Assembly: GCA_041489355.1 (NCBI GenBank)
Contig: JBGPRB010000002.1
Coordinates: 1 to 39,394 of the forward strand
DNA from: Dehalococcoidia bacterium
GTDB taxonomy: Bacteria > Chloroflexota > Dehalococcoidia > Dehalococcoidales > RBG-16-60-22
Direction of reading: 5' to 3'
Length of the DNA stretch: 39,394 nucleotides
The notes beneath the pieces are model-generated. The model was not told the origin of the DNA and searched no databases. It worked only from the letters and a program-made list of their open reading frames with translations. The number at the start of each line of letters is the position of its first letter. Within the stretch, counting starts at the first letter, position 1. Shown here one piece after another: positions 1 to 39,394 of the stretch. Position numbers and translations under genes: made by a program.

Positions 1-1
1 C

Positions 2-1318
2 GGCATCGATGAAATCAGGGACCTGCGGGAGAAGGTCAACTACGCCCCCAACCAGGCGCGCCGCAAGGTCTATATCATCGATGAAGTCCACATGCTCACC
101 AAGGAAGCCTCGAACGCCCTCCTCAAGACGCTGGAGGAGCCGCCACAGCACGTTATCTTTATCCTGGCCACCACCGAGGCCCATAAGCTCCTGCCGACCA
201 TCCTGTCGCGGTGCCAGCGCTTCGATTTTCACCGCTATTCCCTGGCCAACATGGTAAGCGTGTTGTCCCGTGTCTGTGAAGGCGAAGGCATTCACATCGA
301 TGCGGAGGGATTAAAGCTCATCGCCAGGGCGGCTACGGGCAGCATGCGTGATGCCCTTAATTTATTACAGCAGGCTAATACCTACTACGGCAATGAGATT
401 AACCTCCAGCAGGTGCAGGCCCTCCTCGGGATTTCCGGTGACCAGCGTACCCGGGAACTGGTGAAACATATCATCAATCAGGACATCGCCGCCGGAATTG
501 CCACTATAAATAATGTCAATAATGACGGACTTGACCTGCGCCAGTTCCATCGCGAACTGGTGGAATATCTGCGGTTGCTACTCCTCGTCAAGACCGGCTC
601 CGGTGAGTTCATCGAGCTTACCGCCGAGGATATTAAGGAACTCAAAGACCTGGCCGGCAGGGCTTCTCTCCCCCAGATATTAAAGGCGGTCAAACAGTTC
701 GGACAGCTTGAACTTGGCCTCGATAACTATTCCACCCTGCCCCTGGAGCTAGCCCTGGTCGATTGCACCCTGCCCGATACGGCTGTCAGGGAAGAACCCA
801 TCCGCCAGGTTGAACCCGAACCGGTATCTCAGAAGCCGGCCCCCAGACCTGTCCAGTCTCCCCCCAGGCAAAAGACCACCCCGCCGGAAGAGAAAAAATC
901 CCCGATAACAGAACCACCGGTAACCGGGAAAGTGGATACAAAGAAACCTGCGCCTGCGACCGCCGCCAGCGCCGCTGCCGGTCCTTTATCTGCGGGCGGT
1001 GCCATCGAACAGCTTCAGTCGCAGTGGAGCAAAATCATCAAGGAGGCGCCGGACGGCATGAGCAAGACCCCGGCCGCCGCTCTGCTCCGCAGCGCCAGGC
1101 CGCTCTCTATTGAAGATGATACGATAGTGGTTTCTTTTAAATATTCCTATCACAAAGAGAAAATGGATAACCTTGATAATCAAAAGACCGCTGATAAAAT
1201 CGTGAGCAGTTTCCTGGGGCGCCCCTGCAAGGTGCGCTGCATCTATGAACACGAGAACAATCACCTGGTGAAAGCGGCGCTGAAAATGGGTGCCCAGTTA
1301 GATACGGAGGAAGCATGA
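2..1318 (+). CDS. dnaX: DNA polymerase III subunit gamma/tau, 5' end outside window
   Basis: The frame is open from base 2 (GIDEIRDLREK...). Clamp-loader AAA+ motifs are present: YIIDEVHML, SNALLKTLEEPP and ILSRCQRF. A Pro-rich linker precedes the C-terminal domain. The stop overlaps the next start (ATGA). Confidence 0.93.
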   Translation, partial: GIDEIRDLREKVNYAPNQARRKVYIIDEVHMLTKEASNALLKTLEEPPQHVIFILATTEAHKLLPTILSRCQRFDFHRYSLANMVSVLSRVCEGEGIHIDAEGLKLIARAATGSMRDALNLLQQANTYYGNEINLQQVQALLGISGDQRTRELVKHIINQDIAAGIATINNVNNDGLDLRQFHRELVEYLRLLLLVKTGSGEFIELTAEDIKELKDLAGRASLPQILKAVKQFGQLELGLDNYSTLPLELALVDCTLPDTAVREEPIRQVEPEPVSQKPAPRPVQSPPRQKTTPPEEKKSPITEPPVTGKVDTKKPAPATAASAAAGPLSAGGAIEQLQSQWSKIIKEAPDGMSKTPAAALLRSARPLSIEDDTIVVSFKYSYHKEKMDNLDNQKTADKIVSSFLGRPCKVRCIYEHENNHLVKAALKMGAQLDTEEA

Positions 1319-1620
1319 ACAAATTTATGATGCAGCAGGCCCAGAAACTCCAGGCGCAGCTTCTTAAGGCGCAGGAGGAACTGGCTAATCTCACCGTGGA
1401 AGCCAGTTCCGGCGGTGGGGCTGTTACGGTTGTTATGAACGGCCAGCAGCAGATACAGTCGGTAAAAATATCGCCGGAGGTAGTCAATCCGGCAGACATC
1501 GAGATGCTCGAGGACATGGTGCTGACCGCCGTCAGAGAAGCCAGCGTTAAGGCGCAGGAAGCCGCCGCCAAGAAGATGGGCGGACTTACCGGCGGACTTA
1601 AAATCCCGGGCCTGACGTAG
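1315..1620 (+). CDS. ybaB: YbaB/EbfC nucleoid-associated protein
   Basis: 101 aa. It sits in the conserved dnaX-ybaB-recR position. The sequence has the typical QAQKLQ...EL...GGGAVTVVMNG...I..E....D.E.LEDM pattern. Confidence 0.9.
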   Translation: MNKFMMQQAQKLQAQLLKAQEELANLTVEASSGGGAVTVVMNGQQQIQSVKISPEVVNPADIEMLEDMVLTAVREASVKAQEAAAKKMGGLTGGLKIPGLT

Positions 1621-1658
1621 TCGAGATAAGGAGAATGGTATTTTATCATCAAGAGTTA

Positions 1659-1717
1659 CCTCTCCCCTTGCGGGAGAGGATTAAGCCTGCACTGAACGCA
1701 GTGAATGTGGTGAGGGG
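1659..1717 (+). repeat. Family A intergenic hairpin repeat (CCTCTCCC..GGGAGAGG stem, TAAGCCTGC spacer, GGTGAGGGG tail)
   Basis: Near-duplicate of 4621-4680 (about 85 % identical by eye). Located in the ybaB/recR intergenic region. Confidence 0.8.
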
Positions 1718-1740
1718 CGAATTAAAGTAGGCTTGGATAT

Positions 1741-1776
1741 CACCCTCACCCAGCCCTCTCCCATCAAGGGAGAGGG
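1741..1776 (-). repeat. Family A repeat, inverted orientation (CACCCTCACC ... CCCTCTCCC atcaa GGGAGAGGG)
   Basis: Reverse complement of the GGTGAGGGTG tail plus a 9-bp stem hairpin. It is oriented tail-to-tail with the copy at 1659-1717. Confidence 0.75.
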
Positions 1777-1826
1777 ATTTGGTTATCTTAATGTGATTAC
1801 TTTTAAGTAAATTTCTAGGAGAACCA

Positions 1827-2441
1827 GTGTCAAAACAGGACCCCATCCCCGCCAGTGACGCCATCGGCAGGCTCGTGCAGGAGTTCAGCAGGCTGCCGGG
1901 CATCGGCCCCAAGAGCGCCCAGCGTATCACCTTCCACCTCCTGCGTTCGCCGGAAGAGCGCGCCCGGGCCCTCGCCGAGGCTCTGCTGGCATTGAAACAG
2001 AAAGTCACCCTCTGCTCGGCATGCTGCAATGTCACCGAGTCCGACCCCTGTCCCATCTGCCGCAATCCCCAGCGCGATATCAGCATGGTCTGCATCGTCG
2101 AGCAGCCGCAGGACATCCTGGCGCTGGAGCATACCGGCGTTTACCATGGACTCTACCATGTTCTCCACGGCGCTATCTCCCCCACCGAGGGCATCGGCGC
2201 CGACGACATCAGAAGCAGGGAGCTTCTTGCCCGACTCCAGAACAACACGGTCAAAGAGGTCATCCTGGCCACCAATACCAACATTGAAGGCGAGCAGACA
2301 GCCATGTACCTCAGCCGTATCATTACCCCTCTTGGCGTTAAGGTCACCCGCCTCGCTCGCGGCCTTCCCTTCGGCACCGAGCTTGAGTACGCCGACGACG
2401 TTACACTTACCCGTGCTTTAGAGGGCAGACAGGAGTTTTAG
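1827..2441 (+). CDS. recR: Recombination protein RecR
   Basis: GTG start. HhH motif ([12 protein letters not shown]), Cys4 zinc finger ([16 protein letters not shown]) and a Toprim region. Confidence 0.94.
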
Positions 2442-2464
2442 GTTATGTTTTAAACGGAGACACA

Positions 2465-3001
2465 ATGAAAATTTTACCAGTCATATTAGCATCAGTTATG
2501 TTGATAACAGGGGTCCTGACGGGATGCAGCGACGGACTGCAAACAATCAACAAGTATGGTATGTCATTTCAGGTATCCAGTCGACTCAAACTGGAAGAGT
2601 ACACCGTTAGTGCTCAAGACCAAAAATTTCAAAAAGGACCGGCGAGCGTTGAACAAGGGGCTTTAGTCAGTACTAACCAGAATTTTTTCTTGATGTGGCT
2701 CAACGGAGCCGCACCAAATCCTCAAGAGATAAAATTTTACATTTCCACTACCCCCACCTTTTTCTCGTCAACAAGCAGCAATTTTAAAGCGAGAATATCA
2801 GGAAGTCAAACTACCGAGAAATCAGGCAATTTTGAAATAACGTTCGCAGATATTCAACTTACTTCGTCAGGTGGGGAGGCGACCGGGATTACAGCAGTCT
2901 GGTACTGCCAAACCTCTAAAAGAACAATGCGCCTTATTCTAATCGACAAACAGGCGGAAACAGAAATGAGAAGTCTCGTACAAAGCTTTTCTTGCGGATA
3001 A
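2465..3001 (+). CDS. Hypothetical lipoprotein
   Basis: Signal peptide with lipobox LTGC. About 41 % G+C in the first 100 nt versus about 60 % or more in recR. No recognisable domain. Confidence 0.6.
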   Translation: MKILPVILASVMLITGVLTGCSDGLQTINKYGMSFQVSSRLKLEEYTVSAQDQKFQKGPASVEQGALVSTNQNFFLMWLNGAAPNPQEIKFYISTTPTFFSSTSSNFKARISGSQTTEKSGNFEITFADIQLTSSGGEATGITAVWYCQTSKRTMRLILIDKQAETEMRSLVQSFSCG

Positions 3002-3078
3002 ACGACAAGCAGTTTTGCCACGCCCTGACCGCGTAACTATCAGTAAACTAATACCAATCCAGTTTTAGGAGAGTATAT

Positions 3079-3366
3079 ATGCAGGATTTGACGCAGGAAC
3101 AAAAGGATAAAATTATTAAAGCCCTTGCCGACCGCGGGGTGACTCTCCCGTGCCCGCGATGCGGGAACTTTGACTTTACCCTGCTGGATGGATACCTTAA
3201 TCACATCATTCAGACAGAACCGACGGGTATAGTTCTCGGCGGGCGAACGATTCCTTCTATTATGGTTGCCTGTAATCGCTGCGGCTTCCTCAGCCAGCAC
3301 GCCCTGGGCATATTGGGACTATTGCCCAAAGATGAAAGTAAAACGATAGAGGAGGCCAAAAAATGA
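3079..3366 (+). CDS. Hypothetical zinc-ribbon protein (CPRC ... CNRC)
   Basis: 95 aa with two CxxC pairs 39 residues apart. AGGAG lies 7 nt upstream of the ATG. The stop overlaps the next start (ATGA). Confidence 0.55.
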   Translation: MQDLTQEQKDKIIKALADRGVTLPCPRCGNFDFTLLDGYLNHIIQTEPTGIVLGGRTIPSIMVACNRCGFLSQHALGILGLLPKDESKTIEEAKK

Positions 3367-3779
3367 ACACGGAAAAAACGCCTCCTCAGGGAGCACGCAT
3401 CAATATAGGTACGACCAAAGACCTCGAAACCGTCTCGGAGCTGTATCTGACGAGCCTGCCTCAAGACGTTATCAGCACGACCGAAGATAAATTGCGACTG
3501 ACTCTTGGAGAATATCTGAAAAAGACAGAGAAGAAAAAGGGCTGGATTACACCTCTGGGACTTATGATATCGTTCACCCTGACGCTGATGACATCCGCCT
3601 TTAAAGACCTGGGGCTTTCTGCGGCTACCTGGAAAGCCATTTTCATTATCGCCGTTATAGCCGCCTTTGTCTGGCTGGTATACTCAGTCATAGGAGCCTT
3701 TCAGTCGGTAAAAATAGACAATGTTATCAGTGAACTGAGAAAACACTCTGATTCGATGATAAAGTTCGTGAAAAGATAG
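3363..3779 (+). CDS. Hypothetical membrane protein (two predicted TM helices)
   Basis: 138 aa. Hydrophobic stretches are WITPLGLMISFTLTLMTSAF and AIFIIAVIAAFVWLVYSVIGAF. Translationally coupled to 3079-3366. Confidence 0.5.
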   Translation: MNTEKTPPQGARINIGTTKDLETVSELYLTSLPQDVISTTEDKLRLTLGEYLKKTEKKKGWITPLGLMISFTLTLMTSAFKDLGLSAATWKAIFIIAVIAAFVWLVYSVIGAFQSVKIDNVISELRKHSDSMIKFVKR

Positions 3780-3784
3780 CTGCC

Positions 3785-4558
3785 ATGTCAGACCCGCGTG
3801 AATATAAAACCGAAGCCATCGTCATCAAGAAGACCAAGCTGGGGGAGGCGGATACTATCCTTACCTTCTTTACCCCCCAACTCGGCAAAATCCAGGGTTT
3901 CGCCAGGAGCCTGCGCAAGCCCAAAAGTAAAATGGCTGGCCATCTTGAGTTACTCACCCACAGCATGGTCTCCTTCGCTCGCGGCCGGAATCTGGACACC
4001 ATCACCGGCGCCCAGACTATCAATGCTTTCCTCCCCCTTAGAAGCGACCTCTGGCTAACGTCATGCGGACTCTACGTCGCCGAGCTTGTCAACCAGTTCA
4101 CCGCCGAGCGTCAGGAGAATTTCGGACTCTTTCAACTTATGCTGGATACTCTGGAACAGCTTTGCCATGACGATAACAAAGAGCTTCTCCTGCGCTACTT
4201 CGAGCTTCATCTCCTCGAAAGCGCCGGCTACCGCCCTCAGTTACGGGAATGCGTTGCCTGCCACCGCGTGCTGGAACCCGCCACCAATTATTTCAGCTCC
4301 TCCGCCGGCGGCATGCTCTGCCCCGATTGCAGCCTTGACCAGCCCTTCGCCTGCTCCCTCTCCGTCAATGCCCAGAAAGTCCTCCGTCTCCTCCAGGATA
4401 ATGACTTCGCCAGCGCCAGCCGCGTAAAAATAGACGGGGAGCTTGCCCGCGAGCTGGAGAGCGTCATCAGCGGCTACCTCACGCACCTGCTGGAAAGAGA
4501 GGTTAAGTCCGCCGCCTGGCTGGATACCCTGCGGGAGCAAAGGCTGCAGCTTCATTGA
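3785..4558 (+). CDS. recO: DNA repair protein RecO
   Basis: N-terminal OB fold (EAIVIKKTKLGEADTILTFFT..GK). C-terminal CxxC...CxxC zinc motif (CVACHR ... CPDC). Confidence 0.9.
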   Translation: MSDPREYKTEAIVIKKTKLGEADTILTFFTPQLGKIQGFARSLRKPKSKMAGHLELLTHSMVSFARGRNLDTITGAQTINAFLPLRSDLWLTSCGLYVAELVNQFTAERQENFGLFQLMLDTLEQLCHDDNKELLLRYFELHLLESAGYRPQLRECVACHRVLEPATNYFSSSAGGMLCPDCSLDQPFACSLSVNAQKVLRLLQDNDFASASRVKIDGELARELESVISGYLTHLLEREVKSAAWLDTLREQRLQLH

Positions 4559-4562
4559 AGTT

Positions 4563-4610
4563 GTCATTGCTTCGTCATCCTTCAGCCGAAGGACGAAGAG
4601 TCCGTCACCC
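4563..4610 (+). repeat. Family B intergenic hairpin repeat (GTCATTGC ... TCCTTC/GAAGGA core)
   Basis: Shares GTCATTGC and TCCTTCnGCnGAAGGACGAAG with 15936-15974. Confidence 0.7.
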
Positions 4611-4620
4611 CATACCGTCT

Positions 4621-4680
4621 CCTCTCCCCTTGAGGGAGAGGACTAAGCCTGCCCTGAGCAAAGCGAACGGGGTGAGGGGG
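4621..4680 (+). repeat. Family A intergenic hairpin repeat
   Basis: CCTCTCCCCTTGAGGGAGAGGACTAAGCCTGCCCTGAGCAAAGCGAACGGGGTGAGGGGG. Paralog of 1659-1717. Confidence 0.8.
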
Positions 4681-4758
4681 AAATTTCGCTTCTCTCTTTT
4701 TTAAAGAGATTGAGATAGATTCTCTCAATCCCTACAATGACAACCCGTCATCTACCCC

Positions 4759-4787
4759 TTTACCATAAAGCACGGATAACATATAAT
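4759..4787 (+). promoter_or_regulatory. Putative sigma70-type promoter of lysS (TTTACC-17-TATAAT)
   Basis: The -35 is at 4759-4764 and the -10 at 4782-4787. It lies 60 nt upstream of the lysS ATG. Confidence 0.4.
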
Positions 4788-4800
4788 AGGGTTATCTTGG

Positions 4801-4827
4801 ACTGAGAAAATTATTCTCAGTCTTTTA
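4801..4827 (+). terminator. Terminator-like hairpin in the lysS leader (ACTGAGAA aatta TTCTCAGT + CTTTTA)
   Basis: An 8-bp A/T-rich stem followed by a short T tract, 20 nt before the lysS start. Confidence 0.3.
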
Positions 4828-4846
4828 TCATCGTACAGGTAAAAAA

Positions 4847-6358
4847 ATGTCATCAAGACTGGATAACATCAACGAGCAGAGAAAACAGAAGCTGGAACGT
4901 CTCCGCGCCCGCGGCATTGACCCCTATCCGAACAATTATGAGCGTAGCCACACCGCGCAGGAAGCGGTAAACCTTCTCAAGGATTATGAAGCAAAGAGCG
5001 CCGAAACACCACAAGTTTCTGTCAGGAATCTCTTGGACGATAATCCTCTAACCAGTATCGCCGGACGTGTTACCGCTAAACGCAGTATGGGAAAAATCGT
5101 GTTTATAGACCTGCGTGACGGATCCGGCAAAATTCAGCTACTCTTCGGCGACCGGTTAAACCCATCCCTAGTCGAGTTGCTCAAAGACATTGACGTTGGC
5201 GACTTCATCGGGGCAAGTGGCCGACTTTTCCGTACCAAAACAAAGGAACCCACCGTTGCCGTTCAAGAGTTTGCTTTATTATCCAAGTCGCTCCAGCCCC
5301 TGCCGGAGAAATGGCACGGACTTAGCGATACCGAAATACGTTACCGCCAGCGCTATATCGACCTCATCGCCAGCAGCGAGGTAAAAGATATTTTCAAGGT
5401 GCGCAGCCGGATTATTACGGCGGTACGTCAGTTCCTCGACCAGCGTGGCTTTATTGAGGTGGAAACGCCCTTTCTGCATTCATCCGCCGGCGGCGCTCTG
5501 GCCGCGCCCTTTATCACCCACCACAATACCCTTGACCAGGACTTTTACCTGCGTATCGCCCTGGAGCTTCACCTCAAACGGCTCATCGTCGGCGGGTTCG
5601 ATAAGGTCTATGAAATCGGACGTATCTTTCGTAACGAGGGCATCTCCACCACGCACAACCCGGAGTTCACCATGCTGGAAAGCTATGAAGCCTATGCCGA
5701 CTATACTGACGTCATGGAGATGGTTGAGCAAATGGTCTACCAGGTCAGCCAGCAGGTACTGGGCACCACCGAGATAAAGTACGGCAACGATATCGTCAAC
5801 CTTGCGCCGCCCTGGCAGCGCATCACCCTGCGCGACGCCATCAAGCAGCACAGCGGCATCGACTTCGTTAAATACCCCACCGCCGATGGACTGAGGGAGA
5901 AGATGCGCTCGATGAATATCGAGGTCGACCCCCTTAAGAACTGGGCCAAGCTGGTCGACGAGCTTCTCAAGACCTTCGTTCGGCCTAAATTAATAAAACC
6001 CACCATCGTCTATGATTACCCCGTTTCCATGTCGCCCCTGGCCAAGACCAAGCCCGGCGAAGAAAGGGTAGTGGAGCGTTTTCAAGCCTATGCCGGCGGC
6101 CTCGAGCTTGGCAACGCCTACTCTGAGCTTAACGACCCTATCCTGCAGAGGGAACGCTTCGAGGAGCAGTTGCAGGAGCGCCAGGCGGAAGACTTGGAAA
6201 AATGGACGATAGACGAGGACTACCTGACGGCGCTGGAGTATGGCATGCCCCCCACTGGCGGCCTCGGCGTCGGCATCGACCGGCTCGTCATGCTACTCAC
6301 CAACCAGCAATCGATAAGAGAAGTTATCCTGTTCCCGCAACTTAGAGAGAAAGAATAA
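4847..6358 (+). CDS. lysS: Lysine--tRNA ligase, class II
   Basis: Class II motifs FRNEGIS..HNPEFTMLE and GGLGVGIDRLVMLL. N-terminal OB anticodon-binding domain. Confidence 0.95.
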   Translation: MSSRLDNINEQRKQKLERLRARGIDPYPNNYERSHTAQEAVNLLKDYEAKSAETPQVSVRNLLDDNPLTSIAGRVTAKRSMGKIVFIDLRDGSGKIQLLFGDRLNPSLVELLKDIDVGDFIGASGRLFRTKTKEPTVAVQEFALLSKSLQPLPEKWHGLSDTEIRYRQRYIDLIASSEVKDIFKVRSRIITAVRQFLDQRGFIEVETPFLHSSAGGALAAPFITHHNTLDQDFYLRIALELHLKRLIVGGFDKVYEIGRIFRNEGISTTHNPEFTMLESYEAYADYTDVMEMVEQMVYQVSQQVLGTTEIKYGNDIVNLAPPWQRITLRDAIKQHSGIDFVKYPTADGLREKMRSMNIEVDPLKNWAKLVDELLKTFVRPKLIKPTIVYDYPVSMSPLAKTKPGEERVVERFQAYAGGLELGNAYSELNDPILQRERFEEQLQERQAEDLEKWTIDEDYLTALEYGMPPTGGLGVGIDRLVMLLTNQQSIREVILFPQLREKE

Positions 6359-6367
6359 GGGGCGTTT

Positions 6368-6437
6368 AAGAGGGGCAAAGCTCCTCTTCTATAATTTCTC
6401 CCCCTCTCCTTGATAGGAGAGGGGGTCAGGGGGTGAG
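6368..6437 (+). repeat. Composite repeat: family C hairpin (AAGAGGGG caaag CTCCTCTT) + family A hairpin (TCTCCCCCTCTCC ttgat AGGAGAGGGGG) + GGGGGTGAG tail
   Basis: This is the most compact intact copy. It is used below as the reference for the split copy at 9755-10019. Confidence 0.8.
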
Positions 6438-6447
6438 ATAGATATAT

Positions 6448-6783
6448 ATGGTTCAAAAAACTGCTTTAGCCGCGCCCTGTGGTATCTATTGCGGCGAATG
6501 TGAGTCCCTCGGTAGCAAGTGCCAGAGCTGCGGGCAGATACAGGGCAAACCGTTCTGGACAAAGCTATACAGCGTTGAAGTCTGCCCGCTCTATGATTGC
6601 TGCGTTAACAAAAAACACCTGGAGCACTGCGGTCTCTGCCCCGAATTACCCTGCCAGACGTTTACCTCCCTCCGCGACCCCGCCCTGAGCGACGAAGAAT
6701 CGGCAAAGGCTTTACAGAAAAGGCAAAAAGACCTAAAGTTAAGAAAAAAGATAGGCACCGAAGCTTGGCTTAAAAAGAAATAA
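6448..6783 (+). CDS. DUF3795-like Cys-rich protein
   Basis: CGIYCGECES..CQSC......C.LYDCC.......CGLCPELPC pattern, recognised from memory as DUF3795. Confidence 0.7.
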   Translation: MVQKTALAAPCGIYCGECESLGSKCQSCGQIQGKPFWTKLYSVEVCPLYDCCVNKKHLEHCGLCPELPCQTFTSLRDPALSDEESAKALQKRQKDLKLRKKIGTEAWLKKK

Positions 6784-6838
6784 GGGAATATTTAGGAAGA
6801 TGGAATACACTTTGTAATAGTGATAAGGTAGATTAATT

Positions 6839-8077
6839 ATGCTCGACCTTAGATTTATTAGAGAAAACCCGGACGTTGTACGGCAGGCGATAGCCAACCG
6901 CCATGATAGCGCGTCGATTGATGACATCCTGCGTCTTGACATTGAACGCCGTCAGAACATCGGCAAACTGGACAGCCTGCGGCAGGAAAGAAAGATTGTA
7001 TCTAAAGAAAGAGAAAAAGCCCAGGAAAGAGGGCGCGCTCTCCGCATTGAAATACAGAATTTAGAAGAAGAGGCTAAAAAGCTGGACAAGCAACTTGAAG
7101 AGCTACTCCTCCAGGTGCCCAATATCCCCCAGCCCGATGTCCCCATCGGCCATGACGATAGTGAAAACGTCGAGGTGCGCACCTGGGGTGAACCTAAGAA
7201 GTTCGACTTCCCACCCACCCCCCACTGGAAACTCGGTGAAGACCTGGGCATCATTGACTTTGAGCGCGGCGTCAAGATTTCCGGCACCCGTTTCTATGTG
7301 CTCAAAGGACTCGGCGCTCGCTTGCAGAGAGCCCTCATCACCTTCATGCTCGACCTTCATACTCGTGAGCACGGCTACCAGGAAGCCTATCTGCCCTATA
7401 TGGTCAAGCGGGAGTGTATGGTTGGCTCCGCTCAACTTCCCAGGCTGGCGGAAAACATCTATCATGACGCTGAGGACGACCTCTGGTTCGTGGGTACCGC
7501 CGAGATACCCCTGACCAATCTTTACCGTGACGAAATCATCCCGCCGGGGACGCTGCCCATTTATCATGTCGCCTATACCGCCTGCTTCCGCCGCGAAAAA
7601 ATGTCCGCCGGCAAGGACACCCGGGGCATTAAGCGCGGCCACCAGTTCGACAAGGTAGAGCTTTACAAGTTCGTCGAGCCGGAGACCTCTAACGAAGAGC
7701 TGGAAAAGCTGACCCGTGATGCCGAGGAGGTCTGCCAGAAACTGGGGCTGCCCTATCGCGTCCGCAAGCTCTGCACCGGCGACCTCGGTTTTGCCTCGAC
7801 CAAGTCCTACGATATCGATGTCTGGGCCCCCGGCTGCCAGGAATGGCTGGAGGTCAGCTCCTGCTCCAACTGCGGCGATTTCCAGGCGCGACGCACTAAT
7901 ATCCGCTATCGCCCCGCCGCCGATGCCCGGCCCCAGTTCGTCCACACCCTTAACGGCTCCGGACTGGCCCTGCCCAGGGTGATGATTGCCATCATGGAAA
8001 ACTACCAGAAGGCCGATGGCACTATCGTTATCCCTGATATTCTCCAACCTTATGTCAATGCTCCGGTAATCAAATAG
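6839..8077 (+). CDS. serS: Serine--tRNA ligase
   Basis: N-terminal coiled-coil arm. Class II motifs TACFRREKMSAGKDTRGIKRGHQFDKVE and GSGLALPRVMIAIMEN. Confidence 0.95.
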   Translation: MLDLRFIRENPDVVRQAIANRHDSASIDDILRLDIERRQNIGKLDSLRQERKIVSKEREKAQERGRALRIEIQNLEEEAKKLDKQLEELLLQVPNIPQPDVPIGHDDSENVEVRTWGEPKKFDFPPTPHWKLGEDLGIIDFERGVKISGTRFYVLKGLGARLQRALITFMLDLHTREHGYQEAYLPYMVKRECMVGSAQLPRLAENIYHDAEDDLWFVGTAEIPLTNLYRDEIIPPGTLPIYHVAYTACFRREKMSAGKDTRGIKRGHQFDKVELYKFVEPETSNEELEKLTRDAEEVCQKLGLPYRVRKLCTGDLGFASTKSYDIDVWAPGCQEWLEVSSCSNCGDFQARRTNIRYRPAADARPQFVHTLNGSGLALPRVMIAIMENYQKADGTIVIPDILQPYVNAPVIK

Positions 8078-8104
8078 GTGTAAACACACCCAAAAAGAGG
8101 GGGC

Positions 8105-8133
8105 TTGACATAGCCGTCTTTTTCATATATTAT
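8105..8133 (+). promoter_or_regulatory. Putative promoter TTGACA-17-TATTAT, followed by palindrome ACCTAGAaaaTCTAGGT (8134-8150)
   Basis: Consensus -35 at 8105-8110 and -10 at 8128-8133. A 7-bp inverted repeat sits immediately downstream at the expected start site. Confidence 0.5.
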
Positions 8134-8175
8134 ACCTAGAAAATCTAGGTGTACGGATAAAGGAGGTACCATCAA

Positions 8176-8577
8176 ATGCGCGCACTTGCAGTAATCGTCA
8201 TAATTTTAGGACTGGCCGCCCTTGTCTTCGGCATATTGTTTATCCCGCAGGCCAGTTCGGCAGAACAAGAAATTGCCGACTCCATAGCACCCCTGACACT
8301 CGACCAGGTTGATGCCAAATATGATGCGGTGGTGGCCAAATATGATGCTACTAAAGCGGCTGTAGAGCCGAATCTTCAGGCTGGCAAAGCCGTTGATGCG
8401 AACACCATGGATATGTATAACTACTTTTCCGCACAGAGGGCTTTGCTGGGACTGGCTAAATCTAACATAGGGACCGCCAAGTTTGTTAGGCTCAACGGTC
8501 TCATAGACATACTCGTTGGCCTGGGCCTTGTCCTGACTGGTTTAGTGTTACTCAGGAAAAGCCAGAGCGCCGCTTAA
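8176..8577 (+). CDS. Hypothetical membrane protein (N- and C-terminal TM helices)
   Basis: AGGAGG RBS. Hydrophobic termini flank an Ala/Asp/Lys-rich middle section. Confidence 0.55.
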   Translation: MRALAVIVIILGLAALVFGILFIPQASSAEQEIADSIAPLTLDQVDAKYDAVVAKYDATKAAVEPNLQAGKAVDANTMDMYNYFSAQRALLGLAKSNIGTAKFVRLNGLIDILVGLGLVLTGLVLLRKSQSAA

Positions 8578-8628
8578 ACAACCGGCTGATTACCTGCGCC
8601 AATTAAATATTGATTCTAACCGTTGACG

Positions 8629-8675
8629 CCTCATAGACGGGGTAATCGGAGTTCAACTCCAGCCCGTCTATGAGG
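8629..8675 (+). terminator. 13-bp-stem hairpin (CCTCATAGACGGG ... CCCGTCTATGAGG), possible terminator
   Basis: Perfect 13-bp stem. The 21-nt loop contains a GGAG/CTCC mini-stem. There is only a weak T tract. Confidence 0.3.
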
Positions 8676-8796
8676 TATTCGTGTCTTAATATAGCAATTT
8701 GCCCGTTTCCTCGGTATAATACTCCATAGTCGCCCCGGCCTTGAAACAACTCATCACTGCTTATAGCATTACTCTATCGCTGACAGGAGAAATACT

Positions 8797-9069
8797 ATGG
8801 AAACAAAAGAGTACGATGTAGTCATCAGACTGGTCGGCAACCGGAGCCCTTGTCACTCCGGCCACAAGATTGGTGACGAATGGGTCTTCGACTACATGAC
8901 GCCGGCAGGCATGTGCGGCCTGGCTTTCAATGCCCTCTATCCCGTCGCCCTCGCGCTCCAGTTCGGGGCCACGTTCCCCTGGCAGGACGACCCGGACGTT
9001 ATTACCGTCTCCTGCCCGGACGCCGAAGTCAACAATGTCTTTGAACTGCGGCGAAGACTGAAGAAATAA
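8797..9069 (+). CDS. Small Cys/His protein, TIGR04076-like (tentative)
   Basis: 90 aa. The pattern CHSGHK.GDEW....P.G.C..A...L......L..G..F.W......V.CPD matches my memory of that family. Confidence 0.6.
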   Translation: METKEYDVVIRLVGNRSPCHSGHKIGDEWVFDYMTPAGMCGLAFNALYPVALALQFGATFPWQDDPDVITVSCPDAEVNNVFELRRRLKK

Positions 9070-9236
9070 AAAGAGAACGTGGTTAAATCCCTCTCACCTT
9101 AAATTTCGGTGCTATCCCAAAGATATTTTGGGGGCTAACCCTCTGGTCAGACGCAGGATTTTTAAGATACATTAGTATTATACGAAGTACCCTCTTGGCA
9201 TATTTTCCCTTCAATCCGGTAAAAGGGGATATCGGG

Positions 9237-9446
9237 ATGACAATGGAAAATACTTTAGAAACCGGGGTAATACTGTCGGAACCTCTTCAGGAGACCAACG
9301 GATATTGCATCAACTGCCGCAGTATTGCTTTCTTTATGGTCGATAAAAAATTCGGCTATTACAAACAGTGCCCTAACTGCGGCCACATCGAATATCTCCA
9401 CAGGAGATTCCTGAGGTTCAATAGAGCCGCCCGCCAGTGGCAATAG
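9237..9446 (+). CDS. Hypothetical 69-aa zinc-ribbon protein (C-x2-C-x17-C-x2-C)
   Basis: I chose ATG 9237 (GGGGA 8 nt upstream) rather than the ORF-track TTG at 9195. It has the same length and Cys spacing as 17862-18071. Confidence 0.45.
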   Translation: MTMENTLETGVILSEPLQETNGYCINCRSIAFFMVDKKFGYYKQCPNCGHIEYLHRRFLRFNRAARQWQ

Positions 9447-9536
9447 TTATATCCAGGCTATAGGTGGAAATTGCCCTGCCTCTTCGGGACTGACATATTC
9501 CACCAATACTTTATATTCGCAAGGATGTCTCTTCAT
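9447..9536 (-). CDS. Candidate 29-aa small ORF (MKRHPCEYKVLVEYVSPEEAGQFPPIAWI)
   Basis: Below the ORF-track cutoff. GGAGG lies 6 nt upstream of the ATG and a TTGACA-17-TATAAC promoter lies upstream. The stop is 1 nt from the convergent gene's stop. Confidence 0.25.
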   Translation of the reverse strand: MKRHPCEYKVLVEYVSPEEAGQFPPIAWI

Positions 9537-9601
9537 GGCTGACCTCCTCTAATATGTTGACTATCTCACGGCAGTTGCCTCTAATTAAGAATATCATCCC
9601 G

Positions 9602-9630
9602 GTTATATCCCTCGCGATAAATGTTGTCAA
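9602..9630 (-). promoter_or_regulatory. Putative promoter on minus strand (TTGACA-17-TATAAC)
   Basis: On the plus strand it reads GTTATA (9602-9607) ... TGTCAA (9625-9630). It points toward the small ORF at 9536. Confidence 0.4.
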
Positions 9631-9754
9631 GCGTAGTAGTTGCCGGCTCTGTTTGCATTTACTTGATGAACTCGCCTTACCTCTGACCCATCTCCAGCCA
9701 GAGTTATCGAAGTGATATTATTTTCCCCTTATCTGGAAAAGGGAGTAACTTGCG

Positions 9755-9827
9755 AAGAGGGGTTCATCCTGAAGATTCACCCTGAAGGGCGCCAGCCCCT
9801 CTTAAAAAAATCTCCCCCTCTCCTGTT
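9755..9827 (+). repeat. Family C hairpin with long loop (AAGAGGGG...CCCCTCTT) + left arm of a family A hairpin (TCTCCCCCTCTCCTGTT)
   Basis: Same order as 6368-6437, but the A hairpin's right arm lies 150 nt away at 9980-9990. Confidence 0.6.
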
Positions 9828-9845
9828 GGGGGTTTTACCCCAAAT

Positions 9846-9877
9846 GTCATTCTGAGGAACGAAGTGACGAAGAATCT
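9846..9877 (+). repeat. Family B repeat (GTCATTCTGAGGAACGAAGTGACGAAGAATCT)
   Basis: Has the conserved GTCATTCT ... AGAATC termini. A related inverted unit (CCCTTCGCTACGCTCAGGGTGACA) lies at 9923-9946. Confidence 0.65.
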
Positions 9878-9971
9878 GTGGGTGGGATTGGCAGTACACA
9901 GATTGTCCCCACCACCCCCAGACCCTTCGCTACGCTCAGGGTGACATGTATACAGTTCTTATGAGGCAGGA

Positions 9972-10019
9972 CTCCTGTTAGGAGAGGGGGACCAAGAGGT
10001 TCACCCTGAAGAGGTGAGG
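9972..10019 (+). repeat. Right arm and tail of the split family A repeat (CTCCTGTT AGGAGAGGGGG ACCAAGAGG ... GGTGAGG)
   Basis: The tail ACCAAGAGG..GTGAGGT matches 22391-22408. Confidence 0.6.
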
Positions 10020-10162
10020 TTAATATCATTCGATATTAGGATAATAATTGAATAATCGAAAACAAAGAGAACCTTGTTATCAGTCTCACATAGAAATTTC
10101 TCTATCCTCACGGTATAATATTATTATCTGCCTTTTACGCAGAGGAAAGAGGCCTGCTCAAT

Positions 10163-11275
10163 ATGCGGCGTTTCCCTCCACCCTCGTGGGTCTCATTACC
10201 GCTCTGTCTGGCATCGATAAACCTGCTTTCCAACTGTGCTGTAGAAACCTCGAATGTTTTCATGGCGTTGTATGCCCGGGATATCGGCTCATCGAATTTA
10301 CAGGTAGGTTTCATCGCCGCCGCGGCCGGTATTGCTTTCCTCGTGTCATCCCTCCTCTTCGGGAGATTATCCGATATTCACGGCAGGATGAAGTATATCC
10401 GCATCGGCCTCGGGCTTACGGCGCTGTCTTATCTCTCCCAGATTCTCGCCCGTACGCCTATGACCCTGCTGGCCGCCAGGGGATTCGTTGGTTTCGCCAT
10501 CGGCATCAACTCGTCGGTGATGATGGCTTACACCTATGAGAACCAGAAACAAATCGGCAGCTTTATCTCTTACGGCTCACTCGGCTGGCTAATCGGCGCA
10601 GTGGTAGCCGCTATCGTAAAAAATTACGAGGCATTGTTTATCATCAGTGCCGTCGTGGCTTTCCTGGCTTTCCTCATCTCTTTTTGGCTGGAGGAGAAGG
10701 CTACCAGCCATATCCAGGTATCCGCATTCCCACTGCATTTGATTAAAGCGAATTATAAGATATACCTCGGCTTTTTCCTCAGGCAGCTCGGCGGCAATGC
10801 TATCTGGACCATCTGGCCGCTGTATCAGGCCAGTATCGGCGCCAGTAAAATGTGGATTGCCATCATGGAAGTAACCAACATGGTGGGACAAATCGTGTGG
10901 GTACGTTTCATCGAAAGGTTCAATCCGGCCAGGATGTTCCAGACAGGGCTTCTTTTATCGGCGGGGGTTTTCGTCGCTTATGGCCTGGCAAATCATTACC
11001 TGCAGCTGGTCCCCATCCAGGTGGTACTGTCTTTCGCCTATTCCAGTATGTTCGTCGGAGCCTTAATCTATCTTTTAAGACAGCACCGGGAATACGGTAC
11101 CGTCTCCGGCCTGATGAACTCCGCCAATGCCCTCTCCGGCAGCCTCGGCCCTTTCCTGGGAGGTGCGGTCTCTCAGGCATGGGGATATGGAACACTAATG
11201 TACGTCGGAGCCGGCATTTCTCTTTGTGCCTTCCTTTCCGCCCTGGGGTTGCAGGGACGCCAGGAAAAACGCTAG
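10163..11275 (+). CDS. MFS transporter
   Basis: 370 aa, hydrophobic throughout, with MFS-like TM1/loop (LYARDIGSSNLQVGFI ... GRLSDIHGR). Confidence 0.85.
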   Translation: MRRFPPPSWVSLPLCLASINLLSNCAVETSNVFMALYARDIGSSNLQVGFIAAAAGIAFLVSSLLFGRLSDIHGRMKYIRIGLGLTALSYLSQILARTPMTLLAARGFVGFAIGINSSVMMAYTYENQKQIGSFISYGSLGWLIGAVVAAIVKNYEALFIISAVVAFLAFLISFWLEEKATSHIQVSAFPLHLIKANYKIYLGFFLRQLGGNAIWTIWPLYQASIGASKMWIAIMEVTNMVGQIVWVRFIERFNPARMFQTGLLLSAGVFVAYGLANHYLQLVPIQVVLSFAYSSMFVGALIYLLRQHREYGTVSGLMNSANALSGSLGPFLGGAVSQAWGYGTLMYVGAGISLCAFLSALGLQGRQEKR

Positions 11276-11434
11276 AGCCCTTCAGCCATTGAAACCGTCA
11301 ATCTATATGAGGATACCACAGGGAGGTTATAGAAAAACTCTCCCGGGCTGGTTGAAATAAAGCGAAGTATATCCGCGGTATCATCCCCTTTCTTCACTTT
11401 GACGAGGCATTTACAACAAAGTATAATGAACCAG

Positions 11435-11463
11435 TTGTTGAAAAGCCCGCCAGTAAATATTAT
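11435..11463 (+). promoter_or_regulatory. Putative promoter of tRNA-Ser (TTGTTG-17-TATTAT)
   Basis: The -10 ends 34 nt upstream of the mature tRNA 5' end. Confidence 0.4.
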
Positions 11464-11497
11464 TATGTAAATTGCCAGAACTATCAATTTATATCCA

Positions 11498-11588
11498 GGA
11501 GGGGTGTCCGAGTGGTCTATGGTGACGGTCTTGAAAACCGTTTCCCGATTATATCGGGACGTGGGTTCGAATCCCACCCCCTCCGCCA
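11498..11588 (+). tRNA. tRNA-Ser (anticodon UGA), CCA encoded
   Basis: Acceptor stem GGAGGGG/CCCCTCC. Anticodon stem-loop ACGGT CTTGAAA ACCGT. Long variable arm CCCGAT/ATCGGG. T arm GTGGG TTCGAAT CCCAC. Discriminator G followed by CCA. Confidence 0.9.
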
Positions 11589-11645
11589 CCCTTAATAAAA
11601 TAAGACGCTTTGTCTGAGAAAGCAGCGGAAAGGCCTTGCTAATTT

Positions 11646-12716
11646 ATGTCGGAGAAGTATCGGCTCCCTCAATTACATACTCTCGATATCTTTTTGATAT
11701 TTATTCCTATCTCGATTATTATTTATTACCTTAATTTCAACCCGGTAATTTCTTTTATCGCCACAGGGGCTGCCATCATCGGCCTTTCTCATATTATTAT
11801 AGAGGCGACCGGCATCATCGCCCAGCGCGTCTCCAGTACCATTTCCGCCCTGATAAACGCCACCTTCGGCAATGCTATCGAGTTTTTTATTGCCGTTTTC
11901 TCTCTGCGCCAGGGCCTGATAGATATGGTCAAGGCTTCTATGGTCGGCTCAATCATTATTAATGTCCTGCTTCTTATCGGCCTGTCGATGTTTTTTGGAG
12001 GGCTTAAGTACAAGGAGCAGAGATTCAATAAGGACTCGGCCGGCCTTTCTTCGACGATGCTTATCATCGTGGTGGTCGGGCTGGTATTACCGTCAATGTA
12101 CGATATGCTACAGTCCAAACCCGCTCCGGCGATGAGCCTGGCGGTATCAGTAGTGCTGGGTATTGTGTACCTGCTCAGCCTGCTCTATACACTGGTGACA
12201 CACAAGCACCTGTTCGTGGTAGAGCGCGAGGTGCCGTCACCTCCGACTCGCCGCCCCTGGTCCCTCCGTACGGCTATTATCATCCTGCTCATCGCCATCG
12301 GTCTGGGCAGCTTCGAGTCTTACATACTGGTTAACAGCATTACCCCGCTCATCTTCGATATGGGGCTGACGCAGCGATTCGTCGGCCTGGTGCTCATCGC
12401 CTTTTTAACCAACATTTCAGAACATATCAGCGCGATAAGCTTCGCCCGGCGGGATAATATGACCATGTCACTGGAAATCGGCATGAGTTCCGCTTTACAG
12501 ATTGCTCTATTCGTGGTACCGGTGCTGGTGCTGCTCAGCTCTACCCTTACCGGCAATGCCATGAACCTGGTGTTCGGTCCGTTTTCACTGGTAGCCCTGG
12601 TGATGACGGCCATGATTGCCAACTATATCAGCGCCGACGGTATCTGCCACTGGCTGGAAGGCGTCCTGTTGATTGCGGTCTATCTGCTGATTGCCATTGC
12701 CTTTTATTTTATCTAG
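11646..12716 (+). CDS. Ca2+/H+ antiporter (CaCA/CAX family)
   Basis: About 11 TM helices. Two alpha-repeat signatures are present: GNAIEF and NISEH. Confidence 0.88.
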   Translation: MSEKYRLPQLHTLDIFLIFIPISIIIYYLNFNPVISFIATGAAIIGLSHIIIEATGIIAQRVSSTISALINATFGNAIEFFIAVFSLRQGLIDMVKASMVGSIIINVLLLIGLSMFFGGLKYKEQRFNKDSAGLSSTMLIIVVVGLVLPSMYDMLQSKPAPAMSLAVSVVLGIVYLLSLLYTLVTHKHLFVVEREVPSPPTRRPWSLRTAIIILLIAIGLGSFESYILVNSITPLIFDMGLTQRFVGLVLIAFLTNISEHISAISFARRDNMTMSLEIGMSSALQIALFVVPVLVLLSSTLTGNAMNLVFGPFSLVALVMTAMIANYISADGICHWLEGVLLIAVYLLIAIAFYFI

Positions 12717-12734
12717 GTGAGGCGCTTTACAAGT

Positions 12735-12752
12735 GGTGTCATATATGATACC
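12735..12752 (+). promoter_or_regulatory. Near-perfect 18-bp palindrome GGTGTCATATATGATACC upstream of hicA (possible HicB operator)
   Basis: 16 of 18 positions are self-complementary. It lies 33 nt upstream of the hicA GTG. Confidence 0.35.
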
Positions 12753-12784
12753 ATCATTATGAACATATAGAAAGGCAATGGTAA

Positions 12785-13009
12785 GTGTCCAAACGAGGTA
12801 AGAGAGAGGAGAGAATCCGGAATAACCCGAACAATGTTTCTCTTGTCGACTTTGAAGCTCTTATCAATCGGTATGGTTACATTAAAGAGGGCGGCAAGCA
12901 CCCCCAGGCTGCAATCGGGAACAGGGTTTCCCCCTATAAACGCTCCAACCCCGTCCGGCCACCTTATGTCGAAAAAATTTTAGAACTCATAGACAGCCTA
13001 AAGAAATAA
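12785..13009 (+). CDS. hicA: HicA-family toxin (mRNA interferase), tentative
   Basis: 74 aa, GTG start. It shows the pattern NNPNNVS..DFEALI.RYGY....GGKH...........V.PPYV..IL.LI, with His in a GxH context. It is paired with a HicB-like gene. Confidence 0.65.
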   Translation: MSKRGKREERIRNNPNNVSLVDFEALINRYGYIKEGGKHPQAAIGNRVSPYKRSNPVRPPYVEKILELIDSLKK

Positions 13010-13033
13010 TCAACATTCAACAGGAGCAAACAA

Positions 13034-13465
13034 ATGAGCAGAGAGGTAAAAGATTTACAGAAGCAGGTAGAATTTTATACTAATTTACCGTACACGATTA
13101 CCGTCGAACGTCGAGATGACCAGGGCACCTATTACGTGGCAAGATATATCGAGTTACCGGATCTTTTAATGACCGGAGATACGCCTGAAGAAGCCCTCGC
13201 CGAACTGGAGTCAGTCAAGCCCGAATGGATTGAGACCCACCTGGAGCTGGGCAATAAGATGCCGCCGCCATTGAAGGGCCGGCGGTACAGCGGCGAGTAT
13301 CGCCTCCGTATGCAGCCTTCCCTCCACGAAGCCGCAGTATTAATGGCCGAAATGGAAGGTGTCAGCCTGAACCAGTATACAGTGATGGCGCTATCGCGCG
13401 CCGTTGGCCAGGATGAAGTACGGCGGACCAAGCACCGGAAAATTAAATCTATAAAAACTTCCTGA
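13034..13465 (+). CDS. hicB: HicB-family antitoxin with C-terminal RHH-like DNA-binding tail
   Basis: N-terminal HicB fold pattern (YTITVERRDDQGTYYVARYIELPDLLMTGDTPEEALAEL). C-terminal segment SGEYRLRMQPSLHEAAVLMAEMEGVSLNQYTVMALSRAV. Confidence 0.78.
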   Translation: MSREVKDLQKQVEFYTNLPYTITVERRDDQGTYYVARYIELPDLLMTGDTPEEALAELESVKPEWIETHLELGNKMPPPLKGRRYSGEYRLRMQPSLHEAAVLMAEMEGVSLNQYTVMALSRAVGQDEVRRTKHRKIKSIKTS

Positions 13466-13533
13466 GCACCGACGGTATCTGCCACTGGCTGGAAGGCGTC
13501 CTGTTGATTGCGATTGCGTTTTATTTTATATAA
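13466..13533 (+). pseudogene. Orphan duplicate of the antiporter gene 3' end (last about 20 codons plus stop)
   Basis: 13469-13512 is identical (44/44) to 12634-12677. After an 18-nt in-frame gap, 18 of 21 further positions match, including an in-frame stop. It would read DGICHWLEGVLLIAIAFYFI*. Confidence 0.8.
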
Positions 13534-13569
13534 GCAACGTGATAAAAAAGTAGTAACCTATCCCACTTA

Positions 13570-13643
13570 CCCCCTCTCCAAACAAAATATCGAAGGCTTT
13601 CTCTAATGCTCCGTTTGGAGAGGGGGACGCAGGGGGTGAGGTA
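13570..13643 (+). repeat. Family A repeat with 14-bp stem (CCCCCTCTCCAAAC ... GTTTGGAGAGGGGG) and GGGGGTGAGGTAA tail
   Basis: Same architecture as 22333-22408. Confidence 0.8.
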
Positions 13644-13655
13644 AATAACGTCCCC

Positions 13656-15242
13656 TTAATGGGGTGTAATCTTCACCTTTTCCAGCCAGGCAAAGCCCAG
13701 CGGGGTTAGCTTATAGCCTTCCACGTAAGGCTTCACCAGCAAATAGTTCTCCCCGAACCACAGCGGCAGGCACGCCGCATCGTCCATCAGCATCTGCTCC
13801 GTCTGCTGGTAAAGTCCCAGACTCTTCTCGTTATCCGCCTCCACCGCCGCCTTATCCAGCAGGGCATCCACCTCCGGATTGGAATACTCGGCAAAGTTGT
13901 TCTCGGCGCCGGTGTGGAAAAGCACGTCCAGGAAGTCCTGCGGGTGGGGGTAATCGGCAATCCAGCCCATGTCGAACAACTCGTTCTTCTCTTCCTTGAG
14001 ATAATAGATGTACCTGTCCGGCTCCAGCTGCCGCACCGTCACCTCCACCCCGAGGTTATCACGCCACTCGGAAACAATCGCGTCCAGGGCCATGGATATC
14101 TCCCCTCCGTAGCCGGAGGTGGTCAGCGTGATGGGCGGCAGCTTGGATACATCGCCGTATTTTGACCTGGCGATTAGCTCTTTAGCCTTGGCAACATCAT
14201 AGCCCGGGCTGACCAGGCTTTTATTAAAGCCGGGGATTCCAGGGGGCAGGATGCCATCGGCGCGCTGCACCAGGTTCCGGAACACCAGCGATACTATCCT
14301 GTCCTTATCGAGAGCCAGCGTGAAAGCCCGCCGCACGTTAACGTCGTCGAAGGGCGGCTTGGTGGTGTTAAAACCTATCCAGCTGAAGCTCAGCTCGGGC
14401 GTTACCTGAAGTTCCTTGTAGAATGGCCCGGCCTTATCGGTCACCCGGTCGATATAGATGACGGAAACGCCGGCGATATCTATCTGCCCGGTCTCGTACA
14501 TGTTCATGGGCAAGCCGCTCCATAACTGGAATTCGACGCGTCCGACCCCGGCCACCCCTCCGTAGTACTTCTCGTTCCTTTCCAGGACGAGCAAATTGTT
14601 TTCATTCCACTCCGTTAATTTGAACGGTCCGGTGCCGTTCGGTTTCCGCCACCATTCTTTACCTTTGGACACATTGGCTTTATCCACGACATAAGTCGTG
14701 GGATAGGTCAGCTTGGACAGGAAATAGCTCTTGGGGGCATCTATGGTGACTCTAAAGGTATAGTCATCAATCACCTTGATGCCGCTGATTTCCCTGGCTC
14801 TACCTTCCAGGACATCCCTGACTCCCACGATGTCCCCTAGATACGTACCGGCGACATTCGAGCCGGTCGCCGGGTCGCAGGCGCGCTCCCAGGAGTACTT
14901 GAAGTCGGCGGCGGTAACTTTCCGTCCGTCCTGAAACGTGACGTCCTTGCGGAGGTAGAAGGTGTACGTCCGGCGGTCCTGGCTCATTTCCCACCTCTCG
15001 GCGATATCCGGCGCCGGTTCCAGGTTATCATCGGGTCGCACCAGCCCGCTGTAAATCTGTGTAACATACTCGTGGGAGGTCATCTCCGCCGAAACCGCCG
15101 GGTCGAGCGTAATGGGGTCGATGCCGTACATCTTGAGAACACCGCTGCCAACCACAGCCGGAGCTGACACTGTTGTAATGCAGCCAGCCAGAAATAGACC
15201 GCTCAGCAATACAATTGATAGAATTAATAATAATTTTTTCAT
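13656..15242 (-). CDS. ABC transporter substrate-binding lipoprotein, peptide/nickel (family 5) type
   Basis: Lipobox LAGC. 528 aa with an OppA/DppA-like sequence throughout. No permease or ATPase gene is adjacent. Confidence 0.88.
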   Translation of the reverse strand: MKKLLLILSIVLLSGLFLAGCITTVSAPAVVGSGVLKMYGIDPITLDPAVSAEMTSHEYVTQIYSGLVRPDDNLEPAPDIAERWEMSQDRRTYTFYLRKDVTFQDGRKVTAADFKYSWERACDPATGSNVAGTYLGDIVGVRDVLEGRAREISGIKVIDDYTFRVTIDAPKSYFLSKLTYPTTYVVDKANVSKGKEWWRKPNGTGPFKLTEWNENNLLVLERNEKYYGGVAGVGRVEFQLWSGLPMNMYETGQIDIAGVSVIYIDRVTDKAGPFYKELQVTPELSFSWIGFNTTKPPFDDVNVRRAFTLALDKDRIVSLVFRNLVQRADGILPPGIPGFNKSLVSPGYDVAKAKELIARSKYGDVSKLPPITLTTSGYGGEISMALDAIVSEWRDNLGVEVTVRQLEPDRYIYYLKEEKNELFDMGWIADYPHPQDFLDVLFHTGAENNFAEYSNPEVDALLDKAAVEADNEKSLGLYQQTEQMLMDDAACLPLWFGENYLLVKPYVEGYKLTPLGFAWLEKVKITPH

Positions 15243-15367
15243 GGCTTCGCTCTAAAACACCCCTCAGGCACAATATAACACAAACCCGTTTCTCATGCAC
15301 GATGTAGAGGACGCTGTCTGTATCGTACGCCATCATTCAGATACTGCCAGACTATTTCCATAAAATT

Positions 15368-15396
15368 TTGACATTTGTCACATATTGTGCTATTCT
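15368..15396 (+). promoter_or_regulatory. Putative promoter TTGACA-17-TATTCT with two TGTC/GACA palindromes
   Basis: TGACAttTGTCA (15369-15380) overlaps the -35. TGTCtgctGACA (15399-15410) lies just after the -10. Confidence 0.45.
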
Positions 15397-15429
15397 ATTG
15401 TCTGCTGACATTTTCCTAAGGAGGAGAAA

Positions 15430-15759
15430 ATGCTTCCCAGTGAAATGATAATACTCATGGCTATTGTCGTTAATGGAAAAAACGGCAAGAAATTTCTGTC
15501 CCGCCCGATGGATATTACCGGCGAATATATCGGTTATTTGTACAATTCTCTGGTAAATCGTGGCTATTTGAAGCACCGCGGGGCGGCAGACTATCAGCTT
15601 ACGCCAGCCGGTCGGGAAGCTATTTTCGACTTCGTCAGAAAAAAGAGAATCAGGTCTAAAGATGTCGTCAAGAGGTTGCAGTTTCTCGGCATCGAGATGA
15701 GTTCGGACCAGATACAAAAGATAGATAAACTGGAGAAAGAGGCCATTAACGTTAAGTAG
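15430..15759 (+). CDS. Hypothetical small protein, possibly winged-helix DNA-binding
   Basis: GGAGGAG RBS. 109 aa. The segment ...YLYNSLVNRGYLKH....DYQLTPAGREA resembles a wHTH recognition helix and wing. Confidence 0.45.
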   Translation: MLPSEMIILMAIVVNGKNGKKFLSRPMDITGEYIGYLYNSLVNRGYLKHRGAADYQLTPAGREAIFDFVRKKRIRSKDVVKRLQFLGIEMSSDQIQKIDKLEKEAINVK

Positions 15760-15802
15760 AGCAATAATGAATCCGCTAACGCCATTCTCTCTCAAATAGC
15801 CG

Positions 15803-15881
15803 CACACAGGGAGAATGCAAGCCTGTGTGACCTCCTTTATTATAGTGAGCTATGTATTCCCGCGCAGAGTACATAGCTCAC
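15803..15881 (+). terminator. Two consecutive hairpins downstream of 15430-15759
   Basis: CACACAGG/CCTGTGTG (15803-15829) and GTGAGCTATGTA/TACATAGCTCAC (15845-15881). Each is followed by A/T-rich sequence. Confidence 0.3.
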
Positions 15882-15935
15882 ATTATTATATACCGCTAGA
15901 GAGTCTAACAACTATTCCCGCACAAGCCGCCAGGT

Positions 15936-16160
15936 GTCATTGCGAGTCCTTCCGCTGAAGGACGAAGCAATCCGCAAAATCCTGTCTCTCTGTCATTCTG
16001 GCGAAGCTTGTCCCGTACTCGATACGGGAGCCAGAATCCACTCCCCTTTTCCCCTCTCCCTAAGAGCGAGGGGGTAAGTTTTTAAAGAAGGGGGCAAAGA
16101 CCCCTTCTTTTTTTCTTCCCCTTCCCCTCACAGGGGAAGGGGATTAAGGGGATAGGGTGA
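15936..16160 (+). repeat. Array of five hairpin repeats: B (15936-15974), B (15992-16040), A-like (16051-16076), C (16085-16109), A (16117-16160)
   Basis: Each unit has a perfect or near-perfect inverted repeat with family-typical termini. All are in the same orientation. Confidence 0.75.
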
Positions 16161-16333
16161 ATAACTTTCACTGTATATTTAAATCAATAATTTAATAAAA
16201 AGAGAGAGTTTTAACGTAACTTCTTTACTTTGCCTAACGGCAAACCTGATTTCCTCTCGCTAGCCAGCTGGCAGGTATCCAGCGGGGGCTTAATGACACC
16301 AAACCGTTGCTAAAAAACCCCCTTATCTAATAT

Positions 16334-16363
16334 TTGAATTATCATGGACTTTCAACATATAAT
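16334..16363 (+). promoter_or_regulatory. Putative promoter TTGAAT-18-TATAAT
   Basis: Lies 35 nt upstream of the 16398 ATG. Confidence 0.45.
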
Positions 16364-16397
16364 CATTAACAAACGGAAATAGATAAGGAGAAGACAG

Positions 16398-16856
16398 ATG
16401 GTTTCAAAAAAGTTTGCCAAGTATTACAAAAGCAAACCCGTTGGAGATTTCACCAAGCTTTACCCCGCCCTCACCTCCCCCTCTTTCCATATCTGGGGCA
16501 AGGAATGGGACTCCGGCTACCGGATGGACTGGTTCTGCGTCACGGAACCTTTCCTGATGATAAACGAACCGCATACCCATGATTTCGACCAGTTCCTGGC
16601 TTTCCAGAACGCCGATGCTACCAGGGTTAATGAATTTGACGCCGAAGTCTGGCTTTACGTGGGTCCTAAGGGTAAGCAGGAAAAGTTCGTTATTACGGAA
16701 ACGTGTTTCGTGCATGTCCCGGCCGGCATGGTCCATACCCCGCTGGAGTTCAAAATAATCCGCAAACCCATCGTCTTCATGGATATCGCGTTGACAGCCC
16801 AGTACGTACGCAAACCGGAAGATAAAACAAAACCGGTAATGAAGGAAGAACACTAG
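16398..16856 (+). CDS. Hypothetical cupin-like protein
   Basis: AAGGAG RBS. EPHTHDFDQF ... VHVPAGMVHTP resembles the two cupin His motifs. The overlapping antisense ORF 16404-16871 has no RBS. Confidence 0.5.
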   Translation: MVSKKFAKYYKSKPVGDFTKLYPALTSPSFHIWGKEWDSGYRMDWFCVTEPFLMINEPHTHDFDQFLAFQNADATRVNEFDAEVWLYVGPKGKQEKFVITETCFVHVPAGMVHTPLEFKIIRKPIVFMDIALTAQYVRKPEDKTKPVMKEEH

Positions 16857-16922
16857 CGTACATATCGCCACGCAGACTTAAGCGGTAGTCACTTCAGGGC
16901 GGAAAGAGCTTGGTAGCCTGCC

Positions 16923-17633
16923 TTAAAACAGGCCTTCTCTTTTCAGGCTGATATAGCTCTTCCCGCCGATGATGACATGGTCCAGGACATCTATGCCCAC
17001 GATTTCCCCCGCCTGGGCCAGTCTTTTGGTCAACTGGATATCGTCTTCCGAAGCCTCGGTGTCCCCCGAAGGGTGATTATGGACGAAGATTACCGCTGCC
17101 GCGCTGGCTGAAATCGCTTCCTTAAATACCTCCCTGGGATGAACGATACTGCTGTCCAGGCTGCCGACCGATATTTCCGCCGCCTTGATTAACTGGTTCC
17201 TGGTATCCAGCAATATCGCCAGGAAATACTCTTTCTTTTTGTCTTTCAGCCTCCCCTGCACCAGGCTGGCCACATCCTCGGGGGTCTTTACCTGCGTCTT
17301 GCCCCCCGATTCCGAATAGCCTTCAACCCGATTGGCTAATTCGACGGCGGCTATTATCTGGGATGCCTTGGCAATGCCTATGCCGCGTATCTGGGCTAAT
17401 TGTTCGAGAGATGCCCCCGCTATCCCCTTGAGCCCCCCGAACTGGCTGAGCAGCCTCTGGGCGGTTACCATTACGGACTCCCCGGCGATTCCCCGCCCCA
17501 GGATAAGCGCCAGGATTTCCTGGGCGGACAGGGCATCCACCCCGAGCCTTTGCAGCCTCTCCCGCGGCCTGTCCGCTGCGGGCAAATCATGAATGGTCAT
17601 TGATTTGGATTTGCCTTGGCTTGGCTTCTTCAC
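16923..17633 (-). CDS. radC: RadC-family JAB/MPN domain protein
   Basis: N-terminal HhH (RPRERLQRLGVDALSAQEILALILG). JAMM motif HNHPSGD. Confidence 0.9.
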   Translation of the reverse strand: MKKPSQGKSKSMTIHDLPAADRPRERLQRLGVDALSAQEILALILGRGIAGESVMVTAQRLLSQFGGLKGIAGASLEQLAQIRGIGIAKASQIIAAVELANRVEGYSESGGKTQVKTPEDVASLVQGRLKDKKKEYFLAILLDTRNQLIKAAEISVGSLDSSIVHPREVFKEAISASAAAVIFVHNHPSGDTEASEDDIQLTKRLAQAGEIVGIDVLDHVIIGGKSYISLKREGLF

Positions 17634-17861
17634 AACAGCTTAGTCTAGCACTTCGCCCGCAGACATAGCAAGATAAACGGCTTATCTACCACCTCGCCTT
17701 TCAGGGCAGATACTGGGTAATAACCACCATCTAATTTGATGGTGCGTTTTTTCATAATCAGGGTTGACCAGATTCAAAAACATCACCGTAATGAATATCA
17801 TCAAATAGACGATAAGTTTACTGCCTGTCATACGAACTGTCTTATGACCAGAAGGAGAAAA

Positions 17862-18071
17862 ATGCTCTGTGTAATCCGGGCAAAAGCCTGTAAAAGATGC
17901 GGGGGAGACCTTTCGCTGGAGTGTGATATCTACGGCGTCTATATCGAATGTATCCAGTGCGGCGCCACCTGGAGTAAGAGTGACCTGGCACTTCCGACCG
18001 CCCAGGAGGTTGAAAAATCCCTGAAAGCCGTAAAAGCGAAACGTCTGGCAACTGCCGTCAGACGGAGATAA
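17862..18071 (+). CDS. Hypothetical 69-aa zinc-ribbon protein (C-x2-C-x17-C-x2-C)
   Basis: Start moved to ATG 17862 (AAGGAG 6 nt upstream) from the ORF-track start at 17736. Confidence 0.45.
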   Translation: MLCVIRAKACKRCGGDLSLECDIYGVYIECIQCGATWSKSDLALPTAQEVEKSLKAVKAKRLATAVRRR

Positions 18072-18086
18072 CCCTTGTTCTCTTCC

Positions 18087-19199
18087 TCACTTTACCGCCG
18101 CGCCCTCTGGAGAAGCCTGCCATTTAGCATTCAAGCCGTCCATGTCGAAGCCGTAAACCTTGTTCAAAGCCTCGTCATAACCGCTGCCCTGTCTGAAAGT
18201 ACTGAGCAATTCGAACATCTTTTCCCGTCCGTAATCGTTAATGAGATATGCCACGATTCTATCGCTCTCGGCATAAGCCAGGACGGACTGTTCGGCATAG
18301 GCGGAAAACGGGCTGGCCAGGCTGCGTACCGAGATAAATTTATTATCGGCTTCGGCTTTGGATAAAGCGTCGGTAAAATCAGATTCCAGTTCCCCTTCGG
18401 CCACCATCGCCAGGCCCTCGTCGAGCCAAACGGGTAATTCGTTATAGGGATTGAAGGTCACCTGGTGTATCACCAGATGTGTCAGCTCATGAGCGATTGC
18501 CCGTTTCCCCCACTCGAGGTCAGCCAGGGTTGGCGTTATGCCGATGGCGATAATGCCATAAGGTGTAAAGGAGACCCCGCCCGTCCATTCCTGGGGAAAA
18601 ATCATCGACCCCCGTAAATCATTGGCATTGGCGTAAATGTATAAACTGACCGGACTTTCCAGTTCGGCGCCGGTATTCTCCGCCAGCCGGGTCAGCGCCT
18701 GCTGCGTGGCCGCCATCAGCTCGCCGGCAAAAGAGTCGTCGCCTTTATACCAGAAAATCGTTACGCTCTTCTGGGTAATGTTACGCCAGTTGTAGCGGCC
18801 GTCCTCTATATGAATCCCGGCTGGTGTCGTTTCTACTTTTTTTCCGCTGGCATCGGTTACCGTCCACCAGTAAGATAAGCTCGACCCCGGCGGCAGCCCG
18901 CCCGTTTTCCTCATATCCAGTATATATTGCGTCTTTACCGTCGTTGCCGGCGTAAAATCGATATAGACCTCGCTGGTGACCTTGGCATGTTCCATGCGGT
19001 CGACCCTGTAGTGAAGGCGGATATCAGTAATGCCGGCGTCGCTGCCGGCGGATATATCGAAGATGAGCCTCGCCGGAAAATCCATCCTCGCTGAGCTGTC
19101 CAGTACCGCTAATGCGCTGTCTGCCTTTACCGCCCCGGCTATTATAAAGACAAGCAGTAAAAAAATAGCCAGAAAAGATAAGAGTGTTTTCTTATTCAT
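18087..19199 (-). CDS. Secreted zinc metallopeptidase, peptidase-MA-like
   Basis: Signal peptide. HELTH zinc motif with a downstream WLDEGLA Glu. The start overlaps the prfB stop (ATGA). Confidence 0.78.
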   Translation of the reverse strand: MNKKTLLSFLAIFLLLVFIIAGAVKADSALAVLDSSARMDFPARLIFDISAGSDAGITDIRLHYRVDRMEHAKVTSEVYIDFTPATTVKTQYILDMRKTGGLPPGSSLSYWWTVTDASGKKVETTPAGIHIEDGRYNWRNITQKSVTIFWYKGDDSFAGELMAATQQALTRLAENTGAELESPVSLYIYANANDLRGSMIFPQEWTGGVSFTPYGIIAIGITPTLADLEWGKRAIAHELTHLVIHQVTFNPYNELPVWLDEGLAMVAEGELESDFTDALSKAEADNKFISVRSLASPFSAYAEQSVLAYAESDRIVAYLINDYGREKMFELLSTFRQGSGYDEALNKVYGFDMDGLNAKWQASPEGAAVK

Positions 19200-20294
19200 T
19201 CTTTCTTCCCCATTATAGACCGTAAATATGCGTCGATAAAGTCATCCAGCTCTCCATTTAAAACGGCTTCCGTATTGCTCGTCTCATAACCTGTCCTGTG
19301 GTCCTTGACCATCCGGTACGGGTGCAGAACGTAGCTCCTGATTTGATTGCCCCACCCGGCATCTATCCTCTTCCCCTTCAATCTGGCTTTCTCCTCTTCT
19401 CTCTTCTCCAGTTCCCGCTCCAGGATACGGGCCCTGAGTATCTTCAGTGCAAAATCCTTATTCATATGCTGGGAACGCTCGCTCTGGCAGGATACGACGA
19501 TACCCGTCGACAGGTGGGTTATCCTGACGGCGCTGCTCGTTTTCTGCATGTGCTGTCCCCCCGGCCCGCTGGAGCGAAACGTCTCCACCTTAATATCATC
19601 AGGCGAGATGTTCACGTCGACATTACCCTCGGCCTCGGGCATGACCTCTATGAGGGCAAATGAAGTATGCCGGGCATGGTCGGCATCGAAGGGAGAGAGA
19701 CGCACCAGCCGGTGGACGCCGTGTTCCGATTTCAAATAGCCGGCGGCGTAGTCCCCTTTAACGGCGATGACCGTGCTTTTTATTCCCGCTTCATCCCCCG
19801 GTGAGGTGTCCAGTATTTCCGTTTCAAAGCCGCGGCGCTCCGCCCAGCGCAGGTACATCCTCATCAGCATTTCCGCCCAGTCCTGTGACTCGGTGCCCCC
19901 GGCGCCGGCGTGTATCGCCAGGATGGCGTTACGGGCGTCGTACTCGCTGCTGAAAGCCAGCTGGAACTCCAGCTCATCCACCTGAGAGGCCAGCTCATCG
20001 AGTTCCCTCTTTAGCTCCGTTTGAAGAGATTCGTCTCCTTCCGATATGTTCATTAGCTCGGCGATGTCGGTCAGCTTTTTCTCCAGCCCCCGCCACCTCT
20101 GCACTGCCCTTCTCCCGTCGGCAAGCTGGCGCATGACATCCTGGGCATTGGCCTGGTCGAGCCAGAAATCAGGCTTGGCCGACTTCTCTTCCAGTTTGAC
20201 GATTTCTTTTTCTTTGCCGGCGATGTCAAAGATGCTCCAGGGCTGCATTTACCCGACTCTGTAAATCCTCGAGCTTTTCTCTCAACTCCTGCAT
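19196..20294 (-). CDS. prfB: Peptide chain release factor 2, requires programmed +1 frameshift
   Basis: Frame 0 runs 20294-20229 (MQELREKLEDLQSRVNAALEHL) and ends at CTT TGA C. The +1 frame continues 20227-19196 (DIAGKEKE...). SPF and GGQ motifs are present. The joined length is 365 aa. Confidence 0.93.
20225..20231 (-). promoter_or_regulatory. RF2 +1 frameshift site CTT TGA C, with a GGAG element 3 nt upstream
   Basis: The minus strand reads CTGGAGCAT CTT TGA C. This is the same arrangement as the classical autoregulatory site. Confidence 0.9.
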
Positions 20295-20366
20295 ATTTCC
20301 TCACTCCGCTGATAAAAGATTTTTCAAACCTTCTCCAAATACCTGCCTGCGGCCAACAAACCATTT

Positions 20367-20491
20367 GTCATTCCAGCGTAGGCTGGAATCCAGAACCTCA
20401 GTATTGTCATTCTGACCCCGATGCAATCGGGGGAAGAATCTCGGGGTGGAGTGGTGGTGGTTTGGATTCCCTGTTCAAGACCGAGAATGAC
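20367..20491 (+). repeat. Three family B repeats: 20367-20393 (+), 20406-20442 (+), 20464-20491 (-)
   Basis: GTCATTCCAGCgtagGCTGGAATCCAG; GTCATTCTGACCCCGATgcaATCGGGGGAAGAATC; inverted GGATTCCCTGTTCAAGACCGAGAATGAC. Confidence 0.75.
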
Positions 20492-20520
20492 ATCGCAACT
20501 ATTTTATTCCATATTAACAC

Positions 20521-21213
20521 TTACTTGTAATTGACACCCTCTTTCACTCTCAAATTCCCCCCCGCCGCCTGGTGCGCCAGCCGCGTCGGCTCCGGCAAAC
20601 GGTAGCCCCGGCAGCACGCCAGCACCCAGCGCATCGCCGAGGGCAAATCAATCATGTGGCCGATAGATACGTAGACCGGCTTTACGCCTGATTTCGTGCG
20701 CAGGGCTGAACCGATAACCTCCCCGTTATCTGAAAGGTCAGCATAGCTGCCCGCTTCACTACCCGGCTCCTCGCATTCGCCGCACAACCGCGACTTGGCG
20801 CAGCCGATGGTGGGTACGCTCAGGAAAAGCCCCAGGTGCGAGGCCAGTCCCATCCGCCGCGGGTGGGCTATACCCTGCCCGTCCACCATGATAAGGTCGG
20901 GCGTAACTGTAATTTTCTCCAGGGCCGCCAGTATCAGCGGTGCTTCCCGGAATGAAAGCAGACCCGGGACATAGGGGAACTCGATGCGGTCGGTCACTAC
21001 CGCCGTTTCCACGATTTCGAGGTCGGGATAGCTTAAAACGACCGCCGCCCCTTTACCCGTTCCTGCCCATCTATTCACCGAGATATCAACGCCGCCTATC
21101 AGACGCGGGCTAGTAACTTTTCCCTCACGCGAAACCTGTTCAGCCAGCTCCAGTTGAATATCTTTAGCTTGAGCCGTGGTTACCCGCCAGCTGTGCCGCC
21201 GGACTATCTGCAT
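20521..21213 (-). CDS. nfi: Endonuclease V
   Basis: GGVDIS, PYVPGLLSFRE, VDGQGIAHPRR.GLASHLG and PTIGCAK motifs. I prefer start ATG 21213; an alternative in-frame ATG is at 21252. Confidence 0.88.
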   Translation of the reverse strand: MQIVRRHSWRVTTAQAKDIQLELAEQVSREGKVTSPRLIGGVDISVNRWAGTGKGAAVVLSYPDLEIVETAVVTDRIEFPYVPGLLSFREAPLILAALEKITVTPDLIMVDGQGIAHPRRMGLASHLGLFLSVPTIGCAKSRLCGECEEPGSEAGSYADLSDNGEVIGSALRTKSGVKPVYVSIGHMIDLPSAMRWVLACCRGYRLPEPTRLAHQAAGGNLRVKEGVNYK

Positions 21214-21270
21214 ATTTTGATTATAAACGCAGCGCCAGCCGCCAGGCAACATATGTACCGGAACAACGCC

Positions 21271-22128
21271 TTATTTCTGGCTGAATGGATCCGTCGGGTT
21301 ACGCCCCTGGAGGATATCCTCCATCCGCGCTTGAATCATGGGCATCGCAGCTTCCATATTGGGGAGTATGTAAAATTTCTTCTCTCTGATAGCATCGAAA
21401 ACGATATCGGCGACCTTAGCCGGCGCCATTCCATTCTCAATCGCCGGCTTCAGCCAGGCCACAATGGCCGGGTCTAACTTGCTAATTTGTTCTTCAGCTG
21501 CGTCGTTCTTCAACTCTGCCGGACGATTGCGCTCGCATGATATGATGTTGGTCTTAGTTGCTCCCGGGCATAATACGGAAACACCGATGCTGGAGCCTCC
21601 CTGTTGCATCTGACGGTAGAGGTCTTCAGAGAGTGCTACAACGCCGTGCTTACTGACTGTGTATGGGCTGGGATGCGGAATGACGACTAAACCAACGGTG
21701 GAAGCGGTGTTGACAATATGGCATTCCGTGTTCTGCTTGAGCATGATTGGCACGAAGAAATGAACACCATAAATCACTCCCCAGAGGTTTACACCCAGGG
21801 TCCATTGCCAGTCAGCCAGCGTGCTTCCCCAGACGTTGCCTCCACCTGCCACGCCGGCGTTGTTGAATAGCAGGTGCACTGCCCCGAAAGCAGCTATCGT
21901 CTTTTGAGCCAGAGCTTCGACATCACCGGCCTTTGATACATCGGTTTTTACCACCAGCGTGGTCGCCCCAGTCTTCTTGATGTCCTTTTCGGCCTTTTTA
22001 AGTGTGTCTTCATTTATGCCCGCCAGGACGACCTTCATGCCCTCCTGCGCACATCGTTCCGCCAGCCCGAAGCCAATCCCGCTGGCTGCGCCTGTGATAA
22101 CCGCTACCTTACCTTTAAAGTCTTTCAT
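21271..22128 (-). CDS. SDR-family oxidoreductase
   Basis: TGAASGIG cofactor motif, NNAG, and catalytic YTVSK. Confidence 0.9.
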   Translation of the reverse strand: MKDFKGKVAVITGAASGIGFGLAERCAQEGMKVVLAGINEDTLKKAEKDIKKTGATTLVVKTDVSKAGDVEALAQKTIAAFGAVHLLFNNAGVAGGGNVWGSTLADWQWTLGVNLWGVIYGVHFFVPIMLKQNTECHIVNTASTVGLVVIPHPSPYTVSKHGVVALSEDLYRQMQQGGSSIGVSVLCPGATKTNIISCERNRPAELKNDAAEEQISKLDPAIVAWLKPAIENGMAPAKVADIVFDAIREKKFYILPNMEAAMPMIQARMEDILQGRNPTDPFSQK

Positions 22129-22302
22129 CTCTCCCCTCCTTCAATCAGGTATCGGAATTATATATGCAGTGATAATAATTGTCAAAGTACACAAATAATG
22201 GTACTGTTTGCATTTGGTTGATGATTCTACCATACCCCTTGCTGAATAGGAGCATTTCGTTAAATCGCACTTTTACCCGTCTTAAAAGGGGAGTGCGCAG
22301 CG

Positions 22303-22408
22303 AGAGGGGGCGCAGCCCCCTCTCATTAGGTTTCTCCCTCTCCAAATGTAATTACCAACGGTTATGTTCAATGCCTTATTTGGAGAGGGAGACCAAGAGG
22401 GTGAGGTA
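22303..22408 (+). repeat. Family C-like hairpin (GAGAGGGGGC gca GCCCCCTCTC, 22303-22324) + family A repeat (22333-22408)
   Basis: CTCCCTCTCCAAAT ... ATTTGGAGAGGGAG stem, then ACCAAGAGGGTGAGGTAA tail. Confidence 0.8.
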
Positions 22409-22668
22409 AGATGGTTAGGTTAAAATTGTTGTATGCACAACCAAAACCAAACAGAACCCAAATAATATAAACACAACTGATGTCCTTTACTTCACCCCTT
22501 CTTAACATAACTCTAAAAACGAATCAAAGCTACCCACGAACGATTTGTTTCCTTAAAAAAATTTCTTATTTGTCGTCCGCTAATATGCCCGAATGCCATG
22601 AAATATGCTAAAATGGCAGAACGAATGGTACTGTTGATAACAATATAGTCGTTACTGGAGACGAAGTA

Positions 22669-23298
22669 TTGACCTATTCATTACGCCCTATGGGTAAAGA
22701 GGACCTCGACCAGATAAACGCAATTGACCGCGAAGCATTCCCTACCCAGTGGCCCCCGGCCAACTACCGGCAGGAACTGCAAAATAAGCTCGCCCACTAC
22801 ATTGTTGCCTGCGACGGCACCAGAACTGTAGATGCCCCCATAGTAAAACCGCATAAAAATATACTCGGTTTGTTTTCCAGGATTATGCCATGGGTCAAGC
22901 AGCCTCCTCCCCAGGATGAACCCTTACCACGGGTTAAGCTCCATTACATCGTCGGTTTCTCTGGCATCTGGATGATGGTGGACGAAGCTCACATTACCAA
23001 TATCGCCGTGCGCCAGCAATATCAGGGGATGGGACTCGGAGAGTTGCTGCTCATAGCCACGATTGACCTGTCCAGAGACCTTAAGGCCAGCTTCCTGACA
23101 CTGGAGGTGCGCGCCTCGAATCTCGTGGCTCAGAACCTCTATAGTAAATACGGATTTATTAAAACGGGTGTACGCCGCAGCTACTACCTAGACAATAGAG
23201 AAGACGCCATAATAATGTCCACCGAGAGTATCAAATCAGAATCATTTCAATTACGTCTACAACAGCTGAGGGAAGCCCTGACTAATAAACTCAGCTAG
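22669..23298 (+). CDS. rimI: GNAT acetyltransferase, RimI-like (ribosomal protein S18-alanine N-acetyltransferase)
   Basis: TTG start with GGAG upstream. Acetyl-CoA motif RQQYQGMGLG. It is longer than typical because of an internal insert of about 50 aa. Confidence 0.75.
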   Translation: MTYSLRPMGKEDLDQINAIDREAFPTQWPPANYRQELQNKLAHYIVACDGTRTVDAPIVKPHKNILGLFSRIMPWVKQPPPQDEPLPRVKLHYIVGFSGIWMMVDEAHITNIAVRQQYQGMGLGELLLIATIDLSRDLKASFLTLEVRASNLVAQNLYSKYGFIKTGVRRSYYLDNREDAIIMSTESIKSESFQLRLQQLREALTNKLS

Positions 23299-23437
23299 GC
23301 AACCGCTCGGGATAGCACATTCTCGCTTTTAGTTATTCCCGATTCTTATACCTGCCCGTTTTCTCTAAGTTCATTCAATGGTTATACCTTAGTCGGCGAT
23401 ATAAAGCGAATCAGGGATGATTATATAGCGAGGTTTC

Positions 23438-24898
23438 TTACTTGCTGATAATAATGTTGAAGGAAACCCCCGCGCTCGCGCTATCATTAATGGATGTAAT
23501 GCGAACGTCAGAGAACTTCCCGAGTGCCTCCAGAGCGGTAACGTAACCGACAACTGTGAAGGCGTTGTCAGCTCCACCCGTCATGGTTATCTGGTTTTTG
23601 CCCACTTCGACAGATGTGAAATAGGCTCCAGAGGGGAGGGCATCGGTAACCAGTTTGAGATTATAAGCGAAGTCGCCGCCGGCACTTAAGAAGTATTGAT
23701 ATTCCTGCCTGGCAGTTTCTGTATCAGCAATTACTTTATTTGTTGTGTCTGTAATTTGCTTTGCCTTGTCAGCTAAAAGCGTTGCTTGATTAAGTTCCTG
23801 ATTAAGCCCGGCCAGCTCCGTTTGCAGGCGCGTGGTTTCAGCATCTGTCTGGCTTCTAAGCTGGTTCATGGGAAGTAGCAGTCCCAGGCCAGTTAATACC
23901 GCCAGGAATAAAAGAACAAGTGGTAGTCTTATCCAGCTTTTCCGAATCCCAAACTGACCAGAGAGTATGTTAAGGTTTATGTCGCGGAAGTATGTGCTCT
24001 GGCCATTAGTAGCTGGCTTCATTGGCAGCTTTTTCAAAGCCAGACCGATATTGGTGGCAAACGATGCGGCTGGCAAGTCAGGAGGTAATTTCAACGGCGG
24101 CTTCAGAGGCTCGACGGGGTGTCCGACCTCAGCCGAAATAAGTTCTCTGGTGGCAACATCAGCTGATAATTCTCCGGTCACTAATAAAGATGCAGTAGTA
24201 CTAAGAGGACTCTGGGGGTGATTATTATTATAGAACTCCACCGTCTTTAATAACTCGTCAGCCAATTTCCGTATATTCTCCTCCATGGTCGCTCCCGGCC
24301 CTCTGGGAGAAATAGTATGCATAATCGCCGGCATACCGTCAGCGATAAGAACAATATCAAAACAATCCGACTCCATATTTACTATTATGGCTTCTCTCCG
24401 ATGGGCTACCCTCGCCAACGCCAGCGGATTCAGGTCGATAACGTAAGGCTGTATATCAACCTCTCCCAGTGCCTGTACTAAAACATCGATAGGGTTACGC
24501 GGCACTCCCAGAATGAGGAAACCCGCTTCATCAGCCCCATTGCTGATAGCCTGCCCGCAGAGGTATAACTCTTCGGGCGGCAATAACATTTCTCTCCTGG
24601 CTGCCCGCTGGATGGCCTCGGACAGGGAATCACGTTCCATTCGCGGCAGGGTCAGGATGCGGTGGATAAAGGACAAGCCGGTAAGGCTGGTGATGACACG
24701 CTTTTTGGTAATGCCTGTTGATTTAAATAAAGAATTAATCACCGCCCCGACAACCTTCGGTCGTAGAATAAGTCCGTCCTTGACCAGCCCCGGCGGCAAT
24801 GGCATACTACCCCATTTTTCTACCTCTCTTCCCCTGACAGAGAGGAGCCTGACACTGGTAGAGCTAATATTTAACGTGACATAAGTTCTTCCACTCAT
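23438..24898 (-). CDS. pilM: Type IV pilus assembly protein PilM fused to a PilN-like TM/coiled-coil domain
   Basis: The N-terminal portion of about 320 aa is actin-like PilM. It is followed by an INLN motif, a TM helix (LVLLFLAVLTGLGLLL), a coiled coil and a PilN-like C-terminus. Confidence 0.78.
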   Translation of the reverse strand: MSGRTYVTLNISSTSVRLLSVRGREVEKWGSMPLPPGLVKDGLILRPKVVGAVINSLFKSTGITKKRVITSLTGLSFIHRILTLPRMERDSLSEAIQRAARREMLLPPEELYLCGQAISNGADEAGFLILGVPRNPIDVLVQALGEVDIQPYVIDLNPLALARVAHRREAIIVNMESDCFDIVLIADGMPAIMHTISPRGPGATMEENIRKLADELLKTVEFYNNNHPQSPLSTTASLLVTGELSADVATRELISAEVGHPVEPLKPPLKLPPDLPAASFATNIGLALKKLPMKPATNGQSTYFRDINLNILSGQFGIRKSWIRLPLVLLFLAVLTGLGLLLPMNQLRSQTDAETTRLQTELAGLNQELNQATLLADKAKQITDTTNKVIADTETARQEYQYFLSAGGDFAYNLKLVTDALPSGAYFTSVEVGKNQITMTGGADNAFTVVGYVTALEALGKFSDVRITSINDSASAGVSFNIIISK

Positions 24899-24913
24899 TT
24901 GATAATTAGCTCC

Positions 24914-25486
24914 TTACATGGCAGAGGTGAACTTGGTATAGATAGCTAAACCCAGGCTGGCAGTGACACTCCCAGTTTCTCCTGATGATGTAGGGACCCT
25001 GGTGACACTTAGACTTTCGACGACAAGGCTCTCAAACTCTCCATTTTTCAATTTACTAACAAAGCTGGTCAACTGCGGAAAACTGCCACTGATAGCCATA
25101 TTTATCCGAAACACATAATATCCCTTGCCGATATTGTCTGCTGACCATGGTCTGGTGGACAAGGGAATAGCTTTAACCTCACAGGCATCGGCCAGCTTGA
25201 GAATAGCATTGATGACCTGAGTGCCGTTGATGTCTCTCGGCAGAGCGTTCTGTGCATCAGCCAGGCTAGCCTCTGCCTCAGCCAGTTTCTGCTCCAGGTC
25301 CTGTGGTGGCTCAGGAGTATCGGCAAGTGTCTGAGTAACTTCGGCAATTTGGGATGTCACCGCCTCATTCTTCTGGCGTTGTCTCAGATAGTCCATCCCC
25401 ATGAAGCAATTAACCGCTAGCAGGACAACCAGGGCAATTATTAAAGAGGTGATGATTGACTTGCTTTTCAAAATTTTCTCCTCCAC
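24914..25486 (-). CDS. pilO: PilO-like pilus assembly protein
   Basis: N-terminal TM helix, coiled coil and C-terminal alpha/beta domain. It occupies the pilO position beside pilMN. Confidence 0.6.
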   Translation of the reverse strand: MEEKILKSKSIITSLIIALVVLLAVNCFMGMDYLRQRQKNEAVTSQIAEVTQTLADTPEPPQDLEQKLAEAEASLADAQNALPRDINGTQVINAILKLADACEVKAIPLSTRPWSADNIGKGYYVFRINMAISGSFPQLTSFVSKLKNGEFESLVVESLSVTRVPTSSGETGSVTASLGLAIYTKFTSAM

Positions 25487-25517
25487 TTGGGTTTCAATGT
25501 TTTTATTACCGATGGCA

Positions 25518-25922
25518 TCATGAGCTTATCTGCCACTGACTAACGGTGACATTTCCACTTATTATTTGAACGATAGCCTGTATAGTCTCACCATCGGCAA
25601 CGGACACAACCTCATAAGTCGAATTATCTGCCAGGGTAACCGTAATATCCGGTATGATGCCATTAATCGTCTCTCCCAGCTGATAGTTGACACTGTCCCC
25701 GGGTGTAGACATCTCGCCAGCAAGGTCACCATAGGTCAGGTCCCAGATAGCATGTTCCACACCGGAATCGCCGGAGTACTGCTGGCTTATCGCCTCTCCA
25801 TAAATTCGCGAGCCTATCAGTCCGTCGCCGGCGTGTCCGAGAAACGGGACTATTACCAGCCCACCAAAGGCAACTATCGCCAGTACTATAACGAGGGCTT
25901 GCCCTTTTTCGCCGTTCTTCAT
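25518..25922 (-). CDS. Minor pilin-like protein lacking Glu5 (PilX-like N-terminus)
   Basis: MKNGEKGQ/ALVIVLAIVAFGG hydrophobic N-terminus. Located within the pilin gene block. Confidence 0.5.
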   Translation of the reverse strand: MKNGEKGQALVIVLAIVAFGGLVIVPFLGHAGDGLIGSRIYGEAISQQYSGDSGVEHAIWDLTYGDLAGEMSTPGDSVNYQLGETINGIIPDITVTLADNSTYEVVSVADGETIQAIVQIISGNVTVSQWQISS

Positions 25923-25928
25923 TCCTGC

Positions 25929-26378
25929 TCACCCCTCCGTGGGACGGAGGTAGACTTTATACGTTTCATTTTCACTCACCCCCCACCTGCCCGCAGGTGA
26001 CGAGGTAATATCCATAGTGATGTAGCGGTCTTGAACAGAGAAATTTATGGTAGTAATATTATTTGCAAGCGTCCTGTTGATGGTGCCGGTGCTGCGGACA
26101 AGGTCGGTGCCTGCCAGCGTATAACTGATTGAGGAGTCATCGGGCAGGGTGAGGACCAGCTCATCACCACCGGTAGCCGATTGCGCCATCTGCCCGTCAA
26201 GGTTGACCCAGTGAGCTACGTTTTGCAGCTCATGCAGGGCTGTCACCCTGTCATTACCGTATTCAGGAATAGTGACCACCTGATGGAGAGCCTCCCCCAG
26301 GCCGCTAAAGATAACTCCCATAATAGCGGTGGCGATAAGCAATTCAACCAGGGTAAATCCCTGCTGTCCCTTCATCAT
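25929..26378 (-). CDS. Minor (pseudo)pilin with prepilin-type N-terminal methylation motif
   Basis: MMKGQQG/FTLVELLIATAIMG. Confidence 0.75.
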   Translation of the reverse strand: MMKGQQGFTLVELLIATAIMGVIFSGLGEALHQVVTIPEYGNDRVTALHELQNVAHWVNLDGQMAQSATGGDELVLTLPDDSSISYTLAGTDLVRSTGTINRTLANNITTINFSVQDRYITMDITSSPAGRWGVSENETYKVYLRPTEG

Positions 26379-26788
26379 CGCTTCACCTTATAGTCCTCAA
26401 TAATTAATAAGGCTTGTGCATCCCTCGAGATAGTCGCCGTCACTTTCTGGATGTTATCATCATCAGCATCAGGGACAAGGGTAACGGCTACGGATATACT
26501 GTAGTTATCCGTTGTATCAATGACAGGATAGGTAGTAGCAACGGGGTCATAGGGATAGCCCTTGATATACTCCATCTGAGTCCGGGCCAGGCTCTGTGCC
26601 GTAACTTCCTGGTCGCTCTCACTCACCGCCAGTGCACCGGTTGACATTGCCACGACGAAGGCAACGAGCGCCACCCCGATGACAGCAATAGTTATTAAGG
26701 ATTCGACGAGTGCAAGCCCCGTCTCGTCTTTAAATACATTGAGTTTAATGAGCCATTGTTGCGTCTTCCTTGCCATCTTATCACCCAT
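26375..26788 (-). CDS. Minor (pseudo)pilin with long leader
   Basis: ...KDETG/LALVESLITIAVIG with Glu at +5. ATGA overlap with the next gene. Confidence 0.65.
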   Translation of the reverse strand: MGDKMARKTQQWLIKLNVFKDETGLALVESLITIAVIGVALVAFVVAMSTGALAVSESDQEVTAQSLARTQMEYIKGYPYDPVATTYPVIDTTDNYSISVAVTLVPDADDDNIQKVTATISRDAQALLIIEDYKVKR

Positions 26789-26797
26789 CCCCGCCGG

Positions 26798-28009
26798 TTA
26801 GTGTAAAGACCTGAGTATGGAGTACAGCGGCGTTATCATGGAAGCGCCCATAAAAGCGACCACCAGTCCGACCACTACAATTAAAGCCGGTTCTATCACT
26901 GATATCATGGCGTGAATCGACTGTTCAACCCTGCGCTCATAATAGTCGGCTATTTTTACCAGTGTTGTATCCAGGGTGCCCGTCATCTCTCCTATATTGG
27001 CCATCTCTATCAGAAGGTGAGGAAATACACTATTTTTAGCCATCGATTGCGATAGACTCCGTCCCTGAACCAGCTTACCTCCGACCTCCTCCAGTGCCTG
27101 GCGGATGATTATATTCCCCACGGTTTTAGTGGCAATATTCATTATCTGCGGCATGGGAAGTCCGGCTTTCAGCAACATTGAAGCTGTCTGGCAGAAGCGA
27201 CCGATACTACGCTGGGTACTGATAGCGCTGATTAGCGGAATTTTTAATATTAGCTTGTCCAGAGTTAGTTTCCCGGCTGGCAGCCTTATATAACCAAAAA
27301 CCAGGATAATCAGAGCGCCCAGCCCACCGATAAAATAAAACTTATAGTCTCTGGAAAAATTGCCCATAACCAGGAGTAACTTTGTTATCCACGGTAGTTC
27401 AGCACCAAGCGAGGTGTAGAGTCGGGTTAGCGATGGCAGCACTATGGTTGTCAGCAGGATAAATACCCCGAACGCCATCAGCAGCACCACTGCAGGATAT
27501 ATCAAAGCATGTCCGACTCTTTTTGCGGCGGCTTTCTCTGTCTCCAGATAGCCAGCCATGCGCTTCAGAGCTACCTCAAGGTTACCCGTGGCTTCGCTGG
27601 CTCTAATCATCTGGCAATAAATATCGGAAAATACCTGGGGATATCTGCTCAGAGCCTGGGATAAAGAGTTGCCTTCCTGAAGGTCCCTGGCCAACCCTTT
27701 AAGGATTTTCCTCAGGGCAGCCGAAGGAGCCTGTTCTTCAAGCAGTTGCAGAGCCGTCAGGATAGGAATTCCGGCCTCAATCAGGGCGGCAAGCTGATGT
27801 GAAAAATCAATAACCTGCTGAGTTTTAACTCCGAACAAACTTGGCAGCAACCGGCGTAAATTCAGGCTGGGGCTTATTTCTCTCAGCTTAAGGACGCGGT
27901 GATACCCAGCCCGGTACAGGGCATCCTCCGCCATCCTTTCGGAGGTGGCATCAATGGTGCCCTGGATAATCTTTTTATCGATAGTATAAACACTATACCA
28001 ATACGCCAT
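26798..28009 (-). CDS. pilC: Type IV pilus platform protein PilC (GspF family)
   Basis: Two GspF repeats and three TM segments. Start set at ATG 28009 (AAGGA upstream), which overlaps the pilB end by 17 nt. Confidence 0.9.
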   Translation of the reverse strand: MAYWYSVYTIDKKIIQGTIDATSERMAEDALYRAGYHRVLKLREISPSLNLRRLLPSLFGVKTQQVIDFSHQLAALIEAGIPILTALQLLEEQAPSAALRKILKGLARDLQEGNSLSQALSRYPQVFSDIYCQMIRASEATGNLEVALKRMAGYLETEKAAAKRVGHALIYPAVVLLMAFGVFILLTTIVLPSLTRLYTSLGAELPWITKLLLVMGNFSRDYKFYFIGGLGALIILVFGYIRLPAGKLTLDKLILKIPLISAISTQRSIGRFCQTASMLLKAGLPMPQIMNIATKTVGNIIIRQALEEVGGKLVQGRSLSQSMAKNSVFPHLLIEMANIGEMTGTLDTTLVKIADYYERRVEQSIHAMISVIEPALIVVVGLVVAFMGASMITPLYSILRSLH

Positions 28010-29744
28010 AATTTCCTTTTGAATGATTCCGGGTATCGACACTAACAGAGTACACGCTGCGCAGTACCTCACTCATTGAAGTAATACCCTGGGCGACTTT
28101 CAGCATTCCGTCATGTCTCATGCTGACCATGCCTTCCTTGATAGCCTGCCTTCTGATATCGCTGGCACTGGCATTACCAAGCAGCATCGCCCGGCTTTCA
28201 TCACTTACAGGCAATACTTCAAAAATTCCCGTCCGTCCCCGGTAGCCAGTGTGGGCGCAGAGATTACACCCCACCCCTTTATAAAAGACAGGCGGCGGTT
28301 GTTCCATCTCTTCCTCGTAGGCTGTTAACTCAGCCCCAGATGGTTGGTACGTTGTCCGGCAGCCGGTGCAGATGCGACGAACCATGCGTTGCGCTACAAC
28401 ACCAACCAGCGTCGGAGGGAAAAGAGATGGTTCATCACACATATTTATCAGCCGTAAAAGCACGCTGATGGCATCATTGGCATGAACTGAAGACAGCACT
28501 AGGTGTCCGGTGATGGCAGCCTGCACGGCTGTTGTCGCTGTTTCTCTATCGCGAATCTCGCCCAGAAGGATAACATCGGGGTCCTGGCGCATCATTGCTC
28601 GTAGACCGCTGACAAAAGTAATACCAGCTTTGGCATTGACCTGCGTCTGGCTGATATCTGTGAACCGGTATTCAACAGGGTCCTCAATGGTTAAAATATT
28701 ACGCTCTTTATTATTAAGCTGGGTAATCGATGTGTACAGGGTGGTTGTTTTACCCGAGCCGGTGGGACCCCCCACCACTATCATGCCGAAGGGACAGTTC
28801 AACATCGCCTGGTATTTCTCCAGAGCATAAGGCTGGAAACCTAACTCAGGGAGATTGAAAATAAATTGAAACTTATCCAGAATCCGTAAAGTAACCCGTT
28901 CGCCGTACACTGTATCCGTGGTAGCAACACGAACATCAATATCCCTTTCCCCTGTCCTGAAGGTAAATTGACCATCCTGAGGACTTTTCTGTTGAGCAAT
29001 ATCCATCTTAGCCAGTATTTTGAGCCTGGATACCAGTTCTTCGTTGGCATTGAGAGGTAGTGAGTGTATATCATGTAGAATACCATCAATGCGGTAGCGA
29101 ACTCGTAGTCTGTTTTCCTGCGGTTCAAAATGAATATCTGAAGCCCTATCCCTGACAGCCTGTTCGATGAGCAAATCCAGACTTTCCGCAATAGGTGTCG
29201 TGGCATTTAGCTCCGAGCTAACCTCGGCGTCTCCGATAAGGGCAGGTACTGATTTGCTTACCTGTCTCTCTATTTTTTCGCCTGACCTGTAGTTCAGGTC
29301 AATTGCCCATTCAATATCAGCCGGGACGCCGACGGCTACCTCAATCCTCATCTCAGTTTGAACTTTGAGGTCCTCGATCGTCTGTATATCCTCCGGGTCA
29401 GCCATCACCACGACCAGCGAATCACCGATGACATCCAGCGGGATTAGGGTATGTTTTCGGGCGATGTCCTCAGGAATTAATCTCAGGGCATCGGGGTGAA
29501 CCATGTGTCTCTTCAGGTCGATTAGAGGAAAATTCAGCTGGATGCTGATGGCCTGTGCCAGCTCCTCAGCTTTGAGTAGCCCCCGGGTCACCAGGATATT
29601 ACCGAGTCTGCCCTTCTGAATCTGCTGTAGCTGCAGAGCTTCCTCCAGTTGTTCAGCGGTAATAAACCTCTGCTCAACCAGGATTTCACCCAGACTCTTT
29701 CTTTGTATCTTGGTGATAACTCCCTTTGATTCTTGCCTTTTCAT
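27993..29744 (-). CDS. pilB: Type IV pilus assembly ATPase PilB (GspE family) with MshEN-type N-terminal domain
   Basis: Walker A GPTGSGKT and tetracysteine CTGC...CNLC. N-terminal tandem RLGxxLVxxGLLxxxxLxxALxxQ motifs. Start set at ATG 29744, which forms ATGA with the upstream stop; the ORF-track start at 29840 would overlap by 100 nt. Confidence 0.92.
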   Translation of the reverse strand: MKRQESKGVITKIQRKSLGEILVEQRFITAEQLEEALQLQQIQKGRLGNILVTRGLLKAEELAQAISIQLNFPLIDLKRHMVHPDALRLIPEDIARKHTLIPLDVIGDSLVVVMADPEDIQTIEDLKVQTEMRIEVAVGVPADIEWAIDLNYRSGEKIERQVSKSVPALIGDAEVSSELNATTPIAESLDLLIEQAVRDRASDIHFEPQENRLRVRYRIDGILHDIHSLPLNANEELVSRLKILAKMDIAQQKSPQDGQFTFRTGERDIDVRVATTDTVYGERVTLRILDKFQFIFNLPELGFQPYALEKYQAMLNCPFGMIVVGGPTGSGKTTTLYTSITQLNNKERNILTIEDPVEYRFTDISQTQVNAKAGITFVSGLRAMMRQDPDVILLGEIRDRETATTAVQAAITGHLVLSSVHANDAISVLLRLINMCDEPSLFPPTLVGVVAQRMVRRICTGCRTTYQPSGAELTAYEEEMEQPPPVFYKGVGCNLCAHTGYRGRTGIFEVLPVSDESRAMLLGNASASDIRRQAIKEGMVSMRHDGMLKVAQGITSMSEVLRSVYSVSVDTRNHSKGNYGVLV

Positions 29745-30898
29745 GTTCTTTTTACCACGCTGCGTGAAACGCTGTCTTTGGTTATTTCCGTGGCGATAAT
29801 ACGCTGAGCCAACTCCTTTATGGAACAGGCCATGGGGCAATCGTCATTATTAATTATTGTGGCCTGATTACCCGGTGATGATGTCATGGCACCAGCCTCA
29901 TAAGGTATAATTCCCCATATGCTCACGGCAATGTTAGGTTCAATATATGATTTTATGCTGGGGAGTTCCTTTTGGGAGAAGGTTCCTACCGGATCAGTAA
30001 CCACAGCGCCGATTCGTTTTATAGAGATGCCCAGGAAACGCAAGACGGTAATGGTGGACTTCACTCCTGTCAGGGCTTCAGTGGTGTAGTCACTGACTAT
30101 AATGGCGAGGTCGCATTGCGAAAGAAACGACCTGGTAAGAGCCGTCGGTTGAAACGGCAGATCGACCAGAAAATAATCGGTAGCCTCTCTGAACCTGTCA
30201 AGCGGAAAATCAATATCTTCGGGTATCGTGTCCCCGGAAGGCTGTTGGATACGTATCACACCTACGCCTGTTTCGTGAACCACCAATGCTGGCTCCATAA
30301 CACGACGACCAGGAGCATCTGCAGGCATCTGTACGAGCCGACGGATTGCACTTTTAGGTTTGATTCCGAGACGCTCAGAAATACTACCTTCATAGGGACA
30401 AAGGTCAACGGCGATAACCTGTTTCCCCATTTGCGCCAAAGCAATGGCTACGTTGACCACAACAGTCGTTGTCCCTACTTTCTCTTTAGAGCCAATAAAG
30501 ACGACCATTGGGGAACGAGCATCAGCTTTCTGGGCCAGGAGACCGTCTACCTTGCTGACGATTTCTGAAGGAGTAGCGGGCTTGGTGAGATAATCGTCCG
30601 CACCCATACTTAATCCATTGGCGATATCAGTTCGCTGTGCTTTGCCCGAGAGCATAAGAATGAGTGGTTGCGGCGTTTGTATTTCAGCCCGCAAACGATG
30701 GCAGACCTCCAGACCGTCAATACCTGGTAACATTACATTCAGAATAATGAGGTCAGGCACCTCCTTCCGGGCTATTTGTAGCCCTTCCAGGCCGTTTGAC
30801 GTGGTGAATACCTGATAGCCACGTTTTTTCAGTACATACTCCATCAGCCGAATGGCAATTGGGTCATCCTCGATAACCAGTATCCTCTTACCCATCAT
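29741..30898 (-). CDS. TadZ/CpaE-like protein: receiver-like domain (Asp to Asn at acceptor) + ParA/MinD-like domain with degenerate Walker A
   Basis: The receiver domain is otherwise canonical (EDD, TKP), but LIILNVMLPGIDG carries N54 where the phospho-Asp is expected. The P-loop reads GSKEKVGTTT versus the MinD-type SGKGGVGKTT. Confidence 0.75.
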   Translation of the reverse strand: MMGKRILVIEDDPIAIRLMEYVLKKRGYQVFTTSNGLEGLQIARKEVPDLIILNVMLPGIDGLEVCHRLRAEIQTPQPLILMLSGKAQRTDIANGLSMGADDYLTKPATPSEIVSKVDGLLAQKADARSPMVVFIGSKEKVGTTTVVVNVAIALAQMGKQVIAVDLCPYEGSISERLGIKPKSAIRRLVQMPADAPGRRVMEPALVVHETGVGVIRIQQPSGDTIPEDIDFPLDRFREATDYFLVDLPFQPTALTRSFLSQCDLAIIVSDYTTEALTGVKSTITVLRFLGISIKRIGAVVTDPVGTFSQKELPSIKSYIEPNIAVSIWGIIPYEAGAMTSSPGNQATIINNDDCPMACSIKELAQRIIATEITKDSVSRSVVKRT

Positions 30899-30899
30899 C

Positions 30900-33629
30900 T
30901 CACCTGTTATCCTGTTTCAGAGGTATCGTGAAACTGAAAGTGCTGCCGGCTCCTTCGACACTTTCTACCCATATGCGTCCACCATGGGCTTCGATAATAC
31001 GCTTTGAGATATAAAGGCCAAGGCCCAACCCTCCAACCCTGGTGGTGCTTTTTACCTGGTAAAATTTTTCAAAAAGGGATTTTCTAGCCTCTTCAGCAAT
31101 CCCAATACCCTGGTCAGTAACCTGTACCAGCAAATCGTTACCTCTGACTTCAGCACTGACATCGATGCTACCGCCATCGTTGCTAAATTTAATGGCGTTA
31201 TCAAGAAGATTGAACATCACCTGCCTTAATCGCTGGCTATCTGCTTCAATATCGAGTAGTTGTAAGGGTATATTTTCCTTTATCACTATATTTTTCTGCC
31301 TGGCCACACTATTAAAATCCCGTATGGTACCTTGGAGTAAATCTGCTATCGCGACCCGTTCCTTATTGATATCGAAACGTTCCGATTCGATTGGTGAAAT
31401 GTCAAGTAGTTCATCAACCAGCTTGCGAAGGTGCTCGCTCTGGCCGGCGATAATGGTCAGAAATTCTTTCTGCGTCTCAGTATTTGATACATCACCTTCG
31501 AGTAATAACTTGGTAAAGGCCAAAACTGAGTGCAGCGGAGCTCGCAGTTCATGCACGATATTAGACATGAACTCAGATTGCATTGGGTCGAGATTGTACC
31601 TCTTTTCCGCAGCCTTGGTCATAGCTTCTTCCAGGACTGCCTTGGCGGCTTCGGCTTCCTCTCTGGCGATTCTGGATTCTTCGTTAGCCCTGGCAACGGC
31701 CTTAGCTGAGGCAGTCCTGACTTCCTCAGCCTCCTCTCGTGCCAGTCTGGCTTCTTCATTGGCTTTAGCCACGGCTTTATTTGAAGCTACCTTGGCAGCC
31801 TCGGCTTCCTCTCTGGCCAGTTTGACCTCTTTATCGGCCTTAGCTTTCTCCTTAGCCGAGATTGTTTTAATTTCTTCGACTTCTTCCAGCGCCAGCCGGG
31901 TTTCTTTATTGGCCTTGGCAACGGCTGTGGCCGAAGCTATCCTGGTTGCATCAGCTTCCTCTCGTGCCAGCCTAGCTTCTTCAGCGGCTTTAGCTGCAGC
32001 TATCTTGGCAGCTTCAGCTTCCTCTCTGGCCAACTTGGCCTCCTTGTTAGCCTTGACAACGGCTTTGTTTGAGACTGTCTTGGCGGCTTCAGCCTCTTCT
32101 CTGGCTAGTCTGACCTCTTCACTGGCTTTGGCGATAGCCCTGGCTGAGGTTGCTTCGGCTTCCTCTCTAGCGAGCTTAGCTTCTTTAGTGGCTTTAGTTA
32201 TGGCCTTGGCTAAGGTCGCTTCGGCATCCTCCTGTATCAGTCTGGCCTCTTCTTCAGCTTTAGCCACAGCCTTGGCCGAGGCGGCCTTAATTTCCTCAGC
32301 TTCCTCTCGGGCCAGCTTGGCTTCTTCATTGGCCTTGGTGACAGCTCTAGCCGAGGCGGCCTTGACTTCTCCAACCTCTTCTCTGGCCAGCCGGGTTTCT
32401 TCATTGGCCTTGGCCAGGCTTGCTTCGGCATCTTCCTGTGCCAATCTTGCCTCTTGTTTGGCTTTAGCCACCGCTTTAGCCGAGGTTTTCTTAACTGTCT
32501 CGGCATCCTCTCGGGCCAGTCTAGCTTCTTCACTGGCCCTGGCTAAGACGGCCTTGGTTTCCTTAGCTTCCTCACTGGCCTTGGCTAAAGCAGCCTTGGC
32601 TTTATTAGCTTCCTCCCTGGCCAGCCTGGATTCTTCATTACCTTGAGACAAGACGCTTTTGATTTTCTCAGCTTCCTCCCTGGCCAGTCTGGCTTCTTCA
32701 TGGGCTTTAGCTGCAGCTTTAGTTGAAGCTATCTTGGCGACTTCTGCATCCTCTCTTGCCAGCTTGGCTTCCTCACTGGCCTTGGCTATGATTTTGGCTG
32801 ATGTTACTTTAACTGTTTCGGCATCCAATCGGGCTAACTTAGTCTCTTCCTCTACCCTCTTGCGTTCGGTAATATCGCGTAATGAAGCCAAGTAGGCAGT
32901 TTCTCCCTGGTACTTTATTTCCACCACTTTTACTTCCGCCACAAGATTTTCCCCGTCCCCACGGACTATGCCTAGCTCGGTCTTACCACCTTCAATCGCC
33001 TGCAACGAATCAATCGATTCTCCAAGCAGCTGTCCTGCTTTACAACCAAAGAGGGATTCCACAGCCGGATTGGCAAAACATACTGCTCCCTTCTGGTCCA
33101 CAATGATGATACCGTCAGGGTAACTCTTTATTATGTTAATAAATTGGGCTTCGCTGGACTCTGACTTCGACACAGACCACTGCTGAGCGATGGCATGGTA
33201 GATAGAGCGCGCCAACAGGTCTCTATTCAACTTTCCCTTGACCAAGCATTCCTGGGCGCCCTTTTTCAGTGCCTCAATCTTATCCTTTTCGTTATCGAGC
33301 GGGGACAATATGATGATAGGTATGCCGCCAACTTGAGCGCGCACCTGAGTTAAAGCCTGAAGGCCGCGACCATCCGGTACGCTCTGGTCCAGCAGGAGTA
33401 TATCAATACCTCCTCTGGTAAGACGCTCGATTCCCACGGATAGTCTATCGGCGTACTCCAGAGTGAAGGCCCCCATTACTGCCTGGGTTACCATCTTGCG
33501 TATCAGATAGGCTTCTTTATGGTCACCCGTGATTAGCAGGACCTTTATCGGTTTAATATCGGTTTTTAACCTGACGGCCGGCTCTGAGCTAAGACTTTTT
33601 AGGGGAATCCTGTTTTGGATCTTCTGCAT
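30900..33629 (-). CDS. Soluble hybrid sensor histidine kinase: REC - PAS - 416-aa repeat/coiled-coil - HisKA - HATPase_c
   Basis: REC with LLLDQSVPDG. PAS ending in LRDITERK. H-box SNIVHELRAPL. N box NLLDNAIKFS, G1 DQGIGI and G2 GGLGLGL. No TM segment. Confidence 0.85.
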   Translation of the reverse strand: MQKIQNRIPLKSLSSEPAVRLKTDIKPIKVLLITGDHKEAYLIRKMVTQAVMGAFTLEYADRLSVGIERLTRGGIDILLLDQSVPDGRGLQALTQVRAQVGGIPIIILSPLDNEKDKIEALKKGAQECLVKGKLNRDLLARSIYHAIAQQWSVSKSESSEAQFINIIKSYPDGIIIVDQKGAVCFANPAVESLFGCKAGQLLGESIDSLQAIEGGKTELGIVRGDGENLVAEVKVVEIKYQGETAYLASLRDITERKRVEEETKLARLDAETVKVTSAKIIAKASEEAKLAREDAEVAKIASTKAAAKAHEEARLAREEAEKIKSVLSQGNEESRLAREEANKAKAALAKASEEAKETKAVLARASEEARLAREDAETVKKTSAKAVAKAKQEARLAQEDAEASLAKANEETRLAREEVGEVKAASARAVTKANEEAKLAREEAEEIKAASAKAVAKAEEEARLIQEDAEATLAKAITKATKEAKLAREEAEATSARAIAKASEEVRLAREEAEAAKTVSNKAVVKANKEAKLAREEAEAAKIAAAKAAEEARLAREEADATRIASATAVAKANKETRLALEEVEEIKTISAKEKAKADKEVKLAREEAEAAKVASNKAVAKANEEARLAREEAEEVRTASAKAVARANEESRIAREEAEAAKAVLEEAMTKAAEKRYNLDPMQSEFMSNIVHELRAPLHSVLAFTKLLLEGDVSNTETQKEFLTIIAGQSEHLRKLVDELLDISPIESERFDINKERVAIADLLQGTIRDFNSVARQKNIVIKENIPLQLLDIEADSQRLRQVMFNLLDNAIKFSNDGGSIDVSAEVRGNDLLVQVTDQGIGIAEEARKSLFEKFYQVKSTTRVGGLGLGLYISKRIIEAHGGRIWVESVEGAGSTFSFTIPLKQDNR
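31602..32849 (-). repeat. About 18 tandem, diverged 75-nt (25-codon) coding repeats: EEARLAREEAEaaKxaSAKAVAKAN
   Basis: Residues 261-676 of the kinase. Unit starts fall at residues 261, 286, 311, 332, 353, 367, 392, 410, 435, 460, 482, 504, 529, 550, 575, 600, 625 and 650. Confidence 0.9.
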
Positions 33630-34081
33630 TCACATTCACCTTTTCCATTTTTCATGGCGCTCAAGGCCGATTTATTTGTCAAGACACTGCTACGCTTTCG
33701 AATAAAGCGCATTATCCAGCTTTAGCTCTTTAATCGCTATTCAAACACCATTTTCATTCAGTTTGGTCCGCTATTATTGATGACGGACATCCCCATAAAA
33801 AACTACATATTAGTCATACGGCTGTATGCCTTGTTCATGCCGCTCATTCATCCAGCTCCAACAGCTAAAAAACACAAGCCCATGAACTCCCAGCCTTGAC
33901 TCGCCGTACTTTTATATTTTTAGTCTTATCACCGACGAGTACAGCATCTGATGGAAAATAGGTAACCAGAAGCTGTACTCTGCCATCTTCCACGGGGCCA
34001 TCACACGCCGTGACGGCCCCGGCCGCCGTTGCCAGGTTATTATCACAGACCCCTATACAGCACTGCTTAACCTACTATTAA

Positions 34082-34435
34082 TTAGTGTTGCGTAACCAGC
34101 CCCGTAATATCGCACGTATAATTTGCACTGGTGGTGGCTGAGCGTAAGTAGTTCGGGTATAAGCCTTGGCCAATTGGGAAATCCGACATAGTGGCTGTCG
34201 CGGTAGTAGTAGCGTTCACCGAACTCATTATTAGCTGTGCCATCATCACGTCCATAGCTGTCTGGATAGTTACCAGCTCAGCCTTATCTGCCGCTGTCTC
34301 ACCCCTGTTACTGATTCCGGCGAAGTTGGGCAGAGCCACAGCCATCAATACTCCCAGAATGGCGATGACGATTACCAACTCGATTAAGGTAAAACCCCCG
34401 TTATTCCGATGTATCCTTCTGATTAACCCTTTCAT
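34082..34435 (-). CDS. Type IV (major) pilin
   Basis: MKGLIRRIHRNNGG/FTLIELVIVIAILG class III signal. AAGGAGG RBS. 117 aa. Confidence 0.8.
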   Translation of the reverse strand: MKGLIRRIHRNNGGFTLIELVIVIAILGVLMAVALPNFAGISNRGETAADKAELVTIQTAMDVMMAQLIMSSVNATTTATATMSDFPIGQGLYPNYLRSATTSANYTCDITGLVTQH

Positions 34436-34565
34436 TTGTGTAACCTCCTTGTATTTTTGGATATTGTTTCATTTCTTACATTTCTCTCTTCTTACAATAT
34501 TCACCTCCTGTCTTACTTGGCTATGCGGTTCCCTGACTGCTACTATAGTGAAGAACCGCCCGATA

Positions 34566-34796
34566 TTAATCATTTTCTGACCTAAATTGGCCAATCGAGC
34601 TTATTCGGTTAGCCTCATGATTTAATCTATCGACATCATCCTCGGTAAAGAGTCTCCACCTTCTCCTATCTCTGTATTCGGGTAATTTCAAGTTCCCCTG
34701 TCTGAGCCACCTGAGTAAGGTAGTCCTGCTAATACCAACCATACGGCAAGCCTCGGAGGTTCTATAGTATTTCTGACCATTTAAGGCTATGGGCAT
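34566..34796 (-). CDS. Small HTH DNA-binding protein (MerR/excisionase-like HTH)
   Basis: Start moved to ATG 34796 (AGGAGG 7 nt upstream). YYRTSEACRMVGISRTTLLRWLRQG ... WRLFTEDDVDRL. Confidence 0.6.
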   Translation of the reverse strand: MPIALNGQKYYRTSEACRMVGISRTTLLRWLRQGNLKLPEYRDRRRWRLFTEDDVDRLNHEANRISSIGQFRSEND

Positions 34797-34857
34797 ATTA
34801 CTAATCCTCCTGTCTTCTCCATACACATTAAACAGGCTTGCTCTATTTTGATACAGG

Positions 34858-34886
34858 TTGACATAGTTTGGTCGTATTAATATTAA
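34858..34886 (+). promoter_or_regulatory. Strong consensus-like promoter TTGACA-17-TATTAA
   Basis: The -35 is at 34858-34863 and the -10 at 34881-34886. It lies about 360 nt upstream of the GAF-HD-GYP start. Confidence 0.45.
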
Positions 34887-35247
34887 TACCACTGCGACTG
34901 TTTCTGGTGAACAATACTAACCCTAGTTTTAACTGGAGGATTTACCCTAAAATAACTCAACTCTCAGATTCCCCAATTGATATCAAGCCATCAACCGGCC
35001 AGGTTCAATTTATTTCTGGCTGAGTCTATATTTCTCCTTTAGGCTCTCTTTTTTGATGGATATTGAAGAGAATATGGACCGTAAGGATATTTACTTAATC
35101 TTTGGTTCTTTCTGGCGCTTATTTATGGTTCATTTACCCCTTTGCTGCTATTAATAACATTATTGAAACCTGTGAAAACCCGGCTTGAGATGGCGAAAAA
35201 ACGTATCTGGCCATTCAGCTATATTTGACAGCTGATAAGGAGACAGG

Positions 35248-36360
35248 ATGCAGACTCTTCGGAAAAAAGAACCAGGAACAAATAAAAGTTTTGACCTGCT
35301 CAATAAAATATGGAGGGAAGTAGGTTCCGCCAAGCAGTTAGATACTATAATTACCAGTATCACGCAGATGGCCCGATATGCCCTCAATGCCTCGTTCTCA
35401 TCAATGTATCTTCTTGACGAAAAAAGTCATGAGCTGTTCTTGAGATGTACCAATGGTCCGATAGAAAATCAAATCAGGCGATTTCAAATGAATAATCAGG
35501 CTGGGATTACCGGCTGGGTAGCCCAGAACGGCCAGCCATTAATAGTCAATGATGTTAACAAAGACCCGCGCTTTAATAAATTAGTTGACGAAATTTATGG
35601 TTTCCCTACGAAGTCAATAATTTGTGTCCCGCTGATCGTTCACCGTGAAGTTATCGGTATCATCAAAGTAATTAATAAAGAGGGAGGCACTGATTTCGGC
35701 TGGCAGGACCTGCAAACCATGATGGCGGTAGCCGCAACGGCGGCGCTGACGGTAGAAAATCTCAAATTAAACGAATGCTTACAGGATTCTTATAAAAGTA
35801 CCGTCAACGCATTGGTGTCATTATCTGATACCAAGGAAATCACCGGTGGCGGCCACTCAAAACGCGTCGCCCAATATGCCCTTATGGGAGCAACTAATCT
35901 TTCTCTCTCGGAAGAAGAGAAACGAAATATTGAGTATGCGGCCATTCTTCATGACATCGGTAAACTCGCTATCCCCGATAGCATATTGAACAAGTCCGGT
36001 ACCTTAACTCACGAGGAATGGAGAGTATTGCGCAGTCACCCGCAGATAAGTTTCAATCTACTTAAATTAATCCCCTTTCTTGTAGAAGCCAGCCGGCTCA
36101 TTCTCTGTCACCACGAGAGGTATGACGGTATGGGGTATCCCTATGGGCTAAAAGGGGAAGCTATACCTCTTGGAGCTCGCTTGATAGCAGTCGCAGACGC
36201 TTTTGACAATATGACTACGGAGCACGCTTACCGCGCGGCAATCAGTACCAGAGACGCCTTTGTAGAGTTAGGTAAATGCGTGGGTAGTCAATTCTGCCCT
36301 GTTGCGGTAAAAGCATTCTACGCCGGCTTTCTCCGCACTCACCCTTCAGCCAAGCAATAA
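35248..36360 (+). CDS. GAF domain + HD-GYP domain protein (putative c-di-GMP phosphodiesterase)
   Basis: AAGGAG RBS. GAF (GITGWVAQNGQPLIVNDV..DPRF). HD-GYP signatures HSKRV, ILHDIGK and HHERYDGMGYPYG. Confidence 0.85.
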   Translation: MQTLRKKEPGTNKSFDLLNKIWREVGSAKQLDTIITSITQMARYALNASFSSMYLLDEKSHELFLRCTNGPIENQIRRFQMNNQAGITGWVAQNGQPLIVNDVNKDPRFNKLVDEIYGFPTKSIICVPLIVHREVIGIIKVINKEGGTDFGWQDLQTMMAVAATAALTVENLKLNECLQDSYKSTVNALVSLSDTKEITGGGHSKRVAQYALMGATNLSLSEEEKRNIEYAAILHDIGKLAIPDSILNKSGTLTHEEWRVLRSHPQISFNLLKLIPFLVEASRLILCHHERYDGMGYPYGLKGEAIPLGARLIAVADAFDNMTTEHAYRAAISTRDAFVELGKCVGSQFCPVAVKAFYAGFLRTHPSAKQ

Positions 36361-36450
36361 CCACCAGGCTGCAGGAAGTAGTGCTATCTATACAGAAGTA
36401 CTACGAACCGATTGAACCAAAACCCCGACTGCGCTATCTATTCAACCTCT

Positions 36451-36479
36451 TTGACCACCCGATATTTAAGTGCTAGAAT
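36451..36479 (+). promoter_or_regulatory. Putative promoter TTGACC-17-(TGc)TAGAAT for yebC-ruvCA
   Basis: Near-consensus hexamers with an extended -10 TG, 41 nt upstream of the yebC ATG. Confidence 0.5.
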
Positions 36480-36519
36480 TATCATCTAGGGGGATTCGAG
36501 GTTAAGGAGGAATACGGCG

Positions 36520-37272
36520 ATGTCTGGACATTCTAAGTGGTCTAAGATAAAGCATCAAAAAGGTGTTGACGATGTCAAGAGGGGTAACCTTTTTACCAAA
36601 CTGACCCGGGAGATAATAATAGCCTCACGCGAAGGTGGCAGCAGTCCCGACGGCAACTTCCGTTTACGTCTGGCCATCCAGAAAGCACGCGATAGTAACA
36701 TGCCCCTGGATAATATCGATAGAGCCATCAAGAAAGGCAGCGGCGAGCTTGGGGGAGGCAGCCTGATCGAGATGGTACTTGAAGGCTACGGACCCAGCGG
36801 CATAGCCGTAATGGTCAATGCCCTCTCGGACAATCGCAACCGGACCGTCCAGGAGGTGCGGAGCACGTTTACCCGTCACGGCGGCAGTCTGGGAGAAAGC
36901 GGCTGCGTCTCCTGGATTTTCGAGTCCCGCGGCGTTATTAATATCAAAGCTGAAAATGTCGATGCCGACGAACTGGCTCTTACCGCCATTGACCTCGGCG
37001 CGGAGGATGTCCAGGTGGAAAGTGGCATTGTTGAAGTATATACCAAGCCGGACGCCCTGGAAAAAGTACGGGCAGCCTTAGAAGCGAAAAAAATCGCCAT
37101 CGAATCGAGCGAGCTGCAAATGGTACCGAAGACTCTGGTTAAACTCGATGAAAAAGCCGCCGTGCAGGCGCTGAAGCTGCTGGATAGACTTGAGGAAATT
37201 GACGACATCCAGAACGTGTACAGCAATGCCGATATCCCCGATTCCGTCCTGGCGAGCTTGCAGACCTCATAA
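36520..37272 (+). CDS. yebC: YebC/PmpR-family transcriptional regulator
   Basis: MSGHSKWSKIKHQKG...RLAIQKAR..NMP.DNI.RAIKKG. Confidence 0.93.
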   Translation: MSGHSKWSKIKHQKGVDDVKRGNLFTKLTREIIIASREGGSSPDGNFRLRLAIQKARDSNMPLDNIDRAIKKGSGELGGGSLIEMVLEGYGPSGIAVMVNALSDNRNRTVQEVRSTFTRHGGSLGESGCVSWIFESRGVINIKAENVDADELALTAIDLGAEDVQVESGIVEVYTKPDALEKVRAALEAKKIAIESSELQMVPKTLVKLDEKAAVQALKLLDRLEEIDDIQNVYSNADIPDSVLASLQTS

Positions 37273-37326
37273 TTTTTATTACTGATTTTATAAGCCTTAC
37301 CTCCAGGAATCGCCTTAGAATATGAA

Positions 37327-37833
37327 ATGAAAATATTAGGAATCGACCCGGGCACGGTGGTGATGGGCTACGGTGTGATAGAGAGCGAGAATGATGAACT
37401 AGCCCTGGTTGATTTCGGTGCTATCACCGTCCCGAAACGCTACAAAATCGGCGAACGTTTGAATTACCTCTATAAAGAGCTTCTTAAAGTTATCCAGCGC
37501 CACCACCCGGATGCCGTCGCCGTGGAGCAGCCTTTTATCGCCAAAAACGTGAGGTCGGCCATGGCTATCGGCCGCGCCCAGGCGATAGCCCTCCTGGCCG
37601 CCGCCAGTAAGGGCATCCCGACCTATGAATACACGCCGGCGCAGGTTAAGCAGCGAGTGGCCAACTACGGTGCCAGCAGCAAAGAGCAGATTCAGGAGAT
37701 GGTCAGACTCCAGCTCGGCCTGGCGGAAGTGCCCCAGCCGAACGATGCCGCCGATGCCCTAGCGGTAGCTCTCTGCCACGTACAGGAGATGCATATCAAC
37801 AACCTGCTCGCCAGACAGAAGGAACGAGAATGA
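37327..37833 (+). CDS. ruvC: Holliday junction resolvase RuvC
   Basis: ILGIDPG, VEQPF and [14 protein letters not shown] catalytic acidic residues. Confidence 0.93.
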
Positions 37834-38414
37834 TAGCCAGCCTTAACGGTAAAATGGAGTCGCTGGGGGGCGATTCGGCGATTATCAACGTGGGGGGCAT
37901 CGGCTTCAGGGTATATATGCCCACCACCGTCCTGAGCACACTGGGGAAACCGGGCGATACTGTCAAGGTCTACACCCACATGCACGTGCGCGAGGACAAT
38001 ATCGCCCTTTACGGCTTCGCCTCCACCGAGGAACTGTGGCTCTTCGAGACGCTCCTCGGGGTAACCGGACTGGGTCCAAAGCTGTCACTGGCGATGCTTT
38101 CGGCGCTGAGCCCGGAGCAGATTACCATGGCCATCGCCACCGGCAGCATCGATATGCTGGACATGATTCCCGGCATCGGCAAGAAGGTGGCCAGCCGCAT
38201 CATCCTGGAACTCAAGGAGAAAATCGGCGCGGGGTGGGTCATCAGTCCAGCTACCCAGATAGCCAAGGAGAATACGGACGTGCTGGCGGCGCTGACCTCC
38301 CTCGGGTATTCCGCGGCGGAGGCTGTCAGAGCCGTGGGCGCCCTGCCCGCCGACCGTGAGCTCAAGCTGGAGGAGAAGGTGAAGCTGGCTTTGCAATACC
38401 TCGGGAGCAGTTAA
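37830..38414 (+). CDS. ruvA: Holliday junction branch migration protein RuvA
   Basis: OB fold N-terminus. Two HhH motifs ([32 protein letters not shown]). Domain III. ATGA overlap with ruvC. Confidence 0.93.
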
Positions 38415-38525
38415 GGGAAAGCACACACGCGACAAAACCGCAATATTTTTTTTAGGGAAACAAATCGAGGCTGGGCAGGCGTGAATCGTTTTTAGAGTTA
38501 TGTTAAGTGATTGGAGGGTAGGACT

Positions 38526-38650
38526 GGATTCCAGCCTGCGCTGGAATGACAACAGGGGTATAACAGATTGCTTCGCTACGCTCGTAATGACAGAGTCGGA
38601 AATAGAGATTGCCACGTCGTCCCGACTACATCGGGACTCCTCGCAATGAC
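38526..38650 (-). repeat. Three tandem family B repeats in inverted orientation (38526-38551, 38566-38592, 38607-38650)
   Basis: GGATTCCAGCctgcGCTGGAATGACA; GATTGCTTCGCTACGCTCGTAATGACA; GATTGCCACGTCGTCCCGActacaTCGGGACTCCTCGCAATGAC. Confidence 0.75.
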
Positions 38651-38662
38651 GGAGGGAGAGTT

Positions 38663-39103
38663 TTGAAGGCATCTGAGGGAAAAATCGGGAGGGTGTTCGT
38701 TTTGAGGCTGGAGGACGGGGACATGGTTCCAGAGGGAATCGAGAGGTTCGCCGCGGAGAAGGGGATAAAGGCGGGGCAGGTGATTTTGATAGGGGGTATC
38801 GGGGGAGGTCAGGTGGTGGTGGGGCCGAGGAACTCGGATGAAATGCCGCCCGACCCCATGCTGTTGCCGGTGGACGGCGCACACGAGGTGGTGGGGGTGG
38901 GCATCATCGCCCCGGATAAGGACGGTAAGCCGGTGCTGCACATCCACGCATCTCTGGGCCGCGCCGGGCGGACTTTGACGGGCTGCCTGAGGCCGGGGGT
39001 GAAGACCTGGCTGGTGGGCGAGGCGATAATTTACGAGATTACGGGGACGAAAGCCAAGCGCCTAAACGACCCTAAAAGCGGGTTTGATTTGATGGAGGTA
39101 TAG
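38663..39103 (+). CDS. PPC/DUF296-like domain protein (tentative)
   Basis: I prefer the TTG start at 38663 (GGAGGGAG upstream). The first 18 ORF-track codons are just a translated family B repeat. GRVFVLRLEDGDMVPEGIERFAAEKGI..G.V..IGG pattern. Confidence 0.55.
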   Translation: MKASEGKIGRVFVLRLEDGDMVPEGIERFAAEKGIKAGQVILIGGIGGGQVVVGPRNSDEMPPDPMLLPVDGAHEVVGVGIIAPDKDGKPVLHIHASLGRAGRTLTGCLRPGVKTWLVGEAIIYEITGTKAKRLNDPKSGFDLMEV

Positions 39104-39149
39104 GTGGGAGGGGAGAGTTAAACTTACACAACTATAAGAAGGATAATAA

Positions 39150-39394
39150 ATGGATATTGACCTGACGCTATTAAGAGAAAGTATAAATAGAAGCGCTGAA
39201 TACACAAAAAGTCAATTACAAAGTATTGATCATAATTTATTATTTGGCTCGATACTTACACTAGTGGCTTCTTTCAGTATAAGTATTTTTCTTGATATAT
39301 TAATTTATTGGATCCCTGCTTCTTTTATACTAATGTTTTTATGGACAATCTACACATATATTATTTCCATAGGTAAGAGAGGGAAGAAAACACC
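39150..39394 (+). CDS. Hypothetical membrane protein, 3' end outside window
   Basis: Open frame with no stop to the window edge. AAGGA lies 6 nt upstream. About 29 % G+C in the first 100 nt. Two hydrophobic stretches are present. Confidence 0.35.
   Translation, partial: MDIDLTLLRESINRSAEYTKSQLQSIDHNLLFGSILTLVASFSISIFLDILIYWIPASFILMFLWTIYTYIISIGKRGKKT

Follow-up and report, generated by a model that had tools for sequence, protein, structure and literature searches.

A receiver and MinD-like protein encoded beside pilB in a predicted monoderm-type type IVa pilus locus of uncultured Chloroflexota

The window (the whole analysed stretch of 39,394 nucleotides) carries what is predicted to be a monoderm-type type IVa pilus (T4aP) of uncultured Chloroflexota, by its sequence an otherwise ordinary machine. 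The remarkable part of the locus is the product of the gene directly upstream of pilB, in which a response-regulator receiver (REC) is joined to a MinD-like domain. This protein resembles TadZ/CpaE of Tad pili in its predicted domain plan and its CpaE-type Walker A motif, short of an established TadZ membership in the strict sense. TadZ has been called uniquely Tad-associated in recent literature; here, and in about 40 related loci, a protein resembling this component precedes a T4a motor gene. The best explanation, which we consider probable, is a monoderm T4aP in which the REC + MinD-like protein serves as a PilB cofactor with two-component and c-di-GMP inputs.

Organization and type of the pilus locus

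Profile searches with Pfam and NCBIfam recovered all domain assignments of the original prediction, which had been made by reading the sequence alone, and agree with its secretin-less type IV pilus operon containing a PilM/N/O-type sub-complex (Table 1). ORF coordinates and starts (33629, 30898, 29744, 28009, 26788, 26378, 25922, 25486 and 24898) give nine minus-strand genes packed between 33629 and 23438, one fewer than first counted, and the eight junctions of 1, -4 (ATGA), -17, 9, -4 (ATGA), 6, 31 and 15 nt are exactly those predicted. The structural genes lie in one apparently co-translated unit behind the kinase and REC + MinD-like genes. Also as predicted, pilA and a gene for a 76-aa HTH protein are located upstream of the operon, with 452 nt between the pilA stop (34082) and the kinase start (33629), and a GAF-HD-GYP gene is divergent from them.

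Table 1. Features of the pilus locus, in window coordinates
Feature	Position	Strand	Supporting evidence
GAF + HD-GYP protein, predicted c-di-GMP phosphodiesterase	35248..36360	+	Pfam HD_5 131 bits, GAF 65 bits
MerR/Xis-type HTH protein, 76 aa	34566..34796	-	Pfam HTH_17, MerR_1
Major prepilin, 117 aa	34082..34435	-	Pfam N_methyl 39 bits; NCBIfam PilA/GspG N-terminal matches
GC-rich hairpin 3' of pilA, in 452-nt gap	33993..34021	-	RNA fold -34.5 kcal/mol
Soluble sensor kinase, 909 aa	30900..33629	-	Pfam REC, PAS, HisKA, HATPase_c
Kinase repeat region	31590..32864	-	TRF period 75
REC + CpaE/TadZ-like MinD-family domain, 385 aa	29741..30898	-	Response_reg 97 bits; AAA_31/CbiA/ParA
PilB, type IVa extension ATPase, 583 aa from ATG 29744	27993..29744	-	T2SSE 411 bits, MshEN 69 bits
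PilC platform protein, 403 aa from ATG 28009	26798..28009	-	T2SSF 195 bits, two stretches
Minor pilin 1	26375..26788	-	NCBIfam PilV 21.8 bits (weak)
Minor pilin 2, G↓FTLVELL	25929..26378	-	Pfam N_methyl 35 bits; weak ComGF/GspJ matches
Pilin-like protein 3, KGQ↓ALVIVL, no Glu5	25518..25922	-	Hydrophobic N-terminus
PilO/GspM-like bitopic protein	24914..25486	-	Pfam PilO 19 bits (below cutoff); NCBIfam GspM 19 bits
PilM-PilN fusion, 486 aa	23438..24898	-	Pfam PilM_2 and PilN, both above cutoffs

The predicted pilin set comprises the major pilin and three minor pilin-like proteins. The major prepilin, whose gene has a strong RBS (AAGGAGG), carries the leader MKGLIRRIHRNNG, a mature start FTLIELVIVIA and Glu5. 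Minor pilin 1 is conserved among relatives and has a class III signal (G↓LALVESL) and a hydrophobic N-terminal helix. Pilin-like protein 3 had no Pfam match and is presumably PilX/GspK-like at its N-terminus; it is short here, versions in relatives having 229-445 aa and faint MAM/bactofilin matches. The PilO/GspM-like protein has an N-terminal TM segment and a position conserved in relatives. In the PilM-PilN fusion, of a kind that also occurs in clostridial T4P clusters, an actin-like PilM domain (closest PDB entries Myxococcus and Thermus PilM) is followed by a single TM segment at 325-343 and the PilN domain. PilB scored 533 bits against NCBIfam PilB (TIGR02538) versus 250 for ComGA and 43 for TadA-type ATPases, among solved structures it is closest to Thermus PilF, Geobacter PilB and Myxococcus PilB, and its N-terminal MshEN matched the c-di-GMP motif NF053729 (MshE-related) at 59 bits (cutoff 38). 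PilC is encoded by one gene with two T2SSF domains (NCBIfam GspF 309 bits, PilC 287 bits).

No secretin, PilT or peptidase A24 was found in the window by Pfam across all large ORFs, and PilD and PilT of a relative (locus L098), used as tblastn queries, matched only pilB itself, in agreement with the predicted absences. We infer that the genome must carry its prepilin peptidase gene, and any pilT, at other sites. The original prediction had taken these absences, with other features, as signs of a distinct machine. Neither they nor the PilM-PilN fusion are such signs or otherwise remarkable, because this is an ordinary monoderm-type T4aP by its genes: monoderm T4aP lack outer-membrane parts (PMC10191384), and in relatives PilT follows pilMN directly (L002, L086, L098 and 6/6 Asp-subtype metagenome loci, a subtype described below), with PilD also present there in L098. 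The expected monoderm-style envelope fits the host phylum, since Chloroflexota are increasingly regarded as monoderm, according to a preprint (bioRxiv 10.1101/2025.08.19.671072). T4aP of monoderm Firmicutes (Streptococcus sanguinis, Clostridium perfringens/difficile) likewise have no secretin or outer-membrane parts, clustered genes and few minor pilins (PMC6916266, PMC10191384), and C. perfringens PilB2 has a c-di-GMP-binding MshEN domain, as predicted for the window's PilB (PMC11656802). They differ from the window in host phylum, and the accounts of them that we consulted mention neither a REC-MinD-like gene nor an embedded kinase before pilB (PMC10191384, PMC11656802).

The REC + MinD-like protein and its relatives

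The receiver of the REC + MinD-like protein keeps DD11-12, S84 and K106, and has Asn54 at the phospho-acceptor position. In the family alignment its Walker A (GSKEKVGTTT) lacks the P-loop Lys, which might mean that nucleotide binding is wholly abolished; 110 of 113 family members have KxxVGTTT, and the family as a whole conserves the signature Lys, the Thr-rich P-loop and further elements of the MinD fold. With an AF2 model (pLDDT 75.6), the best Foldseek E-value was for PDB 3FKQ (E 1.5e-11; TM 0.42-0.45; rmsd 14.7), with PleD and receiver-domain entries very close behind. 3FKQ is a two-domain protein, receiver-like and MinD-like, which we take to be E. rectale TadZ; a phmmer search of the PDB matched MinD and Soj and not 3FKQ. 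Superposition of the ATPase domain gave TM 0.82 with A. fulgidus MinD and 0.70 with FlhG. The MinD/FlhG (FleN) positioning ATPases share this fold but, unlike the window's protein, have a canonical KGGxGKT, no receiver domain and no T4aP linkage. The window's protein is neither a DNA-binding response regulator of the ordinary kind nor a plain MinD.

TadZ/CpaE of Tad (type IVc) pili, such as A. actinomycetemcomitans TadZ and Caulobacter CpaE, have the same receiver-fold N-domain and MinD/ParA-like C-domain, a Walker A with the signature Lys and without the P-loop Lys, and a gene immediately upstream of the pilus ATPase gene. A histidine kinase link is also shared, as localisation of Caulobacter CpaE depends on PleC (PMC12637624). 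All six CpaE examined from real Tad loci have KGGxG[S/A/T/V][S/T]T, without the P-loop Lys, whereas E. coli MinD, one plasmid ParA, A. fulgidus MinD and Thermus Soj have a Walker A with GKT. When the ATPase domain was searched against plasmids by tblastn, 15 of 19 matches were Sinorhizobium or Skermanella records, and in the two inspected (one of each) the match was the CpaE-position gene of a Tad locus; BLASTP against S. medicae CpaE gave 27% identity over 203 aa, covering the receiver end and the ATPase domain. However, TadZ/CpaE partner with TadA and TadB/TadC rather than with a T4a PilB, PilC and PilM/N/O, and the TadZ receiver is atypical, whereas the receiver here is a canonical Response_reg with the acceptor Asp kept in a sister subtype: the N-domains of five CpaE scored 17-22 bits or had no match, versus 97 bits here. 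The ATPase domain is not placed specifically with CpaE, because the family HMM does not separate archaeal MinD (65 bits) from CpaE (70, 63, 55, 48, 33 and 18 bits), and archaeal MinD scores top once the Walker A region is removed. The original description as TadZ/CpaE-like therefore holds for architecture and Walker A, but given the receiver score, the unseparated archaeal MinD and relatives without pilus linkage, the protein is not a typical TadZ.

The same gene order was found in about 50 separate metagenome or MAG loci at 28-97% identity, a recurrence which indicates that the arrangement is not due to chance. Since metagenome loci are not phylogenetically independent, these counts overstate the number of independent events. 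Directly downstream of the REC + MinD-like gene lies pilB in 38/39 metagenome loci with enough sequence, in 8/8 looked-up contigs and also in P0124 and P0128, two distant members (~32% identity), and the stop often overlaps the pilB start among metagenome loci, as in the ATGA overlap of the window. In an exhaustive search of 1.84 billion representatives, with the ATPase domain as sole query, the matches listed included 147 additional ones, 109 of them two-domain proteins of at least 340 aa; the P-loop Lys is missing in 118 of the 123 additional listed matches with a readable motif. A related REC-MinD-like protein (P0137) has a non-pilus context, so the wider family is not pilus-specific. The order is common in Chloroflexota metagenomes, although we found no published description of it.

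Two subtypes can be distinguished by the acceptor position, where close relatives all have Asn and distant ones have Asp. Loci of the Asn subtype, that of the window, always have a REC-PAS-repeat-helix kinase as neighbour and no PilT nearby. In divergent members the receiver retains 63-65% identity versus 28% for the ATPase domain. Dehalococcoidia relatives have only a stand-alone receiver in the slot before PilB, and L004-L006 have the receiver alone there; the MinD-like domain is therefore dispensable in some lineages.

Sensor kinase, proposed role and competing explanations

The kinase is indeed embedded in the pilus operon, its stop 1 nt ahead of the REC + MinD-like start, although the coupling is to that gene and not directly to pilB as had been proposed. 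Its domain order is REC (Asp present, LLLDQS), PAS, a long A/E/K/R-rich repeat helix, HisKA and HATPase_c, and no hydrophobic segment was found in it. The repeat consists of ~16 imperfect 25-aa units (consensus ~EEARLAREEAEAAKxxSAKAVAKAN, 75-nt DNA period). Every Asn-subtype kinase (704-984 aa) has it, at a length that varies, and none of four kinase ORFs examined beside Asp-type regulators does, two of these ORFs being cut by contig ends; upstream kinase content varies between REC + MinD-like loci. In PilS-PilR, histidine kinase and response regulator genes also lie beside pilin/pilus genes, but PilS is a membrane kinase and PilR a sigma-54 enhancer-binding, DNA-binding regulator, whereas here the kinase is a soluble REC-PAS-repeat-helix protein and the regulator has no DNA-binding domain. 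For PilG/PilH (Pil-Chp), cyanobacterial PixG/PATAN-REC and Xanthomonas DrdR, a receiver has been proposed to act directly on PilB/PilT and not on DNA; these regulators differ from the window in having no MinD-like domain, a CheA-type kinase input and no translational coupling to pilB.

From gene order, we infer that the REC + MinD-like protein serves PilB as a dedicated cofactor. By analogy with TadZ/CpaE and TadA/CpaF, it may be an ATP-binding, poorly hydrolysing dimeric scaffold that would bring the extension motor to the PilC/PilMN platform or license it there, or would determine the sites at which machines are built. Its receiver would make this step subject to two-component signalling. 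Nearby kinases probably phosphorylate the receiver in the Asp subtype. With Asn as acceptor, the receiver of the window's subtype cannot take a phosphoryl group, and the always-adjacent kinase probably acts via docking or its own N-terminal receiver. As a second input we propose c-di-GMP: the MshEN of PilB would sense it, and the divergent GAF-HD-GYP enzyme would reduce its local level.

If a Tad locus had recently donated a true TadZ/CpaE orthologue, the result would be a T4a/Tad chimera with a phosphorylation-independent TadZ-type polar hub, and the shared architecture, Walker A variant and position beside the motor gene would be accounted for; Tad loci occur in Chloroflexota (PMC7332563; PMC4877987), and the acceptor Asn resembles a degenerating receiver. 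We regard this as unlikely: the association with PilB is old and broad in the phylum, reaching ~28-32% ATPase-domain identity, and hence not of recent date, the receiver is of the canonical type and better conserved than the ATPase domain in divergent members, and family HMM scores do not support monophyly with CpaE over archaeal MinD. The stand-alone receiver filling the same slot in Dehalococcoidia suggests that the receiver-PilB partnership came first. The occurrence of the receiver alone before PilB, and the receiver being the most conserved part, would favour regulation of PilB by the receiver alone, in the manner of PilG/PilH or PixG, the MinD-like domain being a degenerate dimerisation or membrane-tethering module unable to bind nucleotide and without a TadZ-like role. 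The missing P-loop Lys and the change of GG to E/K in the Asn subtype (GSKEKVGTTT) point the same way, and PilB-binding receiver-type regulators are known (PMC11656802). This too seems doubtful, as the MinD-fold elements are kept family-wide, the P-loop Lys is missing in 6/6 CpaE as well, and TadZ, with an atypical Walker-A, reportedly still binds ATP (Denise et al. 2019).

It is still less likely that the product of the operon is not a surface T4aP but a pseudopilus, either of the Com type that takes up DNA or of a T2SS-like type. The major pilin is short, the pilins have weak N-terminal matches to ComGC/ComGE/ComGF and GspG/H/I/J, the PilC protein matches the GspF profile slightly better than the PilC profile, the PilM-PilN fusion resembles GspL, and PilT is not in the window. 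However, the pilin matches span only the shared N-terminal helix, PilB carries MshEN and scores as a T4a PilB (533 bits versus 250 for ComGA), and in sister loci PilT comes after this operon. The operon also has PilM/PilN/PilO-type genes; their acquisition has been ascribed to the T4aP branch, a machinery table shows none of these for Com pili, and T2SS are reported to be restricted to diderm species (PMC10191384). The competence-like machine originally suggested is thus disfavoured by the affinities of PilB and PilM. We give very little credence to the kinase and REC-MinD-like genes being an unrelated signalling pair, for instance in cell division or positioning, that merely lies upstream of the pilus operon; P0137 without pilus linkage and the variable upstream kinase content would fit, but not the immediate precedence to pilB in 38/39 loci, often with overlapping stop and start, nor a linkage persisting to ~30% identity.

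The region upstream of the operon

The GAF-HD-GYP protein has intact HD (LHDIGK) and GYP (DGMGYP) motifs in its translation, and the adjacency of its gene to HTH-pilA is kept only in close relatives (L100-L103, at least 78% identity). The HTH gene starts with the ATG at 34796, which has an AGGAGG RBS, although the mechanical ORF extends to 34892; the gene adjoins pilA in L001, L002, L084, L098 and many metagenome loci, in an order that varies among relatives (pilA first in L002). No Rfam match was obtained within 33500-35350. The hairpin 3' of pilA has a z of -3.9, with 0/200 shuffles as stable and no clear U-tract, and is a possible transcript-stabilising or partial terminator element.

Operon layout and the pilus machine

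Our open reading frame (ORF) map of the window reproduced the gene coordinates of the original prediction, and the junctions agreed to the nucleotide (1, −4, −17, 9, −4, 6, 31 and 15 nt), with the correction that the packed minus-strand unit holds nine genes and not ten. The pilin gene and the small HTH gene upstream of the gap, and the divergent GAF-HD-GYP gene, were also found where they had been placed. Pfam searches of every large ORF identified housekeeping genes on both sides of the operon, with DnaX, RecO, LysRS, SerRS, an MFS transporter, a Na/Ca exchanger, HicB, a solute-binding protein, RadC, a peptidase, a release factor, EndoV, an SDR protein and a GNAT protein on one flank and YebC, RuvC and RuvA on the other. 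Promoter and terminator consensus scans of 23000-35400 gave counts not above shuffled expectation, and Rfam found no riboswitch, the c-di-GMP class included, at the gathering threshold over the window or at E ≤ 1 over 33500-35350. The roughly 360 nt between the hairpin 3′ of pilA and the kinase start were likewise without an Rfam match.

Features of the pilus locus and of its surroundings in the window
Feature	Position	Strand	Remark
GAF-HD-GYP gene	35248-36360	+	divergent from HTH-pilA
MerR/Xis-type HTH gene, 76 aa	34796-34566	-	precedes pilA
pilA	34435-34082	-	452 nt upstream of kinase start
GC-rich hairpin	33993-34021	-	just 3′ of pilA; stable, −34.5 kcal/mol, z = −3.9; without U-tract
kinase	33629-30900	-	start codon RBS-supported
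kinase repeat region	31590-32864	-	~425 residues; ~16 imperfect 25-aa A/E/K/R-rich units; 75-nt period
REC-MinD-like	30898-29741	-	start codon RBS-supported
pilB	29744-27993	-	start codon RBS-supported
pilC	28009-26798	-	start codon RBS-supported
pilin-like gene 1	26788-26375	-	start codon RBS-supported
pilin-like gene 2	26378-25929	-	start codon RBS-supported
pilin-like gene 3	25922-25518	-	start codon RBS-supported
pilO-like	25486-24914	-	start codon RBS-supported
pilM-pilN fusion	24898-23438	-	start codon RBS-supported
HicB-family antitoxin-like gene	13034-13465	+	no HicA partner evident among the large ORFs
tRNA-Ser(TGA)	11498-11588	+	
small-ORF stretch, ~1.5 kb	8600-10050		ORFs of 43-90 aa only, one Cys-rich; no large ORFs, no notable repeats or elements

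The operon encodes an ordinary monoderm type IVa pilus (T4aP). PilB has the long N-terminal region and T2SSE core of PilB-type extension ATPases, scores 533 bits against TIGR02538 (below the equivalog cutoff of 676), 509 against GspE, 250 against ComGA and 43 against the TadA-type profile, and has Thermus PilF (484 bits), Geobacter PilB (460 bits) and Myxococcus PilB (430 bits) as its best solved relatives. Its N-terminus matched NF053729, an MshE-related c-di-GMP motif (59 bits, cutoff 38), and Pfam MshEN (69 bits); judged by the tandem 24-residue RLGxxLVxxGxI...L...Q motifs of MshEN, the second of which reads RLGNILVTRGLLKAEELAQAISIQ in translation, this region is a predicted c-di-GMP receptor domain. 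PilC is a single platform gene with two T2SSF stretches (195 bits, Pfam), as in T4aP. The alignment sub-complex consists of a 486-aa fusion of PilM_2, a transmembrane segment and PilN (PilMN), in which PilM_2 and PilN exceed the Pfam cutoffs and the PilM part is nearest Myxococcus and Thermus PilM, together with a weakly matching PilO-like protein (19 bits, cutoff 22). Four proteins have prepilin-type N-termini: N_methyl (Pfam) was recognized in the major pilin and minor pilin 2, minor pilin 1 has G/LALVE, and the third of the downstream pilin-like proteins has no Glu5. This third protein is 134 aa long in the window and 229-445 aa in relatives, some of which gave faint MAM, bactofilin or ice-binding-like matches; the gene may encode a tip or adhesin module of variable form, lost or minimal in the window lineage.

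Other filament types fit these genes less well. A Tad (type IVc) pilus would have a TadA-type ATPase, two separate platform genes and an Flp pilin, which the PilB and PilC results do not show, and the pilin here is 117 aa long with G/FTLIE. For a Com pilus, ComGA and ComGB do match, at 250 and 156 bits, but well under the PilB and PilC scores, and PilM and PilN are present; we rejected Com, type II secretion (T2SS) and Tad readings of the operon. As originally predicted, the window holds no secretin, peptidase A24 (PilD, the prepilin peptidase) or PilT (the retraction ATPase) by Pfam on every large ORF, and tblastn with PilD and PilT of a relative matched only pilB itself; the eight annotated relatives have no Secretin domain (PilQ) either. 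These absences had been taken, together with other features, to suggest a distinct machine, an interpretation that comparison with relatives does not favor. Outer-membrane parts are absent from monoderm T4aP (PMC10191384, PMC6916266) and Chloroflexota are increasingly viewed as monoderm, according to a preprint (bioRxiv 10.1101/2025.08.19.671072), so that the lack of a secretin is expected. Furthermore, operons of relatives continue past pilMN with PilT (loci L002 and L086) or with PilD and PilT (L098), which makes their absence from the window a feature of this locus or lineage and not a sign of a different machine.

Relation of the REC-MinD-like protein to TadZ/CpaE

The gene overlapping pilB encodes a protein, here called REC-MinD-like, whose N-terminal 125 residues matched Response_reg at 97 bits and are 40-45% identical to OmpR-family receivers, and whose remainder was recognized by generic MinD/ParA-type Pfam models only (AAA_31, CbiA, ParA, BcsQ and MipZ). 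The receiver acidic pair (DD), Ser84 and Lys106 are conserved across an alignment of 113 family members. The phospho-acceptor at the end of beta-3, an Asp in phosphorylatable response regulators, is Asn54 in the window protein and Asn in all 45 full-length homologs (at least 340 aa, ranked P0001-P0046), all at least 55% identical. A few more distant homologs also have Asn (P0048, P0051, P0053, P0056 and P0059), and most of the more distant ones have Asp. The Walker A motif is GSKEKVGTTT in the window and K-x-x-V-G-T-T-T across the family, with the signature Lys kept and the P-loop Lys replaced by Thr in 110 of 113 members.

The two-domain plan and the Walker A motif recall TadZ/CpaE, in which a receiver-like N-terminal domain precedes a MinD/ParA-like C-terminal domain with an atypical Walker A that keeps the signature Lys and replaces the P-loop Lys. 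The two-domain plan was recovered by Pfam, by an AF2 model (pLDDT 75.6) and by Foldseek, where, with PleD and single-receiver entries only just behind, the best entry by E-value (1.5e-11) was 3FKQ (low TM-score, 0.42-0.45), a protein with a receiver-like and a MinD-like domain which we take to be E. rectale TadZ; the ATPase domain alone superposed best on archaeal MinD. All six CpaE examined from annotated Tad loci were without the P-loop lysine (S, A, T or V instead, in KGGTGSST, RGGVGAST, RGGVGVTT, RGGVGTTT, RGGAGTTT and KGGVGTST), and GKT, with this lysine, was found in E. coli MinD, one plasmid ParA, A. fulgidus MinD and Thermus Soj. Because tblastn of the full-length protein against plasmids was swamped by OmpR-type regulators, the ATPase domain was used instead; it matched 19 of 72,556 plasmid records, 15 of them from Sinorhizobium or Skermanella, and the two matches inspected, one from each genus, were CpaE-position genes in genuine Tad loci. 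The Skermanella match, on Skermanella rosea pSR-1 (L094 1033-2271), is flanked by CpaD and CpaF; its annotation as 'cellulose synthase operon protein YhjQ/BcsQ' is evidently an error for CpaE. BLASTP against S. medicae CpaE gave 27% identity over 203 residues spanning the domain junction. When the ATPase domain alone was searched exhaustively against 1.84 billion representatives, 109 of the 147 further matches listed were two-domain proteins of at least 340 aa, 118 of the 123 readable Walker A motifs among the listed matches were without the P-loop lysine, and Response_reg was above cutoff in all ten matches sampled.

Other results speak against strict membership. The family HMM scored CpaE proteins at 70, 63, 55, 48, 33 and 18 bits, interspersed with archaeal MinD (65), ParA (52 and 36), Soj (45) and E. 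coli MinD (27), and with the Walker A region removed archaeal MinD ranked first. A phmmer search of PDB sequences with the ATPase domain did not recover 3FKQ, and the weak matches of this domain to NCBIfam and PDB sequences, all MinD/ParA/BcsQ, decide neither for nor against TadZ. Response_reg gave only 17-22 bits on the N-domains of four of five CpaE scanned and no match on the fifth; in the window receiver the acceptor alone is changed (Asp54 to Asn), and the sister subtype keeps the Asp. Members in a non-pilus context also exist in the wider family, as indicated by P0137 (L161/L162), a REC-MinD-like protein with KGGVGTTT and an ATPase domain 27-28% identical to that of the window protein, whose gene precedes a single receiver gene in a neighborhood free of pilus genes. 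Finally, the gene is not in a tad/cpa locus: in place of a tadA/cpaF neighbor, split TadB/TadC and an Flp pilin, it has T4a PilB, a single PilC, PilMN and a T4a-type pilin. Weighing its grouping with TadZ/CpaE or with MinD/ParA/FlhG from HMM scores and plasmid matches, we therefore call the protein CpaE/TadZ-like, which it is in architecture, nucleotide-site variant and gene position; strict membership of the TadZ/CpaE family is unproven. Of the original prediction that the locus mixes T4a and TadZ/CpaE parts, the TadZ/CpaE-like architecture, Walker A and position beside T4a PilB and PilMN were borne out, and HMM scores did not set the protein apart from archaeal MinD.

Conservation in Chloroflexota and two receiver subtypes

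Homologs of the REC-MinD-like protein were labelled Chloroflexota by their sources, and eight contigs at 47-67% identity all had the same order of REC-MinD-like, PilB(MshEN), PilC, two small pilins, a variable third protein, PilO-like and PilMN. Scanning metagenomes with the ATPase domain as seed gave 62 loci, and PilB was immediately next in 38 of the 39 family loci having at least 300 nt downstream, counts that stand for lineages and not independent events since the loci are phylogenetically non-independent. Divergent members (L146, L147, L149, P0124 and P0128), with about 28-32% identity in the ATPase domain versus 48-65% in the receiver, retain the operon. The alternative that the kinase and REC-MinD-like genes are a pair merely adjoining the pilus operon was rejected. 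In the exceptional locus, L127 (Ga0172364_10004627, 4139-6065), both genes occur with no PilB within 4.9 kb. Two further variants were observed. At L163, a distant family member, PilB comes after two MinD-like genes in tandem (21-755 and 825-2006). At L098 (6540-8042), the genes ahead of REC-MinD-like encode a KaiC-like double ATPase, a GAF kinase and a single receiver; in archaea, the KaiC-like protein FlaH is found with the motors of type IV filaments (Denise et al., 2019).

A contig profile search with the full-length alignment matched mainly the generic receiver motif: response regulators with no relation to the family made up 77 of the 80 loci, and three loci, L004-L006, were informative. 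In these REC-only relatives, which belong to Dehalococcoidia MAGs, the slot before PilB(MshEN) is taken by a receiver on its own, about 130 aa long, Asp-bearing and 58-60% identical to the window receiver (L004 6995-7399, L005 2781-3191 and L006 2938-3330). This position directly before PilB suggests that the receiver-PilB pairing predates the MinD-like domain.

Comparison of metagenome loci L099-L151 separated the Asn and Asp subtypes cleanly. A kinase of REC-PAS-A/E/K/R-rich repeat-HisKA-HATPase type (704-984 aa) was directly adjacent in nine of nine Asn loci, whereas variable kinases were found within 2.5 kb in 10 of 25 Asp loci, often separated from the REC-MinD-like gene by an additional single-receiver gene; PilT followed pilMN in none of two Asn and all of six Asp loci. 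Counter-intuitively, it is the form that cannot be phosphorylated that always comes with a kinase. The window kinase is soluble, its own N-terminal receiver retains Asp, and its repeats, which vary in number among relatives, sit between PAS and HisKA, where the region, if continuous, would form a helical spacer of unusual length for a kinase.

Possible role at the pilus motor

Recruitment and switching-on of T4P motors is an open question (PMC11656802), as is the role of TadZ/CpaE at the Tad machine (PMC12637624). TadZ is reported to retain ATP binding (Denise et al., 2019), with low hydrolysis, and TadZ/CpaE localizes early and recruits Tad components, Caulobacter CpaE depending on the kinase PleC (PMC12637624). 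Beyond the demonstrated gene content, coupling, domain states and conservation, we infer that the REC-MinD-like protein is probably a cofactor of PilB. By analogy with TadZ/CpaE, an ATP-binding, weakly hydrolyzing dimer would recruit or position the motor and machine, and the receiver domain would tie this recruitment step to two-component signaling. Control would be by phosphorylation of the receiver in the Asp subtype, and by kinase docking or via the kinase's own N-terminal receiver in the Asn subtype of the window. The c-di-GMP sensed by PilB MshEN would provide a second input, and the divergent HD-GYP enzyme could plausibly act as its sink locally; since the enzyme's gene adjoins the operon in close relatives only, we treat it as a plausible local input and not as a core part.

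More broadly, we consider it possible, though rather less than probable, that scaffolding ATPases of the TadZ/CpaE type occur beyond Tad pili, that a dedicated PilB-side response regulator of Chloroflexota gained a CpaE-type MinD-like domain or retained it from an ancestor and so became a kinase-controlled switch for motor recruitment or licensing, and that the family captures the transition from a phospho-receiver (Asp) to a TadZ-like pseudo-receiver (Asn). If so, the Asn-subtype regulator would be hard-wired to a soluble kinase with a long, length-variable charged repeat helix, and the family could show the origin of the atypical TadZ receiver and the role of TadZ-like proteins at the motor. 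The phosphorylatable and pseudo-receiver forms offer a natural comparison for the function of receiver-like domains, and would add two-component and c-di-GMP inputs at motor level in a poorly studied, environmentally abundant phylum.

TadZ profiles match archaeal components and not other bacterial type IV filament systems, and tadZ was initially listed as forbidden in the T4aP model (Denise et al., 2019); reviews assign TadZ and PilMNO to separate machine types (PMC10191384, PMC6916266), a 2026 preprint describes TadZ as uniquely Tad-associated, and a 2024 review of PilB cofactors makes no mention of TadZ, CpaE, MinD or ParA-like partners (PMC11656802). The Chloroflexota pilus literature we found concerned Tad clusters only (PMC7332563, PMC4877987). 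Full-text literature searches, whose incomplete coverage makes this absence of evidence only, returned no description of this gene order. The conserved receiver-bearing CpaE-like PilB partner, with two receiver states and an embedded repeat-helix kinase, is common in nature and apparently undescribed. With a large conserved family placing a TadZ-like protein together with PilM/N/O on a T4a PilB, TadZ-like proteins and PilMNO are not mutually exclusive. Annotation pipelines label these genes variously as 'response regulator', 'CpaE' or 'MinD-like', and Tad-detection rules relying on a tadZ match could therefore misfire on them.

Follow-up and report, generated by a model that had tools for sequence, protein, structure and literature searches.

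A repeat-built helical stalk between the PAS and DHp domains of a predicted histidine kinase from a Chloroflexota pilus-like operon

Introduction

Coiled-coil linkers are a standard route for signals in sensor kinases, where they are normally a few turns long. The window analysed here, a stretch of 39,394 nucleotides from a Dehalococcoidia bacterium (assembly GCA_041489355.1, contig JBGPRB010000002.1), encodes a predicted kinase in which the segment between the PAS and DHp domains is far longer and is built of tandem repeats. How is this segment constructed, where did it come from, and does it carry a signal or do something else? The reading we favour, to which we give an even chance, is that it forms a phase-preserving, parallel coiled-coil stalk derived from a duplicated pre-DHp helix and serves mainly as a spacer or scaffold arm.

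The literature on hendecad or 25-residue repeats in kinases, on long coiled-coil kinases and on Chloroflexi pilus kinases yielded no description of such a family. Its members amplify a signalling helix up to ~24-fold under a whole-turn rule, and the orthologues, spanning 113–602 residues in one conserved operon, offer a ready-made natural length series. Two things are directly testable here: how far a two-stranded coiled coil can carry a signal, and whether the kinase instead employs its rod for spacing or docking at the pilus machine. Rules for coiled-coil design stand to gain from a clean natural 25/7 (7+7+11) repeat whose core is Ala/Ser.

Domain layout and operon context

From its H-box-bearing DHp domain and its HATPase_c domain, the predicted 909-residue product classifies as a HisKA-type sensor histidine kinase (Table 1). 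The phospho-His, H693, lies within the H-box H-E-L-R-A-P-L and is invariant in the orthologues, as are D252, I253 and T254 of the D-I-T motif that forms the C-terminal end of the PAS domain. The putative phospho-Asp of the receiver (REC), D81, is retained in 19 of the 26 aligned orthologues and replaced by A, K or C in the remaining seven. The original prediction had described a soluble kinase with a PAS-rod-DHp layout and no TM segment; solubility (maximum Kyte–Doolittle mean over 19 residues, 1.23) and the placement of the rod between PAS and DHp both stand, but the N-terminal REC domain recognized by Pfam had been overlooked.

Table 1. Features of the kinase gene and its neighbours, with coordinates in the window.
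Feature	Coordinates	Strand	Description and basis
MerR-type HTH gene	34566..34892	-	Head of the block; Pfam, conserved synteny
Pilin gene	34082..34435	-	N-terminal methylation motif; directly upstream of the kinase gene; Pfam, conserved synteny
Predicted kinase gene, whole	30900..33629	-	909 aa, soluble, REC-PAS-stalk-DHp-CA; ORF and Pfam, 28 orthologues
N-terminal receiver (REC), residues 41–139	33213..33509	-	Response_reg, 45.8 bits
PAS domain, residues 163–255	32865..33143	-	Pfam PAS_9, PAS_8, PAS
Stalk, residues 260–673	31611..32852	-	18 tandem units; segmentation, per-position profile, period 3.57, DSSP helix
Hot spot of recent length change, units 4–5, residues 331–365	32535..32639	-	14-residue sub-repeats such as SEEAKETKAVLARA
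Junction N-L-D-P, residues 679–682	31584..31595	-	Putative helix cap formed by a conserved Asp-Pro where the stalk meets DHp helix 1
HisKA/DHp, residues 684–750	31380..31580	-	HisKA, 60.7 bits
HATPase_c catalytic domain, residues 797–905	30915..31241	-	113.5 bits against a cut-off of 26.4
Receiver-like domain fused to ParA/MinD-type ATPase, next gene	29741..30898	-	Pfam
PilB-like assembly ATPase	27993..29741	-	MshEN and T2SSE; Pfam
PilC-like platform protein	26798..28072	-	T2SSF; Pfam
PilM-PilN fusion	23438..24898	-	End of the pilus block; Pfam, same position in L081 and L083

An association with pili had also been proposed, and the gene does sit in a pilus operon. The order in this Chloroflexota pilus-like operon is MerR, pilin, kinase, pseudo-receiver-ParA/MinD, PilB, PilC, minor pilins and PilM/N. 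The ParA/MinD-type gene begins 1 nt past the kinase stop codon, and its own stop codon overlaps, as ATGA, the likely start of PilB (the ATG at 29741). At the acceptor position of its pseudo-receiver stands an Asn (N54, invariant in four loci), with the DD pair, S84 and K106 retained. The same operon surrounds orthologues with PAS-to-His distances as different as 116, 423 and 488 residues, as well as a second kinase family that occupies the kinase slot with a stalk and no REC-PAS, and in which a flexible, G/P-rich linker of 20–35 aa precedes the DHp domain. Since the stalk persists in this second family without REC-PAS, the conserved entity is the stalk plus kinase core and not a PAS-to-DHp link. 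The stalk is the hallmark of the kinase encoded in this conserved operon.

A diverged array of heptads and hendecads

Segmentation of the 414-residue stalk gives 11 units of 25 residues, two of 22, three of 21 and one each of 18 and 14, every length being of the form 7a+11b, with the consensus N-E-E-A-R-L-A-R-E-E-A-E-a-V-K-t-A-S-A-K-A-V-A-K-A. This agrees with the ~18 diverged units and the lengths first read from the translation, and the boundaries coincide within three residues. At the DNA level TRF detects 75-nt periods, and the repeats are diverged, as had been claimed: the 25-mer copies have a mean nucleotide identity of 0.66 (range 53–79%), and third codon positions are 0.49–0.52 identical, which is near saturation, with 59% of amino acids conserved between units.

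The stalk contains no Pro and two Gly in 414 aa, and is 29.5% Ala and 42% charged; 13 of the 14 orthologue stalks checked (92–581 aa) also lack Pro. Residues 261–676 have no Pfam match even at E<=10, and the stalk found nothing in Pfam, NCBIfam or PDB sequences, with no curated family reaching its cut-off. Searches with the stalk alone in HMMER returned seven and four matches, all HisKA kinases; composition filtering kept even the query protein itself out of the results, so that a claim of rarity cannot rest on these counts.

A helical rod, probably paired in parallel

That the rod is helical and not disordered, as originally proposed, is supported by its near-lack of helix-breaking residues and by the AlphaFold2 monomer, in which DSSP assigns helix to residues 254–326 and 341–676, at low confidence (stalk pLDDT 40–60). 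As one helix, 414 residues at 0.148 nm each would span ~61 nm, and the earlier estimate of roughly 60 nm is arithmetically sound. Fourier analysis of the apolar pattern shows a peak at 3.57 residues (25/7; power 5.4, against a maximum of 2.1 in 200 shuffles), inside the 3.5–3.67 range expected of a coiled-coil seam. In a profile built from 164 distinct 25-mers, A4, A7, A11, V14, S18, A21, V/I22 and A25 share one arc of ~100 degrees, giving a seam with an a-d-a-d-a-d-e-h pattern and a core that is mostly Ala/Ser, with Val/Ile at two positions.

The seam is flanked by E3 and E10 on one side and by R8 and K15 on the other; acid/base pairs occur in 14 of 17 units for positions 3 and 8, and in 14 of 14 for positions 10 and 15. 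Antiparallel pairing of stalks with such flank charges would bring like charges together. Complementary g-e' charges (E3/R8, E10/K15) are instead those of a parallel two-stranded coiled coil, and by standard coiled-coil rules g-e' salt bridges mark a parallel homodimer (PMC1592074). Because acid lines one flank and base the other, a parallel, in-register dimer is favoured, and from this charge pattern we infer that the stalk helices most likely pair in that way. An antiparallel hairpin, which would bring REC close to DHp, was rejected on the same charge pattern and for lack of a conserved turn. A membrane-binding amphipathic helix like those of apolipoproteins, LEA proteins or synuclein is unlikely, given the homology to a dimeric pre-DHp helix and the asymmetric charge (positive on one flank, negative on the other).

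In the structure that we propose, residues 260–673 would form one unbroken alpha-helix per chain and two chains would pair as a parallel, in-register coiled-coil stalk of ~60 nm; since the repeat is of 25 residues (7+7+11; 3.57 per turn), the rod should be almost straight and weakly supercoiled. An Ala/Ser core is a weak one for a two-stranded coiled coil, and the Ala-rich core is probably soft. Leu6, 95% conserved and ~120 degrees off the seam, is left unexplained by a simple dimer.

Length changes in whole turns

A comparison of repeat numbers, suggested with the original prediction, covered 28 orthologues. Their stalks run from ~3 to ~24 units, a length range of more than five-fold, and their PAS-to-His distances from 113 to 602 residues (median 413). 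The idea of a ruler or spacer survives in part: the variable repeat number excludes a ruler of fixed length, yet 23 of the 28 stalks fall within 363–602 residues. Lengths cluster at ~360–460 aa in lineages of differing unit make-up. Relatives at 87–99% identity differ by -14, +14, +25 and +89 aa, the first three of these in a hot spot in units 4–5, where P0005 also gains a multiple of 14.

Among ~300 unit spacings in the 28 orthologues, 218 are of 25 residues, 31 of 21, 24 of 22, 11 of 18, three of 11 and one of 7. Composite spacings break down into pieces of 14, 18, 21, 11 and 25 residues, and the composite units 25+17 = 42 and 25+14+17 = 56 are multiples of 7. The claim that unit lengths are sums of 7s and 11s, made for this one protein, thus extends to its orthologues, where a 24-mer in P0012 is the sole true exception. 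Counted as independent short non-25 spacing classes, ~14 of 15 are allowed, against ~36% expected by chance. Since nearly every change of length amounts to complete helical turns, continuity of the apolar seam is preserved. Part of this rule could stem from mutational bias and not from selection, through slippage among sub-repeats of 3, 4 and 7 residues inside the units. A constant phase of the total linker (mod 7, 11, 18 or 25) was ruled out, every residue mod 7 occurring among the D-to-His distances.

Origin from the pre-DHp helix

Over its first 12 residues the unit matches a motif that 25 of 82 ordinary kinases carry exactly 26 aa N-terminal of the His (P0108, SEEARLAREEAEKANVSKSQFLANMS-H, is an example), against a background of 43 matches in 93,633 positions overall. 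In sensor kinases this pre-DHp segment is a parallel coiled coil leading into DHp (PMC6798134). Since its units copy the motif 26 residues before the phospho-His, the stalk is the pre-DHp helix of the kinase itself, duplicated serially in tandem, and the original picture of an inserted rod, if taken to mean a foreign insertion, is not borne out. Its length is still changing in both directions, almost only by whole-turn steps. The nearest repeat-less relative, P0029, was considered as an ancestral orthologue and rejected; it adjoins KaiB/KaiC rather than pilus genes.

Spacer arm or signalling element?

At the DHp end, the junction Pro sits 11 residues N-terminal of the phospho-His. D681 is invariant and P682 present in 25 of the 26 aligned orthologues, and D-P occurs in 27 of all 28; the dipeptide is absent from the 82 ordinary kinases, and in none of these does a Pro fall among the 25 aa that precede the His. 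AlphaFold2 breaks the helix at residues 677–682 and at the same D-P in the P0024 model (both at low confidence), so that the uninterrupted helix from PAS to DHp helix 1 expected of a continuous signalling linker is replaced by a conserved D-P and a predicted break. An early doubt that signals pass along the rod in the classical manner is thereby reinforced. A lone Pro may kink a helix instead of uncoupling it.

The junction offsets are conserved, at +8 past the Asp of the DIT motif and at 44, 44+18 or 44-18 residues before the His, the three His-side variants differing by 18 residues, or five turns. Without its units the residual linker is 27 residues long, 6 mod 7. In the ordinary PAS kinases among the same matches, D-to-His distances are 20–62 residues (20, 34, 41, 48, 62) and in one case 104, all likewise 6 mod 7. 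These offsets and this residual phase suit a phase-coupled signalling wire at least as well as they suit a passive arm.

The Asp-Pro cap, the very labile length and the flexible linker in the sister family together lead us to favour a spacer or scaffold over an allosteric linker. In this role, which we infer, the stalk would chiefly provide stiff spacing or a scaffold, unlike a classical short allosteric linker; it would keep REC-PAS at a distance of tens of nanometres from the catalytic core and would present ~18 near-identical surfaces.

The strongest competitor, which we regard as a real though lesser possibility, is a long-range signalling wire, in which a continuous parallel coiled coil passes a conformational change, be it rotation, supercoiling or sliding of the helices, from the REC-PAS end to DHp, a distance of 17–89 nm, and whole-turn indels are tolerated because input and output stay in phase. 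A stalk built from copies of a genuine signalling helix, the strict whole-turn rule, the fixed offsets at both junctions with variants five turns apart, and the residual linker of the same phase class as ordinary PAS kinases all speak for it, and discrete, phase-dependent linker lengths are a signature of signalling coiled coils (PMC6798134). Set against these are the Asp-Pro with its predicted break, the sister family that lacks REC-PAS and has a G/P-rich linker before DHp, the more than five-fold length range, the probably soft Ala-rich core, and the missing phospho-Asp of the kinase's own REC in 7 of 26 orthologues. That the stalk is a working mechanical wire of 17–89 nm (~61 nm here) that switches the kinase, its length evolving freely in whole turns, is in our view doubtful. 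Were it so, it would far exceed in length any other allosteric coiled coil known from kinases, and the natural length series would measure how far such signals travel.

A further reading, which we think rather improbable, treats the stalk as a multivalent track or cytoskeleton-like element: its ~18 surfaces, including the exposed Leu6, would bind copies of a partner (the ParA/MinD ATPase, PilB), or stalks would associate laterally or out of register, to form a scaffold that positions the pilus machine. Conservation does reach the surface positions of the unit (57–88% at E2, E3, R5, L6, R8, E9, E10, E12, K15, K20 and K24) despite saturated silent sites, stalk lengths cluster across lineages, and the kinase gene directly precedes the ParA/MinD-type gene, itself joined to PilB. 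In FrzS and AglZ, a receiver with an extended coiled coil provides type IV pili with a polar beacon (PMC9811614), and a long coiled-coil protein partners ParA in the case of Scy (PMC3718342). Partner and polymer are, however, candidates, the conserved charges may merely stabilize an Ala-cored helix pair, and orthologues of ~3 units occur in the same operon.

A single alpha-helix (SAH), or a low-complexity flexible spacer with no helix–helix pairing, is very unlikely. The charge content, many i/i+3 and i/i+4 acid–base pairs and the low AlphaFold2 confidence are compatible with it, but an SAH has very high E/K/R and no apolar seam, whereas this stalk is nearly one-third Ala with a clean, narrow seam of period 3.57; moreover, the whole-turn indel rule has no rationale in an SAH or coil, and the units are homologous to a known dimeric coiled-coil segment (PMC6798134). 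Repeats can mislead assemblers, but an assembly artefact or pseudogene-like expansion has a negligible chance of explaining DNA copies as diverged as these, in an intact reading frame under purifying selection and with the identical 909-aa length recurring in several assemblies made independently, one copy lying on a 523-kb contig.

Comparison with known systems

Phage tape-measure and injectisome ruler proteins set a physical length through how many tandem helical repeats they contain. The trypanosome protein p197 is likewise a repeat-built helical spacer or ruler (PMC9546609). Repeat number sets length in the stalk as well; its five-fold variation among orthologues means that, unlike the rulers, it measures no fixed distance.

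The spacer or scaffold reading also invites comparison with cytoskeletal rods. Walshaw and colleagues reportedly described, in 2010, a 51-residue repeat mixing heptads and hendecads in Scy/FilP-type proteins. These are long, weakly supercoiled rods of 7s and 11s with a ParA-type partner (Scy-ParA, PMC3718342), much as the stalk mixes 7s and 11s beside a ParA-type gene. Scy and FilP are, however, cytoskeletal and without enzymatic domains, and their repeat differs in length and sequence.

Similar in layout are FrzS and AglZ of Myxococcus xanthus, in which a receiver-type head and a long coiled coil act in type IV pilus regulation, the coiled coil serving localization or scaffolding (PMC9811614, PMC1974792). 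The stalk kinase has the same three elements in its REC domain (residues 41–139), stalk and pilus operon, and its receiver, like theirs, is often non-phosphorylatable (7 of 26 orthologues). FrzS has no kinase core, PAS domain or regular 25-residue repeat, whereas the stalk protein ends in DHp-CA, and no FrzS-like protein was among the homology-search matches of kinase or stalk.

The S-helix, a parallel coiled coil that dimerizes, links sensory to catalytic domains and has paired g-e charges (PMC1592074); the stalk shares its placement and its complementary charges. As defined by Anantharaman, Balaji and Aravind in 2006 (PMC1592074), it is ~40 residues long (five heptads) and its central heptad bears a diagnostic E-R-T signature; the stalk, by contrast, has 414 residues and hendecads, and ERT occurs nowhere in the protein.

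The stalk occupies the same position, from D-I-T motif to H-box, as the parallel coiled-coil linkers that join PAS or other sensor domains to the DHp of sensor histidine kinases, those of YF1/FixL type among them (PMC6798134). The ordinary PAS-DHp linkers compared here span 20–62 residues from Asp to His (one 104) against 113–602 in the stalk family, and repeat as 7/2 rather than 25/7, with the conserved Asp-Pro found only on the stalk side. Discrete, phase-respecting lengths may be a further likeness, seen in the residual linker though not in the total D-to-His distance. The pre-DHp motif of ordinary kinases is the unit of the stalk.

Architecture of the kinase and its repeat array

We are fairly confident that the repeat array between the PAS and DHp domains of the 909-aa kinase (hereafter the stalk) forms an unbroken helix in each chain, most likely a parallel in-register coiled coil with a 25/7 repeat, built by duplication of the signalling helix and held in phase by selection. 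The order PAS–stalk–DHp–kinase stood as originally predicted, but that prediction had missed an N-terminal receiver domain, which Pfam places ahead of the PAS domain. There was no Pfam match within residues 261–676 even at E ≤ 10, and NCBIfam and PDB sequence searches added nothing specific; public annotations of the family read only 'ATP-binding protein' or 'PAS domain S-box protein'. Since the hydropathy maximum of any 19-residue window in the whole kinase is 1.23, the protein has no membrane segment, as had been proposed.

Segmentation anchored on the recurring xEEARLAREEAE yielded unit lengths of 25 (eleven), 22 (two), 21 (three), 18 and 14 residues (one each), agreeing almost exactly with the roughly 18 tandem units of these lengths read initially. 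Ala accounts for 29.5% of the stalk and charged residues for 42%; Pro is absent and Gly occurs twice. Identity among its 25-mers is 59% for amino acids, 66% for nucleotides and about 50% at third codon positions, bearing out the claim that the DNA repeats are diverged and indicating copies that are old and individually maintained. An assembly artefact is unlikely, as the same 909-aa length recurs in several independent assemblies. A 493-aa antisense ORF crossing the repeat, rich in Ser, Ala and Leu, mirrors the GCN/GAR-rich stalk codons and is almost certainly not a gene.

Coordinates of the kinase, its domains and neighbouring features in the window
Feature	Position	Strand	Basis or remark
Kinase ORF	30900..33629	-	909 aa
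Receiver domain	residues 41-139 (nt 33213-33509)	-	Pfam
PAS domain	residues 163-255	-	Pfam
Stalk, 18 head-to-tail units	residues 260-673, nt 31611-32852	-	anchor segmentation
HisKA	residues 684-750	-	Pfam
HATPase_c	residues 797-905	-	Pfam
Receiver-like domain + ParA/MinD-type ATPase fusion gene	29741-30898	-	start one base after kinase stop codon
PilB-like ATPase with MshEN domain	27993-29741	-	start overlaps receiver-ParA stop (ATGA)
Junctions	29739-29745 (ATGA overlap), 30896-30902 (1-nt gap)	-	three closely packed genes
Pilin-kinase gap	33630-34081		452 nt
GAF-HD_5 (HD-GYP-like) gene	35248-36360	+	divergent
Antisense ORF	31165-32646	+	crosses repeat

Whole-turn spacing and the apolar seam

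Among 28 related proteins, whose counts are not independent events, anchor-to-anchor spacings were 25 (218 times), 21 (31), 22 (24), 18 (11), 11 (three) and 7 (once); longer spacings were split by eye into pieces of 14, 18, 21, 11 and 25 residues. The allowed set of 7, 11, 14/15, 18, 21/22 and 25 comprises the lengths nearest whole turns at 3.6 residues per turn, and the apolar seam is therefore aligned along the entire stalk. The suggestion that unit lengths are sums of sevens and elevens thus extends to these proteins, apart from one spacing of 15 (4.17 turns, within near-integer-turn tolerance) and one 24-mer within the degenerate N-terminal region of the orthologue P0012, the sole true exception to the whole-turn rule; an apparent spacing of 10 was a spurious anchor. 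With non-25 spacings classed at 60% identity, which reduces repeated counting of inherited units, allowed lengths made up about 14 of the 15 short classes, against a chance expectation of roughly 36%. Internal sub-repeats of 3, 4 and 7 residues could account for part of this pattern through mutational bias. In orthologues P0022 and P0028, however, units of 25+17 = 42 and 25+14+17 = 56 residues divide exactly by seven, as though a stammer had made good a stutter, and these argue for selection.

Fourier analysis of the small/apolar pattern of the stalk shows a sharp maximum at 3.57 residues (25/7; power 5.4, against a highest value of 2.1 over 200 shuffles). This periodicity is stronger evidence for helix and seam than the AlphaFold2 monomer model (26 aligned orthologues), which places helix at 254–326 and 341–676 with pLDDT of only 40–60. 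In a profile of 164 distinct family 25-mers, the seam (A4, A7, A11, V14, S18, A21, V/I22, A25) occupies one arc of about 100 degrees in the register a-d-a-d-a-d-e-h, i.e. two heptads and a hendecad, flanked by an acidic side (E3, E10) and a basic side (R8, K15). Acid/base pairs occur at positions 3/8 in 14 of 17 units of the window protein and at 10/15 in 14 of 14. By standard coiled-coil rules, g–e' charge pairing bears on chain orientation (PMC1592074); here the pairs would attract if the homodimer is parallel and in register, and repel if it is antiparallel. Leu6, a 95% conserved and 95% hydrophobic position about 120 degrees off the seam (e.g. L265, L290), recurs in every unit and does not fit a simple two-stranded coiled coil.

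Origin of the repeat and its junctions

In 25 of 82 ordinary kinases from the same hit list (e.g. P0108, SEEARLAREEAEKANVSKSQFLANMS-H), a motif placed exactly 26 residues before the phospho-accepting His matches residues 1–12 of the unit, Leu6 included; scores that high occurred only 43 times in 93,633 positions of those proteins. The stalk is thus the kinase's own pre-DHp helix, tandemly duplicated. The rod does lie between PAS and DHp, but it is no foreign insertion, as 'inserted' had implied. The pre-DHp segment of sensor kinases is a parallel coiled coil feeding DHp (PMC6798134); such an origin argues independently that the stalk chains pair in parallel.

The array ends have fixed offsets: the first anchor lies 8 residues after the Asp of the PAS D-I-T motif, and the last precedes the His by 44 residues, or by 62 or 26 (±18 = five turns). 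Removing whole-turn units leaves a linker of 27 residues (6 mod 7), as in ordinary PAS kinases of the list, where the Asp-to-His distance is 20, 34, 41, 48, 62 or 104, always 6 mod 7. An Asp-Pro lies 12–11 residues before the His in 27 of 28 family members (N-L-D-P, residues 679–682, in the window protein), whereas Pro within 25 residues of the His was found in 0 of 82 ordinary kinases. At exactly this point the helix is interrupted in both AlphaFold2 models, one of the window protein and one of the short orthologue P0024, albeit with low confidence.

Length variation among orthologues

A full-length search recovered about 28 orthologues (585–1077 aa) from Chloroflexota metagenome-assembled genomes; composition filters severely hamper database searches with the stalk alone. 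The repeat array is shared by these relatives, but its repeat number is variable: the Asp-to-His distance, 441 residues in the window protein, ranges from 113 to 602 (median 413), with 23 of 28 at 363–602 and five at 113–220. Fifteen of the 28 fall at 375–441 despite differing unit make-up (pure 25-mers, 46-mers, 56-mers, 11-mers with 25-mers), and such clustering may reflect stabilizing selection on a length of about 60 nm. Length differences of −14, +14, +25 and +89 residues separate the window protein from relatives at 87–99% identity, mostly at units 4–5, a hot spot of 14-residue sub-repeats. The putative phospho-Asp of the kinase's own receiver, D81, is kept in 19 of 26 orthologues and is Ala, Lys or Cys in seven; in some members the head module is thus tending towards a pseudo-receiver.

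Operon context

PilB is followed by PilC, pilin-like genes and a PilM–PilN fusion; the kinase is preceded by a pilin gene and a MerR-type gene. The 615-aa PilB ORF listed from TTG is probably 33 codons too long. A simple scan of the pilin–kinase gap, in an otherwise tight gene block, found no terminator-like site. The operon order is shared by orthologues P0010, P0028 and P0027 (Asp-to-His 488, 423 and only 116). P0029, the closest repeat-less relative, was rejected as an orthologue; its neighbours are KaiB/KaiC.

In all four loci compared (the window, L081:10897–12057, L082:10702–11865 and L083:9773–10933), the receiver of the ParA/MinD-type protein carries Asn (N54) where the phospho-acceptor would be, with the DD pair, S84 and K106 kept. 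It is therefore a conserved pseudo-receiver and, judged from these residues, probably not the kinase's phosphorylation target. The GAF-HD_5 gene adjoins the operon here, an arrangement repeated in L081 and not in L082 or L083; together with the MshEN domain of PilB, its presence is a hint that c-di-GMP may control the pilus.

The same operon slot can carry a second kinase family (P0032–P0036, P0121–P0125, P0131) without REC-PAS. Its N-terminus is a degenerate DHp-like segment lacking the His (40% identity over 42 aa to its own DHp), followed by a helical 324-residue stalk of similar 25-mers (period 3.60), a G/P-rich linker of 20–35 residues and DHp-CA. What is conserved in the operon is therefore stalk plus kinase core rather than the PAS-to-DHp link.

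Possible function

The functional reading is less certain than the structural one. We prefer a stalk that would act as a stiff spacer or scaffold arm, because of the conserved Asp-Pro cap, the flexible joint in the second family, the five-fold length range and the conservation of surface positions, not the seam alone. The main rival, a genuine long-range signalling wire, is favoured by the fixed junction offsets at both array ends and by the phase arithmetic. More speculatively, the ParA/MinD-like ATPase encoded next door could use the stalk as a multivalent track, or the stalk could associate with itself as a cytoskeletal element. A SAH or disordered spacer is unlikely.

Coiled-coil linkers in kinases are textbook knowledge; full-text literature searches did not turn up a kinase family with a linker amplified to 17–89 nm under a whole-turn rule in a pilus operon. 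For the spacer or scaffold arm there is precedent in FrzS and AglZ of Myxococcus, in which a pseudo-receiver on an extended coiled coil localizes and docks pilus regulators (PMC9811614).
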